A DNA stretch of 64,000 nucleotides, from assembly GCA_017541085.1 (NCBI GenBank), contig JAFXZU010000023.1, forward strand, positions 17,030 through 81,029, in the 5' to 3' direction. Below are positions 1-64,000 of this stretch, one piece after another (position 1 is the stretch's first letter; each line of letters starts with the position of its first letter). The notes beneath the pieces are model-generated. The model had not been told where the DNA came from and did no database searches. It saw only the letters and a list, made by a program, of their open reading frames with translations. Source of the DNA: Prevotella sp. (GTDB lineage Bacteria; Bacteroidota; Bacteroidia; Bacteroidales; Bacteroidaceae). The position numbers were made by a program, and so were the translations under genes.

Positions 1-45
1 ATTCACTATTCACTATTCGTTATTTATTTAAATAAGAAAAAAACA

Positions 46-1206
46 ATGGAAATAATATTAGGTTTGCTAATAATAGCAATAGGCGCATTCTGTCAGTCAA
101 GTTGCTATGTGCCAATCAATAAGATTAAGGATTGGTCTTGGGAGTCTTACTGGATTATACAAGGTGTATTCGCATGGCTCGTACTGCCTTTCCTCGGAGC
201 GCTGTTAGCTGTTCCAGCAGGCGAGTCTCTGTTCGGACTGTTTGCTGGCGCACCGTCTTTTAACCTTTGGATGACAATATTCTTCGGCGTTCTGTGGGGC
301 GTCGGTGGTTTGACTTTCGGCTTGTCAATGCGTTACCTCGGCGTAGCATTAGGTCAGTCTATCGCTCTCGGCACTTGCGCCGGCCTCGGCACAATCATGG
401 GTCCGGTGTTGCTTCAGATATTTTTTCCCGATCCTTTCCCACTTGTAATTAATGGGGTTATACAAACTGCAGCTGATGGTTCTACAATCATGACAACTCA
501 CATAGAGCGACTTACTTATTCCGTTATCATCGGTGTTGTAGTAACGCTTTTAGGCATTGCCATCATCGGCATGGCAGGTAGCATGAAAGCGGCATCACTC
601 ACAGAGGAAGAGAAGAAGGCTGCAGTTAAGGACTTCAACTTCCCAAAGGGACTTGCCATAGCTCTGCTCGCTGGTTTCATGAGCGGTTGCTTCAACGTAG
701 GTCTTGAGTTTGGTAAGGATATAAACTTCGGTGAACTCACAGACCCAATGTTCCGCACTCTGCCGGCTACATTCCTCGTAACCTTCGGCGGTTTCATCAC
801 CAATGCCATCTACTGTTTCTACCAGAACCAGAAGAACAATACATGGGATGACTACCTTCCAGTATTTTCTATTGCAAAGAGAAGCAGGGAAGATCAAGAC
901 GGATGGAAAATAACCGACTATCGTATTAGTTCATATTGGATAAGTAATATTTTCTTCTGCCTCTTGGCTGGTGGTCTTTGGTACAGCCAATTCTTCGGAT
1001 TGTCGCTCGGAAAGGGCTTCCTCACGGAGTCACCAACGCTGACCACACTGGCATTCTGCATACTGATGGCACTCAACGTAGTATTCTCTAACGTATGGGG
1101 CATCATACTCAAAGAGTGGAAGGGATGCTCACAGAAGACTATCACCGTGCTTATCGTGGGTATCATAGTACTTGTCATAAGTTGCTTCCTGCCGCAGTTG
1201 ATATAA
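46..1206 (+). CDS. rhaT: L-rhamnose/proton symporter
   Basis: Multi-TM protein with RhaT motifs (KIKDWSWESYW, GLTFGLSMRYLGVALGQSIALG, WGIILKEWKG); adjacent to rhaD. Confidence 0.92.
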   Translation: MEIILGLLIIAIGAFCQSSCYVPINKIKDWSWESYWIIQGVFAWLVLPFLGALLAVPAGESLFGLFAGAPSFNLWMTIFFGVLWGVGGLTFGLSMRYLGVALGQSIALGTCAGLGTIMGPVLLQIFFPDPFPLVINGVIQTAADGSTIMTTHIERLTYSVIIGVVVTLLGIAIIGMAGSMKAASLTEEEKKAAVKDFNFPKGLAIALLAGFMSGCFNVGLEFGKDINFGELTDPMFRTLPATFLVTFGGFITNAIYCFYQNQKNNTWDDYLPVFSIAKRSREDQDGWKITDYRISSYWISNIFFCLLAGGLWYSQFFGLSLGKGFLTESPTLTTLAFCILMALNVVFSNVWGIILKEWKGCSQKTITVLIVGIIVLVISCFLPQLI

Positions 1207-1279
1207 TTTTTAGACTACCGAAAAAACAAATACGTTGAACATTAGCGAAACTAAAATATTTAATCTAATATAAAAAGAA

Positions 1280-2101
1280 ATGAAAAGTATTCTTGATGGC
1301 CGTGACGGCCTGAAAGCTGTTGTTGACCAGATTGCCGAGGTTACAGGTTACCTCTGGCAGAAAGGTTGGGCAGAGCGTAACGGCGGTAACATAACCGTTA
1401 ATGTAACTGAGTTTATGGACGATGAGTGCAAGGCAATGCCTGCAATCGCTCCTGTAAAGCAGATTGGCATGGTACTTCCACAGCTGAAGGGTAAGTACTT
1501 CTACTGCAAGGGTACCGGTAAGCGTATGCGTGACCTCGCACGCTGGCCTATGCAGAACGGTTCTATCGTTCGTATCTGCGACGACTGTGCCAGCTATGAG
1601 ATAATAGCCGACGAACCAGTTGCACCTACATCAGAGCTGCCAACACACCTCGCACTGCAGAACTATCTGCTTGAGACTGGCTCATGCTACAAGGCTACAC
1701 TGCACACACACCCTATTGAGCTCGTTGCCATGAGCCATATAGAGCGTTTCCTTCGTGGCGATGAGATGACGCGCGTGTTGTGGTCTATGATTCCAGAGAC
1801 TCTTGCTTTCGCTCCACTTGGTATCGGTATCGTACCTTACGGTCTGCCATCATCAGTGGAACTTGCCAAGGACACACTGGAGAAGATAAAGAAACACGAT
1901 GTTGTTCTGTGGGAGAAACACGGCACAGTAGCTGTAGGTCAGGACATCATGGATGCCTTCGACCAGACAGATGTGCTCTGTAAGGCCGCAAACATATATA
2001 TGTGCGCACGCAACATGGGCAGCGAGCCAGACGGCATGACACCTGAGGCTATGAAAGAGGTACAGGACGTATTCAACCTGCCTAAGACCCGTCCTTGCTA
2101 A
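1280..2101 (+). CDS. rhaD: Rhamnulose-1-phosphate aldolase
   Basis: GWAERNGGNI, PTSELPTHL, HTHP and WEKHG class II aldolase motifs. Confidence 0.95.
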   Translation: MKSILDGRDGLKAVVDQIAEVTGYLWQKGWAERNGGNITVNVTEFMDDECKAMPAIAPVKQIGMVLPQLKGKYFYCKGTGKRMRDLARWPMQNGSIVRICDDCASYEIIADEPVAPTSELPTHLALQNYLLETGSCYKATLHTHPIELVAMSHIERFLRGDEMTRVLWSMIPETLAFAPLGIGIVPYGLPSSVELAKDTLEKIKKHDVVLWEKHGTVAVGQDIMDAFDQTDVLCKAANIYMCARNMGSEPDGMTPEAMKEVQDVFNLPKTRPC

Positions 2102-2223
2102 ACCAGCATAGGATAATTCGTGACACACGATACTTAGAAACCCACACGGATAATACAAGCATACACCTATTATAATATATGTATGTCTTGCATTATCCGT
2201 GTTTACCAATAAAAGAATATTAC

Positions 2224-3006
2224 ATGACAGACGAGAAAACCACACCTCTATACCACACCTCTGCCGATGCCTTTCACTGCGACTTTACAAAGAAGCTATG
2301 CATAGGTCATCTCGGCAACGACCTGCTCAACGCCTCTGACATGCACTCCACTGAGCGCGGCTTTGGTATGACATACCTTTGGACTCAGAACAAGACATGG
2401 GTACTCTCCCGACTTGCGATTGAGCTTGAAAGTATTCCGAAGGAGCATGATAAATTCTATATTGAGACATGGGTGGAGAATGCCATGAAGTTCTTCACCA
2501 AACGTAACTGGGCCATCGTGTCTGAGGACAACAAAACCGTCTATGGCTATGCCAAGAGTATATGGGCTATGATAGACACCAACACACGTGAGCCGCAGGA
2601 CATTCTTGCCATCCATGATGGCAAGATAAAAGACTACATATACCCGGAGAAACAATGCCCCATAAAGGATGTATCGAGAGTCAAGACACCAGAGATGACA
2701 GAATACACCACGTTCAAGGTGCTCTACGGCGACCTTGACGTCAACTGTCACCTCAACTCAATGCGATACATAGACCATGTAATGGACACACTGGCACCCG
2801 AATATTTCCGCAATCACCAGATGAGCCGCATAGAGATAGCCTATGTAGCAGAGGGACATTGGGGCGACACAGTCCGCATATACCACACCGCCGAGGACAA
2901 GACAGAAGCAGACGGAGAAATGCACTACTTCCGTCTGGCACGCCATAATGACGGCGAAGAAGAGACAGAACTGGCACGAGTAATGCTTCTTTTCAAGAAA
3001 GAATAG
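2224..3006 (+). CDS. Acyl-ACP thioesterase
   Basis: WVLSRLAIE and DLDVNCHLNSMRY hot-dog thioesterase motifs; upstream of ilvC as in Bacteroidales. Start placed at MTDEK (the ORF track starts at 2179). Confidence 0.85.
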   Translation: MTDEKTTPLYHTSADAFHCDFTKKLCIGHLGNDLLNASDMHSTERGFGMTYLWTQNKTWVLSRLAIELESIPKEHDKFYIETWVENAMKFFTKRNWAIVSEDNKTVYGYAKSIWAMIDTNTREPQDILAIHDGKIKDYIYPEKQCPIKDVSRVKTPEMTEYTTFKVLYGDLDVNCHLNSMRYIDHVMDTLAPEYFRNHQMSRIEIAYVAEGHWGDTVRIYHTAEDKTEADGEMHYFRLARHNDGEEETELARVMLLFKKE

Positions 3007-3013
3007 AGAAATA

Positions 3014-3045
3014 TTTGCTTGTTTCAAAATAAATTACTAACTTTG
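3014..3045 (+). promoter_or_regulatory. Bacteroidetes primary-sigma promoter for ilvC
   Basis: TTTG (3014) - 20 nt - TAACTTTG (3038). Confidence 0.75.
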
Positions 3046-3098
3046 CAACCTAGTACAGATAAAAAAATTTGAACATAAACATTAAATAAAAACAAACT

Positions 3099-4142
3099 AT
3101 GGCAAAAATGAATTTTGGTGGCGTTATCGAAGAGGTAATGACACGTGAGGAATTCCCACTTGAGAAAGCCCGTGAAATTTTGAAAGACGAGACCATAGCC
3201 GTTATTGGTTATGGCGTACAGGGACCTGGTCAGGCTTGCAACCTGCGCGACAATGGTTTCAACGTTATCGTAGGTCAGCGTCAAGGTAAGACCTTTGAGA
3301 AGGCTATCAACGACGGTTGGGTTCCAGGTGAGACTCTGTTCTCTATCGAGGAGGCTGCCGACAAGGGTACCATCATTATGTGTCTGCTCTCTGACGCAGC
3401 TGTAATGTCTGTATGGCCTACCCTGCAGAAGTACCTCACACCAGGTAAGGCTCTTTACTTCTCACACGGATTTGCTATCACATGGTCTGACCGCACAGGT
3501 TGCGTTCCATCAAAGGACATTGATGTCATCATGGTAGCTCCTAAGGGTTCTGGTACATCACTCCGTACTATGTTCCTCGAGGGTCGCGGTCTGAACTCTT
3601 CTTACGCAGTATATAACGATGCTACAGGTAAGGCTCTTGACCGTACACTGGCTCTTGGTATCGGTATCGGTTCTGGTTACCTCTTCGAGACCACATTCCA
3701 GCGCGAGGCTACATCTGACCTCACTGGTGAGCGTGGCTCTCTGATGGGTGCAATCCAGGGTCTGTTGCTTGCTCAGTATGAGGTTCTCCGTGAGAACGGC
3801 CACACTCCTTCTGAGGCATTCAACGAGACAGTTGAGGAGCTCACACAGTCACTCATGCCTCTCTTCGCTGAGAAGGGTATGGACTGGATGTACGCTAACT
3901 GCTCTACCACAGCACAGCGCGGTGCGCTTGACTGGTATCCACGTTTCCATGATGCTATCAAGCCTGTAGTACAGCAGCTCTATGAGTCTGTAAAGACTGG
4001 TAACGAGGCACAGATTTCTATCGACGCAAACTCTAAGCCTGACTACCGTGTAGGTCTTGAGAAGGAACTCGCAGCTCTCCACGACTCTGAGATGTGGCGT
4101 ACAGCTGAGACCGTTCGTCAGCTGCGTCCTGAGAACAACTAA
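3099..4142 (+). CDS. ilvC: Ketol-acid reductoisomerase
   Basis: IAVIGYGVQGPGQA, FSHGF, MVAPKG, SDLTGER, ANCSTTAQRG motifs. Confidence 0.97.
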   Translation: MAKMNFGGVIEEVMTREEFPLEKAREILKDETIAVIGYGVQGPGQACNLRDNGFNVIVGQRQGKTFEKAINDGWVPGETLFSIEEAADKGTIIMCLLSDAAVMSVWPTLQKYLTPGKALYFSHGFAITWSDRTGCVPSKDIDVIMVAPKGSGTSLRTMFLEGRGLNSSYAVYNDATGKALDRTLALGIGIGSGYLFETTFQREATSDLTGERGSLMGAIQGLLLAQYEVLRENGHTPSEAFNETVEELTQSLMPLFAEKGMDWMYANCSTTAQRGALDWYPRFHDAIKPVVQQLYESVKTGNEAQISIDANSKPDYRVGLEKELAALHDSEMWRTAETVRQLRPENN

Positions 4143-4163
4143 TTCACTTATTCGTGATATAAC

Positions 4164-4206
4164 AAAAGAGGTTGTGTCTTTTTATAAGATACAACCTCTT
4201 TTTTTC
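4164..4206 (+). terminator. Rho-independent terminator after ilvC
   Basis: AAAAGAGGTTGTGTCTT...AAGATACAACCTCTTTT stem followed by a T tract. Confidence 0.85.
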
Positions 4207-4245
4207 AATATCAAAACCATAGCTCCAAACCCTCAACATAATGAG

Positions 4246-4278
4246 AAGCTATCACTTTACAATGTAAAGTGATAGCTT
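4246..4278. repeat. Inverted pair of 22-bp-family repeat units
   Basis: AAGCTATCACTTTACA-A-TGTAAAGTGATAGCTT; the arms match units at 16056-16073 and 61749-61764. Confidence 0.8.
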
Positions 4279-4300
4279 TCATTTTATCATTTGGTGTATA

Positions 4301-5137
4301 TTACTTTTTAGACGGCAAAGTTTCAAGCCAGCGGGTCAGTTCGCCAAGCATCTGGTCATGATACTTGAATGTGCTCTTGAAGCCGAAACCATGTCCACCG
4401 GAAGGGTAGCACATCAGTGCGCACCTATTACCGGCTTTTATCATTGCTGTATAATATGACACACCGTTTGTGAGTGCAGGCACGGCATTGTCATCGCTGG
4501 CAAGCAGGATTATTGCCGGAGGAGTACCTGGCTTTACTGCCGTTGCCGAGTTCCACTCCCACTGCAATGCCTTGTCATTACGCTTGTCACCGAGGAAACC
4601 CACACAAGAGCCTTTATGAGTCTCATACTCATTCATTGATATGACAGGGTAAAAGAGTATGGTGAAGTTTGGTCTTACTGCCTCATCCGCATGTGTAGAG
4701 ACAGCAGAAGCCAGATGTCCTCCTGCACTGGAACCCATGATACCCACATCATTAGGATTTACATGCCAGTCCTTGGCGTTATCCCTTACCATACGAATAG
4801 CGCTGTAAGCGTCAGAGAGCGGAATGTTACGGTCACCGTTCGGCATACGATACTTCAACACAACGAGGGCTATACCCTGAGCATTGAAATACTCCGCCCA
4901 GTTATGTCCCTCATGTTCCATAGCCAGATGGGTATAGCCACCACCAGGACAGCACACCACCGCCCTGCCTGTAGCCGCCTTAGCATTTGGAAGATAGACG
5001 GTTAGCTCTGACAAAGTGTCTGTAGTGTTCTTTAACACGAGTTTTTTGTCCGTACTTTGCGCCATAACGCTGCATGAAAATAACAAGAATGGAAGCGCCG
5101 CAACGCTACACATCTTAGAGAGAAATCCTTTTATCAT
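4301..5137 (-). CDS. Secreted alpha/beta hydrolase (carbohydrate esterase-like)
   Basis: CPGGGY oxyanion motif, GSSAGG nucleophile elbow, GGHGFG; N-terminal signal peptide. Confidence 0.85.
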   Translation of the reverse strand: MIKGFLSKMCSVAALPFLLFSCSVMAQSTDKKLVLKNTTDTLSELTVYLPNAKAATGRAVVCCPGGGYTHLAMEHEGHNWAEYFNAQGIALVVLKYRMPNGDRNIPLSDAYSAIRMVRDNAKDWHVNPNDVGIMGSSAGGHLASAVSTHADEAVRPNFTILFYPVISMNEYETHKGSCVGFLGDKRNDKALQWEWNSATAVKPGTPPAIILLASDDNAVPALTNGVSYYTAMIKAGNRCALMCYPSGGHGFGFKSTFKYHDQMLGELTRWLETLPSKK

Positions 5138-5173
5138 TTATGTTTAAGTTTTAGTTCTGCTTTCTTTTTACCA

Positions 5174-8158
5174 TTATATTACAACCACACCCTCCTGCTT
5201 CATACCGTCCATCTTGATGGTGCATGCCTGTGGCAGTTCCACACAACGTATGAATCGCGTCTCGTGCACGGCAGGCAGAGAATCAAGGTACTGGCGGTTT
5301 AATATCTCCAGCTCCGCCTGCTGATATTCGCGATTTTCGTCTATAGGGTTGGTTTCTTTGTCATGATACACATCGATAGTGAAATAACCGACGCCGAGTG
5401 ATGTCAGGTTCTGGAAGAAGTGTGTACCCTGTGACGGGTCCACGTATGCACTTGGCAGTATCTCTTCCACTATCAGTTTCGCCCCGGAGATGTTAGGCCA
5501 CTTCACCGGTACACCGAGCCATGAATCACTGCTGCCCCACCTGCCCGGGCCTATCAAGATATACCCCTCGCCTTTGGCAAGGAACTTATCGTTAAGTGAG
5601 TCTATCTCATCAGACACAAGGTCATTGTTAGATGCAGAGTAATTGTCATCAAGTTTGATATACACCACATGTTTCACACCCTCAATGATACCGTGTCCCA
5701 ACGAGTTGTGCGAGCGCAGCAACAGAGTCTCGTCAGGTATTGCGAGCAAGTCCTCGTCAAGCACCTGCTTGCTGTCCACTATCGGGCGTATCTGCAACAA
5801 GTAGAACTCTCCCGTCTTATCGGGATGGATGTTACAAGCCATCTCTATCTCCACCGGACGTCGCATCTCTTCCTCACCAAGGCGCAACGTCATCTGCATC
5901 AGTTCTGGCAAGGGCCACACCTCCTGCTCAAGCACGCCATTAAAAGATATAACCTTACGTCCGCCCTCATAGAGCCCCGGTCTTATTACTTGATCATAGG
6001 GATCAAAGGTGGAAGCTATATATTGTAAAGAGCCATCCTCATCTGCCTCTTTCACCATTCGTTTCTCTATATTGAAACCATCATTCACGCTCACCTCTTT
6101 TCCTGTAGGCAGACCTATGGAATAGAACTGTGTCTGCGTCTGTCTGAGAGCTATCTCCATCTCTGACATCTGCATCACCTGCTTAGGATGATAAGGCGAC
6201 ACTCGTAGCGTCTGACCACCGTCAACGATATACTTACCCAGTCCAAGGGCCAGTGCAGCAATGCCTTCCTCTGGCTTTTCCTCGCCTATAGGGTAATAAT
6301 TCAGCGAACGCAGCACACCACTTATATTAGGATAGTAATGTGTGCCGTATTGCTGTCCCACCACCTCTTGTATCACCACAGCCATCTTCTCCTGGTCTAT
6401 GACATTCTGCGTGGCTGTCATATAAGCCTTTGAGTCATGGTAATACACAGAGGCATAAACAGACTTTATCGCAGTTCCGAGATTACGGAGCATCAGCTCA
6501 CGGTCCTCGGTATATGGTATCATATATGTGCTGTATATACCAGCGAATGGCTGATAGTGACTGTCCTCAAGCAGCGATGACGAGCGTATGGCCAGCGGCT
6601 TGTGCGTAGCATCAATGATAGTATTGAAATCCTCAAGCAGCGACGTTGGCAGCTTGGCGGCAACAAAAGCATGCAGTATTTCCTCATCTGAAGCGTCACT
6701 GAGAGCTATCTCCCACAACTGGTTGGAGTCCATGAACTGGTCAAAGAGGTCGGTACACAGCACCACCGTCTTTGGTATATAAACACGTGCGCCGGGGAAC
6801 TGCTGCAACTCGGTATGCTTCTTCACTATATTGTCAAGGAATGCCAGGCCTCTACCCTTTCCTCCCAACGAGCCGTCACCAATACGCGCGAAGTGTGAGT
6901 AAGAGTCAAAGCGGTCTTTGTTGAACACGGCTACCACGCCGAGGTTCTTCATGTGGCGGTAAGCCACTATGGCATCAAATATAACCTGACGGTGCATGTC
7001 AACGTCTGGATATTTATGCCATGTTATATCACGCAGGAACGAACTTACAGAGAATATGCAGCGCGCAGCAAGCCAACGTGATATATGGTTACGACTGACA
7101 TGATAGCGCATAGTATCATGAGGCAACTCAAATACAAGATGCTGCAGGTCTCTCAGATTATGTGCCACGGCGACCACCTCACCCGAATCAGGATTACGGA
7201 AAAGGAAATCTCCGAAACCGAAATGTTCCTCAAGGATATGCTTCAGGTCCACATTGAACTTCTTTGAGTTCTTGTCAAGCACACGCACTCCTATGGTGTC
7301 AATCACTATGTCTGTCTCAGAAGTCTCAAGTATAAGCGGTAAGAACTCATCCTGCTCTCGTACATTCTTCAGCAAAGTCAGCCCCGCCTTCGGGTCTGTC
7401 TCCCCGTTATGCGGATAGCGGCAGTCAGAGATAATACCAAGCATATTATCCTTATACTGTTGGTAAAGTTGCCATGCCTCTTCATAACTACGAGCGAGCA
7501 ACACCTTCGGTCTGCCACGCATACGCAGCATCTCCGCCTGAGAGTTAAGCGCCTCGGTAGCGAAGTTCAGGCTCTGCGTAAGGATATATTTATACAGGTT
7601 GGGCAGGATGGAAGAATAAAACCTGATATTGTCCTCCACTAACAACACACACTTCACGTCAGCCTCTCGCGTGTCATTATCCACATTCATCTTGTCCTCT
7701 ATCAGTTTAATGATAGAGAGTATAAGTTCTGTATTGCCCAGCCAACAGAAGATATAGTCGAAGATACTCAGGTCAAGGTCTTGCATACGTCGGCTTATAC
7801 CGTGTGAGAACGGCGTCAGTACCACGCATGGTATGTCTGGCGACATTGACTTCACTGCACGTGCTACGTCAAAAGCGTCATTGTCGGCATTACCCGGCAT
7901 ACATATAACGAGGTCATACTGTGTGCCGCTGAGCGTGGCGGCAGCCTCGTCTATTGTTGACACCTGCTTGAACACCGGCGGATAGCGCAATCCCAGTTGC
8001 ATATACTCAGAGAATATCTTCTCATCCACACGCCCGTCATCCTCAAGCATGAACGCGTCGTATGGATTTGCCACTATCAGCACGTTGAAAATGCGTCGTT
8101 GCATAAGGTTTAGAAACGACACATCACGCAGGTTAAGTTCATTCACCATCTTTGCCAT
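5174..8158 (-). CDS. PEP/pyruvate-binding domain protein (PEP synthase/PPDK-like) with N-terminal receiver-like domains
   Basis: GSLGGKGRGLAF, AIRSSSLLEDS...FAGIY and LQIRP motifs. Start moved to 8158 because a TACCTTTG -7 box lies at about 8163-8170 on the minus strand. Confidence 0.85.
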   Translation of the reverse strand: MAKMVNELNLRDVSFLNLMQRRIFNVLIVANPYDAFMLEDDGRVDEKIFSEYMQLGLRYPPVFKQVSTIDEAAATLSGTQYDLVICMPGNADNDAFDVARAVKSMSPDIPCVVLTPFSHGISRRMQDLDLSIFDYIFCWLGNTELILSIIKLIEDKMNVDNDTREADVKCVLLVEDNIRFYSSILPNLYKYILTQSLNFATEALNSQAEMLRMRGRPKVLLARSYEEAWQLYQQYKDNMLGIISDCRYPHNGETDPKAGLTLLKNVREQDEFLPLILETSETDIVIDTIGVRVLDKNSKKFNVDLKHILEEHFGFGDFLFRNPDSGEVVAVAHNLRDLQHLVFELPHDTMRYHVSRNHISRWLAARCIFSVSSFLRDITWHKYPDVDMHRQVIFDAIVAYRHMKNLGVVAVFNKDRFDSYSHFARIGDGSLGGKGRGLAFLDNIVKKHTELQQFPGARVYIPKTVVLCTDLFDQFMDSNQLWEIALSDASDEEILHAFVAAKLPTSLLEDFNTIIDATHKPLAIRSSSLLEDSHYQPFAGIYSTYMIPYTEDRELMLRNLGTAIKSVYASVYYHDSKAYMTATQNVIDQEKMAVVIQEVVGQQYGTHYYPNISGVLRSLNYYPIGEEKPEEGIAALALGLGKYIVDGGQTLRVSPYHPKQVMQMSEMEIALRQTQTQFYSIGLPTGKEVSVNDGFNIEKRMVKEADEDGSLQYIASTFDPYDQVIRPGLYEGGRKVISFNGVLEQEVWPLPELMQMTLRLGEEEMRRPVEIEMACNIHPDKTGEFYLLQIRPIVDSKQVLDEDLLAIPDETLLLRSHNSLGHGIIEGVKHVVYIKLDDNYSASNNDLVSDEIDSLNDKFLAKGEGYILIGPGRWGSSDSWLGVPVKWPNISGAKLIVEEILPSAYVDPSQGTHFFQNLTSLGVGYFTIDVYHDKETNPIDENREYQQAELEILNRQYLDSLPAVHETRFIRCVELPQACTIKMDGMKQEGVVVI

Positions 8159-8278
8159 ACCACAAAGGTAATGTTTTTTTCCTATATACACAAATCTATC
8201 TTTCCGTAAGACACAAAAAATCCCCACCCTCAACGGGGCAGGGACTGTTATGTCTTTTTCTCTTTACAAAGCCACAGA

Positions 8279-8938
8279 TTAGAGGCGGAACTTGTAACCT
8301 ACAGTAGCGAGTAATACGCTGTTGTGGTTTGTAGCACCATCCAACACCTTGGTAACACCTATGTTGTAACGTGCATCTATCACGATATGGTTGTCAAACT
8401 CATAAGAAACACCTACAGGGATAGAGAAGTCAAACGTTTTGCAGTTATCCTTGATGTCTATGTCCTGCGTTGTCTCAGTATTTCCAGTTTTCACTGTATA
8501 CTTATACTTAGCATTTGTCATGAATGCGAACTGCACACCAGCCTTTACGGCAAGGCCTTTGAAAATGTAATAGTTTGCTACGATAGGAACGTTAATGTAA
8601 CCCAGATCTATCTTCAAATCCTTTATCTCTGTTCCTGGAACCTTGTAATCATCCCACTGCTTACCCTGCATAATATAGCCTACGCCTGCTGCTACGCTGA
8701 AGCGGTCATTTATCTGATACTCTGCCTCTGCACCGATGGTAGCACCTACGTTGATCTGACTCTCTGATTTGACGGCAACATCATTCATAAACCCATCGAA
8801 ATCATCCAAACCTGTAACAGATGTTATAGTTACACCGGCCTTTGGCTGAATGCTCCATGTTCCTGGCTTTACTTTTGACTGTGCATTAACAGATAAAGCA
8901 GCTACTGTCATTGCTGCAACTAAAAATAACTTTTTCAT
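8279..8938 (-). CDS. Outer-membrane beta-barrel protein (PorT/OmpA-like membrane domain)
   Basis: Signal peptide, YINVPIVANYY, DARYNIG, C-terminal TVGYKFRL. Confidence 0.85.
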   Translation of the reverse strand: MKKLFLVAAMTVAALSVNAQSKVKPGTWSIQPKAGVTITSVTGLDDFDGFMNDVAVKSESQINVGATIGAEAEYQINDRFSVAAGVGYIMQGKQWDDYKVPGTEIKDLKIDLGYINVPIVANYYIFKGLAVKAGVQFAFMTNAKYKYTVKTGNTETTQDIDIKDNCKTFDFSIPVGVSYEFDNHIVIDARYNIGVTKVLDGATNHNSVLLATVGYKFRL

Positions 8939-9139
8939 TATAATTTCCTTTCGTTAAGATAATTTTATTTTATTTTACAAAGACAAAAGTACAACTATTT
9001 TTCAAACTACAAAAATTATTTCCTGTTTTTTACAAATAAAATTACCGACAAGACAAAAATAATGCGACAAATACGCAGGGAAGCCCTGATATTTGTCGCA
9101 TCATTTACTATTTTATTGTAAACTATCTCATGTAAGATT

Positions 9140-9622
9140 CTATCTCAGCCTATCCGCAGAGCGTACCAAATCATCGTCATGCTTTATGCCTTTGTACGCA
9201 AGCCAATAGAGCACTATGCTCACTATCGGGAGACACACGCCAAACTGTGGGGTGACACCACCCTGCTTCTCAACGAAAGCAACTAAAGCACACACCACAC
9301 ACCACAGCAACAGCAACAACTGTCCCAAGCGGCATCCACGCATCTGACGACGGCGGTTCTTATAGTCAAAGATAGTAAGAAAAGACAACATTGCCACTGC
9401 AATAGAGATAACAGCAAGCGCAGTCATCCAGCCAAAGGTATATTCCCCGCTATTGGGATTATATATAAAAGCTGAATACACTTCACGCGGCATCCCCTGC
9501 ATACCAGTAGCAGTAGCAGACATCACTACAGGGTCATTAAGCAAGAGTACCGGCAACACCTGCATTCCCACGAGCAGCGTGGTTATCAGCAACAGATATA
9601 TTGTTTGTTTACGCTGCCACAT
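9140..9622 (-). CDS. DUF4293 family membrane protein
   Basis: MWQRKQTIYLL start, YKNRRRQ and DDDLVRSADRLR end; conserved bamD-rpoZ-DUF4293 context. Confidence 0.85.
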   Translation of the reverse strand: MWQRKQTIYLLLITTLLVGMQVLPVLLLNDPVVMSATATGMQGMPREVYSAFIYNPNSGEYTFGWMTALAVISIAVAMLSFLTIFDYKNRRRQMRGCRLGQLLLLLWCVVCALVAFVEKQGGVTPQFGVCLPIVSIVLYWLAYKGIKHDDDLVRSADRLR

Positions 9623-9624
9623 AA

Positions 9625-9972
9625 TTAATAGTCGTCCTCCTCGTCTTTACGTCTGTCTTTGGCTGGGTCATGCCAATATATGTCATGGTCAAGGAACTCC
9701 TCTGTGGCTATGAGCGTTGGCTTTGGCAGCTTCTCATAATATCTGCTTATCTCAATCTGCTCACGATTCTCAAACACCTCTTCCAGACTCTCATTGTAGT
9801 TAGCGAACTCAGCCAGTTTCTTGCTCAATTCCTGCTTTATCTCGCTAGATATCTGGTTAGCACGTTTTCCTATGATTGCAACGCTCTCATAGATATTGTC
9901 TGTTCCATCACACAGCTCCATTATGTTACGTGTTACAGTGTTTGTAGGTGCTTTTGATTTCTTGTAATCCAT
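9625..9972 (-). CDS. rpoZ: RNA polymerase omega subunit (Rpb6 family)
   Basis: NIYESVAIIGKRANQI and EEVFENREQIEISRYYEKLPKPT, typical of the Bacteroidetes omega subunit. Confidence 0.9.
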   Translation of the reverse strand: MDYKKSKAPTNTVTRNIMELCDGTDNIYESVAIIGKRANQISSEIKQELSKKLAEFANYNESLEEVFENREQIEISRYYEKLPKPTLIATEEFLDHDIYWHDPAKDRRKDEEDDY

Positions 9973-10036
9973 TTTCTGTCTTTATTATTTGTAATGCTTA
10001 TTTCCTATTGCTATATAATAATGTAGAGACCCGCAA

Positions 10037-10882
10037 TCAGTCGAATGTCAGTTTTCCTGCACTAAACTTCTTGCACTTGTCTATATATTTCTCTGCCAGG
10101 GCTATGTCCTTCGAGTCAGGATACTCATTCATAAACCCATAGCATTCATCCTCTGCATCCTGGAATCGCTCTGCCTGCTTCTCTTTCACGCTGTGAACAG
10201 CCAACTCATACTTGCTCTGCATGATAAGTGATGCAAACTGTTCCCTGAGAGTGGTGTAAGGGTAATCCTTCAAGGCATTCTGCGAGGTAACGATACAAGC
10301 CTCATAGTTGTTACCACCACTGCCTATGCAGTTACCGAAGTAGGTACCGAGATTAAAATACAATTTCGCATTAAGATATTCTTTCTCTACCAACTTATCT
10401 TGCAACTCATACATACGGTTTGTTGCCGTAGTCTTTCTCTCGCTGTATGGGAATATGTCTATATAGTCTTGATAGGCTTTAATGGCAGCCACTGTCGGAG
10501 TCTGGTCCAGACGTGGTTCCGGCACGTTACGGTACAGGCTCTCTGCTATGTAGTAACATGCATCCTCTGCATACATTCCCTTAGGGTAAGAAGTAAAATA
10601 TTTCTTGAACACCTCCGCAGCGGAGTCATAGTCCTTCATCATATACGCCGACATGGCATAGAGGAAAAGACACTCCTCACCGTTGTCCGTTCCTTTCATC
10701 ATCGTCACCATCTCACCAAAGAGAAGATTGGCACGACTGTACTTTCCCTTTGCATACTGTTCCTTTGCATACTCATAGCGATAGCTGTAGTCTGTAGAGC
10801 GGTACACATAATTAAATTCCGACACGCAACTGGTAAGTAGCATGACGGTACAGAATATTATAAAAAGGACATTTTTCTTCAT
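10037..10882 (-). CDS. bamD: Outer membrane protein assembly factor BamD (lipoprotein)
   Basis: LTSC lipobox, TPR repeats, PRLDQTPT, KLVEKEYLNAKLYFNLG. Confidence 0.92.
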   Translation of the reverse strand: MKKNVLFIIFCTVMLLTSCVSEFNYVYRSTDYSYRYEYAKEQYAKGKYSRANLLFGEMVTMMKGTDNGEECLFLYAMSAYMMKDYDSAAEVFKKYFTSYPKGMYAEDACYYIAESLYRNVPEPRLDQTPTVAAIKAYQDYIDIFPYSERKTTATNRMYELQDKLVEKEYLNAKLYFNLGTYFGNCIGSGGNNYEACIVTSQNALKDYPYTTLREQFASLIMQSKYELAVHSVKEKQAERFQDAEDECYGFMNEYPDSKDIALAEKYIDKCKKFSAGKLTFD

Positions 10883-10996
10883 TCAGAGTGCAAAGTTACT
10901 CATTATTATCGAAATAGGCAAATTCAATTCCATATTTTTCAGTAAATTTTCCTTAATTATAACATTTATTATAAAGAAATTGTGTACTTTTGCACT

Positions 10997-13018
10997 ATGA
11001 ACTCTTTCCAACTCACATCGAAGTATAAGCCTACGGGCGACCAACCTGAAGCCATACGCCAACTGGTGGATGGTCTGAGACGTGGCGATGACGCACAGGT
11101 ATTGCTTGGTGTCACCGGCTCAGGCAAGACGTTTACCATGGCAAACGTAATCCAACAGATTGGCAAGCCTACGCTCATACTCTCACACAACAAGACCTTG
11201 GCGGCACAATTGTATGAGGAGATGAAAGGGTTCTTCCCACATAATGCCGTGGAGTATTATGTGTCTTACTATGACTACTATCAACCAGAGTCATACCTAC
11301 CGGCATCCGACACCTATATCGAGAAAGACCTTGCCATCAACGAGGAGATAGACCGCCTTCGCTTGTCGGCTGTCTCGGCACTGCTCTCCGGGCGTCAGGA
11401 TGTCATAGTAGTCAGTTCCGTGTCATGTATATACGGCATGGGCGGTCCCTCTGCCATGCAGGGCAGCATCATCAGTATACGTCGCGGAGAAAGGATTGAG
11501 CGTAATGACTTCCTGCGCAAGCTTGTCGATGCGCTGTATGTACGCAACGACCTTGAAATGAGCCGTGGAGAGTTCCGTGTAAAGGGCGACACCGTAGATA
11601 TCTGGATGGCTTACTCCGAGCGTGTGCTCAGGGTCACCTTCTGGGATGACGAGATAGACGACATTGAGGAGGTTGACAGCACATCATACCATGCGCTGGA
11701 ACACTTTGACGAATACCAGATATTCCCTGCCAACCTTTTCGTTACCACAAAAGACCAGCAGGTCACGGCGGTTCGGCAGATACAAGACGACCTCGTGGCC
11801 CAGGTGGACTATTTCAAGAACATAGGCGACGAACTCAAGGCGCAGCGCATAAAAGAGCGCGTGGAGTATGACCTTGAGATGATAAAAGAACTAGGCCACT
11901 GCTCAGGCATAGAGAACTACTCACGCTACTTTGACGGCCGTCAGCCAGGCGAGCGCCCTTATTGTCTGTTTGACTTCTTCCCGAAAGACTTCCTGATGCT
12001 TATAGACGAGAGCCACGTATCCGTGCCACAGATAAGGGCAATGTACGGCGGCGACCGTTCACGCAAGCAGAACCTCGTGGAATATGGCTTCCGTCTGCCG
12101 GCAGCCTTCGACAACCGTCCGCTACGCTTTGAGGAATTTGAGGAGCTGCGCCCTCAGACTATCTATGTGTCTGCCACCCCGGCGGAATATGAACTTGAAC
12201 AAGCCGGAGGCGTGGTGGTAGAACAGGTAATACGCCCTACAGGACTGCTTGACCCTGTCATAGAGGTGCGCCCGACAGAGAACCAGATAGACGACCTCAT
12301 GGAGGAGATAAACCAGTGCGCCGAGAAACACGAGCGTGTGCTTGTCACCACACTGACAAAGCGCATGGCAGAGGAACTGACGGAGTACCTGCTGAACCAC
12401 GGAGTAAAGACAAACTACATACATTCCGACGTCAGCACCCTTGACCGCGTACAGATTCTCAACGACCTGCGCGCCGGCGTCTATGACGTCTTGGTAGGTA
12501 TCAACCTGCTGCGTGAGGGACTTGACCTGCCAGAGGTATCACTCGTAGCCATACTCGATGCCGACAAGGAGGGATTCCTGCGCTCACACCGCAGCCTCAC
12601 ACAGACTGCAGGCCGTGCGGCCCGCAACGTGAACGGTAAGGTGATAATGTATGCCGACAACATCACCGAGAGCATGAGGCAGACGATAGAGGAGACTGAG
12701 CGCCGCCGTTCAAAGCAGATAGCATATAACGAGGCGAACAACATAACGCCGCGACAGATAGAAAAGAACATTCCAACACGCCCTGCCTGCGAGGAGGAGA
12801 CTAAGAGCAGCAAACCTGTGGCATACATTGAGCCGGAGGATAATTACAGCGCAATGGCGGCAGAGCCTGTAATACAGCACATGACAAAGCAACAGATAGA
12901 GGCTGCCATAGCCACCGCCACTACACGTATGAAAGAGGCTGCCAAGAGCCTTGACTTCATGCTCGCCGCACAATACAGGGACGAGATTGTGGCTTTACAA
13001 AAACAACTGGAGCAGTGA
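10997..13018 (+). CDS. uvrB: Excinuclease ABC subunit B
   Basis: PTGDQP, LGVTGSGKT, YYDYYQPE, DESH, GRAARN motifs and a C-terminal UVR domain. Confidence 0.98.
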   Translation: MNSFQLTSKYKPTGDQPEAIRQLVDGLRRGDDAQVLLGVTGSGKTFTMANVIQQIGKPTLILSHNKTLAAQLYEEMKGFFPHNAVEYYVSYYDYYQPESYLPASDTYIEKDLAINEEIDRLRLSAVSALLSGRQDVIVVSSVSCIYGMGGPSAMQGSIISIRRGERIERNDFLRKLVDALYVRNDLEMSRGEFRVKGDTVDIWMAYSERVLRVTFWDDEIDDIEEVDSTSYHALEHFDEYQIFPANLFVTTKDQQVTAVRQIQDDLVAQVDYFKNIGDELKAQRIKERVEYDLEMIKELGHCSGIENYSRYFDGRQPGERPYCLFDFFPKDFLMLIDESHVSVPQIRAMYGGDRSRKQNLVEYGFRLPAAFDNRPLRFEEFEELRPQTIYVSATPAEYELEQAGGVVVEQVIRPTGLLDPVIEVRPTENQIDDLMEEINQCAEKHERVLVTTLTKRMAEELTEYLLNHGVKTNYIHSDVSTLDRVQILNDLRAGVYDVLVGINLLREGLDLPEVSLVAILDADKEGFLRSHRSLTQTAGRAARNVNGKVIMYADNITESMRQTIEETERRRSKQIAYNEANNITPRQIEKNIPTRPACEEETKSSKPVAYIEPEDNYSAMAAEPVIQHMTKQQIEAAIATATTRMKEAAKSLDFMLAAQYRDEIVALQKQLEQ

Positions 13019-13063
13019 CACTGCAGCCCACCACCACAATGCCGACACTACCATGCCTATGCC

Positions 13064-13116
13064 TTTCCGCAAGCCTTGCGGAAAATTGACTGATTGAGTA
13101 TTTCTTATTACCTTTG
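13064..13116 (+). promoter_or_regulatory. Palindromic operator-like site abutting the promoter of the FtsZ-like operon
   Basis: TTTCCGCAA-GCC-TTGCGGAAA (13064-13084), then a degenerate -33 ATTG (13085), 20 nt, and TACCTTTG (13109-13116). Confidence 0.55.
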
Positions 13117-13136
13117 CCATCAAAACATAATATCAC

Positions 13137-14468
13137 ATGTCACAGGAAGTAAACACTAATAAGGATTTCCCCGGTATCATACCATATTTTGAGCGCCCGA
13201 TAAAGGACCGTTCCAAAGGTATCATAAAAGTAATCGGCGTAGGTGGCGGCGGTTGCAATGCCGTATCGGGCATATACCATGAAGGTATAGACAACGTTAC
13301 TTTCGCCGTGTGCAACACCGACAGCGCCGTGCTCAACAAGTCTGAGGTGCCAGTAAAACTGCAGTTGGGCACCGAGGGACTGGGTGTAGGAGGCGACCCG
13401 TCAAGAGGCAAGGCAGAGGCAGAGAAGAGTGCAGAAGACATCAAGCGGTTGCTTGACGATGGTACGAAGATGGTTTTTGTGACCGCAGCCATGGGAGGAG
13501 GCACCGGCACAGGTTCAAGTCCCGTAGTGGCAAGCATAGCCCGCAGCATGGGCATCCTTACCGTAGGCGTAGTAACCATACCATTCTATTTTGAAAAGAA
13601 GAAAAAGGTTATCAAGGCGTTGAAAGGCGTTGAGGAGATGCGTAAGAACGTAGACGCCCTGCTCATCGTGAACAACGAGCGCCTGAGCGACATATATGCA
13701 GACTCTGAACTCACCCTGAAGGAAGCCTTCAGATGTGCCAACAACATACTGAAGGACGCAGTGAAGGGTATATCAGAACTGATAACACTGCCAAGCGACG
13801 AGGAGATACACTCCGACTTCTGTGACGTAGAGACGACAATAAGGAACGGAGGCAGCGCCATCATGGCCATGGGACGCGCCAGCGGCGACCACCGTGTGGA
13901 GCGAGCCATAACCGACGCACTGCAAAACCCACTGGTACACGGCAACGACATCGAACACGCCAAGCGAATACTCTTCAACATATACACCAGCGACGACAGT
14001 CCGCTGAAGATTAAGGAACTGCTCGACATTGATGATTTCTTCGCACAACTGAACCCCGACATTGAGGTTATATGGGGTACTGCCACAGACAACAGTCTCG
14101 GCGAGGATGCCAAGGTTACCATCCTCGCATCAGACGTGGAGAGTCATCCGGAAAGGAACCAGACTGACGAGACGGAGCACGATGAAGAATATTACGAGGA
14201 ACTGATAAAACAACTTTACAGGCCGATACCGAGCAAAGAGCCCATAAAGCAGGACCCACCATTTGATATTGAGGTGCCAAAAGAACCAGAGGCGGCTGAC
14301 ACTGACGATGAAGACGCCGAGGCAACTGACACAGAGACTGCAGAAGAGCATACCGGCGACAATACTAACGACAAGGAACCGGCAGCGCAATCACCTGCAT
14401 CAAAAAACCTACACACCATTCTGGACAAGTGGAAGACTTGGCTGGGCAACATCGTAGCAGAGGAGTAA
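13137..14468 (+). CDS. FtsZ/tubulin-family GTPase, divergent paralog outside the dcw cluster
   Basis: IKVIGVGGGGCNAV, NTD, GGGTGTG, TIPFYFE, NNERL motifs; T7 loop reads IHSDFCDV; acidic linker; no ftsA, ftsQ or mur neighbours. Confidence 0.9.
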   Translation: MSQEVNTNKDFPGIIPYFERPIKDRSKGIIKVIGVGGGGCNAVSGIYHEGIDNVTFAVCNTDSAVLNKSEVPVKLQLGTEGLGVGGDPSRGKAEAEKSAEDIKRLLDDGTKMVFVTAAMGGGTGTGSSPVVASIARSMGILTVGVVTIPFYFEKKKKVIKALKGVEEMRKNVDALLIVNNERLSDIYADSELTLKEAFRCANNILKDAVKGISELITLPSDEEIHSDFCDVETTIRNGGSAIMAMGRASGDHRVERAITDALQNPLVHGNDIEHAKRILFNIYTSDDSPLKIKELLDIDDFFAQLNPDIEVIWGTATDNSLGEDAKVTILASDVESHPERNQTDETEHDEEYYEELIKQLYRPIPSKEPIKQDPPFDIEVPKEPEAADTDDEDAEATDTETAEEHTGDNTNDKEPAAQSPASKNLHTILDKWKTWLGNIVAEE

Positions 14469-15088
14469 TGAGCAGATATGACACCTATACACAGGAAATG
14501 CTGTCACAAGAGCTGGGAGAACTCGTCGGATATATAAAATCGACGGGACAGACCCGTCTCTTGTATGATGCCTTGGGCGGTGCCTCTACGCTGGAACTTC
14601 TCAAGATGGAGGCGGCAAGGCGTAACCTGAGCCGCCTGCTCATAACGCGCAACTACCGTTTCATTCTGCCTGACTACAACGACATGGAGATAGACCTGCA
14701 ACCCGTGCACAAAGCCGTGTACCTGTTATTCCTGGCACACCCCGAGGGCATTGAGTTCAAGCGGCTGCATGACATGCGCGACGAGTTGCTGAGCTATTAC
14801 TACGCTACGGCACGCAGCATGGACAAGGCAAAGATAGAGGAGAGCGTGACACACCTCGTCAATCCGCTTGACAACGCCATCAACGAGAAATGCTCACGCA
14901 TAAAGAACGCTTTCTTCAGCCAACTGGATGACTACACTGCCATGAACTATATCATAAGCAGCCACACCCAGAAGCATTTCGCCGGCTCTTCACGCATTTG
15001 GTTCGAGAGGCTAAAGGTCATCACCCTGCCCAGAGAACTGGTCACATGGGAGGGTACACCATTATTCACGCTAAAAGACAAAGACTGA
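14468..15088 (+). CDS. Conserved Bacteroidales hypothetical protein, probable winged-helix DNA-binding domain
   Basis: Starts in the TAATG overlap with the FtsZ-like stop codon. Core LSRLLIT..Y.FILPDY..EI.L.P..KAVYLLFL.HPEGI...AINEKCSRIK resembles an OmpR-type wHTH (inference). Confidence 0.7.
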   Translation: MSRYDTYTQEMLSQELGELVGYIKSTGQTRLLYDALGGASTLELLKMEAARRNLSRLLITRNYRFILPDYNDMEIDLQPVHKAVYLLFLAHPEGIEFKRLHDMRDELLSYYYATARSMDKAKIEESVTHLVNPLDNAINEKCSRIKNAFFSQLDDYTAMNYIISSHTQKHFAGSSRIWFERLKVITLPRELVTWEGTPLFTLKDKD

Positions 15089-15102
15089 CAATCCCAACGA
15101 CA

Positions 15103-15801
15103 ATGAGCAACCCATATTTCTCATTCAAGCAATTCAACATAAAGCAAGACCGTTGCGCCATGAAGGTGGGTACCGACGGCGTACTGCTCGGTGCATGGGC
15201 AGAGGGTGGCAGGCACATCCTTGACATAGGCACCGGCACCGGACTCGTAGCCCTCATGATGGCACAGCGCTATGCCGATGCCGAAGTGACTGGGATTGAA
15301 ATTGACGATGAGGCGGCGGCCCAAGCAAAGGAGAACGCTGCGGCTTCGCCTTTCTCTGACAGGGTAAGGATTGAGGCTGTGAGCCTGCAGACATTCACTT
15401 GCGACACTCCGTTTGACGCGATAACGTGCAACCCTCCGTATTACGACAACAGTCTCAACTGTCCCGACGAAAGCCGTAATACAGCACGTCACACAACATC
15501 ACTCAGCTACGCCGAACTCATAACCCACAGCAAGCGGCTGCTTACTGATGACGGCACCCTGAACCTCGTGTTGCCTACCGACTGTCTAAAGAGCATCGAA
15601 CTGGAGTGTGCATACGCCTCAATGTTCATCAAGGACCGTCTGCTAATAAGCACCACAGAGCGCAAACAGCCCAAGCGTGTGCTACTGACAATAAAGAAAG
15701 CCTTACCACCCCACCCTACCTGCCAGACTGCCGTATTAACACAAGACGGACAACGAAGTGAGTGGTACAAAGAACTAACCGCCGACTTCTATCTGGACTA
15801 A
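15103..15801 (+). CDS. tRNA1(Val) (adenine37-N6)-methyltransferase (YfiC/TrmN6 family)
   Basis: FSFKQF...MKVGTDGVLLGAW, LDIGTGTG, NPPY, ARH motifs. Confidence 0.92.
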   Translation: MSNPYFSFKQFNIKQDRCAMKVGTDGVLLGAWAEGGRHILDIGTGTGLVALMMAQRYADAEVTGIEIDDEAAAQAKENAAASPFSDRVRIEAVSLQTFTCDTPFDAITCNPPYYDNSLNCPDESRNTARHTTSLSYAELITHSKRLLTDDGTLNLVLPTDCLKSIELECAYASMFIKDRLLISTTERKQPKRVLLTIKKALPPHPTCQTAVLTQDGQRSEWYKELTADFYLD

Positions 15802-15895
15802 TATCACAAAAGAAGTGTATGATGTTTACAAAATGTCAGCGTTCCTATAGTTTTGCTGACATTTTGTTATTTTAACTCCTTCAACGAAGAGATAC

Positions 15896-15946
15896 AAAAC
15901 AGGTGTCACAGTACCCCAAAATGCGCTGCGACACCTGTTTTTTTTT
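15896..15946 (+). terminator. Rho-independent terminator
   Basis: AAAACAGGTGTC...GACACCTGTTTTTTTTT; preceded by a second hairpin at 15828-15867. Confidence 0.8.
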
Positions 15947-15967
15947 GCTGTTTTTGTAGTTTTATAT

Positions 15968-16077
15968 GTCATTCGATAGCTTCCACAGTGTAAAAGCATA
16001 GCTTTCTCATCGTCATTCGATAGCTTTCACAAGGTAAAACGATAGCTTTTACAGGGTAAAGTGATAGCTTTCACCGC
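15968..16077 (+). repeat. Tandem array of five degenerate 22-bp units
   Basis: GTCATTCGATAGCTTCCACAGT / GTAAAAGCATAGCTTTCTCATC / GTCATTCGATAGCTTTCACAAG / GTAAAACGATAGCTTTTACAGG / GTAAAGTGATAGCTTTCACCGC. Confidence 0.9.
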
Positions 16078-16547
16078 ACAAAGAGAATACACTAGCATTA
16101 CCACCTATCAGCAACCGTCTGACAATCAACGCTTTTTACAAAGACTCAAAAAACGCACTTTTTTACACAAAAACAAGGCACGATGACAGAAATCACAAAA
16201 TACGAAGACAACAAGAAATCATTATGACAGGAAAATAACGGATTTCATGACAAAATGACAAAATGACAAATATACATTCAATTACAAAAGAGAATATACA
16301 ATACAAACATTACACATTAATTATAAAAAAAAGAATGACTCTCAGACTGAAATTCAATCAAAAAGGCAAGAAAATGTAAACTTTTTCCGTGAAAATTTGT
16401 TTATATCACAGAATATTTGTAAATTTGTCCCGGTTACATTAGTTATCAACCTAAACATACAAAGATTATATTAGTGCAGAGATAAAACCAACAAACTTAA
16501 CTACAACAACAAACTTACTATTAACTTACAAAAAACTATTAACACTT

Positions 16548-17069
16548 ATGAAAACAGCAAAACCAATGTTGTCACCCGTTGAAGCGGTGAAGATTTGTCT
16601 TACACAGAAGTATTGCACCTTCAAAGGTCGCGCACGTCGCTCAGAGTTCTGGTGGTTCAACCTATGCTACAGCATCCTGATTAGTATCCCTTCTATTGCA
16701 TTACAGATGCTGTTTAGTTGGAAATTAGCGCAGAGGTCTGCACTTGAGAGCCAAATTTATGACGCAGTGTTTGACAACGACAAGATGGCTGCATTGCAGG
16801 CTCAGGCAGAGGCTGTAGATGCAACATTCGAGACATGGATGCCTATCCTGTGCATTATCTTATTTGTTGTATGGCTGCTCACACTGCTTCCAGCATGGGG
16901 CGTAGCAGTACGTCGTCTGCACGACATTGGCAAGAGCGGATGGTCTCTCCTTATCGCCATCATTCCAATCATCGGTTCTATAATCCTGTTGATATGGGAG
17001 GTAAAAGACAGTGACCAGAACGCCAACCAGTATGGTGAGTCTCCAAAATACGAAGAAGTCAATGTATAA
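16548..17069 (+). CDS. DUF805 family inner-membrane protein
   Basis: FKGRARRSEFWW, VAVRRLHDIGKSGW, NQYGESP motifs. Confidence 0.92.
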   Translation: MKTAKPMLSPVEAVKICLTQKYCTFKGRARRSEFWWFNLCYSILISIPSIALQMLFSWKLAQRSALESQIYDAVFDNDKMAALQAQAEAVDATFETWMPILCIILFVVWLLTLLPAWGVAVRRLHDIGKSGWSLLIAIIPIIGSIILLIWEVKDSDQNANQYGESPKYEEVNV

Positions 17070-17084
17070 TACATACATAACCAT

Positions 17085-17120
17085 GTGCCGGTATGCCGCT
17101 TGCGGTGTACCGGCATTTTT
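17085..17120 (+). terminator. Rho-independent terminator after the DUF805 gene
   Basis: GTGCCGGTATGCCGC-TT-GCGGTGTACCGGCAT followed by a T run. Confidence 0.75.
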
Positions 17121-17353
17121 CATGATAGTAACGCTTTTGTCTGCATGCCACTCCAAGCGAAGCCAAGAAAAGGAAAAGATTGTATTCCAATCTCCCGCAC
17201 CGCTTGCACACGTAGAGATAATAGACAGTGACGGCACAAGAAAAAAAACATGCATTAGGCTGGCACCAGAGGAGACAGACACCTTAGAACCAGTAACACC
17301 AGGAAAATAGAAAAAAACTATTACAGCGACACAAAAAAAAAATCGCTTAAAAA

Positions 17354-17385
17354 TTTGGAAGTTACAATTATTATTTGTAACTTTG
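17354..17385 (+). promoter_or_regulatory. trp operon promoter
   Basis: TTTG (17354) - 20 nt - TAACTTTG (17378). Confidence 0.8.
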
Positions 17386-17393
17386 CACGCAGT

Positions 17394-17450
17394 ATGAAGT
17401 TATTCAGCACATATTGGTGGTGGCGCACTCAGGATTCCAAAAAGTCGTGA
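17394..17450 (+). CDS. trpL: trp operon leader peptide MKLFSTYWWWRTQDSKKS
   Basis: 18-codon ORF with three tandem TGG codons, between the promoter and the attenuator. Confidence 0.92.
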   Translation: MKLFSTYWWWRTQDSKKS

Positions 17451-17531
17451 GGCGTTGACCTATTATATATAGTAAGATAAAAGAACTATAATAAAGAAGA
17501 GGTCTGTTGCACATCGCGACAGACCTCTTTT
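17444..17531 (+). promoter_or_regulatory. Transcription attenuator (antiterminator/terminator)
   Basis: Terminator AAGAGGTCTGTTGC...GCGACAGACCTCTTTT (17497-17531). Upstream GTCGTGA and GACCT (17444-17461) can alternatively pair with TCGCGAC and AGGTC. Confidence 0.85.
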
Positions 17532-17570
17532 GCGTTAAGACAATAACAACAATACAATACTCACAAAAAA

Positions 17571-18569
17571 ATGAAAGCTCTATTATCAAAAATGCTGGAG
17601 GGCGAGACCCTCACCCGACAGGAGATGTATGACATCCTTATCGGCATAACACAGGAGAAATATCCACAGGAGCAGATTGCTGCCCTGCTTACCGGACTGC
17701 AGATGCGTGGTATAACAGTGGACGAACTGCTCGGTTTCCGCGACGGTATATTGGCAACGGGTGTGCCTGCCATACTCGATGCGGAGAAGTACATAGACAT
17801 AGTAGGCACCGGCGGCGACCAGAAGAATACGTTTAACATATCTACCTGTTCATGCCTCGTGGTAGCTGGCGCTGGATACAAGGTAGCCAAGCACGGCAAC
17901 TATGCCGCTACATCTGTCAGTGGAGCATCAAACGTAATAGAGGAGCACGGAGTGAAGTTTACCAATGACCTCGCACAACTCAACAAGAGCATCAACGAGA
18001 GCAACTTCACCTACCTGCACGCACCGCTGTTTGCACGCGCCATGAAGTTCGTGGCACCGATACGTAAGAACATCTCGTTCCCTACCATATTCAACCTGCT
18101 CGGTCCTATAGTCAACCCGTCACAGCCTAAGTGCCAGCTGCTGGGCGTTGCAACGCTTGACCAGATGCGACTTTACAATGCCGTATATCACAAGCTCGGA
18201 CTGAACTTCGGCGTGGAGAACTCCATAGACGGCTATGACGAGATTTCACTGACAGGCAACTTCAAGATTACGACAAACAACTACGAACGCATCTTCTCAC
18301 CAGCCGACATAGGTCTGCCAGTGGCTAAGGCGCATGAGCTCTACGGCGGCGAGACCAAGGAAGAAGCCGTGAAGATATTCGACAACGTACTTGCCAACGA
18401 GGCTACAGAGGCTCAGAAGAATGTGGTGATAGCCAATGCTGCCTTTGCCATCCAGGTATTAGAGGACGGAAAGAAAGATATCAAGGAGTGCTGCGCCATG
18501 GCTAAGGAATCTATTGAGAGCGGCAAGGCACTGGCATGTTTCAAGAAATACGTAGAGATAAATAGTTAA
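17571..18569 (+). CDS. trpD: Anthranilate phosphoribosyltransferase
   Basis: DIVGTGGD, TFNIST, VAKHGN, TIFNLLGP, DGYDEIS motifs. Confidence 0.97.
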   Translation: MKALLSKMLEGETLTRQEMYDILIGITQEKYPQEQIAALLTGLQMRGITVDELLGFRDGILATGVPAILDAEKYIDIVGTGGDQKNTFNISTCSCLVVAGAGYKVAKHGNYAATSVSGASNVIEEHGVKFTNDLAQLNKSINESNFTYLHAPLFARAMKFVAPIRKNISFPTIFNLLGPIVNPSQPKCQLLGVATLDQMRLYNAVYHKLGLNFGVENSIDGYDEISLTGNFKITTNNYERIFSPADIGLPVAKAHELYGGETKEEAVKIFDNVLANEATEAQKNVVIANAAFAIQVLEDGKKDIKECCAMAKESIESGKALACFKKYVEINS

Positions 18570-18571
18570 TT

Positions 18572-19363
18572 ATGGCAGACATACTTGAACAGATAGTAGC
18601 GCACAAGCGCATGGAACTTGAGGAGTTTAAGCAACGCAAGTCTTACTCCCAGATAGAGAAAGAGGTAATGCCCCTGCTTGACACTCCATGCCCGTCTATG
18701 CGCAAGGTTCTGACAGAGAGCAGCAACGGGATAATAGCTGAGTTTAAGCGTAAGTCTCCGTCAAAAGGATGGATAAAGGAGGACGGCAAGGCCGACATCA
18801 TACCACTGTCATATCAGGAGAACGGTGCGGCAGCACTGTCTATACTTACAGACGAGTATTTCTTCGGTGGGTGTGATGAGTTCATCATGAAGGCAAGACA
18901 GTCTGGTGTTACCATACCTATATTATATAAGAACTTCGTGATAGACGAGTATCAGTTGCTGCAAGCCCGTCTGTGCGGAGCAAGTGCAGCACTGCTGATA
19001 GCCGCCTGCATGACAAAGGAGCGTTGCAAGTCGCTCATTGGCATGGCACATGACCTCGGACTGGAGGTGTTGCTTGAGATGCACAGCGAACCAGAGTTGG
19101 AGTATGCCGAACTGGGTAACGATATGTGTGGCATCAACAACCGTAACCTCGGCACCTTCGTCACTGACGTAAAGAACAGTTTCCGACTGGCAGAGCAGCT
19201 GCCACAGGATGCCTGCAAGGTAAGCGAAAGCGGCATAGGCAATCCGCAGACCATCAACGAACTGCGACAGGCAGGCTTCCGTGGCTTCCTCATCGGTGAG
19301 AGTTTCATGAAGACGGAGAACCCAGGCGAGGCGCTGAGGCAATTCATAATGCCCCACCCCTAA
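18572..19363 (+). CDS. trpC: Indole-3-glycerol phosphate synthase
   Basis: IIAEFKRKSPSKG, SILTD, GINNRNL, SESGI, FLIGESFM motifs. Confidence 0.97.
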   Translation: MADILEQIVAHKRMELEEFKQRKSYSQIEKEVMPLLDTPCPSMRKVLTESSNGIIAEFKRKSPSKGWIKEDGKADIIPLSYQENGAAALSILTDEYFFGGCDEFIMKARQSGVTIPILYKNFVIDEYQLLQARLCGASAALLIAACMTKERCKSLIGMAHDLGLEVLLEMHSEPELEYAELGNDMCGINNRNLGTFVTDVKNSFRLAEQLPQDACKVSESGIGNPQTINELRQAGFRGFLIGESFMKTENPGEALRQFIMPHP

Positions 19364-19500
19364 CCCTCCCGAGGGAGTGGAACAGTTAGGGAAGCACCTT
19401 CTGATTATATCCCACGAACATAACAACAGACATAACTACATACAAACACTGCCCCATATATCTTCCCTCCCCACGGGGAGGGACTAAGGGAGGGGGGGGT
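19352..19500. repeat. GC-rich REP-like element, copy 1
   Basis: CCCCACCCCTAACCCTCCCGAGGGAG ... CCCTCCCCACGGGGAGGGACTAAGGGAGGGGGGGGT; contains the trpC stop codon. Confidence 0.85.
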
Positions 19501-19513
19501 AGAATTTTGAATT

Positions 19514-20200
19514 ATGAATTATGAATTAATCAAGGTTTGCGGCATGCGCGAGCCGGAGAACATACAACAGGTGACGGAACTCGGCATTGACTTGATGGGC
19601 TTCATATTCTGGCCTAAGAGTCCACGTTACGTTAAGAGTGTAACGGTAAAGGCCGGCATAGTGCCTAACCTGCCAAACAGCAAGGTGACGAGGAATGCCA
19701 AGAAGGTAAAGCGTGTGGGGGTGTTTGTTGACGAGGTGCCACAGACTGTTATCACACATGCATACAACTACCGGTTGGACTATATACAGTTACACGGCAA
19801 TGAGTCTCCTATATATATAGAGAACCTGAAGCGCACGCTGATTCCCGACATTCTGCCCGATGTCAAGATTATAAAGGCACTGAGCATAAGGGAGGCTGAC
19901 GACGTAAAACGATGGCGTGAGTATGAGAATGTGGCAGACCTGCTACTGTTTGACACAAAATGCAAATGCGTGGGGGGCAGCGGCGAACAGTTTGACTGGT
20001 CTGTACTCGATAAATACGATGGCAACATTCCCTTCCTGCTCTCAGGCGGCATAGGTCCTGAGGATGTCGACAGACTGAAGCAATTCAATCATCCTATGTG
20101 CATAGGCATAGACCTAAACTCAAGGTTTGAGGATGAGCCGGGAGTAAAGAATGTGGAGAAGCTGAAGAGATTTATTGAATGCATAATTCATAATTCATAA
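19514..20200 (+). CDS. trpF: Phosphoribosylanthranilate isomerase
   Basis: IKVCGM, GFIF..SPRYV, QLHGNE, GGSGEQFDW, LSGGIGP, DLNSRFE motifs. Confidence 0.96.
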   Translation: MNYELIKVCGMREPENIQQVTELGIDLMGFIFWPKSPRYVKSVTVKAGIVPNLPNSKVTRNAKKVKRVGVFVDEVPQTVITHAYNYRLDYIQLHGNESPIYIENLKRTLIPDILPDVKIIKALSIREADDVKRWREYENVADLLLFDTKCKCVGGSGEQFDWSVLDKYDGNIPFLLSGGIGPEDVDRLKQFNHPMCIGIDLNSRFEDEPGVKNVEKLKRFIECIIHNS

Positions 20201-20250
20201 TGCATAATGCATAATTCAAAATTAATAATTAATAATGAAATAATTCATCG

Positions 20251-20320
20251 CTCACAACTCACAACTCATAACTCATAACTCATAACTCATAACTCACAAC
20301 TCATAACTCATAACTCATAA
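20251..20320 (+). repeat. Heptamer tandem repeat (CTCAYAA)x10
   Basis: Ten consecutive CTCACAA/CTCATAA units directly upstream of trpA. Confidence 0.95.
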
Positions 20321-20334
20321 CTTACGAAAGTACA

Positions 20335-21111
20335 ATGAACAAGATAAACAAACTATTTACAGATAACAAGGACAGAAAACTTCTGTCACTATACTTTTGC
20401 GCAGGCAGCGCCAAACTGGATAACACAGGCGAGGTTATCAAGACATTAGAGAGACGTGGTATCGACATGATAGAGGTGGGTGTACCATTCTCTGACCCTA
20501 TGGCTGACGGCCCTGTGATACAGGAGGCGGCAACAAAGGCACTGAAGAACGGCATGACATTAAGGCTGCTCTTCTCACAACTGAAAGCCATTAAGGATGA
20601 GGTAAACATACCTCTCATACTGATGGGTTATCTCAACGTGTTCATGCAATATGGTTTCGAGGAATTCTTCAAGATGTGCGTGGAATGCGGCGTAAGCGGT
20701 GCCATAATACCAGACTTGCCTTTCGCTGACTATCAGGAGCTGAAACCTTTGGCAGACAAGTATGACATACGTATCATCATGCTCATAACACCTGAGACGA
20801 GCGACGAGCGCATACGCTTCATCGACGATAACACTGACGGCTTTATATATATGGTGTCATCAGCCTCAACAACAGGTGCGCAGAAGTCTTTCGACGAGCA
20901 GAAGCAGGAATACTTCCAACGCATCAACAGCATGAACCTGCGCAATCCTCGCATGATTGGTTTCGGCATAAGCAACAAGCAAACACTGGAGACCTCACAG
21001 CAGAATGCCGCCGGTGCCATCATAGGCTCAAAGTTCGTGCAACTGCTTGAAGAGGCTGGTGGCGATGCAGACAAAGCGATAGACAAACTGTATGAGGCTT
21101 TGGAGAAATAA
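20335..21111 (+). CDS. trpA: Tryptophan synthase alpha chain
   Basis: [39 protein letters not shown] motifs. Confidence 0.97.
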
Positions 21112-21139
21112 AAAAGAATATGATGTGTTAAGACAACTG

Positions 21140-21248
21140 TAGTTAAGTAGTTATGTAGATAAGTAGTTAAGACATTACTATTTGCATGTTTGATAGTCTT
21201 ACACATATGTCTTAACTCCTTAACTTCTAAACTCCCTAACTTCTAAAT
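21140..21248. repeat. Inverted pair of degenerate octamer arrays
   Basis: TAGTTAAG-like x4 (21140-21171) facing the complementary CTTAACT(C/T)-like x5 (21209-21248). Confidence 0.7.
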
Positions 21249-21264
21249 CACAAAACTAAATAAT

Positions 21265-22446
21265 ATGAAATATTCAGCAAACGAACAGGGATTCTACGGC
21301 AACTATGGCGGTGCCTATATCCCAGAGATATTATACAAGACAGTGGAAGACCTGAAGAAGGCTTACCTGCCAATCATTGAGAGCGAGGAATTCAAGAAGG
21401 AGTATCACGCACTGCTGCGCGACTATGTAGGACGCCCTTCTCCTCTGTACCTTGCCAAACGTATGAGTGAGAAGTATGGCTGTCAGCTGTACCTCAAGCG
21501 TGAGGACCTTAACCATACCGGCGCTCACAAGATAAACAATGCCTTGGGACAGATTCTCATAGCAAAGAAGATGGGCAAGACACGCATCATAGCCGAGACG
21601 GGCGCCGGACAGCATGGAGTGGCTACAGCAACGGCATGTGCACTGATGAATATGCCTTGCACTGTGTATATGGGTGCACTCGACGTACAGCGTCAGCACG
21701 TCAACGTGGAGCGCATGAAGATGCTCGGTGCTACGGTTCATCCTGTGGAGAGTGGCAACAAGACTCTGAAAGACGGTACCAACGAGGCTATACGCGACTG
21801 GTGCTGCCATCCTGCCGACACATTCTATATCATAGGTTCTACGGTGGGTCCACACCCTTACCCTGACATGGTGGCAAGACTGCAGAGCGTGATATCTGAG
21901 GAGATAAAATGGCAGTTACAGGAGAAGATAGGTCGTGATTATCCAGACTATCTCATGGCATGCGTAGGAGGTGGTTCTAATGCCGCCGGCACTATATACC
22001 ATTACCTTGATGACGAGCGCGTGAAGATAATACTCGGTGAGGCTGGCGGTCTTGGTGTTGACACTGACAAAACCGCAGCATCAATGCAGGTGGGCACCAC
22101 CGGCATACTGCATGGCTCCAAGATAAAGCTGATGCAGACAGAGGACGGACAGATAATCGAGCCTTACTCTATATCTGCCGGACTTGACTACCCCGGCACC
22201 GGTCCTATGCACTGCAACCTCTATGAGACTGGTCGTGCACAGGTTCTACCGGCAAACGATGACGAAGCGCTGAAAGCCGCCTTCGAACTGACACGCATGG
22301 AGGGTATCATCCCAGCTTTGGAGTCTGCCCACGCACTGGCTCTGCTGCCTAAGGTGGCTCCACAGTTCAAGAAGGACGATGTAGTGGTGCTTACCGTATC
22401 AGGTCGCGGCGACAAGGACCTTGACACGTATCTGGCAAATGTATAA
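21265..22446 (+). CDS. trpB: Tryptophan synthase beta chain
   Basis: [42 protein letters not shown] motifs. Confidence 0.98.
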
Positions 22447-22473
22447 AAAACAAAACAAACACAAAATACAATT

Positions 22474-23883
22474 ATGAATTACAGATATCATACCGCAAGC
22501 AAAAAGATTCTGGGAGACCTCAATACACCAGTGTCAACATATATGAAACTACGTGACGACTACCCTATGTCGGCACTCATGGAATGTTCTGACTATCACG
22601 GCGGAGAAAACTCTAAGTCGTTCATTGGCGTGCACCCCATTGCCAGCGTCTCTATTGAGCACGGCAAGGGTATATGCAAGTTCCCTGACGGTACCCAGAC
22701 TGAACACGAGATAACAAAAGAATACGGTTCTGCGCAACTTATCAACGACTTCCTGTCTGTCTTTGAGGTAAGCGGCGACAATGCTGCATACTGCGGACTC
22801 TTCGGCTATACATCTTTCAATGCTGTACGCTATTTTGAGAACATCAACGTGAAAGATGAAACTCAGGAGAAGAATGACGCTCCCGACCTGCTATACATAT
22901 TATATAAGGACGTAGTGGTATTTGACCACTTCTGCAACGAGATGGTTCTCATCGAACTGCTTGCTGACGGAGAGCAGGACGACCTTGACGTACTGGAGCG
23001 CGACATCAACAACCGCAAGATTCGTACATACGATTTCCATCCCGTTGGCGATTACACTTCTACGCTTACCGATGAGGAGCACAAAGCAAACATTCGCCGT
23101 GGTATCCAGCACTGCCTCAGGGGCGATGTATTCCAGATTGTACTCTCACGTCGCTTCAAACAGGAGTATGAGGGTGATGACTTCAAGCTCTACCGTGCAC
23201 TGCGCAGCATTAATCCTTCACCATATCTGTTCTACTTCGACTTCGGCGGCTTCCGCATCTTCGGTTCAAGTCCTGAGACTCACTGCCGCATAGAGAAGAA
23301 AGGTGACCGCTACACTGCCTACATAGACCCTATCGCCGGCACCACAAAACGTACAGGCGACACCGAGCAGGACAAGAAGAACGCTGAATACCTGCAGAAC
23401 GACCCTAAGGAGAATGCTGAACACGTGATGCTCGTTGACCTTGCACGTAACGACCTCTCACGCAACTGCCACAACGTACACGTGGATTTCTACAAGGATA
23501 TGCAGTTCTACTCTCATGTCATACACCTCGTAAGTCGTGTGAGCGGTGAACTCAACGAAGGTGCTGACCCTATAAAGGCGTTCATCGACACCTTCCCTGC
23601 CGGCACACTCAGCGGTGCACCCAAGGTGCGTGCCATGCAGCTTATCTCAGAGTATGAGCCACATAACCGCGGTGCATACGGTGGTTGCATAGGTTTTATA
23701 GGCTTTGACCGCAGCCTTAACCAAGCCATAACCATACGCACATTCGTTAGCCGTAACAACGAACTGTGGTTTCAGGCCGGCGGCGGCATCGTGGCTAAGA
23801 GCAACGAAGACTATGAGTTGCAGGAAGTAAACAACAAACTCGGTGCTCTCAGAAAGGCAATACTGATGGCAGAGGGGATGTAA
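22474..23883 (+). CDS. trpE: Anthranilate synthase component I
   Basis: GDVFQIVLSRR, NPSPY, GSSPE, AEHVMLVDLARND, FPAGTLSGAPK motifs. Confidence 0.97.
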   Translation: MNYRYHTASKKILGDLNTPVSTYMKLRDDYPMSALMECSDYHGGENSKSFIGVHPIASVSIEHGKGICKFPDGTQTEHEITKEYGSAQLINDFLSVFEVSGDNAAYCGLFGYTSFNAVRYFENINVKDETQEKNDAPDLLYILYKDVVVFDHFCNEMVLIELLADGEQDDLDVLERDINNRKIRTYDFHPVGDYTSTLTDEEHKANIRRGIQHCLRGDVFQIVLSRRFKQEYEGDDFKLYRALRSINPSPYLFYFDFGGFRIFGSSPETHCRIEKKGDRYTAYIDPIAGTTKRTGDTEQDKKNAEYLQNDPKENAEHVMLVDLARNDLSRNCHNVHVDFYKDMQFYSHVIHLVSRVSGELNEGADPIKAFIDTFPAGTLSGAPKVRAMQLISEYEPHNRGAYGGCIGFIGFDRSLNQAITIRTFVSRNNELWFQAGGGIVAKSNEDYELQEVNNKLGALRKAILMAEGM

Positions 23884-24014
23884 CCCCCTCCCCTAACCCC
23901 TCCCCGAGGGGAGGGGATAAATACGGAACTGCTGTATATAACAAAAATACAAATATAATATTAACAAAACCATATATCCCCCCTCCCCTCGGGGAGGGAC
24001 AAAGGGAGGGGGTT
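23882..24014. repeat. GC-rich REP-like element, copy 2
   Basis: AACCCCCTCCCCTAACCCCTCCCCGAGGGGAGGGG ... CCCTCCCCTCGGGGAGGGACAAAGGGAGGGGGTT; overlaps the trpE stop. Confidence 0.88.
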
Positions 24015-24025
24015 GTTTTACAATC

Positions 24026-24589
24026 ATGAAAATCGTTATTATTGATAACTACGACTCATTTACTTATAACTTGAGTCACCTTATAAAGGAACTCGGTGCC
24101 GACGTCACCGTTTACCGCAATGATCAGTTTGAGCTTCCTATGCTTGAGAAGTTTGACAAGATTGTGCTGTCACCAGGACCAGGCATACCAAGCGAAGCCG
24201 GACTGCTTCTTGACGTAATAAAGACATACGCCGGCAAGAAGCCTATCCTCGGCGTATGCCTCGGACACCAGGCTATAGGCGAAGCGTTTGGCGCAAAGCT
24301 TGAGAACCTATCCGACGTATTCCATGGCGTCGCTACCGAAGGTACACAATTTGGCACCGACCCTATCTTCGCCACACTGCCGCAGCGCATCATCATGGGA
24401 CGCTACCACTCATGGGTAGTGAGCAAAGACGACCTCCCTGCTTGCCTTGAGGTTACCGCCGAGAGCGACGAAGGCCAGATAATGGCAATGCGTCACCGTG
24501 ACTATGACATACACGGCATACAGTTCCATCCTGAGAGTGTGCTAACAACCGAAGGCAGAACCATGTTAAAGAACTGGCTGGAACTATAA
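24026..24589 (+). CDS. trpG: Anthranilate synthase component II (glutamine amidotransferase)
   Basis: IDNYDSFTYN, SPGPG, GVCLGHQ, RYHS, QFHPES motifs. Confidence 0.97.
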   Translation: MKIVIIDNYDSFTYNLSHLIKELGADVTVYRNDQFELPMLEKFDKIVLSPGPGIPSEAGLLLDVIKTYAGKKPILGVCLGHQAIGEAFGAKLENLSDVFHGVATEGTQFGTDPIFATLPQRIIMGRYHSWVVSKDDLPACLEVTAESDEGQIMAMRHRDYDIHGIQFHPESVLTTEGRTMLKNWLEL

Positions 24590-24609
24590 TACTATATGCC
24601 ATTATCTAT

Positions 24610-25323
24610 ATGACAGCAAAGGACATCATAATATATATACCTCTGTCAGCAGCGCAACAACTTAAGGACTTTGCCTTATACTGGGATGAGAGGCGCAGTA
24701 TAGACGACAACTATACTCACGGTAATACCGACAAACCCTATGCGACTTCTTATCTGGGATTAGTGCAATCATTCCTCAAGAAAAGCCGTGATAACGGCAC
24801 GCCTTACATAAAGACTCGTGCGTATGGAGACATATCGCTACTCACTTCCCCCAGCCATATAGAGAATGTAAGGATGTCAAGAAGCATCACAAAGGATATG
24901 TTCTTTAATGAGCATGAACGCTTGATGTCTGAATGCAAGAATGAAAAGACCACAATAATATCTCCTTTCCGCTCTTGGAGCGAAAAGGAGATATTAAAAG
25001 CATGTAGATTAAACGAATTACCACATATTATAATCTACGGCGGTGCCATGCAACAATTGTGGCATCCATCAAATGAAGACTATGCTACACACCACCAAAT
25101 GATGCCCGATTGGTATATGGCATCTGAATTATATAACCAACTTCATTCCGTGGATTTTCACGACAAGGAGCAATGCGACAAAGGCCAAACATTATTCCTT
25201 GCCCTATGGCCCGACAAACCTGACACAATGCCAGTAGGAAAAGCGGAATGTGAGATAATGAATGAAGTAAGCAAACACATCTCACAGTCTATCAATGCTT
25301 CACTCGCTTACCGCAAGCCGTAA
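24610..25323 (+). CDS. Hypothetical protein, DprA/SLOG-like Rossmann fragment
   Basis: YGDISLL...SRS...ISPFRSWSEKEI...LFLALW...ECEIMNE pattern recalls the C-terminal domain of Prevotella IS200-like transposase fusions (from memory). Confidence 0.5.
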   Translation: MTAKDIIIYIPLSAAQQLKDFALYWDERRSIDDNYTHGNTDKPYATSYLGLVQSFLKKSRDNGTPYIKTRAYGDISLLTSPSHIENVRMSRSITKDMFFNEHERLMSECKNEKTTIISPFRSWSEKEILKACRLNELPHIIIYGGAMQQLWHPSNEDYATHHQMMPDWYMASELYNQLHSVDFHDKEQCDKGQTLFLALWPDKPDTMPVGKAECEIMNEVSKHISQSINASLAYRKP

Positions 25324-26592
25324 CTACTTATAACGTTCTCCCCACAGTTTGAGCATCTGCTGATATTGTTTCTCCTCCATAGGCGTATGCTGAGCATGCC
25401 ACAGTCTGTTATCAGTTAATGCATCTGGCATATACTGCTGCGTTGCGAAGTTTCCCGGATAGTCATGCGGATATTTATAGCCATCACTATACCCCAATTC
25501 TTTCATTAAAGAAGTAGGTGCATTACGCAGATGCAACGGCACCGGCAGATTGCCTGTCTGTTTTACCAACTGCAACGCACTATTAATTCCATTATATGCA
25601 GAATTGCTTTTAGGCGAAGTGGCGAGATACACACAAGCCTCAGCAAGGGCAATGCGAGCCTCCGGCCATCCTATCTTCATCACTGTATCAAAAGCAGCAT
25701 TGGCAAGCAACAGAGCATTAGGATTGGCAAGTCCTATATCCTCAGACGCACTGATAACCAATCTGCGCGCGATGAACTGCGGATCTTCCCCTCCCTCTAT
25801 CATACGTGCCATCCAATAGAGTGCCGCATCAGGATCACTACCACGTATACTCTTTATGAATGCCGATATAATATCATAGTGCATCTCTCCCTGCTTATCA
25901 TACGCCAAAGGATTCTGTTGCAGTCTTCTCTCCACAAGAGCATCATTTATCACAATCGTCTTAGATGACTCAGCCTCAACCACCAATTGCAGTATATTAA
26001 GCAACTTGCGTGCGTCGCCACCACTGAAGCGCATCAAGGCGGCAGTCTCCTCCAACTTAATATCCAACTGTTTCAGTTCCACATCCGTAGTTACGGCACG
26101 CTGCAACAGTTTCTCCAAGTCCTTCTTCTCTAACGACTTCAGTATATAAAGCTGGCATCGTGACAGCAATGGTCTGATGACTTCAAACGAAGGATTCTCT
26201 GTAGTAGCGCCTATCAAGGTTACAATGCCCCGCTCCACCGCACCCAGCAGGGAGTCTTGCTGCGACTTTGAGAAGCGGTGTATCTCGTCAATAAACAAGA
26301 TGGGCGAAGCCGCTTGAAAGAAACGGTTGCCCTTGGCTTTCTCTATTACCTCACGCACCTCTTTCACTCCACTTGTCACAGCCGACAATGTATAGAAAGG
26401 AGTGTCCAGTTTATTGGCTATAATCTGCGCCAACGTTGTCTTTCCCACACCGGGAGGTCCCCACAGTATGAAAGAAGAGATATGCCCAGACTCAATCATG
26501 TTTCTCAGCACAGCCCCCTCACCCACGAGGTGTTCCTGACCTATGTATTCGTCAAGAGTCTTTGGACGCAGACGTTCCGCTAATGGTTCCAT
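25324..26592 (-). CDS. rarA: Replication-associated recombination protein A (MgsA/RarA)
   Basis: PLAERLRP, WGPPGVGKTT, DEIHRF, GATTENPSF, SAFIKSIRGSDPDA motifs. Confidence 0.97.
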   Translation of the reverse strand: MEPLAERLRPKTLDEYIGQEHLVGEGAVLRNMIESGHISSFILWGPPGVGKTTLAQIIANKLDTPFYTLSAVTSGVKEVREVIEKAKGNRFFQAASPILFIDEIHRFSKSQQDSLLGAVERGIVTLIGATTENPSFEVIRPLLSRCQLYILKSLEKKDLEKLLQRAVTTDVELKQLDIKLEETAALMRFSGGDARKLLNILQLVVEAESSKTIVINDALVERRLQQNPLAYDKQGEMHYDIISAFIKSIRGSDPDAALYWMARMIEGGEDPQFIARRLVISASEDIGLANPNALLLANAAFDTVMKIGWPEARIALAEACVYLATSPKSNSAYNGINSALQLVKQTGNLPVPLHLRNAPTSLMKELGYSDGYKYPHDYPGNFATQQYMPDALTDNRLWHAQHTPMEEKQYQQMLKLWGERYK

Positions 26593-26599
26593 TGTTATA

Positions 26600-28390
26600 T
26601 TATTCTAATTCTAATTTCAGAGTCTCCTTCATTACGGCAAACTCCTTGTTTGTCTCTACCAGTTTTTGCATAAACTCATAAGGTGTCAACCTACGTACCA
26701 CCTCACTCTGCTCTGCCAGTCTGAGCGTAATCGTCAGAGCACCATTATGCAGATATTTAGCCATAGTTACCTGCACACGCTGTAATATAACCGCCACGTC
26801 ATTATACAGCACTTTGTTTTCCACCACGGCCTCTACCTTCGGGAACTCCGTGATATGCAAATGCACATTCTGCATACGCATAGCCAAAGCGCAGAACCGC
26901 CTGTCAAGCTTCATGCGGTTACACATTGAGAGCCATTCACGCCTCAAATCATCATCGGTAAAGCTTTTTGACTCATTAGCAGCATCACCCAGGCTTGCCT
27001 CCACCTCCATTACCTTGTCCTTTTTCGGATCATGCATAATGTTTGAGAACGACACACCTATCCTGCTCAACTTCACACGCGGCTGTGGCGTCTGCGAAGA
27101 TTGTGATGTCTGCTTAACAGCCACAGCCTCCTGACTTGGCATCTGTTTCTTCTCTCCTTCCTCTTTCAAACTCAGTGAGACCTCACCAGTCTGAGCCACC
27201 TGCACTGCTACCTTTGACTGGGTCTGACGAATCAATTTCTTAAACAGGGATTTCAAACGCTTACAGGGGCCACGCCCCACTCCGGCCTCATCGCCATCAT
27301 CCTGCGTTATCTGCGCTACTTGTATAAGTGTCAACTCACACAACAGTCGCTTGTTACTTGACTGTCTATAGTTGATGTCACATTGATTGAGTATCTTCAA
27401 TGTACTATACAAGAACTTAGGCGTACACCTCTTTGCCTGCTCAGCATACTTCTGCCTCTGCTGCTCACTCGCCTCTATCAGTTGTGTGGTCTGCTCATCA
27501 ACAGCCATAAGCACATTACGCACATGCGCAGCCAGGCCTGTTATCATATGTCCGGCATCAAATCCCTTCGACAATATGTCATTCATCACCAGCATCACAT
27601 CGCTGACCTTATTCTCCAGCGACAAGTCTATAATGCGGAAATAGTTATCCGTATCAAGCACGTTAAGGTCCTCAAGCACCTTCTGATAAGTGATATTTCC
27701 CTGACAGAATGATGCCGCCTGGTCAAATATAGACAGAGCATCGCGCATACCTCCGTCTGCTTTCTCTGCTATCAGGTTAAGAGCCTCTTCCTCATACTTT
27801 ATACCTTCCTTCTCTGCTACGTTCTTCAGATGTCCTATGATGCTCTGCACTGTCATTCTCTCAAAGTCATATATCTGACAACGCGATATGATGGTAGGCA
27901 ATATCTTGTGTTTCTCTGTCGTAGCGAGAATGAATATCACATGTGCCGGCGGCTCCTCCAATGTCTTCAGGAAAGCATTAAACGCTGATGTAGACAGCAT
28001 GTGCACCTCATCAATGATAAACACTTTGTACTTTCCTGTCTGTGGCGGAATGCGTGTCTGCTCCATCAGTGCCTTGATATGCTCCACACCGTTGTTTGAG
28101 GCAGCATCAAGCTCAAAGATATTCAGTGAGCGTCCCTCGTTAAATGCCACGCAACTCTCACACTCTCCGCAAGCATCACCTGTAGCCGTAGGGTTTTGAC
28201 AATTTATCACCTTTGCGAATATGCGCGCGCAGGTGGTCTTGCCCACGCCACGCGGACCACAGAAGAGATAGGCATGAGCCAGTTTCGCTGATGACACAGC
28301 ATTCTTCAGCGTTGTGGTAAGCGCAGACTGTCCTACCACACTGTCGAATGTCATCGGCCTATACTTTCGTGCTGAAACTATATATTCCAT
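26600..28390 (-). CDS. dnaX: DNA polymerase III subunit gamma/tau
   Basis: ARKYRP, GPRGVGKTT, zinc CxxC module, DEVHML, LKTLEEPP, GGMRDALS motifs. Confidence 0.97.
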   Translation of the reverse strand: MEYIVSARKYRPMTFDSVVGQSALTTTLKNAVSSAKLAHAYLFCGPRGVGKTTCARIFAKVINCQNPTATGDACGECESCVAFNEGRSLNIFELDAASNNGVEHIKALMEQTRIPPQTGKYKVFIIDEVHMLSTSAFNAFLKTLEEPPAHVIFILATTEKHKILPTIISRCQIYDFERMTVQSIIGHLKNVAEKEGIKYEEEALNLIAEKADGGMRDALSIFDQAASFCQGNITYQKVLEDLNVLDTDNYFRIIDLSLENKVSDVMLVMNDILSKGFDAGHMITGLAAHVRNVLMAVDEQTTQLIEASEQQRQKYAEQAKRCTPKFLYSTLKILNQCDINYRQSSNKRLLCELTLIQVAQITQDDGDEAGVGRGPCKRLKSLFKKLIRQTQSKVAVQVAQTGEVSLSLKEEGEKKQMPSQEAVAVKQTSQSSQTPQPRVKLSRIGVSFSNIMHDPKKDKVMEVEASLGDAANESKSFTDDDLRREWLSMCNRMKLDRRFCALAMRMQNVHLHITEFPKVEAVVENKVLYNDVAVILQRVQVTMAKYLHNGALTITLRLAEQSEVVRRLTPYEFMQKLVETNKEFAVMKETLKLELE

Positions 28391-30827
28391 TCTTGTTTAT
28401 TTTTATATTCTTTTTCTTTCCATTATATATTAATGTGACAGTATCACATGCTTCTTTACTACGTTTCTTTATAGTAAACTCTGTCACTACGCCACTCTGC
28501 CACTTCATGCTTATCTCAAAGCCACCCCTGACACACAAGCCGCTGACCTCACCGTCAGCCCACTCTTCCGGTAATGCAGGCAACAGGCTGACCACTGTCT
28601 TACCACGATGGTACTCAGACTGCACAAGCATCTCCGCCACACCAGCAGTGCCGCCGAAGTTACCATCTATCTGGAACGGAGAGTGCGCGTCAAGCAGGTT
28701 AGGGAACGTACCTCCTCCACGCCTTGCGTCCTTGCCTGTATAGTTCATTGGCGACACATACTTCAGCAACCTGTTATATATATGATAAGCTCCCTTTGCA
28801 TCACGCAAGCGTGCATAGAGATTAACGCGCCATCCGGTGCTCCACCCTGTAGTGTTATCTCCCTTTATCTCCAAAGTCCTTGCCGCTGCTTTCTCTGTTC
28901 CCATAGGGGTGTGTCCCGGGAAGATATGGAACAGATGTGTCTGGTGACGGTGCTGCGGGTCCTCATCATCCCAATCATGATACCACTCCAGCAATCCCCC
29001 CGTCTTGCTCACCTTATATGGCAACAGCCTTGGCAGGGTCCTGTCTATCTCTTTCACGAACTCTGTCTCTCCGCCCAATACTATCGCCGCCTCGCGCGCA
29101 TCTTGCAGACACTCGCGAATAAAAGCCATGTCAGCCGCTCCGCCATAGAACGCCGCACCCTTGAAACCGTCATTTGTAACATATCTATTCTCCGGCGACG
29201 TACACGGCATAGTCATCAACCAACCGTCTTTCTCCACCAACCAGCCAAGACAGAACTCCGCTGCTCCCTTCAATGCAGGGAAGGCACGGCGCAGGAAAGC
29301 CTTGTCAAGGGTAAACATATAGTGCTCCCATATATGGGTTGCGAGCCATGCTCCACCCATGTTCCACGTGGCCCACGAGGTGTTACCCACACCAAGTCCC
29401 ACAGGATTGGTCATAGCCCATATATCAGAGTTATGCCCCATGCACCATCCTCTCTCCACGCCATAGTAGTGACGCGCGGTCTCTGCACCGCTCATGGCAA
29501 GCTTGTCTATAAACTCCAGCAAGGACTGGTGCATCTCCGTAAGGTTACATGTCTCAGAGTGCCAGTAGTTCTCCTCCAGGTTTATGTTAGTGGTATAGTT
29601 ACAGCTCCATGGTGGAGTAATGTGCTCATTCCACAATCCCTGCAGATTTGCCGGCACCCCTTTCGTGCGCGAGCAACTGATAAGCAGGTATCTGCCATAC
29701 TGGAAATAGAGGGCCTCCAGTTCCGGATTTTTCTCTTTCAAGTCATAATAGCGAAGCAACTGACTGTCGGTTGTCAGACCGCGCACGCTGTCTGCCGTAT
29801 GTCCCAGAGAGAGGCTCACCCTGTTGAAGAACTGTTGGTAATCCGCACATTGCGTCTCACGTATATTCTCGTAAGCCTTTTCCCTGACAGCACAAGCACG
29901 CCTGCACGCCACCGCCTTATAGTCCACACCGTCAGTGGCAGGGTTATTCTGCATACCGTTAAAGCTTGTCACATTAACTATATACAGGGTAACCGATTTA
30001 CACCCCACGGCCTTTACCTGTCCGGCATCGCTGACCACAAGCCGTCCGCCGTCACATCTTGCCGTCAATATAGTCTGGAAACGCATACCGCGCTCAGGGT
30101 CATACAGTGTATGCACATCAACGCCGTTATAATATCCCGGTTCATCATGATAAGCCGCATAGCCCTGTGACGACAAGGTAGCAATAGAGGAAGACACCGC
30201 CTCCGCTGATGTCCGATGCGGCAGTTGGGAGTCAAGGGAGAACAGCGCCGTGATGCCCTCCGGGTCAGCAGTGCTGACGCGCACTACTATCACTGAGTCC
30301 GGGGCTGACGCTATATACTCCGTACTGCGCTTATACCCATTTACCATGTATGACGTACGGCATATTGCCGTACTGATATCCAGGCTACGCTGATAGCCGT
30401 TATACTTAGAGTTCACGGGGTCAAGGTATGTTATATGCAGGTCGCCCAGCGGCATATATGTCTCACTGTGCGGTCCCTCCACTGCACGATACACACGGTC
30501 TGCATCCTTGTAGTTCTCCTGCTGCAGCAGTTCACGGGTACGCTGCAGAGCCTCGGCACACTTCTCTGCCGCAGGGTGCTTACGTGCCGACGACATATTG
30601 CCCTCACCCGTCCACAACGTGATGTCATTCAATGACAAGCGGTCCTGACGCATGCCACCATACACCATAGCACCCTGAGTACCATTACCTATAGGCAAGG
30701 CCTCCTCAAAATACTCCGCCGGCCGGTCATAATGCAACGTCAAGGAATTATACTCATATCCTTTTGCCAGTGAGCACACAGCCACACAGCAATATACAGT
30801 CAGGAAAAACAATAACTTTCTAATCAT
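28359..30827 (-). CDS. Glycoside hydrolase family 95 (alpha-L-fucosidase/alpha-L-galactosidase-like)
   Basis: EEALPIGNG, FQYGRYLLISCSR, ANLQGLWN, YTTNINLEENYW, HRHQTHL, FQIDGNFG motifs; signal peptide. Confidence 0.95.
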   Translation of the reverse strand: MIRKLLFFLTVYCCVAVCSLAKGYEYNSLTLHYDRPAEYFEEALPIGNGTQGAMVYGGMRQDRLSLNDITLWTGEGNMSSARKHPAAEKCAEALQRTRELLQQENYKDADRVYRAVEGPHSETYMPLGDLHITYLDPVNSKYNGYQRSLDISTAICRTSYMVNGYKRSTEYIASAPDSVIVVRVSTADPEGITALFSLDSQLPHRTSAEAVSSSIATLSSQGYAAYHDEPGYYNGVDVHTLYDPERGMRFQTILTARCDGGRLVVSDAGQVKAVGCKSVTLYIVNVTSFNGMQNNPATDGVDYKAVACRRACAVREKAYENIRETQCADYQQFFNRVSLSLGHTADSVRGLTTDSQLLRYYDLKEKNPELEALYFQYGRYLLISCSRTKGVPANLQGLWNEHITPPWSCNYTTNINLEENYWHSETCNLTEMHQSLLEFIDKLAMSGAETARHYYGVERGWCMGHNSDIWAMTNPVGLGVGNTSWATWNMGGAWLATHIWEHYMFTLDKAFLRRAFPALKGAAEFCLGWLVEKDGWLMTMPCTSPENRYVTNDGFKGAAFYGGAADMAFIRECLQDAREAAIVLGGETEFVKEIDRTLPRLLPYKVSKTGGLLEWYHDWDDEDPQHRHQTHLFHIFPGHTPMGTEKAAARTLEIKGDNTTGWSTGWRVNLYARLRDAKGAYHIYNRLLKYVSPMNYTGKDARRGGGTFPNLLDAHSPFQIDGNFGGTAGVAEMLVQSEYHRGKTVVSLLPALPEEWADGEVSGLCVRGGFEISMKWQSGVVTEFTIKKRSKEACDTVTLIYNGKKKNIKINKNGIYSFSTKV

Positions 30828-30960
30828 TCCACAGTAGATAATTTATCACACTGCAAATTTACAAAAAGTAACGTAAATTGCCAAAGTTTTTATTAATAAA
30901 GTCTTGGCGTTCTTCTTTCTTTTTAATAACTTTGCACTCTGAAAAAAACATAATAATACA

Positions 30961-31938
30961 ATGTATAATACTCTTCTGAAAATAAGCCGGTGGCTCTCCA
31001 CCTACACTTCCTGGTTCATAATCGCCATAGCGATTGTCACATATCTCGTGCCAAGCCTCTTCACATGGGTACACGGCACCACCTCGTCATGCATCCTCGG
31101 CTTTATCATGCTCACCATGGGACTGACGCTCACCATGCAGGACATGCGTGTGCTGGCTGCACGTCCTTGGGACATTCTCATTGGCACCTGCGCCCAGTTC
31201 TCGCTCATGCCCCTCATAGCATGGACACTGACTGTCGGTGTGGGCTATATAGGCATCACAGTGCCGAAACCTGTCATCGTGGGCATCATACTCGTGGGCT
31301 GCTGCCCTGGCGGCGTGTCAAGTAACATCATGTCATTCCTCTGCCGCGGCGACGTGGCCTTCTCCGTGGGTATGACCACCGCCTCCACCCTGCTGGCGCC
31401 GATAATGACGCCATTGCTGGTATTGTGGCTGGCAGGCGAACAGGTAGAGGTTGATGCCCTCGGCATGTTCCTCAACATTCTCATCGTCACTCTTCTGCCT
31501 GTCACACTGGGCTTCCTCGCCAACCTCTTCTGGGGCAAGGATGAGTCTTTCAAAAAGGCGCAGGCAGTGATGCCTGCCTTCAGTGTGCTCGGTCTGGCTT
31601 GCATCGTTGGCGGAGTAATCGCCGGTGTGCATGACAAGCTGCTGTCTGAGGGCATTGGATTCTTCCTTACGGTCTTCGCCGTAGTGCTGTGCCACAACTC
31701 CCTGGGCTATCTCACCGGCTACTGCGTAGGCAAGATGTTCCGTTTCTCCAAGGCCAAGAACCGCACCATATCCATAGAGGTAGGTATGCAGAACGCTGGT
31801 CTTGCAACGGTTCTTGCATCCAACTTCTTCGCCATCACCTGTCCGCTGGCCGTCATTCCTGCAGCAGTAAGCTGTGCATGGCACTCCATATCGGGTACCA
31901 TCCTTGCTTCATGGTTCCGCAGTCGCGATGAAAAGTAA
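30961..31938 (+). CDS. Bile acid:sodium symporter family transporter
   Basis: MLTMGLTL, GCCPGGVSSN, SIEVGMQNAGLA motifs. Confidence 0.92.
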   Translation: MYNTLLKISRWLSTYTSWFIIAIAIVTYLVPSLFTWVHGTTSSCILGFIMLTMGLTLTMQDMRVLAARPWDILIGTCAQFSLMPLIAWTLTVGVGYIGITVPKPVIVGIILVGCCPGGVSSNIMSFLCRGDVAFSVGMTTASTLLAPIMTPLLVLWLAGEQVEVDALGMFLNILIVTLLPVTLGFLANLFWGKDESFKKAQAVMPAFSVLGLACIVGGVIAGVHDKLLSEGIGFFLTVFAVVLCHNSLGYLTGYCVGKMFRFSKAKNRTISIEVGMQNAGLATVLASNFFAITCPLAVIPAAVSCAWHSISGTILASWFRSRDEK

Positions 31939-31984
31939 AAGAGTTTGCTTACACTTTAATTTTCCAACCCCATAGACACCTAAA

Positions 31985-32029
31985 AAAGTGCCGTCAGAAA
32001 CTCTATTTTGAGTTCTCTGGCGGCACTTC
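31985..32029. terminator. Probable bidirectional terminator
   Basis: AAGTGCCGTCAGA...TCTGGCGGCACTT stem between convergent genes. Confidence 0.75.
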
Positions 32030-32083
32030 TCATTTTGACACTTTGCGAACTAAAACACGCTCAATTCTATCAGATTGTCAGAA

Positions 32084-32428
32084 TCAAATAGGTTCGCAAT
32101 CCTCAATAATTGGTATTAACTCTATCAGTTTCTTTCCGTCAATCTCAAATTTCTCAAGAACATCATTACCATCTTTGAAACGGCGGATTTCCGTGGAAAA
32201 CGTCTTGTCACATTGCGCTGCATAATCCTCTTCAGAAAGGAAATAATACTCTACACCATTGTAACTGAAACGTAAATCATATCTCTGGACTGCAAAATCG
32301 TAGTAGAAAGTTTCTTCTGAATTATTGCTGTATCCATGATACAGCCCCCCGTTTCTGTCGTAGTTTGGCGGATATTTCGAGTTAAACGGGTACCCAGCCA
32401 AATTTTCTTTTATATAATCGTATGCCAT
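32084..32428 (-). CDS. Small acidic hypothetical protein (immunity-protein-like)
   Basis: 114 aa, AT-rich coding, rich in aromatic and acidic residues; ends FKDGNDVLEKFEIDGKKLIEL. Confidence 0.6.
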   Translation of the reverse strand: MAYDYIKENLAGYPFNSKYPPNYDRNGGLYHGYSNNSEETFYYDFAVQRYDLRFSYNGVEYYFLSEEDYAAQCDKTFSTEIRRFKDGNDVLEKFEIDGKKLIELIPIIEDCEPI

Positions 32429-32538
32429 ATTTACCTTAAAGTTTCATTTAACAGTTGTTCTTAGCTCTTATTCCTAATATAAATCATATTCACCAATTCT
32501 CTCTCCGAAAATAATGATGACTGATAAGTGCTCATATT

Positions 32539-32952
32539 TTAGTCGATTTCTGCTATGAAAGAGCGTTCTAATACCTCGCCTATAGATTTTCCTCCTATTT
32601 TAAGAGTGTTCCACAGGTCTGTATCATCATCAAATTCATACAGCACTTCACCTTCATGATGATTCTCCCATTCTATCTGCCTACCTATGTATTTCCCGTC
32701 CCATTCCTTAAGTTTGGGAATACGCCAAAACTTATGCGGCTCAGATTCCATAAACAGTTCATAGAAGTTTCCATCGTCCACATAGTAGAACATGATAGAA
32801 AAGAAATTCTGCACGAAATAATTAAATATCTCTTTTGGATCCTCTGACATTGCATCACGGATACAATCTTCACTCCAGCCCAGGTCGCAGGTTGTGATAA
32901 CCGGATAATATTCCATCCAGTTATCTATAATTATTTTTCCTTCTTTGTCCAT
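32539..32952 (-). CDS. Small acidic hypothetical protein (immunity-protein-like)
   Basis: 137 aa, AT-rich coding; ends FDDDTDLWNTLKIGGKSIGEV. Confidence 0.6.
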   Translation of the reverse strand: MDKEGKIIIDNWMEYYPVITTCDLGWSEDCIRDAMSEDPKEIFNYFVQNFFSIMFYYVDDGNFYELFMESEPHKFWRIPKLKEWDGKYIGRQIEWENHHEGEVLYEFDDDTDLWNTLKIGGKSIGEVLERSFIAEID

Positions 32953-33064
32953 TTTTCTAACTTTACATGAATCGACCTATAGTTCATTTTATGTTAGCTT
33001 AGCGCTACAAGAAACATTGAATCTTGTTTCATCAATAGAACACTAAACGCACTCCGAGCACCTT

Positions 33065-33928
33065 CTATATTCTGTCAAGCACGGTAGTTATCAGTGTCTC
33101 CATGGAGTTTTTGTAATTGGTGTTCATCTCCTTGTTGTAACGGTTGGCTATAACCATACAACAGGTCATGGCTCTGTGTCCCAGCATGGATGCCATTCCT
33201 GCAACCGCCGACGACTCCATCTCATAGTTACATATCGCCATACCGTCATACCTGAAGCTCTCCACCTTCTGGTTCTGTTCCTCATCCTGCGTGCGCAGCC
33301 TTACCTGTCGTCCTTGCGGACCATAGAAGCCGCCGCAAGCCACCGTTATACCGCGCACCATGTCGTCAGCAGCTATCTGGCGCACCAGTCCCTCATCAGC
33401 ACATGCTACATAAGGAGCGCCTTTCTTTTCATACCAATGCATGTGGTTCACGAAGGCCTTCTCTAACTCCAGGTCACACACCTTGTCACGGTCTGCATAA
33501 TAGTTTAGCAGGCCGTCAAAACCGATGCTGCGTACTGACGCGACGAAAGTGCCTATGGGGGTAAAAGGCTGCAAGCCGCCACAGGTGCCAACACGCACAA
33601 GTGTCAGCTGTCGGTGCTCATCACGCACCTCACGCCTGTCGAGGTCAATGTTTGCCAGGGCGTCAAGCTCTGTCATCACGATGTCTATGTTATCACACCC
33701 TATACCTGTTGACACACATGATATGCGCTTGCCTTTGTATATACCGGTGATGGTATGAAACTCCCTTGACTGCACCTCCGTCTCTCTCTTTTCAAAGAAT
33801 TTTGCCACGGTAGTCACTCTGTCTTGGTCTCCGACAAGAATTATGCGGTCAGCCAACTGTTCCGGACGCAGATGCAGGTGAAACACACTGCCGTCACTGT
33901 TAATAGGTAATTCTGAAGCTGGTATCAT
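33065..33928 (-). CDS. Nucleoside phosphorylase (uridine phosphorylase family)
   Basis: SELPINSDGSVFHLHL, STGIGCDN, RVGTCG, GFYGPQGR, NYEMESS motifs. Start placed at MIPASEL. Confidence 0.9.
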   Translation of the reverse strand: MIPASELPINSDGSVFHLHLRPEQLADRIILVGDQDRVTTVAKFFEKRETEVQSREFHTITGIYKGKRISCVSTGIGCDNIDIVMTELDALANIDLDRREVRDEHRQLTLVRVGTCGGLQPFTPIGTFVASVRSIGFDGLLNYYADRDKVCDLELEKAFVNHMHWYEKKGAPYVACADEGLVRQIAADDMVRGITVACGGFYGPQGRQVRLRTQDEEQNQKVESFRYDGMAICNYEMESSAVAGMASMLGHRAMTCCMVIANRYNKEMNTNYKNSMETLITTVLDRI

Positions 33929-34244
33929 ATTATTAGTTTTTTTAGGTTCTATATGCAAATGTAATAATTTTATTTTTCTCCCCCAAGTTTTTTCCGTTCT
34001 TTTATTTCCGGCTACAATTCCCGAGTACATTATACACCCCCTAAAACTTACCTGTTCTGACTATGCCATTTTTGCACTTTTCAGAAAACTCACGTCTAAG
34101 CGCCGATAACGCTGTCGATGGGCGCAAGTGCCACAGAGGGGGTACACCGGCGCAAAGGGTACTTAAAACGAGAAATACAGAAAATGGCTTTATTCTGAAA
34201 TTTCAAAAAAGGCTCTTTTTCCTCGTTTTTATATACTCCACACT

Positions 34245-34332
34245 GTAAAAGCATAGCTTTCACAACATGAAAGCATAGCTTTTACATGGTAAAACGGCAA
34301 CTTTCACCAGGTAAAAGCTATGCTTTTTCATT
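34245..34332 (+). repeat. Tandem array of four degenerate 22-bp units
   Basis: GTAAAAGCATAGCTTTCACAAC / ATGAAAGCATAGCTTTTACATG / GTAAAACGGCAACTTTCACCAG / GTAAAAGCTATGCTTTTTCATT. Confidence 0.88.
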
Positions 34333-34676
34333 GTTTTTCACCGTCTTTTAGCTCGAAAAAACACCTTTTTGATTATTTTTTAAGAAAACTTTACATTTCA
34401 CGGTATATGTCAGTTTGGCAGTACGCATGGTCATTCACGACTTCTTCAATGCGTATATATTACCACAATAACCTAAAATATCACTCCCGTTTTACAAGTC
34501 ACTTAAAATGCACATCCATGCCCTCTTATTGCACAATCACCCATGGTCTGCGCAATTTTAACTTTTATTAATTCTATATATCCGATTAATTTATTAATTT
34601 TGCCTTCTGTTGACTAAACTAAGCATATTAATAGAAAACAAAAACTAACAAATCAATTTTATAAAAGACACAATTT

Positions 34677-35558
34677 ATGAGTTTGAAGATTGTAGTGCTT
34701 GCAAAGCAAGTGCCTGACACTCACAACGTGGGTCCTGACGCCATGACGGCTGAGGGCACCATTAACCGTTCGGCTCTGCCTGCGGTGTTTAATCCTGAAG
34801 ACCTCAACGCCTTGGAGCAGGCGCTGATACTGAAAGACAAGTTCCCGGGCTCCACCATCTCTGTAGTTACCATGGGACTGCCTAAGTCTGCCGAGGTAAT
34901 ACGCGAGGCGCTCTATCGTGGCGCAGATGAGGGATACGTAGTTACTGACCGTCCGCTGGGTGGAGCCGATACGCTGGCTACATCATACACCCTGGCACAG
35001 GCTATCAAGAAGATAGGAGACTTTGACATCATACTCGGTGGCCGCCAGGCTATCGATGGTGACACCGCGCAGGTGGGTCCGCAGATTGCCGAGAAACTGG
35101 GACTGACACAGGTTACATACGCTGAGGAGATTATATCTCTTGACGAGAAGGCAAGGAAGATTGTCATCAAGCGCCACATAGACGGCGGTGTGGAGACCGT
35201 AGAGGCTCCGCTGCCATTGGTGGTGACGGTGAACGGCAGTGCCGCTCCTTGTCGTCCACGCAACGCTAAGCGCGTGATGAAATACAAGAATGCCACAGTG
35301 GTTGCAGAGCGCGCACCTGAACAGGCTGAGTGCTACAATGCACTGATAGCCAAGAAGCCTTACCTGAACATCACACAGTGGGGTGCCGCCAACATTGACT
35401 GCGACCTTAAGCAGATAGGCAAGGCGGGTTCTCCTACCAACGTGAAGGCAGTGAAGAACATCGTGTTCAAGGCTAAGGAGTCACGCACAATGACCGGCTC
35501 TGACGAGGATATCAATAACCTCATGGTAGAACTTATTAACGAGAAGATTATAGGTTAA
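34677..35558 (+). CDS. etfB: Electron transfer flavoprotein beta subunit
   Basis: KQVPDT, NPEDLNALE, DTLATS, GRQAIDGDTAQVG motifs. Confidence 0.95.
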   Translation: MSLKIVVLAKQVPDTHNVGPDAMTAEGTINRSALPAVFNPEDLNALEQALILKDKFPGSTISVVTMGLPKSAEVIREALYRGADEGYVVTDRPLGGADTLATSYTLAQAIKKIGDFDIILGGRQAIDGDTAQVGPQIAEKLGLTQVTYAEEIISLDEKARKIVIKRHIDGGVETVEAPLPLVVTVNGSAAPCRPRNAKRVMKYKNATVVAERAPEQAECYNALIAKKPYLNITQWGAANIDCDLKQIGKAGSPTNVKAVKNIVFKAKESRTMTGSDEDINNLMVELINEKIIG

Positions 35559-35619
35559 GACCCCACCCCTTACCCTCCCAAGGGAGGGAGTCTCCCCTTG
35601 GGGAGATTGAGAGGGGGTC
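35559..35619. repeat. GC-rich REP-like element, copy 3 (compact)
   Basis: GACCCCACCCCTTACCCTCCCAAGGGAGGG-AG-TCTCCCCTTGGGGAGATTGAGAGGGGGTC, immediately after the etfB TAA. Confidence 0.85.
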
Positions 35620-35637
35620 GATAATTATATTAGAATA

Positions 35638-36678
35638 ATGAATAACGTATTTGTATATTGCGAAATAGAGGGCACACAGGTAAAGGATGTAGCCCTTGAA
35701 CTCCTTACAAAAGGCCGCAAGTTAGCTAACACCCTCGGCGTACAGCTGGAGTGTATCATTGCCGGCTCAGGCCTTGACGGTGTAGAGAAGCAGGTTATTA
35801 AATATGGTGTTGACAAAGTACACATATTTGACGCAGAGGGATTGTTCCCTTACACTTCAAACCCACATACCGCTCTGGTGGTAAACCTCTTCAAGGAGGA
35901 GAAACCTCAGATTTGCCTCATGGGCGCTACCGTGATAGGTCGCGACCTCGGTCCACGCGTGTCTTCTGCTCTCTTCAGCGGACTGACGGCCGACTGTACC
36001 GAACTGGAAATCGATGACTTCGACATGAAGGTGAAGAACGAGGCCGGCGAACTTGTAACGAAGCATTATGACAACCAGCTGATGCAGATCCGCCCTGCCT
36101 TCGGCGGCAACATCGTGGCTACCATCGTGAACCCTGAGCACCGCCCACAGATGGCTACAGTGCGTGAGGGCGTGATGAAGAAAGAGGTGCTTGACGAGAA
36201 CTACAAGGCTGAGGTGGTACGTCACGACGTGGCTAAGTATGTGCCACAGACTGAATATGTAGTGAAGGTGCTTGACCGCCACGTGGAGCAGGCTAAGCAC
36301 AACCTCAAGGGCGCTCCTATTGTCGTTGCAGGCGGCTACGGCGTAGGCAGCAAGGAAGGTTTTGACAAGCTCTTTGAACTTGCCAAGGAACTGCATGCGG
36401 AGGTAGGCGCAAGCCGTGCCGCAGTTGATGCCGGCTGGATAGACCACGACCGTCAGATTGGTCAGACGGGTGTGACAGTGCGTCCGAAGGTGTATATCGC
36501 CTGCGGTATCTCCGGACAGATTCAGCACATTGCAGGTATGCAGGATGCCGGCATCATCATATCAGTGAACAGCGACCCTGATGCTCCTATCAACACCATT
36601 GCCGACTATGTCATCAACGGCACCGTTGAAGAGGTAATACCTAAGATGATTAAGTATTATAAGAGTAATAACAAATAA
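35638..36678 (+). CDS. etfA: Electron transfer flavoprotein alpha subunit
   Basis: GLTADCT, RPAFGGN, GASRAAVDAGW, QIGQTG, GISGQIQH motifs. Confidence 0.95.
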   Translation: MNNVFVYCEIEGTQVKDVALELLTKGRKLANTLGVQLECIIAGSGLDGVEKQVIKYGVDKVHIFDAEGLFPYTSNPHTALVVNLFKEEKPQICLMGATVIGRDLGPRVSSALFSGLTADCTELEIDDFDMKVKNEAGELVTKHYDNQLMQIRPAFGGNIVATIVNPEHRPQMATVREGVMKKEVLDENYKAEVVRHDVAKYVPQTEYVVKVLDRHVEQAKHNLKGAPIVVAGGYGVGSKEGFDKLFELAKELHAEVGASRAAVDAGWIDHDRQIGQTGVTVRPKVYIACGISGQIQHIAGMQDAGIIISVNSDPDAPINTIADYVINGTVEEVIPKMIKYYKSNNK

Positions 36679-36800
36679 GACCCCTACCCCTGCCCCTCCC
36701 CGAGGGGAGGGATAGATATGTAAAACTATAAAAACAATCCCACAATCATATCCCCACCTCTCCCCACGGGGAGAGATGCCCGCAGGGCAAAGAGGGGGTC
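36679..36800. repeat. GC-rich REP-like element, copy 4
   Basis: GACCCCTACCCCTGCCCCTCCCCGAGGGGAGGG ... TCTCCCCACGGGGAGA...AGAGGGGGTC, immediately after the etfA TAA. Confidence 0.85.
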
Positions 36801-36814
36801 GTGGATTTATAATC

Positions 36815-38569
36815 ATGGCTAATTTCTATACAGATAATCCTGAGATAAAATATTTTCTCAGTCATCCACTGCTCAAGAGAATAGTGGAGCTGCGTGAGCG
36901 TAACTATGCCGACGCAGATAAGTATGACTACGCACCAGCTAACTTTGAGGATGCCATCGACAGCTATGAGCGCGTGATGGAACTCGCTGGCGATGTGTGC
37001 GCCAATATCATTGCACCTAACGCTGAGAGCGTTGACGCAGAGGGACCTCGCTGTGAGAACGGTCGTATGATTTACGCATCAAAGACCTACGAGAACCTCG
37101 ACGCTACGGTAAAGGCCGGACTTAACGGCGTTACCATGCCACGCAGGTACGGCGGTCTCAACTTCCCTATGGCTATATACTCTGCCATCAACGAGATGAT
37201 TGCCGCTGCCGACACTGGCTTTGAGAACATCTGGTCACTGCAAGACTGTATCGAGACACTCTATGAGTTTGGCGATGAGGACCAGCGCAAGCGCTTCGTG
37301 CCACGCGTATGCAACGGCGAGACCATGTCTATGGACCTTACTGAGCCTGACGCCGGTTCTGACCTGCAGTCGGTTATGCTCAAGGCTACCTTCGATGAGG
37401 CCAACAACTGCTGGCGACTGAACGGCTGTAAGCGTTTCATCACCAACGGTGACTCTGACATACACCTCGTACTGGCACGCTCTGAGGAGGGTACACATGA
37501 CGGTCGCGGACTGTCTATGTTCATCTACGACAAGCGCGACGGCGGCGTTGACGTGCGCCGTATTGAGAACAAGCTCGGTATTCACGGTTCTCCTACCTGT
37601 GAGCTGGTATATAAGAACGCAAAGGCTGAACTGTGTGGTTCTCGCAAACTCGGACTCATCAAGTACGTCATGGGACTGATGAACGGTGCCCGTCTCGGCA
37701 TCGCCGGACAGTCAACAGGTACTTCACAGATGGCATACAACGAGGCTCTGGCATACGCCAAGGACCGTAAGCAGTTCGGCAAGGCTATCATCAACTTCCC
37801 TGCAGTATATGACATGCTTGCAATCATGAAGGCACGTCTTGACGCTGGTCGTACACTCTACTACACCACTGCACGCTACGTTGACGTATATAAGACCCTT
37901 GAGGACATTGAGCGCGAGCGCAAGGAACAGGGTGAGAAGCTGACTGCAGAGGAGCGCGCAGAGTGCAAGACTTACTCTAAGCTTGCCGATGCCTTCACTC
38001 CTATCGCAAAGGGTATGACATCTGAGTATGCCAACCTTAACGCATACGACGGCATACAGATTCATGGTGGTTCAGGCTTCATGCTGGAGTATGCCTGCCA
38101 GCGTCTGTATCGTGACGCTCGTATCCTTACCATCTACGAGGGTACCACTCAGCTGCAGACTGTTGCCGCTGGTCGTTACATCACAAACGGCTTCTACGGT
38201 CAGGTCATCGCTGATATGCTCGAGAGCGGTCAGGCACCTAAGGAGGCTGGCAGTGCCGACTGGTGTGCTGCAGAGTTCCAGCCATTGAAGGAGCGTGTGG
38301 CAAAGATGGCAGAGAAGTACAACGAGGCTGTGGCTTACGTCAACGAGAAGAAGGACGACGAGTTCAAGGACTTCGCCATCCGTCACCTCTACGAGATGGC
38401 AGGCGACTGTATCATGGCTCTCCTGCTCATCGGCGACGCCTCAAAGGCTCCTGAGCTCTTTGCCAAGTCAGCACGTGTCTATACACGCTACGTTGCAGCA
38501 GAGGTGGAGAAGCACTATGACTTCGTAATGTCTGCAACCGCCGAGGACCTTGCTGACTATCGCAAGTAA
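36815..38569 (+). CDS. Acyl-CoA dehydrogenase family protein
   Basis: MDLTEPDAGSD, GCKRFITNG, KLGIHGSPT, RKQFG, QIHGGSG, IYEGTTQLQ motifs. Start placed at MANFY, because the ORF-track start lies inside the REP element. Confidence 0.93.
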   Translation: MANFYTDNPEIKYFLSHPLLKRIVELRERNYADADKYDYAPANFEDAIDSYERVMELAGDVCANIIAPNAESVDAEGPRCENGRMIYASKTYENLDATVKAGLNGVTMPRRYGGLNFPMAIYSAINEMIAAADTGFENIWSLQDCIETLYEFGDEDQRKRFVPRVCNGETMSMDLTEPDAGSDLQSVMLKATFDEANNCWRLNGCKRFITNGDSDIHLVLARSEEGTHDGRGLSMFIYDKRDGGVDVRRIENKLGIHGSPTCELVYKNAKAELCGSRKLGLIKYVMGLMNGARLGIAGQSTGTSQMAYNEALAYAKDRKQFGKAIINFPAVYDMLAIMKARLDAGRTLYYTTARYVDVYKTLEDIERERKEQGEKLTAEERAECKTYSKLADAFTPIAKGMTSEYANLNAYDGIQIHGGSGFMLEYACQRLYRDARILTIYEGTTQLQTVAAGRYITNGFYGQVIADMLESGQAPKEAGSADWCAAEFQPLKERVAKMAEKYNEAVAYVNEKKDDEFKDFAIRHLYEMAGDCIMALLLIGDASKAPELFAKSARVYTRYVAAEVEKHYDFVMSATAEDLADYRK

Positions 38570-38637
38570 TTTCGGAAGGAAGTAGAAAAGATTAAGATAT
38601 AAGGTTTATTACAATAAAATCCTTAATCCACAACACA

Positions 38638-38682
38638 AATGAGTCCCATGTATCATTATGACACATGGGACTCATTGTTTTT
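38638..38682 (+). terminator. Terminator of the etfBA-dehydrogenase operon
   Basis: AATGAGTCCCATGT...ACATGGGACTCATT followed by GTTTTT. Confidence 0.8.
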
Positions 38683-38996
38683 AGTCTTGTCTAAAAAAAA
38701 AACGATTACAACACAAACAACCATACAACTATCCTATTTTTCTTTTAATTCTCTTCATCGGTGTAAATTTAATACCTTATATTTTGTCTGTTTCTTATAA
38801 TAAAAGGTATTAAAGGGTTAATCATTATTTGTCATTTTACAACTTTTGGCTTAATCACCTTTACCGATACGACGCCACGTATAAGCTTAATTGCCTTCTT
38901 AATGTCTGAAACCATAGCATACACACAGACAACCATAGAGAATCCCATCTCTATGGTTGTCTGCTTTATAAAAGGCACTGGCCAGATAAATAAAAG

Positions 38997-39764
38997 TCAG
39001 GAGTTTCTCATCTTTCTCCACATAAGGCGCTCCGTAGGGCCCATCTTCTCCGTGGCATAGCTGAGCGTGACGCTGTGCATCTCACGCACATGCTCCTCAA
39101 GGAAGTCGCGCAGCATATCCATGCTTATGCGCTTGCCCAGTTCTCGGAGCATCCACCCAACCGCCTTGTGCATCAGGTCATGTGGATGATGCAGATGTTT
39201 CCTTGCATAGCGCAGGCACCACTCATAGTCGCCCATCTGCATGGTCTTCCATGTGCACACCATACTGATGCGCTGCCGCCACAGATTGGTGCTGTCGGCA
39301 AGTTCGTCAAGCAACCGTTGCTTATAGTCATGACCGCCAAGCCCTGATGGCAACATAAGCCAGTGACCGAGAATCTTCGGCGCCGACATATCAACAAGGT
39401 CCCAGTTGTTAGCCTGGTCAGCATATTGCAGGTACATCTGCACAATCTCGTCGCGTCGTCTCATAGCCTCAGCATCATCAGCAAGCCGCCTTGTGGCAAG
39501 TCGTTCAAACTTTGCCACGAGTATCAACAGGCCACACAGCCTTACCTCATGCCATTTGCTCTTGAGCAACACGGGCACCTCACTCAGCTCAATGTCCTTA
39601 GCCACTGCCTTCACCACCTCACGCGTCTGCGGCACCTTCAGTCCGATGAACATATCGCCATCGCCGTATTCTCCCGGTGCGGTCTTAAAGAAACGCATCA
39701 GTATCTTGCGCTGCTCTTCATCATGCAGCGACTCCATATATGATATAATCTCTGTGCTTCGCAA
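38997..39764 (-). CDS. DNA alkylation repair protein (AlkD-like)
   Basis: FFKTAPGEYG, HEVRLCGL, NNWDLVD, NLWRQR, HKAVGWMLRELGK motifs. Confidence 0.9.
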   Translation of the reverse strand: MRSTEIISYMESLHDEEQRKILMRFFKTAPGEYGDGDMFIGLKVPQTREVVKAVAKDIELSEVPVLLKSKWHEVRLCGLLILVAKFERLATRRLADDAEAMRRRDEIVQMYLQYADQANNWDLVDMSAPKILGHWLMLPSGLGGHDYKQRLLDELADSTNLWRQRISMVCTWKTMQMGDYEWCLRYARKHLHHPHDLMHKAVGWMLRELGKRISMDMLRDFLEEHVREMHSVTLSYATEKMGPTERLMWRKMRNS

Positions 39765-39879
39765 CTCTAATAAATATTTACATTAAACATATAAACACAT
39801 TCCATATACAAAGATAATAGAAAAAATCGTAAGTAGCAAAACACCACCTCATATTTTCACAACGACATAATACCTATAA

Positions 39880-40070
39880 GGTGGGTTCTAAAAATTCCCA
39901 CAAGTTAAATTAGTCAATTATACGAATATTATTATGTCATATTTTTGTTTTCTTTCGGTGCAAACTGTTAGCTTCTGCGGTCACATAGCCCGCTATGCTC
40001 CCTTATCAGCTGACATTTTGCCCTCGAAACAAATTCAAAAATCTGGCAGTGGGAATTTTTAGAACCCACC
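39880..40070. mobile_element. 191-bp MITE-like element with 22-bp perfect terminal inverted repeats and an ATAA target-site duplication
   Basis: GGTGGGTTCTAAAAATTCCCAC (39880-39901) and GTGGGAATTTTTAGAACCCACC (40049-40070); ATAA on both flanks; no coding capacity. Confidence 0.8.
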
Positions 40071-40137
40071 ATAAAAGAGAAGCGACCGTCCGGCACAAGT
40101 GGCAGACGGTCGCTCTATTATATTCAGTCAATTTATA

Positions 40138-42783
40138 TTACCTGACAAGGAACTTCTTCTTGTTCTTTATGTAAATACCTGCTGGCAGTTTTCCGCCATT
40201 TGCAGATACCTTCCTGCCGTCAAGAGTATATATAGCGTCAGCATCAAAGGCAGGCTGTACCACCTCAACATTAGTTACAGCAGTAGCCTCCATTTCCTCT
40301 TCTTCCTCAAACGCTATGACAGACACCGCCTTCGCATTGCTTGAGCTGCCTGGTGTGAACACCAGCTTCTTAATAGACTGTCCGCCGTTAGCGAAGTAAG
40401 CATAGTAGGTGGTGCCGGCAGTCAGCGAAGCACTGATAGACTTCTCCGTATAGCCGTTGGTATAGCCGTATGCCAGTACGCCGTTGCTGCCTACAGAGAG
40501 CGATGTGCCAGTTGTGACCTTCGTACCGATAGCCGTGATACGGTCAGTAGCAGTGCTGTTGTTTGATACATAATACACCGTCAGCGTACCATTCTCACTT
40601 GGTGTGTACTTGATATGGCGGTTCGTTGATGAACTTGTGCCGTTCATGTGGAAGCCAGCCGTCGCAGAGATGTAGTCACTTGTGTAAGAAGAGTTGCTGT
40701 TGCCCACCAGTGTCAGGCCGTTGTATGACGTGGTGTAGTTGCTGCCCGAAGCCGTAACGGTTGACGTAAACTCGCTGAAGTCCCACTCTATGCTTGAAGC
40801 CTTGCGGGTTATGGTGATGCCGGTTATGTATGGTTTTGACGCACCACGCATGATGTATATTGTCTTGACACCGTTATAAGCAGAGGTGAAAGTGAACTTA
40901 TTGCTGCTTATGTTGTCGCTGCTGCTGTTAGTGTAAGCCGTAGCAACGTAACCACCATTGTCGCCAGTGGTTGTCAGCACGTCACCCTCCTGCAGGGCAG
41001 AACTCAAAGTAATCTTTATATAAGAGCCGCCAGAGTTGCGAGTGGTTACGCCACTTGCAGATACCATGTTGGCTGCTGATGACGCATGGCCATTGTGTAC
41101 CAATGCCGAACCGCCAGAGATGGTAGCGTATGAAGACAGGTTGAGATCGCCGCCTGCTGCCACGCTTACATTAGAGGTTGCCTTGTTCTTCAGAGAGAAG
41201 ATGGTCGTGGTGCAGGTAGATGATGAAGAAGATGCTGCATCAAGAGGATAGTACTCTGTGAATGTAGCTGAGGCATCTGCACGCTCCGCCTTTGTTATGT
41301 CCTGCACCAAGTAGTTGGCATACACCTCAAGGTCGGTATAGTAACCGCGAGAGTCGAGGGTATATGTAGCAGAGTTGTCCTTTGAGTTTGACAGGCCGTG
41401 CGCTGTCTCCCAAGCGTCAGGTATTCCGTCATTGTCAGAGTCTGTCTGCTTTGTTCCGCTAAGTGTAGGCCAACCACCCACGTCACCCTGAGTGTCAATG
41501 AGTCCGTATGTAGAACCGTTGCTGCCTGTATAGGTGTATGTACCGTTCTTTGTCTCGTTGGCAATGCGGGTATCAATAGCATCTCTCTTATAGCTTGCGC
41601 CGGCATACTGCACAGTCTTTGTGAAAGCATTGTCAGCAGAGTGCAGTGAGATGGTGTTATATGAACCGAAGTCATTGGCTGATGACTTGTAGCGGCTGTT
41701 TGACAAGCAGTTTGTTACAAACGACGTGAAGCTGTAGCCTGAATCGAAGGTGATGTTGCTGCAGCTTGTAGATGATGTGGTAAGGCTTACGGTAGTGCCG
41801 TTTACCTTGTTGCCGTTGATGTAGAACTTACCCGGCACTACGCCATACTGGTCGCTGCTGTTACAGTTGCTGCACTTTGTTGTAGGATTGAGCAATCTGT
41901 TCTGCGTCTTTGCCACGTTGATGGTGCGTGGTCCCGGCTTGTAGTAGTTGTTTATCATGTTGAACTTCTTAGGCTGAAGTCCTTTCTTGTTCTCACCACC
42001 ATAGGTAGAGTTGCCGCCCCAGTTATATACTACATTATTAATATAGTCAACTATGCCTGCATGCTCTGCCAGGTAACCGTGGTCAAAGCGCGGATTACGA
42101 GAGTTGTGGTGCGCCAACAGGTTGTGGTGGAAAGCGGCCTTGTCGCCACCCCAGATGCCGCCATAGCCGTGGCTGCCCTTGTCGTGCACGGAGTTGGTAA
42201 GCGACTCAGACAGTATGCACCACTGCATGGTGAAGTTCTCGTTGCCGTAGAAAGAGCCGCACTCATCCACGCACCATGACACAGAACAGTGGTCAATGAT
42301 GATGTTTTTCTTGTAACTGCCCGTCTTGTGACTTGCCGACATAGCGTCGTTCTCATTGCCGGCAGTGTCACCCATGCGGCAGCGAATGAAACGCACAATA
42401 ACGTTGTTGGCATTGATGTGCAGGGTGTAGTTTCTCAGGCAGATGCCTGTGCCCGGGGCTGTCTGTCCCAGAATGGTGCAGTTGTCCTTCTCAATCTTAA
42501 GGTCAGACTGCAGTGCTATTGTTCCTGCCACGTCAAAGACAATGATGCGCGCGCCGTCAGTCTTGATGGCAGCACGCAGCGAACCAGTACCGGAGTCATT
42601 GAGGTTTGTGACGTGAATTACCTTACCGCCGCGTCCACCGGTGGTGTAGCGACCGAAACCCTCTGCACCAGGAAAGGCCGGAGCAGAATAAAACTGTGCC
42701 TGCATGCCACATGTGCACACAAGCAACGCCAAGAGCATCATTGCCCTTAGTGGTTTTTTCAATAAAGATTTGCTAATAACCAT
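40138..42783 (-). CDS. Pectate lyase (PL1) with Ser/Thr-rich accessory domains and a T9SS-type C-terminal signal
   Basis: AFPGAEGFG..TTGGRGG, GQTAPG, IIDHCSVSW..DE, RNPR, NNVVYNW, DSDNDGIPDAWE; C-terminal IYTLDGRKV...GIYIKNKKKFLVR. Confidence 0.92.
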   Translation of the reverse strand: MVISKSLLKKPLRAMMLLALLVCTCGMQAQFYSAPAFPGAEGFGRYTTGGRGGKVIHVTNLNDSGTGSLRAAIKTDGARIIVFDVAGTIALQSDLKIEKDNCTILGQTAPGTGICLRNYTLHINANNVIVRFIRCRMGDTAGNENDAMSASHKTGSYKKNIIIDHCSVSWCVDECGSFYGNENFTMQWCILSESLTNSVHDKGSHGYGGIWGGDKAAFHHNLLAHHNSRNPRFDHGYLAEHAGIVDYINNVVYNWGGNSTYGGENKKGLQPKKFNMINNYYKPGPRTINVAKTQNRLLNPTTKCSNCNSSDQYGVVPGKFYINGNKVNGTTVSLTTSSTSCSNITFDSGYSFTSFVTNCLSNSRYKSSANDFGSYNTISLHSADNAFTKTVQYAGASYKRDAIDTRIANETKNGTYTYTGSNGSTYGLIDTQGDVGGWPTLSGTKQTDSDNDGIPDAWETAHGLSNSKDNSATYTLDSRGYYTDLEVYANYLVQDITKAERADASATFTEYYPLDAASSSSSTCTTTIFSLKNKATSNVSVAAGGDLNLSSYATISGGSALVHNGHASSAANMVSASGVTTRNSGGSYIKITLSSALQEGDVLTTTGDNGGYVATAYTNSSSDNISSNKFTFTSAYNGVKTIYIMRGASKPYITGITITRKASSIEWDFSEFTSTVTASGSNYTTSYNGLTLVGNSNSSYTSDYISATAGFHMNGTSSSTNRHIKYTPSENGTLTVYYVSNNSTATDRITAIGTKVTTGTSLSVGSNGVLAYGYTNGYTEKSISASLTAGTTYYAYFANGGQSIKKLVFTPGSSSNAKAVSVIAFEEEEEMEATAVTNVEVVQPAFDADAIYTLDGRKVSANGGKLPAGIYIKNKKKFLVR

Positions 42784-43050
42784 TGTATTAAGTTAGTTTA
42801 GTAAATAAAGATTTGATACGCACAAAGTTATGAATTGTTTTTGTTTTACAAAAACAAAAATATCATCTATACACCTAAAAATGAACATTTTGCGCAAATT
42901 TACACCCTGTAAGAAACAATATTCCACCTCCAGTCTCAACCGCAATATATTTTTAAGGTAGATTCTATTTTTTTCACCGTAATATTAAACTTTATAATCG
43001 GGTTGACGTTTTGTAATCTTTTTGATTTCTTTCGGTGCATACTGCCAATT

Positions 43051-43088
43051 AAAAGCCAGCCCCACCGTTAAACGACGAGGCTGGCTTT
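43051..43088 (-). terminator. Terminator after the YgiQ-family gene
   Basis: AAAGCCAGCC...GGCTGGCTTT stem. Confidence 0.65.
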
Positions 43089-43129
43089 GGAAAATTTTGT
43101 CTATAGTATGTAAACGTGTAGGCTGATAA

Positions 43130-45046
43130 TCACCGCCTACGCTTTCCCCCTTCATTGAAGTTGGGGTTATATGACTTCTGTTTCTTCTTGGGCTGGTTCC
43201 CCTGATGTCTGTTTTCTTTCCTTCCCCTGGTATCGTGAGCCTCATTCCGAGCTCCTCTACCCTTGTTGTCACGGGACTTACGCGATGGTGGAGCAGACTG
43301 TCCCCCTTCATCCTTATACCAGAAGAAATACTGACGCTGAGCCAGTTTCTCCTTCTGTGTCTTAGCAGAGAACACCGGCTCAAGGGTATAAGGGTCGTAA
43401 CCAGTGTACCACGTCTCTGTGGCTACGGTCATAGGCGTAGGCGTAAAGTCCTGCACCTGCTCCAGCTTATATCCCATGCGCTTGGTGAGGTCGGCAAGCT
43501 GTGCCATATCACGCTCGGTACATCCGGGATGCGAAGAAATAAAATAAGGTATGAGCTGTTGGCGCAGTCCCTCCTCCTTGTTTATCTGGTCGAATATACG
43601 CTTGAACTCATAGAACAGTTTGAACGACGGTTTGCGCATAAGATAGAGCACGCTGTCGGACGTATGCTCTGGAGCTACCTTCAACCTACCACTGACGTGC
43701 TTGGTTATCAGTTCACGGGTATATTGCCGCGCCGCCTCGTTACATTTCTCGTCTTTACTCTTATGCAGCAACAAGTCATAACGCACACCACTGCCTATAA
43801 AGCTCTTCTTTACCTCTGGCAGCGCATCCACCGCATGGTATATGTCGAGCAATGCAGAATGGTCATTCACAAGGTTTGGACATACCTGTGGATGGAGGCA
43901 AGAGGGTTTCTTACACACCTCGCAGGCCTTGGGATTACGTCCGTGCATGCCGTACATATTGGCTGACGGACCGCCAAGGTCTGACAGATAGCCTTTGAAG
44001 TCGGGCAGTTTAACAACCTCCTTCACCTCTTTCATTATGCTCTCCTTGGAACGGCAGGCTATGAACTTGCCCTGATGAGCGGAGATAGTACAGAAGGCAC
44101 AACCGCCGAAACATCCTCTGTGCAGGTTGACGGAGAACTTTATCATATCATACGCAGGTATGCGCTTACCCTTATACTTAGGATGGGGCACACGTTGGTA
44201 TGGCAAGTCAAAGGACGCGTCTATCTCCTCCGTTGTCATCGGAGGATAAGGAGGATTAACGACAGCATATATCCCGTCAACGCCCTGTATCAGACGTTGC
44301 GCATGCATCTTGTTTGACTCCTCCTCAATATGGCGGAAGTTCTCTGCCTCGGCACGTTTGTTACGCAGACACTCCTCATGAGAGTGAAGGATGATATCGT
44401 CATCCCTGAAACCTCCGGGTATTTCCTCTTTCTTTGCAAGAAAGACTATCTGCGGAATATTATGCAACTCATGCAGGGACTTACCCTCGGCAAGACCGTT
44501 GGCTATCTCTATAGTGACCTTCTCACCCATACCATAGGTTATCATGTCGGCACCAGAGTCACACAGTATGCACTTACGCAGAGAGTCACTCCAATAGTCA
44601 TAATGAGTCAGTCGGCGCAGAGAAGCCTCTATACCTCCGAGTATCACCGGTACATCGGGAAACAGTTGCTTCAGTATCTTGGTATATACAATGGAGGGGT
44701 ACTCCGGACGGCAGTCATGGCGTCCGTCAGGAGAATAAGCATCTTCTGAGCGCAGTCGCTTATTAGCGGTGTACTTGTTGACCATGGAGTCCATGGCACC
44801 CGGCGAAATGCCGAAGAACAGGCGCGGGCGCCCCAGCTTCTTAAAGTCACGGAAGTCGCCGTGCCAGTCAGGCTGCGGCACAATAGCTATCCTGTAGCCC
44901 GCCGCCTCAAGGGTACGACCTATCACAGCAGCGCCAAACGATGGATGGTCCACATAGGCGTCACCTGAGAACAGTATTATGTCAAGCTCATCCCACCCCC
45001 GAAGTTCGCACTCTTTCTTCGTGGTAGGCAGGAAATCTGTCAGCAT
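43130..45046 (-). CDS. YgiQ family radical SAM protein
   Basis: GDAYVDHPSFG, GGIEASLRR, RGCFGGCAFC, DLGGPSANMY, LKVAPEH, QVQDFTPTP motifs. Confidence 0.95.
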   Translation of the reverse strand: MLTDFLPTTKKECELRGWDELDIILFSGDAYVDHPSFGAAVIGRTLEAAGYRIAIVPQPDWHGDFRDFKKLGRPRLFFGISPGAMDSMVNKYTANKRLRSEDAYSPDGRHDCRPEYPSIVYTKILKQLFPDVPVILGGIEASLRRLTHYDYWSDSLRKCILCDSGADMITYGMGEKVTIEIANGLAEGKSLHELHNIPQIVFLAKKEEIPGGFRDDDIILHSHEECLRNKRAEAENFRHIEEESNKMHAQRLIQGVDGIYAVVNPPYPPMTTEEIDASFDLPYQRVPHPKYKGKRIPAYDMIKFSVNLHRGCFGGCAFCTISAHQGKFIACRSKESIMKEVKEVVKLPDFKGYLSDLGGPSANMYGMHGRNPKACEVCKKPSCLHPQVCPNLVNDHSALLDIYHAVDALPEVKKSFIGSGVRYDLLLHKSKDEKCNEAARQYTRELITKHVSGRLKVAPEHTSDSVLYLMRKPSFKLFYEFKRIFDQINKEEGLRQQLIPYFISSHPGCTERDMAQLADLTKRMGYKLEQVQDFTPTPMTVATETWYTGYDPYTLEPVFSAKTQKEKLAQRQYFFWYKDEGGQSAPPSRKSRDNKGRGARNEAHDTRGRKENRHQGNQPKKKQKSYNPNFNEGGKRRR

Positions 45047-45049
45047 CTG

Positions 45050-45370
45050 TTATTCTTCTTCTTTTTCAGGGTTCTCTTCCAACCAATGGGCGTAAAGCTC
45101 AATAAGGTTAGCCAGTCCGACTGACTTCATATTAGGATGTGCCAACACATCCTTGTAAAACGTTACCAACTTGGCGTCTGCCGCACTTGTAGAGTCTATC
45201 AGACCTCCCACGAATGACTTCAGGGTGGTCAGCACAGAGTCATCCACTATGCCGTTACTGCCAACAAGGTTCTTGAACAAGGAGTATTGCTTTATCACCT
45301 CGAGGTTTTCCTCAGTGATAGTCATCGTACGCGTGCCTGAGGCATTGGAAACTATATTAAAGGTGTTCAT
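45050..45370 (-). CDS. Conserved Bacteroidales hypothetical protein
   Basis: NASGTR...ENLEVIKQYSLF..LVGSNGIVDD...HPNMK pattern; operonic spacing. Confidence 0.7.
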   Translation of the reverse strand: MNTFNIVSNASGTRTMTITEENLEVIKQYSLFKNLVGSNGIVDDSVLTTLKSFVGGLIDSTSAADAKLVTFYKDVLAHPNMKSVGLANLIELYAHWLEENPEKEEE

Positions 45371-45383
45371 AGTATATATAAAT

Positions 45384-48257
45384 TTACTGATGGTTTAACA
45401 AATACGATATTATACCACGCATGGTATATGCCCGCTGTGAAGCGCTTGATATGCACTCGAACGGGAATCCCATGACGAATGACGACATGTGTCCACGATA
45501 TGCCACCGCCGCTGTCTGTCCGTCACTATACTGCATACACACAAATGCTCCATGCATAGGATGCAGGACGTCACTGCGTGTAGTGGCATAATGGTCTGGA
45601 TTAAGGGTGTTGTTAAGTACAATGGTTTGCTGCAGACCGTTGACATAGTCATTGGCTGTATTAGTGGTTCCTACATGTGAGGCATGAAGAACTTGCTCCA
45701 TGAACAGCTGCTCACCAGTGGACTTCATATCCGAGCCGACATACGAGCCGCTAACCAACAGGGCATGGTGACCGCTGATGCTGTTGACTGCACCAAAGGC
45801 GTATGATGACAGTCGTTGTTGCATGGCAACCGGTATTGTCTTATACTGACGCAGGCTGTAGCCGTCATTACGCTCGTTACCCAATATAAGGTCAACCACA
45901 TCATAGCGTGAGAGATCTATCATACTTGTCTCTACCACGCTCCTCGTGCAGCTCACGATATTGTACCTATATGCCGAGGCTATGGCCTCCGCATGTTCGC
46001 CTACATAATTGAAGCTGTTACCTGCAACGAACTTGCCCTCCATCTCGCTTGTTGACGCACCGAAGTTCTGAGAATTGATGTCATAGTCACTCTGCCTGCC
46101 ACACCAGCCGGCTGTCATGCCGTATGACACACCCGGGTCAAGGCTGATGTCAAAGCCTTTCAGCGAGTCTGTATTGATTATCTCAGGAGCGGCCAATCGT
46201 TGGAAGCCGTTTACTATAAGGATATTCTCAGCCTTTGGTCCGTGCCATACCACTGCCAGTTCCTCTGTAGGGAAACTCTCACCGCCCTCATTTACAGCGC
46301 TTACGCGGAAGCGATACACTATATCAGGCATCAGGCGCATACTGTAGTTACTCTGACTTACGTTGACTCCATTGTCATAACCCGTTACTCCCACTGACAT
46401 ATAGATGTTATATGATACGGCTCTGGCAGTATTCTCATACTCATCCAACTGCTGGTTCCACGCGAGTGTGGCATTACCCAGTGTGTCTAACGATATACGG
46501 AAGTCCTTAGGCGTCAACGGAGACACCACGACTCTTCCACCGTGTGCCTCTGACTCAAAGCGCAGCATCGTCTTATATATAGAGCGCGCCAAAGTGAACT
46601 TAAAGTCCGGGTCATGAGCCAAGCGCATATCGGGGAAACTCTGATGTGACAATGTCTCAAAGATAGCCGACGGCACTGCAGGCAAACGCGTCTCTGAATA
46701 ATTCTTATCATACAAATCACGCCAGCGCCACTCACCATAGCGTGCAGACAGGTCCTCCTTTGACTGCTCCAACAACATCTTCGCAAAGTTCTTTGAATGA
46801 TGACGTGACGCGCCTGCAGCCAGTTTCTCTTCGTTAAAATCAGTGGTGCAGACCGCCAGGGAACCGAATATAGACTTAAAGTCCTTGTTATATCCAGCAT
46901 CGGAGTGTACCGCCAGCGTCATATCTATAGGAACGTGCTTCCCCTCCTGACCGGGAACAAACGGTGAACCACCTGACAGCCAGTTAGACATCAACGAACG
47001 CACATTTATGTCATCCTTATAGTCATCTTCTCCCTTATACAGCGAATAGACATCATAAGGCACTCCTGCCCACTGTGCATAATAACGTGCACCCTCAAGG
47101 CAACGCGGCACACCGCTGACACCTTCACCACGCACTATATTGCCCATGCCACCGCCGAAACGTACAGCGTCGGTGGTAACCACACATTTGTCTTGCGAAT
47201 AAGAAGACAGTTCTACATAGTTATATTCCGGACGGTTATTGTCAAAATCAAACGTGCCCAGATACACCCATGTGCCACCGCCCATACGCTGGTTCACTAT
47301 AACCTCCGTACATATACCCTGGTGCCACACCTTGTAATGTGCTTTATCTGTGCTTGCGTCCACCGTAGCGTATGACACATATACAGCATACTTGCCACTC
47401 TTCTTCAGCGCAGGAGTGTATATAGCCTTGGCACTCACATCGCTGCGTGAGCACTGCACCTGTCTGACCGTACCTTGATCAAACGGATTGTAATTGTCAC
47501 TGATATTGCCTGATGGTATAGAGAAGCCGTTGACCGCCATAGGCGTAGTCCAAAGCTCAAAGGCGCCCGTTTCCCTATAACCAGTCTCCGGACTGTCATT
47601 ATCCACTATAACCTCTTCTGTCTGCCAGTCACGCTCACGGGGTGTGAACACTACAGCGCCTGCATTCTCAAGCATCGGTATAAGGTAAGGCACCACAATG
47701 GTCTGCGTAAACAAATCCTCTGTTGTGGAGAACAGACGTGGTCTCTGCCACTTCCATATACTCTGAGCCATATCATAATACTTTCCATGACTCGCCCATA
47801 CCGTAATATGCTTATTCTTCAAAGCGGCCGTCACCTTATGGGGCTTTGACACATTGCTCACCCACGGCTGACCGTCATAATACACATCGCCCCACCAACC
47901 ATGATGACGTCTGTGAGGTTTCTTCTTTTCTTCCACCGTCACCTCATGTGTCAGGATGTTTTCTATCAACGTTCCCTTGGTATATATACGTACACCGTAG
48001 TCCTTATACTCCGGTGGCAGTGCCTTGTGAACATCTTTTGTTACCTTGCGATATATCTTCTTTATAGTCTTACTGGTAAATGTTTGGTCCGCAAACGAGT
48101 CATCCATATATACAAGAATGACCTTTGCATTGTCATCAACGCGCAAATCCGTCAGGTGCTGTTCGTATGAATCAGCAAAGCATGATGTCGTAAGACACCA
48201 TGCCACACATAATATTAACAGTTTTATTATCTTCATTTTACGACTCAGATATCTCAT
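45384..48257 (-). CDS. Secreted amidase-like/golvesin-CBM/FN3 multidomain protein (often annotated as xanthan lyase)
   Basis: WASHGKYY, WKWQRP.LF.TTED, RERD.Q, GGTWVYLGTFDF, DAVRFGGG, HSDAG motifs and an FN3 segment. Confidence 0.8.
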   Translation of the reverse strand: MRYLSRKMKIIKLLILCVAWCLTTSCFADSYEQHLTDLRVDDNAKVILVYMDDSFADQTFTSKTIKKIYRKVTKDVHKALPPEYKDYGVRIYTKGTLIENILTHEVTVEEKKKPHRRHHGWWGDVYYDGQPWVSNVSKPHKVTAALKNKHITVWASHGKYYDMAQSIWKWQRPRLFSTTEDLFTQTIVVPYLIPMLENAGAVVFTPRERDWQTEEVIVDNDSPETGYRETGAFELWTTPMAVNGFSIPSGNISDNYNPFDQGTVRQVQCSRSDVSAKAIYTPALKKSGKYAVYVSYATVDASTDKAHYKVWHQGICTEVIVNQRMGGGTWVYLGTFDFDNNRPEYNYVELSSYSQDKCVVTTDAVRFGGGMGNIVRGEGVSGVPRCLEGARYYAQWAGVPYDVYSLYKGEDDYKDDINVRSLMSNWLSGGSPFVPGQEGKHVPIDMTLAVHSDAGYNKDFKSIFGSLAVCTTDFNEEKLAAGASRHHSKNFAKMLLEQSKEDLSARYGEWRWRDLYDKNYSETRLPAVPSAIFETLSHQSFPDMRLAHDPDFKFTLARSIYKTMLRFESEAHGGRVVVSPLTPKDFRISLDTLGNATLAWNQQLDEYENTARAVSYNIYMSVGVTGYDNGVNVSQSNYSMRLMPDIVYRFRVSAVNEGGESFPTEELAVVWHGPKAENILIVNGFQRLAAPEIINTDSLKGFDISLDPGVSYGMTAGWCGRQSDYDINSQNFGASTSEMEGKFVAGNSFNYVGEHAEAIASAYRYNIVSCTRSVVETSMIDLSRYDVVDLILGNERNDGYSLRQYKTIPVAMQQRLSSYAFGAVNSISGHHALLVSGSYVGSDMKSTGEQLFMEQVLHASHVGTTNTANDYVNGLQQTIVLNNTLNPDHYATTRSDVLHPMHGAFVCMQYSDGQTAAVAYRGHMSSFVMGFPFECISSASQRAYTMRGIISYLLNHQ

Positions 48258-48265
48258 CTATCGTG

Positions 48266-48811
48266 TTATACGGCAAACTGCTCTGGGTGTTTGCCTTTGA
48301 AATTCTTGAAATACTCCTTTATCTCTGCCATCTCTCTGTCTATGTCACCCGTTGGCACAACCACTTTCGTGCACTGTATCAGCTTCCTCTCATAGTCCAC
48401 GCCATATAGCAATATAGGCAACCCTGCCTTCAGTGCAATGTAGTAAAAGCCCTTCTTCCACTCCGGGTTACTCTTACGCGTACCCTCAGGAGTGACACAC
48501 AACCTGAACACCTCAGACTGTTGTGCAGTCTCAGCCAGGGCGTCAGTCATGCTACCTTTCTTCTGCCTGTTGACAGGTATTCCCCCCAACCGACGGAAGA
48601 GCGCACCCAACGGGAAGAAGAACCACTCCTTCTTCATCAGGAAATTTATCTTCACACCATCCGCATGAGAATATAACTGTCCTAACACAAAGTCCCAGTT
48701 ACTAGTATGAGGAGCTAAACATATAATGTATTTCTTTGGGTGACTGACAGATACTTCCTTTGTCCATCCACATACTTTGTACAGGAGCCACCCACACAGT
48801 GTCCTCAACAT
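48266..48811 (-). CDS. 1-acyl-sn-glycerol-3-phosphate acyltransferase family protein
   Basis: APHTSNWDF, GGIPVNR, PEGTR, WKKGFY motifs. Confidence 0.92.
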   Translation of the reverse strand: MLRTLCGWLLYKVCGWTKEVSVSHPKKYIICLAPHTSNWDFVLGQLYSHADGVKINFLMKKEWFFFPLGALFRRLGGIPVNRQKKGSMTDALAETAQQSEVFRLCVTPEGTRKSNPEWKKGFYYIALKAGLPILLYGVDYERKLIQCTKVVVPTGDIDREMAEIKEYFKNFKGKHPEQFAV

Positions 48812-49087
48812 TTACGAATAGATATTATTAATTTGGTCCACAATGTCATTTACCTCATTATTAAAACCGTCAATCAAGACGCCGTAATACTTCTTGGCAG
48901 TCATCCCCGGCTCCGGATGCGATACACGCATCACATAGTCAGAATGGATACTTATTATTGACCTCAACAGACTGTCCACATTGTCCTTGTCTGAATTCTT
49001 GTTATACACCGATGCAGCAACACACTCAGCAAAGAGTTCGCTGCAAATATAGTTAATGCCTCTTTTCAAATCTCTCTTGTTAGCCAT
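48812..49087 (-). CDS. Conserved Bacteroidales hypothetical protein
   Basis: MANKRDLKRGINYICSELFAEC...RVSHPEPG pattern; first gene of the minus-strand operon. Confidence 0.75.
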   Translation of the reverse strand: MANKRDLKRGINYICSELFAECVAASVYNKNSDKDNVDSLLRSIISIHSDYVMRVSHPEPGMTAKKYYGVLIDGFNNEVNDIVDQINNIYS

Positions 49088-49251
49088 AATCGTTCGATTT
49101 TAATTATTCCAAAGGTAAAGTTTTTTTCTCTAACTTACAAACATTTGTTTTCTTTTTTACACTTTTTAAAACAATTATAAAGTCTTTCTTATATAGTGTC
49201 AAGATTTTTTATTAACTTTGCACATAAACGAAATAGTGTTATAAAAATAAA

Positions 49252-50730
49252 ATGGCAAAAGAACTCAAAGAACTTACAAAACGTGCTGACAACTATAGTC
49301 AGTGGTATAATGACCTCGTTGTAAAAGCCGACTTGGCAGAGCAGTCTGCAGTACGCGGATGCATGGTTATCAAGCCTTACGGCTACGCTATATGGGAGAA
49401 AATGCAGCAGCAACTTGACAAGATGTTTAAGGAGACGGGCGCACAGAACGCTTACTTCCCTCTGCTTATTCCAAAGTCTTTTCTCTCACGCGAGGCAGAA
49501 CACGTTGAGGGATTTGCCAAAGAGTGTGCTGTCGTTACACATTACCGTCTTAAGACAAACGATGCCGGTGACGGCGTAGTTGTTGACCCTGCAGCAAAAC
49601 TGGAGGAGGAGCTCATCGTTCGTCCTACATCTGAGACTATCATCTGGAACACATATAAGAACTGGATTCACTCATGGCGTGACCTGCCACTGATGTGCAA
49701 CCAGTGGTGTAATGTAATGCGTTGGGAGATGCGCACACGTCCGTTCCTCCGCACATCAGAGTTCCTGTGGCAGGAGGGACACACCGCTCATGCCACACGC
49801 GAGGAGGCTGAGCAGGAGGCACAGAAGATGCTGAAGGTTTATGCTAAGTTTGCTGAGGAGTGGATGGCAGTTCCTGTAATGCAGGGCGTCAAGAGTGAGA
49901 CAGAGCGTTTCGCCGGAGCACTCGACACTTACACCATCGAGGCTATGATGCAGGACGGAAAGGCTCTGCAGTCTGGTACCTCACACTTCCTCGGTCAGAA
50001 CTTTGCTAAGGCTTTTGACGTTACCTACCTTACAAAGGAGAATAAGCCAGAGTATGTATGGGCTACATCATGGGGCGTCTCTACTCGTCTTATCGGTGCA
50101 CTCATCATGACACACTCTGATGACAACGGTCTTGTATTGCCTCCACGCCTTGCTCCGCTGCAGGTGGTTATCATACCAATAGGCAAAGGTGAGCAGCAGG
50201 AGCAGATAGCAGAGAAGTTCCAGCCTGTCATTGACGCATTGCGCGCCAAAGGCATCAGCGTAAAATATGATGATGCAGACAACAAGCGTCCAGGCTTCAA
50301 GTTCGCTGACTATGAGCTTAAGGGTGTACCAGTGCGCGTAGTAATGGGTGGCCGCGACCTTGAGAACGGCACCGTGGAGATAATGCGTCGCGACACATTG
50401 GAGAAAGAGACTGTCAGCTTTGACGGTCTGACAGAGCGCATAGAGAACCTTCTTGAGGACATACAGCAGAACATCTTCAAGAAAGCCCTTGCCTTCCGTG
50501 ACGCTCACATCTACGAGTGTGACAACTATGAGGAGTTCAAGGAGAAGGTAAAAGACGGCGGTTTCTTCCTCTGCCACTGGGACGGCACAGCCGAGACCGA
50601 GGCTAAGATAAAAGAAGATACACAGGCCACCATACGTTGCGTACCATTTGCCTTCGAGCAGACACCAGGCGTTGACATGGTGACAGGCAAGCCTTCTAAG
50701 TGCCGCGTACTCATAGCTCGCAGCTATTAA
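49252..50730 (+). CDS. proS: Proline--tRNA ligase (eukaryote/archaea-type)
   Basis: [44 protein letters not shown] motifs; C-terminal ARSY. Confidence 0.98.
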
Positions 50731-50779
50731 TCAACGTACGCAGTTACTAATTACCATATATGATTCATCATTATTCATC

Positions 50780-50959
50780 ATGAGCACATCAAGTCACAGC
50801 CATCACCATAGTGAAAAAAACACGACAGCCTTCCGTACGAAGATGCGGAAACGCAGACGCAACAAACGATTACTTACATCTATACTGTGGTGGTCTCTTG
50901 TCATCATTGCTGCAACTATGTTTCTTGCAATGATTGCCTCATATATGATAGGGAACTAA
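50780..50959 (+). CDS. Small His-rich/basic single-TM protein (59 aa)
   Basis: MSTSSHSHHHSEKNTTAFRTKMRKRRRNKRLLTSILWWSLVIIAATMFLAMIASYMIGN; fills the proS-aquaporin gap and is below the ORF-track cutoff. Confidence 0.7.
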   Translation: MSTSSHSHHHSEKNTTAFRTKMRKRRRNKRLLTSILWWSLVIIAATMFLAMIASYMIGN

Positions 50960-51010
50960 ACATAACTGTTTACATAAACCAATTTTACTAACTCTAAAAA
51001 ACAAAGAACT

Positions 51011-51700
51011 ATGAAAAAGTACATTGCAGAAGCAATCGGCACATTCGTGCTTACGTTCCTCGGTTGTGGTGCAGCCGTATCACTTGGATGCGCAGAAGAC
51101 AACACTGCAGCCGTTGTAGGCACAGCAATTGCCTTTGGTCTGGCTGTAGTAGCTATGGCCTACACTATCGGTGGCATCTCTGGTTGCCACATCAATCCAG
51201 CCATTACCCTTGGCGTTCTTGTCTCTGGTCGCATGAGTGTTAAGGATGCATGTGGTTACTGGTGCGGACAACTCATCGGTGGTATTGTCGCAGGTGCTGT
51301 CCTGGCTGCCATCTATTGCTGCACAAGTGGCTTAGGTGCTAATGGCATCGGCGCCGGATGCAACGGCAGTGTTACTACCGCTCTCATTGTAGAGATAATA
51401 CTGACATGTCTTTTTGTCCTCGTAGTCCTGGGTACCACAGACTCTAAGGTTGGTGCAGGCAACTTTGCCGGACTTGCTATCGGTCTGTCACTGATACTCA
51501 TCCACCTCGTAGGCATTCACTTCACTGGCACCAGCGTCAACCCAGCACGCTCTATCGGTCCTGCTATCTTTGCCGGTGGCGAGGCTCTCAGCAATGTATG
51601 GGTATTCATCGTCGGTCCTTTGGTAGGCGGTGTTCTGGCAGCATGCATCTGGAAGGCTGTCGGTCCTTGCTGCTGCTGCTGCAAGAAAGACGAGGAGTAA
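51011..51700 (+). CDS. Aquaporin (MIP family)
   Basis: AEAIGTF, SGCHINPA and SVNPARS motifs. Confidence 0.95.
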   Translation: MKKYIAEAIGTFVLTFLGCGAAVSLGCAEDNTAAVVGTAIAFGLAVVAMAYTIGGISGCHINPAITLGVLVSGRMSVKDACGYWCGQLIGGIVAGAVLAAIYCCTSGLGANGIGAGCNGSVTTALIVEIILTCLFVLVVLGTTDSKVGAGNFAGLAIGLSLILIHLVGIHFTGTSVNPARSIGPAIFAGGEALSNVWVFIVGPLVGGVLAACIWKAVGPCCCCCKKDEE

Positions 51701-51758
51701 TAAAGAAATAAGACAAAGATAAGAAGTAAACCTCGGTTTACACATTCATGACATAAGA

Positions 51759-51799
51759 TACTGGTTACGACGTCTCATCGTTGTAACCAGTATTTTTTT
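51759..51799. terminator. Bidirectional terminator
   Basis: TACTGGTTACGACG...CGTTGTAACCAGTA followed by TTTTTTT, between convergent genes. Confidence 0.8.
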
Positions 51800-51810
51800 A
51801 GGCGTATAGT

Positions 51811-52125
51811 TTATAACACACACTCCATGGCATAGACAATGACACAGCAGAGCACAGCCACAGGAAACAGTCCCATGCCAAACCACGCTGCAACAATGCC
51901 TGCAAGCAATGCAACCACACCAGCCAACGGGTTTTCTGTCGCCTCTACTATTGCAGGGAATGTCATTACAGCAAGCGTCACATACGGCACATAATAAAGG
52001 AAGCTGCGTACAAAGCGATTCTTGATACGTCCCTTTATCAGCACCATCGGCAGCACACGTATAAAGTTGGTGGTGACTATAGCCAACAGCATATATATAA
52101 TAATGTTACCCCTCATCATCATCAA
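51811..52125 (-). CDS. azlD: AzlD family branched-chain amino acid exporter subunit
   Basis: IRVLP...FVRSFLYYVPYVTLAVMTFP; overlaps azlC. Confidence 0.88.
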   Translation of the reverse strand: MMMMRGNIIIYMLLAIVTTNFIRVLPMVLIKGRIKNRFVRSFLYYVPYVTLAVMTFPAIVEATENPLAGVVALLAGIVAAWFGMGLFPVAVLCCVIVYAMECVL

Positions 52126-52846
52126 ATTTTACAGGACGCAGCCATGCTACGACAGCCGATATCACTATTGTCAATAATATTATACGCATGCCCTGACTCA
52201 CCTCACTCACTACAGGCAACACTGCACACAGTGCACTGCATACACAACTTGCTATAAGCGCACCCATCACATTACGGTCACGTCTTGCCGGCGGTACTAT
52301 GATAGCGAGGAACATTCCATACAATGACACTCCAAGGGCCGACACTATGTTATGTGGCAACACGCCACCTGCCACAATACCTGCGGCACACCCCGACGCC
52401 CAGAACAAAGTAGATATAAGCGCAGCAGAATATGTATATACCGGCGGTGTATGTCCCTCATGGGCGATAGATATGCCAAACACCTCATCTGTGATGCAGC
52501 ATGCCATCAGTAAGCGCTTTAGCAGTGACGTGCCCGGTGCAATCTTCTGAGACAATGCGGCACTCATCAACAGATAACGCAAGTTAGTGACAAGACTCAT
52601 TGCCACCACCTCCACATATCCGGCGCTCAGTGCCACAAGCGTATATACACCATACTCTCCTGCTGAAGCACGCGTAAAGAAACTTGTTATAAATCCCTGT
52701 ACAGCCGTCAGTCCTCCTCTCTTGGCTATTATGCCGAGAGAGAAAGCCACAGCGAAATATCCCAATGCTATGGGTATGCCGTCACGCAGACCACGCATCA
52801 CCTCGCTGCCATAATTATCATGCTGTATCAATTCTCCTTTCTTCAC
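52106..52846 (-). CDS. azlC: AzlC family branched-chain amino acid exporter
   Basis: GLRDGIPIALGY, NLRYLLMS, ITDEVF, LYGMFLAI motifs. Confidence 0.9.
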   Translation of the reverse strand: MKKGELIQHDNYGSEVMRGLRDGIPIALGYFAVAFSLGIIAKRGGLTAVQGFITSFFTRASAGEYGVYTLVALSAGYVEVVAMSLVTNLRYLLMSAALSQKIAPGTSLLKRLLMACCITDEVFGISIAHEGHTPPVYTYSAALISTLFWASGCAAGIVAGGVLPHNIVSALGVSLYGMFLAIIVPPARRDRNVMGALIASCVCSALCAVLPVVSEVSQGMRIILLTIVISAVVAWLRPVKFDDDEG

Positions 52847-52921
52847 AACCTATATATCAAAAAATGTCAAACCACAAACGGTAAACAGTAAACCTTAAAC
52901 AGTAAACAGTAAACTAAAAAC

Positions 52922-54169
52922 CTACTCCTTCCTCCATTTATTCTTTTTCGAAGCTCTGTGGGCGGCAGCAGAACTTGTCTCAGGTGCCTTGAAGTTCTCC
53001 ACATCATAGCTTTTCTGCTTCACTGACGATACAATCTTTTTCCCTGAATGCAGTGCGTCACGGTATGATGCATAACGCTCCATTATCATATCTACATAAG
53101 CAGCAGTCTCCGAACCTCTCATATATCCGTTCCTAACCACTGCATCACGATAGTAACGTGAGTCTGCCAACAACAGCACATATCGTCTTACATCATTCCA
53201 CCTCTGTGCAGAACCGCCATACTTCCCTGCCAGAGCCATAGCATCACGTATATGGTGATATCCTCCGTTATATGCTGCCAGTGCGAACTTCTGTCTCTCC
53301 ACAGGGTTTGCCACATCACGGAACAGTCCCTGCAACTCACGCATATAACGTGCCGCAGCAGCTATATTAGGCTCCGGCTCATACATCTGTCCACGCGGCA
53401 AAGCCAGATGGTCTGCCGTGGCAGGCATAATCTGCATCAGACCACATGCGCCAGCCCATGAATGTGCCTTCGGGTCGAAGCATGACTCCTGATAACACTG
53501 CGCCGCCATCATCACCCAGTCCATGCCAGCCACTGCCGCATACTTACGGAAGAATATGTCATAACTTGATATCTGTCCTTTCGTGGCTGACAACATAACA
53601 GGATATATCCTGCGTGTCACTGTCGGCATCGACAGCAATACCTGCTCCTCCTTCTTTACCTCAGCCATCATCCCCGACTTATACCATGCCGTTATCGCCG
53701 CCGTAAGGTCCCTACTGTCCTTACGTGTCAGCCATCCGGCGGCACATGACACGAAGTCCGCGCACTTGGCACCCGTCATAGGATATGCGATAATATCTCC
53801 TTCCCCGTCACTCAGGCGCTTGAGCATCTCTGTAGTATCCCTGCACACGTCAACTCTCAACTTGACATGCAGATGCTCAGCCAGTTTCTCACACAACAAG
53901 TAATGCGCACCCATACTCTTACCATGATAGTCATAGTAAGTCTCAGGTCCTGACAGTGTGAGCATTATCATCTCCCCACCCTGTTGTATATCCTCAAGTG
54001 AATAGTGAGCGTCAGCAGACGATGCCGTGTCTGCATCATCTTTCTCTGTCCCCTCCATCTCCACCGTAGCACCCCACGGCGTCTCTATGGATGTCTGTCG
54101 CTCCTTACATCCATATATAATAATGAGGGAAATAACTACAAAGAAATATTTACTTACCCTCCAAAGCAT
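52922..54169 (-). CDS. MltF-like lytic transglycosylase (substrate-binding plus SLT domain)
   Basis: YQESCF, GACGLMQIMP, LAAYNGG, GSETAAYV motifs. Confidence 0.9.
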   Translation of the reverse strand: MLWRVSKYFFVVISLIIIYGCKERQTSIETPWGATVEMEGTEKDDADTASSADAHYSLEDIQQGGEMIMLTLSGPETYYDYHGKSMGAHYLLCEKLAEHLHVKLRVDVCRDTTEMLKRLSDGEGDIIAYPMTGAKCADFVSCAAGWLTRKDSRDLTAAITAWYKSGMMAEVKKEEQVLLSMPTVTRRIYPVMLSATKGQISSYDIFFRKYAAVAGMDWVMMAAQCYQESCFDPKAHSWAGACGLMQIMPATADHLALPRGQMYEPEPNIAAAARYMRELQGLFRDVANPVERQKFALAAYNGGYHHIRDAMALAGKYGGSAQRWNDVRRYVLLLADSRYYRDAVVRNGYMRGSETAAYVDMIMERYASYRDALHSGKKIVSSVKQKSYDVENFKAPETSSAAAHRASKKNKWRKE

Positions 54170-55403
54170 TAAATTCCTTTCCCTTATTGAGGTTCAGATA
54201 AGCATCATACAATATAGGATACCAACGCTGACGGTCCTCAGGCTTTTCCTTGCGATACTTCTCCATATACGGCAACAAGAGCCTGTAATACTTCTGTGCC
54301 TCCTTCATACGGTGACGATAGGGCACTCCCGTCTTCTTCAGCGTCTGCTGAGCCTTCACATTATATATATATCCTATATTATAATTCAGTATAGGCAGAG
54401 TGTCGTTTCTCTGCTGCAACAAGGAGGCATACCTCAACGCATCATCATACTTCTCCATTGACATCAGCACAGTATGCTTTGCCAACAGGAACAACCCGTT
54501 GAGAGAGTCCTTCTTCAGCGCCTCGTCCACATACTTCTCCGAGCGCACATAGTCTCCCTTCTCCGTATGGTAGTCTATCAGGCGTGGAAAGAAATACTCT
54601 GACAACGGATACAGCTTGAAGCCCTCCGTTACATATTTCACATATAAAGCGGAGTCGCCCTTTTCCAGTGACAGTTCTGACAACAACATCAGGGCATTCT
54701 CTCTCTTCACCGTGTCAGCCAGCGCCTCAGTGGAATATTTCAAAGCCTTGTCAAGGTCGGGTATCTCCTTGGCCGACACCACTGACAGATAAGCCACCTT
54801 CCTGTCGTCCACCGAGTCATTCTTCTGGTCAGCAAACATCTTCCAGTTTCGTGACTCCAGATACACGTCGAAGCACTGCCATGCCTCTGCCCACTCCTTG
54901 TGTTTCAGGAAGTATATGCCTCCCTTCTTAATGTTCTCCCTGTACGGTGCGAGAAACGCGCCGTGCTTCTTTCTATATGATGGTTCTGAGACTCCTTTCT
55001 CGTTAGGCTTCGCATCCAGACTGTCAAACTTCTCCATCGTGAGAAACATTCTGCGCCCGGTCCTTACATACCAGGCAGTGTCCACCTTTTGTTTCAGATA
55101 CATTTTCTCATTCCCAGCCTCATACTGTTTCCTTATCAGGTCTATCAGCAGGAGGTATAAGTCTTTCCTCTCCCTGTACTCATCCTGAGACAGATATTTA
55201 GCTATCGTCTGCTCACTCTTCTCCAGCGCACTCAGCTTTCTCTGTGCGTTATTGTCGTTCTTCTCCATGTCCACGGCATTCTTTATCGCATCCTTTGCCG
55301 ATGCGATATCCGCCTTCAACTGCTTTATCTGTTTCTTGTCAGCTCCGTAGGCACCGACAATGACAGAAGCAATAAGGATAAACAGAACTACAATCTTACG
55401 CAT
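54150..55403 (-). CDS. Secreted TPR-repeat protein
   Basis: Signal peptide, helical repeats, GNEKMYLKQKVDT, W...LY..YLNLNKGKEF; typical gyrA-downstream gene. Confidence 0.75.
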   Translation of the reverse strand: MRKIVVLFILIASVIVGAYGADKKQIKQLKADIASAKDAIKNAVDMEKNDNNAQRKLSALEKSEQTIAKYLSQDEYRERKDLYLLLIDLIRKQYEAGNEKMYLKQKVDTAWYVRTGRRMFLTMEKFDSLDAKPNEKGVSEPSYRKKHGAFLAPYRENIKKGGIYFLKHKEWAEAWQCFDVYLESRNWKMFADQKNDSVDDRKVAYLSVVSAKEIPDLDKALKYSTEALADTVKRENALMLLSELSLEKGDSALYVKYVTEGFKLYPLSEYFFPRLIDYHTEKGDYVRSEKYVDEALKKDSLNGLFLLAKHTVLMSMEKYDDALRYASLLQQRNDTLPILNYNIGYIYNVKAQQTLKKTGVPYRHRMKEAQKYYRLLLPYMEKYRKEKPEDRQRWYPILYDAYLNLNKGKEFNALEGK

Positions 55404-55497
55404 ATCACCTATTTTTATTCAAACGTTGAGAACAGGGCATCAGCCCGGTTCCCAACGTTTTTCTATTAAGTCACAATAATACTTTCGTTACAAATAC

Positions 55498-56658
55498 TTA
55501 CTCACCGAGCAGCTTAGATATCTCGTCAGCCTTATCCTTCTGACCTAATCTGGTATAAAGGCTGCGCAACTGTATTGGCCAGTTATACACCTTCTCGTGG
55601 TTAGGATCAAGCTCTCTTACCTTCTCATAAGCAGCTACTGCACCATCCAGAGCAGCCTTGAAGTTAACGAGGTTATCTCCCAGCACTCTGCCATTCTTGT
55701 CTGCGTGGTTGATCTCTATCTCCGCTGCCTTGTTGGTGTAGCATACTGCAAGAGCCTCCCAGCCAGATACGAACTCTGGGTCAACCTCTACTACCTTCTT
55801 GTAGTCCTCGATAGCCTCATCAAATTTCTTCTCCTCGCTGAACATTGTGCCACGTACCAGGTAAGCCACCTTAGTGTTCTTGTTTTCAGCGATAGCCTTG
55901 CTTATCATAGAGTTCACCTCATCCTTCTCACCTATGTAATAGTTGAGGAGGCAGATTTGCTGGAAGTACTTGTCAGCATTGAGCTCCTTCAGCGCGTTGA
56001 TATAGTTTACGGTGTCCTGCTTGCTGTTCAGGTCACGACCAATGCAGCTGAGATAAATCTGCTCTGCATTATCTGACACACGGTCATCAGGCAGGGCAGC
56101 CTTGGCATACTTAGCGGCGCTCTGAAAGTCCTGCTTCTGGTAATAGCTTACGCAAGCGAAGAAAGAAGACAAAGCCACATAAGGGTCCTCACCCTTCACT
56201 ACACCCTCAAGGCTCTTTGGGTTGGCGCTGTTTATGTAGGTAAGGCTGTAAAGGAGCTTGTCGTCAAGGTCTGACGTCTGGTTAGCGGCATTGACAAGCT
56301 GAGGTCTGTAGTTCATCATCTCAATGTTCGCTTCCTTGGCGTTCTTGGCATTGAACTTATCACACATAGCAGCCATCTCCACAGCGTTGGCTATAGCCTT
56401 GTAGTCCACCTCTGCAGTCTTGTTCTCCTCCAGGGCCTGAGCGCTCTTCTGTGCTGCAGGCAGAGCGAGCTTATAGAGCTCAGCATAAGCCTGTCCCTTC
56501 TGCTCCTCTGTCAGAGTACCCATCTGCTGCTGCAGTATCTCCTTACCGGCAACGAAGTCCTTTGTTGCCTTTATCTCCTTTGCAATTTTAGGATTGCCTT
56601 GTGCAAATGATGCGGTTACTGCTACAGCAGCCAGCATCGTCATAAAAATCTTTTTCAT
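55498..56658 (-). CDS. Secreted TPR-repeat protein
   Basis: Signal peptide; clear TPRs (AYLVRG...FDEAIEDYKKVVEVDP, YEKVRELDP). Confidence 0.85.
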   Translation of the reverse strand: MKKIFMTMLAAVAVTASFAQGNPKIAKEIKATKDFVAGKEILQQQMGTLTEEQKGQAYAELYKLALPAAQKSAQALEENKTAEVDYKAIANAVEMAAMCDKFNAKNAKEANIEMMNYRPQLVNAANQTSDLDDKLLYSLTYINSANPKSLEGVVKGEDPYVALSSFFACVSYYQKQDFQSAAKYAKAALPDDRVSDNAEQIYLSCIGRDLNSKQDTVNYINALKELNADKYFQQICLLNYYIGEKDEVNSMISKAIAENKNTKVAYLVRGTMFSEEKKFDEAIEDYKKVVEVDPEFVSGWEALAVCYTNKAAEIEINHADKNGRVLGDNLVNFKAALDGAVAAYEKVRELDPNHEKVYNWPIQLRSLYTRLGQKDKADEISKLLGE

Positions 56659-56727
56659 AATTGTTTATTCACAGTTGTTAGTTTAATCATTATTTTGACG
56701 TATCAACGACCAAAACGTTGAATGCGC

Positions 56728-59298
56728 TTACTCCACATTATTATTTGTCTCGTCAGCCTCGTCCTGTTCCTCCACGTCCTCATGCGGCACTACGCATACG
56801 CTGGCTATCTCCTCGCCGCGCTTCTTCAGCTCTATGAGTTTCACGCCCTGCGTGTTGCGTCCCTTCTCGCCACCCGTGTCGGTGATGGCAAAGCGTATAG
56901 CTATGCCGCTCTTGTTTATAATCATAAGGTCCTCGTCGCCCTTCACACACTTCACAGCCACCACCTTGCCGGTCTTGTCTGTCACGTTCAGTGTGTTGAC
57001 GCCCTTCGAACCGCGCTTGCTCAGTCTGTAGCCGCCGTCTTCCACCTTCATATAGGTGGTGCCGTCCTCGCGCTTGGTCTCTGTCAGCACGCCTATCTTA
57101 GAGCGCTTGCCGAAGCCCTTCTCTGATACTACCATGAGTGACTGCTCTGGGTCGTAAGCCACAACCATCTCTATCACAGCATCGTCATCGCCCTGCAGCG
57201 TCATGCCGCGCACACCGGTAGCCAGACGGCTCATCACTCTCACGTCGGTCTCGTTGAAGCGCACTGCCTTACCGTTACGGCTGGCAAGTATCAGCTCGTT
57301 ATGTCCGTTAGTGAGCATTACGTTAACCACGTCGTCATCCTCCCTGATGTTGATGGCACGTACGCCGAGTGAGCGAGGACGTGAGAACTCCTTCAGGCAG
57401 GTACGCTTCACCACGCCGTTCTTGGTGGCGAACACCACGAAGTGGCTGTTGAGGAACTCCTCATCCACGAACTTATGGCTCTGTATGCCGAGGAAAGCGT
57501 TCACGCCGTCATCTGGCTCCAGCTGCAACATATTCTGTATGGCACGTCCCTTTGAGTCACGTGCTCCCTCTGGTATCTCGAAACAGCGCTGCCAGTACAC
57601 ACGTCCCTTGCGGGTAAAGAAGAGTATCATGTCATGTGCATCAGCCGCATACATATACTCTGTGAAGTCCTGCTCGCGTGTCCTGCTGCCGCGTGTACCC
57701 GTACCGCCACGGCTCTGTGCGCGGAAGTCGGTCTGCAGCGTACGCTTAATATATCCCAGGTGGCTCATGGTGATAACCACAGGGTCGTTGGCATAGAACT
57801 GCTCAGGGTTAAACTCTGCATTAGAGAGCTTTATCTGTGTGCGGCGCTCGTCGCCGTATTTCGCCTTCACCTCCTGCAGCTCGTCCTTCATCACCTTCTT
57901 ACACAGCTCAGGGTCCTCAAGTATCTGCTGCAAGTATGCAATGAATTTCTCCAACTCCACATACTCGTTACGCAGCTCTTCCACACGCAGGCCTGTCAAC
58001 TGTCCGAGGCGCATATCCACGATGGCACTTGACTGCAGCTCGTCAATATTGAAGCGCTCCTCCAAACTGCGTTTTGCGTCGGTCGGAGTCTTTGATGCCT
58101 TTATAATCTGCACCACCTCGTCAATATTGTCCACGGCAATTATCAAGCCCTCAAGTATATGGGCGCGAGCCTCAGCCTTGCGCTTCTCAAACTTGGTGCG
58201 GCGTATTGTCACGTCATGACGGTGCTCCACGAAGTACTTTATGCAGTCCTTCAGTGTCAGCAGACGTGGACGTCCCTTCACCAGCGCAATGCAGTTAACA
58301 GAGAACGAACTCTGCAGCGCCGTCATCTTGAACAGTTTGTTCAGTATCACGTTGGCATTAGCGTCACGCTTCACGTCAACCACGATACGCATACCCTGAC
58401 GGCCCGTCTCGTCGTTCACGTTGGATATACCCTCCAGCTTACCCTCCTTCACGAGGTCGGCGATGTTCTCTATCAACTGCGCCTTGTTCACGCCGTAAGG
58501 TATCTCTGTCACCACAATCTTGTCATGCGCCTCGCCTGACTCTATCTCAGCCTTCGCACGTATCACGATACGTCCGCGACCGGTCTCGTAGGCATCCTTT
58601 ACGCCCTGTATACCATATATATATGCACCTGTAGGGAAGTCTGGCGCCTTCACATACTGCATCAGGCCGTCAGTATCTATCTCTGGGTTATCTATGTATG
58701 CACAGCAGCCGTCTATCACCTCTCCCAGGTTGTGGGTAGGTATGTTTGTAGCCATACCCACGGCAATACCGTTACCACCGTTAACCAGCAGGTTAGGTAT
58801 CTTGGTAGGCATCACTGTAGGCTCCTGCAGCGAGTCGTCAAAGTTGTTCATCATGTCAACCGTCTCTTTCTCCAGGTCGTCCATGATGTGCTCACCCATC
58901 TTGCTCAGTCGGCACTCGGTGTAACGCATGGCTGCAGCAGAGTCGCCGTCAACCGAACCGAAGTTACCCTGACCGTCCACGAGCGTATAGCGCATATTCC
59001 AATCCTGCGCCAGGCGCACCAGGGCGCCATATACTGAAGAGTCGCCGTGTGGGTGATATTTACCCAGTACCTCACCTACTACACGCGCACACTTCTTGTA
59101 CGGCTGGTTGCTGGTATTGTTAATGCCGAGCATACCATAGAGTATGCGGCGGTGTACCGGCTTGAAGCCGTCACGCACATCTGGCAGTGCGCGGGCCACG
59201 ATTACGGACATTGAGTAGTCAATGTAGCTTGACTTCATCTCATCCTCGATGTTTATCTTTCTGATGCGGTCGTAATCGTACGTCTGTGTCTCATCCAT
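56728..59298 (-). CDS. gyrA: DNA gyrase subunit A
   Basis: RALPDVRDG, YHPHGDS, AAMRYTE, GIAVGMAT motifs; GyrA-box-like QSRGGTG. Confidence 0.98.
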   Translation of the reverse strand: MDETQTYDYDRIRKINIEDEMKSSYIDYSMSVIVARALPDVRDGFKPVHRRILYGMLGINNTSNQPYKKCARVVGEVLGKYHPHGDSSVYGALVRLAQDWNMRYTLVDGQGNFGSVDGDSAAAMRYTECRLSKMGEHIMDDLEKETVDMMNNFDDSLQEPTVMPTKIPNLLVNGGNGIAVGMATNIPTHNLGEVIDGCCAYIDNPEIDTDGLMQYVKAPDFPTGAYIYGIQGVKDAYETGRGRIVIRAKAEIESGEAHDKIVVTEIPYGVNKAQLIENIADLVKEGKLEGISNVNDETGRQGMRIVVDVKRDANANVILNKLFKMTALQSSFSVNCIALVKGRPRLLTLKDCIKYFVEHRHDVTIRRTKFEKRKAEARAHILEGLIIAVDNIDEVVQIIKASKTPTDAKRSLEERFNIDELQSSAIVDMRLGQLTGLRVEELRNEYVELEKFIAYLQQILEDPELCKKVMKDELQEVKAKYGDERRTQIKLSNAEFNPEQFYANDPVVITMSHLGYIKRTLQTDFRAQSRGGTGTRGSRTREQDFTEYMYAADAHDMILFFTRKGRVYWQRCFEIPEGARDSKGRAIQNMLQLEPDDGVNAFLGIQSHKFVDEEFLNSHFVVFATKNGVVKRTCLKEFSRPRSLGVRAINIREDDDVVNVMLTNGHNELILASRNGKAVRFNETDVRVMSRLATGVRGMTLQGDDDAVIEMVVAYDPEQSLMVVSEKGFGKRSKIGVLTETKREDGTTYMKVEDGGYRLSKRGSKGVNTLNVTDKTGKVVAVKCVKGDEDLMIINKSGIAIRFAITDTGGEKGRNTQGVKLIELKKRGEEIASVCVVPHEDVEEQDEADETNNNVE

Positions 59299-59537
59299 TT
59301 ATTTTATACGTTTTTTAACTTCTTTCTTCTTTTTACACTTATTCTGCTCATCCCTACCCTTTTTTACGAAAATGCCCGAGAAGGGGCCAAAAACGCCCTC
59401 TGTCGCATTTTGCGCATAATATTACATTTACAAAATTAATAAAAAAAACGCTAATGAAAAAAAGTAAAGTCTTAAAAAAACATATTTTTTATTTATTTTT
59501 TGTACCTTTGCAGTCATCTAATCAATATTCTGCTATA

Positions 59538-61535
59538 ATGAGACATTTTTTGACAATAGCATTACTTGCTTTATCTTCTTTCCTATGCACCGCACACGCT
59601 GGCTCGTTCGAGGCAGGGAAAGGTACGTTTCTGCTTAACGGCAAGCCATTTACGGTAAAGGCTGCCGAGTTGCATTACGCCCGCATTCCTCGTCCCTACT
59701 GGGAGCATCGCATCAAGATGTGCAAGGCGCTGGGCATGAACACCATCTGTATATACATCTTCTGGAACAAGCACGAGCAGCGCGAGGGCGTGTTCAACTG
59801 GAGTGACGACTGTGACATTGCGGCTTTCTGCCGTCTGTGCCAGAAGAACGGCATGTACGTCATAGTGCGTCCCGGACCTTATGTATGTGCTGAGTGGGAG
59901 ATGGGCGGACTGCCTTGGTGGCTGCTCAAGAAGCGTGACATATCGCTGCGCGACTGCGACCCTTACTTCCTTGAGTGCGTGAAGCGCTTCGAGACCGAGG
60001 TGGGCAAGCAGCTGGCTCCGCTTACCATAGAGAACGGCGGTCCTATCATCATGATGCAGGTGGAGAACGAGTACGGCTCCTACGCCGAGAACAAGCCTTA
60101 CGTCAGTGAGGTGCGCGACATACTGCGCTCCGTAGGCTTCGACAAGACGGTGCTCTTCCAGTGCGACTGGTCAAGCAATTTCGAGATGAATGCCCTGCCT
60201 GACCTTCTCTGGACCATGAACTTCGGCACCAGCGCCAAGGTGCTCGACCAGTTCAAGCGCGTGAAGCAACTGCGCCCTGACCAGCCGCTGATGTGCTCCG
60301 AGTACTGGAGCGGATGGTTTGACGGATGGGGCACGTCTCACCAGACTCGTCCTTATGACGCCATGGTCAATGGCATCAAGACTATGCTCGACAACAATAT
60401 CTCTTTCTCTCTGTATATGGCTCACGGCGGTACGTCATTCGCACAGTGGGCGGGTGCCAACAACAAGGGCTTCGCCCCTGACTGCACCAGCTACGACTAT
60501 GACGCTCCTATCAACGAGCAGGGTGCCGCCACTGAGAAGTATTACAAGCTGCGCGAGCTGCTGCAGGGCTATTCTGACACCAAACTGCCCGACGTGCCCA
60601 AGCCGATGCCAATAATACAGATTCCAGAGGTGAGGTTTGACCACATGATGCCTCTGCTGAGGGCTGGCAATATGCCCGAGCCTGTGTCTTCACACGACGT
60701 GATGCCGATGGAGCAGTATGACCTGGGCTACGGCAGCATACTCTACTCTACCACCATGCCTGCGGTAAAGGCGGGCACCTTGTTGCAGATTAACGATATG
60801 TGCGACTATGCCATCGTATATGTGAACGACAAGAAGGTTGGCGAGCTCTATCGTGGCAACGGTTATGAGACGACGCTGCGCCTCCCTGAGGATGTGGCCG
60901 AAGGCAGTTCTCTCGACATTTTCATCGAGGCAATGGGACGCATCAACTATTCTAAGCTCATCAATGACCCTAAGGGCATAACACGCAGCGTGGAACTGCT
61001 TACCTCTAACGGCAAGGACGAGGTGACTTACAACCTCAAGGACTGGAAGGTCTATCGCTTCCCTATATATGACGACGCTGCCTCTATCGACAGTCTCGCC
61101 GACAACATGAGCGCCATACCGGGCACCGGTTCTGCCGGCACCCCTGCATACTACAAGGCTTCGTTCACGCTGAAGAAGACGGGCGACACCTATCTCGACA
61201 TGAGCTCATGGGGCAAGGGCCTTGTATGGGTTAACGGCCACTGTCTGGGACGCTTCTGGAACGTAGGACCACAACAGACGCTCTTCCTGCCTGGCTGCTG
61301 GCTCAAGAAAGGCAAGAACAGGGTTGTGGTTCTCGACATCACTGGGCCTGCCAAGGCTTCGCTGCGCGGACTGGCTGAGCCTGTCGTTGACCAGCTGCAC
61401 CGTGAGTTCCTGCCTAAGGATGCTGTCAAGGGCAAGGCGCTGAAGGAGGCGCTCGCCGGTAGGGCAGGCGCTCCTAAGACCAAGGCTGCCGCTGATGGCG
61501 GACAGGGTAACGATGCCGCACCTGGTGCCAAGTAA
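59538..61535 (+). CDS. Glycoside hydrolase family 35 beta-galactosidase
   Basis: AELHYARIP, RPGPYVCAEWEMGG, QVENEYG, SEYWSGWFD, TSYDYDAP, GPQQTL motifs. Start placed at MRHFL (signal peptide). Confidence 0.95.
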   Translation: MRHFLTIALLALSSFLCTAHAGSFEAGKGTFLLNGKPFTVKAAELHYARIPRPYWEHRIKMCKALGMNTICIYIFWNKHEQREGVFNWSDDCDIAAFCRLCQKNGMYVIVRPGPYVCAEWEMGGLPWWLLKKRDISLRDCDPYFLECVKRFETEVGKQLAPLTIENGGPIIMMQVENEYGSYAENKPYVSEVRDILRSVGFDKTVLFQCDWSSNFEMNALPDLLWTMNFGTSAKVLDQFKRVKQLRPDQPLMCSEYWSGWFDGWGTSHQTRPYDAMVNGIKTMLDNNISFSLYMAHGGTSFAQWAGANNKGFAPDCTSYDYDAPINEQGAATEKYYKLRELLQGYSDTKLPDVPKPMPIIQIPEVRFDHMMPLLRAGNMPEPVSSHDVMPMEQYDLGYGSILYSTTMPAVKAGTLLQINDMCDYAIVYVNDKKVGELYRGNGYETTLRLPEDVAEGSSLDIFIEAMGRINYSKLINDPKGITRSVELLTSNGKDEVTYNLKDWKVYRFPIYDDAASIDSLADNMSAIPGTGSAGTPAYYKASFTLKKTGDTYLDMSSWGKGLVWVNGHCLGRFWNVGPQQTLFLPGCWLKKGKNRVVVLDITGPAKASLRGLAEPVVDQLHREFLPKDAVKGKALKEALAGRAGAPKTKAAADGGQGNDAAPGAK

Positions 61536-61722
61536 CCGGTAATCAAGACTGACATTTTGTTACAAAAAAGGCTTTCATGCTTACACTTTGGTTTTCCCAA
61601 CCGCCATTTCCTTGCGATATTTGAAAATCAAATATCCGTGGCTGATTTTACGCGATTTTTCAGCTTTTATATAACTGTTTGAATATCAGCGTACGACAAA
61701 AACAGGGATTCGTCATAGCCTT

Positions 61723-61832
61723 GTAAAAGCTATCAAATCACGGTGTAAAAGCTATCACTTTACAGTGTGAAAGCTATCGAATGACGAGGTGAAAGCTATC
61801 GAATGACAGTGTAAAAGCTATCGAATGACACT
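61723..61832 (-). repeat. Tandem array of five degenerate 22-bp units (opposite orientation to the 15968 array)
   Basis: GTAAAAGCTATCAAATCACGGT / GTAAAAGCTATCACTTTACAGT / GTGAAAGCTATCGAATGACGAG / GTGAAAGCTATCGAATGACAGT / GTAAAAGCTATCGAATGACACT. Confidence 0.9.
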
Positions 61833-61877
61833 TCAGGGTGTGTTTTTGGATGATTTTCCACCACACAAACCATACAG

Positions 61878-61921
61878 AAAACGGAGATGCCGCTCTATTT
61901 CGGCATCTCCGTTTGTCTTTT
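61878..61921 (+). terminator. Hairpin/terminator downstream of GH35 and the array
   Basis: AAACGGAGATGCCG...CGGCATCTCCGTTT followed by GTCTTTT. Confidence 0.7.
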
Positions 61922-62013
61922 CCCAACTTTACACTTTGTAACCCAAAACACTGCTTTCCCTGACAAAATGTCCTGACATTGCAACGTCAGTGATAAAATA
62001 TAAATAAGTATTT

Positions 62014-62044
62014 TTTGTAATGTCGCAAAAACTTTGTAACTTTG
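62014..62044 (+). promoter_or_regulatory. Promoter of the small-ORF/DUF6169 pair
   Basis: TTTG (62014) - 19 nt - TAACTTTG (62037). Confidence 0.75.
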
Positions 62045-62073
62045 CTGAATAAGAAACATAAATAAGCATAATT

Positions 62074-62199
62074 ATGAAAGACAAAAAAGATGCTCTGACG
62101 TTCATAAAAGATATGATTAAACATAAACAGGAGTGGAAACAAGAGATAGAGACTGAGTTCTTACAAAAAGGAAAGAAAGTAAACGTCACACTCCTATGA
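62074..62199 (+). CDS. 41-aa helical small protein
   Basis: MKDKKDALTFIKDMIKHKQEWKQEIETEFLQKGKKVNVTLL; ATGA overlap with the next gene; directly after a promoter. Confidence 0.7.
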   Translation: MKDKKDALTFIKDMIKHKQEWKQEIETEFLQKGKKVNVTLL

Positions 62200-62687
62200 T
62201 AAGGTTGTCTCTTGAGCGAATCAACGCAAAATCTCCGTACGAAATCAAAGAAGCTCATGGAGGCTATGAATTTTGTACGGCCAATGGTGTCCTATACAGA
62301 CTGAGATTTTTGGAAGAGAATCCAATTGGAGGATGTGAGACTTACCAATTTGCTATTTCAAAGGTTGATGACACACACTCTGCCTATGACTCGAACATTA
62401 GCGCTGTGACATTCATCATCCTTGATGAATTCTTTACAGAGAATGAAAGTGTCTTACTATACTATTGTGATTCCTCTGATCACAGGGAGGCAGGGCGCAA
62501 CAGGTTATTCATACGTTGGTTTGAGAAAGCTGCCAATCCTAATCGTTTTACGATATGTACAACAAATACTGTTGTTGAAGGACAAGGCATCTACGTGGCT
62601 ATTATCGTTGAAAACCGGAATCCGCATTTAGACGATATCACAAAGGAATTTAACGAAACAGCTTCTGCTCTGAAGAAACCTGAATAA
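62196..62687 (+). CDS. DUF6169-like protein
   Basis: IL.EFF..NESVLLYYCDSSDHREAGRNRLFIRWF motif recalled as DUF6169; AT-rich. Confidence 0.7.
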   Translation: MIRLSLERINAKSPYEIKEAHGGYEFCTANGVLYRLRFLEENPIGGCETYQFAISKVDDTHSAYDSNISAVTFIILDEFFTENESVLLYYCDSSDHREAGRNRLFIRWFEKAANPNRFTICTTNTVVEGQGIYVAIIVENRNPHLDDITKEFNETASALKKPE

Positions 62688-62734
62688 TCAACAGAAAACA
62701 AGCAAATATAAATTAAACAAGTAACAATACTACA

Positions 62735-63442
62735 ATGAAATTCAAAAGAATATTACTGAAGCTCTCTGGTGAGAGCCTGCAAGGCAAGCAAGGACATGGT
62801 ATTGACACCGAGAGACTGAACGACTACGCACGACAGATAAAGGAGATAGCCGACATGGGCGTGGAGATTGGCATCGTTATTGGCGGTGGCAACATCTTCC
62901 GCGGACTCTCTGGCGCCGGCAAGGGCTTCGACCGCGTGAAGGGCGACCAGATGGGTATGTGCGCTACGGTTATCAATTCACTGGCGCTGTCATCAGCACT
63001 CGACGCTGCCGGTCAGAAGAACCGCGTGCTCACTGCCATACGCATGGAGCCTATCGGCGAGTTCTATACCAAGTGGAAGGCCATCGATGCCATGAAGCAG
63101 GGTGAGGTGGTCATCATGTCGGCTGGTACGGGCAACCCTTATTTCACCACCGATACAGGTTCTTCGCTGCGCGGCATAGAGATTGAGGCCGACGTAATGC
63201 TCAAGGGCACACGCGTGGACGGCATCTACACCGCCGACCCGGAGAAAGACCCTACGGCAACAAAGTTCCACGACATTACATATCAGGACGTGATAGCCAA
63301 GGGTCTGAAGGTGATGGACATCACAGCCACTGCCATGTGTATGCAGAACAACCTGCCTATCTATGTGTTTAACATGGACGTGGTGGGCAACCTGAAGAAG
63401 GTACTCGAGGGCGAGGAAATCGGAACTCTGGTACATAACTGA
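62735..63442 (+). CDS. pyrH: UMP kinase
   Basis: RILLKLSGE, GGGNIFRG, GTGNPYFTTD, VDGIYTADP motifs. Confidence 0.98.
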   Translation: MKFKRILLKLSGESLQGKQGHGIDTERLNDYARQIKEIADMGVEIGIVIGGGNIFRGLSGAGKGFDRVKGDQMGMCATVINSLALSSALDAAGQKNRVLTAIRMEPIGEFYTKWKAIDAMKQGEVVIMSAGTGNPYFTTDTGSSLRGIEIEADVMLKGTRVDGIYTADPEKDPTATKFHDITYQDVIAKGLKVMDITATAMCMQNNLPIYVFNMDVVGNLKKVLEGEEIGTLVHN

Positions 63443-63477
63443 ACACTATAAACCATAATTATCTACCTTAAACAACT

Positions 63478-64000
63478 ATGAAAACAGTAGAGATAAGATG
63501 TAAGAACACCGGGCATACAGAGAAATGCGAGGTCGGCAGCACGCTCAACGACTTTTTCTTCACGCTCGGCCTTGACCTGCCTTTGCCTCCTGTGGCGGCG
63601 AGAGTCAATAACGAACTGAAGAGCATGAACTACCGTGTGTTCACCAACAAGACGGTGGAGTTTATTGACATCACGCACCCTCTGGGACTGAAGATATACA
63701 CTCGCACATTGTTTTTCATTCTCTGCAAGGCCGTACACGACCTCTTCCCTGAAGGAAAGGTGAGGATTGAGTTCCCTGTAAGCAACGGCTACTACTGTCT
63801 GCTCAAGATAGGACGTGACGTTACGCCCGACGATGTGCATGACCTGAGGGCACAGATGGATTCCATCATTGCGGCTGCCATACCTATCAAGCGTCACCAC
63901 AGACCTGCCGAGGAAGTAATAGAGTTGTTCAGGAAAGAGGGCGACGAGTCTAAGGTGGAACTGCTGGAGACTCAGGGACGTATGTACTCGTCTTATTGTT
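63478..64000 (+). CDS. Nucleoside (uridine) kinase with TGS/ThrRS-like N-terminus, 5' part only
   Basis: Open frame MKTVEIRCKNT...ARVNNE...IYTRTLFFILCKAV...PVSNGYYC running off the window end. Confidence 0.82.
   Translation, partial: MKTVEIRCKNTGHTEKCEVGSTLNDFFFTLGLDLPLPPVAARVNNELKSMNYRVFTNKTVEFIDITHPLGLKIYTRTLFFILCKAVHDLFPEGKVRIEFPVSNGYYCLLKIGRDVTPDDVHDLRAQMDSIIAAAIPIKRHHRPAEEVIELFRKEGDESKVELLETQGRMYSSYC

Follow-up and report, generated by a model that had tools for sequence, protein, structure and literature searches.

Prevotella and Segatella are dominant in many human and ruminant guts, and the second ftsZ gene found there had no explanation. S. copri DSM 18205 carries two ftsZ genes, of which only the joint knock-down gave filaments, while silencing of ftsZ_1 alone had little effect, as described in the available part of a preprint (Cosi et al., bioRxiv 10.64898/2026.04.17.719208). 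The same text reports that ftsZ_2 of S. sanihominis is truncated and that its silencing alters cell shape without filamentation, and it assigns to both S. copri FtsZ proteins a C-terminal region for membrane-anchoring proteins. The FtsZ paralogues of Hyphomicrobiales have been proposed to be negative regulators of division (PMC13732431), in an article whose accessible sections mention Bacteroidota 0 times. According to the available text on M. genitalium, the C-terminal helix of its FtsZ binds liposomes directly (bioRxiv 10.1101/2023.08.29.555414). In the TubZRC systems, tubC consists of direct repeats arranged in blocks upstream of tubR, and TubR has a mass of about 10 kDa (PMC6009700, in the sections available).

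We analyzed a locus within a window of 64,000 nucleotides (the whole stretch of DNA considered here) from the genome of a Prevotella sp., which is 81% complete. The locus contains a three-part module that is real and conserved, comprising a second FtsZ (FtsZ2), a predicted winged-helix regulator without a sensor domain (hereafter, the partner) and a likely operator. The genes, the regulatory site and their possible roles are described below.

FtsZ2 and its genomic setting

The ftsZ2 gene (13137-14468, plus strand) encodes a protein of 443 aa, identified by Pfam, TIGR00065 and the phylogenetic tree as a second FtsZ that belongs to a Prevotella-specific clade. It is joined by a TAATG stop/start overlap (14466-14470, plus strand) to the partner gene (14468-15088, plus strand; 206 aa), suggesting translational coupling. 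The cassette is flanked by uvrB on one side and by the gene for a TrmN-like methyltransferase on the other. Thus, the arrangement reported in the first-pass annotation, an FtsZ-fold gene joined to a 206-aa gene between uvrB and a methyltransferase gene, was found as described, and its remark that dcw genes are absent nearby also holds, since none was detected among the ORFs of 5000-24000. No Rfam family was found in the window, and neither flanking repeats nor a composition shift were found around the cassette. Contigs from RNA libraries lie over the locus, and one of them (13562-14817) spans the gene junction; these contigs are no proof of transcription, since the flanks are covered alike.

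The product of ftsZ2 matches the Pfam domains Tubulin (132.1 bits, cut-off 33) and FtsZ_C (58.1 bits, cut-off 27) and passes the threshold of the TIGR00065 FtsZ equivalog (307.7 bits, cut-off 295.2). All 49 solved sequences that match it under E 1e-20 are FtsZ. The canonical ftsZ is located elsewhere in the genome, after ftsQ-ftsA at the end of the mur cluster, confirming that the gene studied here is a second copy; the two proteins are 54% identical. For the tree, 92 cores were extracted and 3 duplicates were left out, giving 89 distinct cores (49 FtsZ2, 17 canonical and 23 from other families, with some outgroup genes missed by the motif filter). In this quick IQ-TREE reconstruction all 49 FtsZ2 rows fall on one side of a branch with an SH-aLRT of 100, in line with the separate clade suspected for this copy. 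The clade branches among Bacteroidales FtsZ, apart from the 17 canonical sequences of the genus, in a tree that contains no TubZ row. As the sister of the FtsZ2 clade has no firm placement, the tree is compatible with a duplication as well as with a transfer from some related family, and FtsZ2 may have originated in either way.

The T1 motif and the T4 motif GGGTGTG (residues 120-126) are retained in FtsZ2. In the T7 loop (residues 217-231; 13785-13829, plus strand), which has a 2-residue insertion, both aspartates (here D227 and D230) are conserved, as they are in 52/52 FtsZ2 rows and in 79/79 partnered copies. The T7 asparagine, in contrast, is present in all 40 canonical and other-family rows but in only 24 of the 52 FtsZ2 rows, and is replaced by H225 in this copy. 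Among 43 FtsZ2 proteins, this one has the longest terminal branch (0.38 vs a median of 0.04), and it alone has changes at positions that are conserved elsewhere (V84, E222, N264); by these two features, this copy may be weakened. The D-to-N change at residue 202 was not scored as damage, since asparagine occurs at this position in some FtsZ. Five positions (E94, R247, A248, F280, D324) are relaxed in partner-less FtsZ2, a weak signal from 10 rows, and make up a candidate partner surface.

The FtsA-docking peptide, described by the motif P[ATS][YFC]xR that we defined with the help of these alignments, was found in none of the 51 complete FtsZ2 proteins, in 16/17 canonical proteins and in 15/23 outgroup proteins. 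The FtsZ2 tail is an amphipathic helix (residues 428-441; 14418-14459, plus strand) followed by acidic residues, with a mean hydrophobic moment of 0.63 vs 0.45 in canonical FtsZ; AF2 models the helix with low confidence (pLDDT about 54). A profile of 49 FtsZ2 tails, with this copy left out, was run against 1796 ORF C-termini and ranked this copy first (27.9 bits) and the FtsA of the same genome second (18.1 bits), the next score being 8.6 bits. On the same profile, FtsA tails from other genomes scored between -1.4 and 18.2 bits (one row being in the wrong frame), and canonical FtsZ tails reached 6.8 bits at most. In the reverse test, 4 of the 51 FtsZ2 tails scored at least 5 bits on an FtsA-tail profile, whose model includes 4 wrong-frame rows. 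Given the uneven scores of the other FtsA tails and the weak reverse test, the likeness between the FtsZ2 and FtsA tails may be convergent. The membrane anchor of FtsA is its C-terminal helix. Since the docking peptide is gone and an FtsA-like helix occupies the end of the protein, we predict that FtsZ2 anchors itself, with a tail that is likely to bind the membrane.

Matches to ftsZ2 were identified in 148 of 401 genomes of the Prevotella genus, including the genome studied here, by a search at E 1e-112 or better; this cut-off was chosen from the gap between the two FtsZ types, and broken copies score below it. Four loci have frameshifted or deleted copies, and an intact ftsZ2 was not seen in about 63% of the genomes searched, and the gene is thus dispensable. 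Its chromosomal site varies between genomes. In this genome the whole cassette (13013-15101) has the appearance of an insertion between uvrB and trmN: in the genome that gave the best trmN relative in a search of 151 genomes, trmN directly follows uvrB with no cassette, and a single metatranscriptome contig (depth 3.9) jumps from 13012 to 15102, corresponding to an empty site. Neither uvrB nor trmN is near any of the 51 other ftsZ2 loci, which rules out an SOS link via uvrB. A larger conserved operon is likewise ruled out, because, the partner aside, none of the neighbours recurs at more than 6 of the 53 wide ftsZ2 loci. S. hominis HDD12 has one copy on a 317-kb plasmid, where parA and repB lie 2-6 kb away; this is the 1 plasmid record with the pair, and the loci are otherwise mostly among chromosomal genes. 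Outside the genus, a draw of 169 genomes from the family yielded the ftsZ2-linked type of partner in 1 genome, accompanied by ftsZ2 and the operator.

The partner protein and the palindromic site

The partner has no match in Pfam, NCBIfam or PHROGs, none by sequence among solved structures, none among viral folds and none in the phage collection; four IMG/VR contigs encode distant homologues only (37-45% identity). The family to which it belongs is without annotation and contains 6321 matches among 6497 candidates and 2181 representatives, and its domain is often the C-terminal part of proteins of 330-670 aa. In the structural model of the partner (pLDDT 88.6), three N-terminal helices precede a predicted OmpR/PhoB-type winged-helix domain. 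The top 23 matches in the structure search are OmpR/PhoB-type effector domains that fit over residues 55-197, the best being BaeR (rmsd 2.8, 98 residues aligned) with a Z of 8.4 that is near the chance-fold level, and Foldseek gave the same ranking, with a best E of 0.17 and none under E 0.001. These matches of the model are consistent with the wHTH-like character initially assigned to the 206-aa protein. TubR, also of the winged-helix type, does not appear among the 50 structural matches listed, and a TubR-like fold of the partner is compatible with this listing. The partner lacks a receiver domain, as residues 1-52 are exclusively helical and have no Pfam match.

The wing hairpin of the partner (residues 163-185; 14954-15022, plus strand) is about 13 residues longer than that of the long homologues, the wing segment comprising 21-22 residues in 135/141 short members vs 9 residues in 142/156 long members; in the model, this extended hairpin is a candidate protein-contact surface. 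An Atlas lead connected the partner with CARF5/Cas_NE0113 (0.90, family on 22% of members), and the PADLOC CARF5 profile gives a weak match (E 2e-5). This match covers profile positions 237-335 of 351 only and leaves out the N-terminal CARF domain.

The partner gene is no more than 8 kb away from ftsZ2 at 141 of the 150 loci listed (147 genomes) and is missing at 9, a count that uses the 146 best listed partner matches and includes related genomes, which are not independent. It was thus found to be syntenic in relatives, as would be expected of a coupled pair. The partner follows ftsZ2 at 94 of the linked loci, precedes it at 5 and is head-to-head with it at 42, and this survival of the linkage through three gene arrangements points to a functional tie between the two genes. 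Three apparent FtsZ2-partner fusions were single-contig singletons resembling deletions or assembly joins and were not counted. Prediction of the FtsZ2-partner pair gave a weakly supportive mark of 0.41, compared with 0.00 for the best control; at least 68% of contacts agree between runs, with a partner pLDDT of at least 81. Marks at or below 0.60 were reached by 18/157 solved complexes and 2/215 mismatches, and the prediction shifts the odds little, because such marks are mostly wrong unless the contact is likely beforehand. We treat as tentative, and on balance doubtful, the idea that FtsZ2 might bind the partner and so feed back on its own expression.

The palindromic candidate operator (13064-13084) has a 13-bp conserved core (13068-13080) centred at 13074 and adjoins a -33-like ATTG (13085-13088). 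The first-pass annotation was right about its presence and its contact with the -33 element, but not about its geometry, which is 10-1-10 rather than 9-3-9, since the G and C of the supposed spacer also pair. The -7 box TACCTTTG (13109-13116) begins 20 nt after ATTG, with the operator centre 35 bp before it. By the Bacteroidota consensus, this ATTG/-7 pair is a predicted housekeeping promoter (13085-13116, plus strand). The motifs printed for Bacteroidota promoters in the available part of one study are similar, not identical (bioRxiv 10.1101/2024.04.05.588293). By length alone the palindrome is not special, as the genome has 22 perfect 10-1-10 palindromes; it exceeds chance by its conservation.

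The operator consensus, YRCAAG-S-CTTGYR, was derived from 47 distinct sites, in which CAA and TTG are invariant. The operator was identified at 71 of 72 partnered loci (one was not evaluated) and upstream of ftsZ2 at 40/40 freshly fetched loci, and its distance to the first -7 box is 35 bp at 43 loci and 42-43 bp at 23 loci. In contrast, it is absent from all 9 partner-less loci with upstream DNA, which represent about 5-6 independent losses in a fast tree; the palindrome is thus conserved and tracks the partner. None of the outcomes that the first-pass annotation named as refuting its reading was observed. At partner-first loci the operator precedes the partner (5/5), at loci where insertions split the two genes it stays with ftsZ2 (3/4), and at head-to-head loci a single operator lies 42 and 54 bp from two -7 boxes (6/7). 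One locus has the operator before a partner without ftsZ2. Among other ORFs that bear the partner domain, 3/23 are preceded by the operator, against a background of 2.4%.

In this genome of 2.5 Mb, the core GCAAG[GC]CTTGC occurs twice, a relaxed core has 21 matches, 3 of them intergenic, and 3 of 1496 TAnnTTTGY boxes have the core (with up to 2 mismatches) at 35, 42 or 43 bp. The few core matches and the 3/1496 boxes at the right spacing rule out a global regulon in this genome, in which the operator appears to control only the ftsZ2 operon. None of the 20 largest of 54 repeat families lies in 13019-13136. The operator pattern occurs 1-9 times in each of ten cassette genomes (0-1 for the reversed control) and 0-4 times in five genomes without the partner, mostly inside genes. 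In some relatives, extra intergenic operators head island operons that encode a DnaB paralogue, TerB or membrane proteins.

The usual targets of OmpR-type domains are direct repeats. Judging from the conserved site, two partner molecules arranged head-to-head very probably bind the palindrome as a dimer. Because the whole site is upstream of -33 and keeps fixed distances, activation is preferred over repression, and the partner would act more readily as an activator than as a repressor.

Possible roles of the module

The explanation that we favor, with moderate confidence, is that the module provides a regulated, self-anchoring back-up or helper FtsZ in division. FtsZ2, which is without the docking peptide, would attach to the membrane by its own FtsA-like helix; the partner would bind the conserved palindrome upstream of the promoter and control ftsZ2; and FtsZ2 would help in division or stand in for the canonical FtsZ. 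By analogy with the ftsZ genes of S. copri DSM 18205, for which alone redundancy is shown, FtsZ2 quite probably supports division. A protein labelled S. copri falls inside the FtsZ2 clade (62% identical over the core), making it likely that ftsZ_2 of S. copri DSM 18205 belongs to this clade. The non-division role that had been proposed for the locus is disfavored by the 54% identity to the dcw FtsZ and by the S. copri preprint, the available part of which points to division (bioRxiv 10.64898/2026.04.17.719208). It can also be speculated, although we consider it improbable, that the module is a fail-safe circuit, in which the partner would be held by FtsZ and, once freed at depletion or attack of the Z-ring, would activate the self-anchoring, FtsA-independent FtsZ2.

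FtsZ2 might instead be a regulated brake or tuner of division that forms a slow-GTP co-polymer with FtsZ1 or drags FtsZ1 from FtsA under stress. Such a function would suit the distribution of the T7 asparagine, which is kept in 41/79 partnered copies and lost in 38/79, this one included, as well as the negative role proposed for the Hyphomicrobiales paralogues (PMC13732431). It would also suit the change of shape without filamentation on silencing of the truncated S. sanihominis ftsZ_2 (bioRxiv 10.64898/2026.04.17.719208) and the occurrence of the same operator at the head of an operon with a second DnaB in some relatives. Nevertheless, both T7 aspartates are invariant (79/79), and the S. copri results, as given in the available text, show mild effects of ftsZ_1 silencing and elongated cells on double knock-down (bioRxiv 10.64898/2026.04.17.719208). 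That only the double knock-down elongates the cells calls for a positive role, and we regard a brake as rather unlikely.

A conflict gene, namely an inhibitor-resistant FtsZ induced when phage or rival proteins attack FtsZ or the FtsA tether, seems still less probable. Many FtsZ inhibitors use the docking peptide, which is missing from FtsZ2, and the patchy presence of the gene (148/401), its varying sites and the empty site at this position would agree with such a function. The same is true of loci in islands with ADP-ribosylglycohydrolase (4/53), Pif1 (5/53) or a DnaB paralogue (6/53) and of the weak partner match to the C-terminal part of PADLOC CARF5 (E 2e-5). However, the absence of any neighbour common to more than 6 of the 53 loci speaks against phage conflict as put forward in the first-pass annotation, and FtsZ2 itself has no PADLOC match, its neighbours in the window being housekeeping genes. 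The conflict and back-up readings fit alongside each other, the trigger being their sole difference.

Segregation of the TubZRC type, with the partner on a centromere and FtsZ2 filaments moving DNA, had been suggested by the three-part layout, and the weak pair prediction and the S. hominis plasmid copy near parA and repB could be taken in its favor. The analogy is not supported by the comparison: FtsZ2 is a bona fide FtsZ that branches among Bacteroidales FtsZ and scores above the equivalog cut-off, with all 49 solved matches being FtsZ, its loci are mostly chromosomal, and the plasmid copy adjoins a ParA gene. A single palindrome and a 206-aa partner stand against the repeat blocks and the TubR of about 10 kDa in the available description of TubZRC (PMC6009700), and a membrane-type tail is ill-suited to a DNA-moving motor, all of which makes this reading very improbable. 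Equally improbable is that the palindrome, which follows the uvrB stop at a distance of 45 nt and has counterparts before other genes in some relatives, is an RNA hairpin or uvrB terminator or the site of an unrelated global regulator with the partner as a passenger, because it has no U-tract and is not listed as terminator-like, is kept whatever the gene upstream, also between divergent genes, at a fixed distance to the -7 box, is lost with the partner (9/9) but retained ahead of a partner that lacks ftsZ2, and has a core that is not widespread in this genome, where 3 of the 21 relaxed matches are intergenic.

The back-up or helper reading gives the second ftsZ of these gut bacteria an anatomy, consisting of a clade present in more than one third of the 401 genomes, a predicted bypass of FtsA, a regulator and a 13-bp site. 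The second FtsZ is a likely reason for the failure of FtsZ knock-down in some strains. The antisense tools that work in S. copri make FtsA-free division in a walled cell and FtsZ-level feedback on transcription testable, and a so far unannotated family of Bacteroidota regulators is defined together with its probable binding site. If the fail-safe circuit were true, a transcription factor would be sensing the condition of the cytoskeleton, and a naturally occurring chimera of FtsZ and a membrane anchor would operate in a walled Gram-negative bacterium.

Comparison with described systems

In a literature search covering mainly open-access papers, none was found that deals with the partner, the candidate operator or the FtsZ2 tail; the supplements of PMC11784079 contain no ftsZ, and those of PMC10635906 have one row, which is uninformative. 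The S. copri ftsZ_2 system is likewise a second ftsZ in Prevotellaceae. In the S. copri-type branch, ftsZ2 and the partner gene are oriented head-to-head and the T7 asparagine is retained, whereas the copy described here is in tandem and has a histidine. The partner, the operator, the clade and a self-anchoring tail are not named in the available part of the preprint (bioRxiv 10.64898/2026.04.17.719208). The lack of the docking peptide in FtsZ2 here differs from the C-terminal region that the same text gives for both proteins.

With canonical dcw FtsZ (TIGR00065), FtsZ2 shares the GTPase and C-terminal domains, the T4 motif and the T7 aspartates. It differs in being located outside the dcw cluster, in having an FtsA-like tail without the conserved C-terminal peptide, in its own predicted regulator and in being dispensable. 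FtsZ of the Mycoplasma genitalium type likewise has an amphipathic helix instead of the docking peptide, as far as the available text describes it (bioRxiv 10.1101/2023.08.29.555414); however, it is the sole copy in a wall-less cell and its membrane binding is shown, whereas FtsZ2 exists beside a normal FtsZ-FtsA pair and its binding is predicted. The Hyphomicrobiales paralogues are also retained bacterial ftsZ duplicates proposed to tune division, but those of Rhizobiaceae end after the GTPase core, and no dedicated regulator is seen in the accessible sections (PMC13732431).

The partner shares its predicted winged-helix fold and a site next to a promoter with the OmpR/PhoB effectors (BaeR 4b09, GlnR, CadC), from which it differs in having neither a receiver nor a membrane sensor domain, in an identity of 8-14%, in its palindromic site and in its longer wing. 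Finally, TubZRC has the same general layout, combining a tubulin-family GTPase with a DNA-binding protein and a site ahead of the operon, as outlined in the available text (PMC6009700), while the module described here is built from a true FtsZ instead of TubZ, a single palindrome and a 206-aa partner, and is mostly chromosomal.

Additional and damaged copies of the ftsZ2 cassette

Two cassettes of the second ftsZ gene (ftsZ2), which usually lies with the operator palindrome and the gene for a predicted winged-helix partner, are present per genome in G436, G276 and G321, and the partner occurs in three copies, each on a separate contig, in G520. In other Bacteroidales families, two or three ftsZ genes are arranged in tandem (loci L114 in G078, L116 in G091 and L122 in G074); some of their products possess helix-like tails, and all fall outside the Prevotella FtsZ2 clade. 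Four ftsZ2 cassettes carry a deletion or frameshift (L011, L049, L200 and L201), with the operator retained in three of them. At L197 (2667-4163), an inserted group II intron reverse transcriptase separates the operator from ftsZ2.

Operator-like and other palindromic sites

An ACAAG-S-CTTGT site follows a short partner paralogue at L033 (4922-7551), L202 (934-3533) and L081 (363-928). In the L033-type islands, this site is followed by a 147-aa gene and a second DnaB helicase, with Pif1 close by. A perfect operator precedes trmN at L263 (1500-2298) in G110, the ftsZ2 of which is located elsewhere. Within the window, an intergenic array of 22-bp units in AT-rich surroundings (15968-16077) is preceded by two hairpins (15828-15867 and 15896-15941). 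Similar palindromic units are distributed genome-wide and include several of the 22 perfect 10-1-10 palindromes counted in the source genome.

Domains of the long partner homologues

Hundreds of long partner homologues, represented by P0148 and its relatives, share an N-terminal domain (residues 1-215), which is possibly a sensor. This domain is replaced by DUF6804, DUF1810 or TPR in other long homologues.
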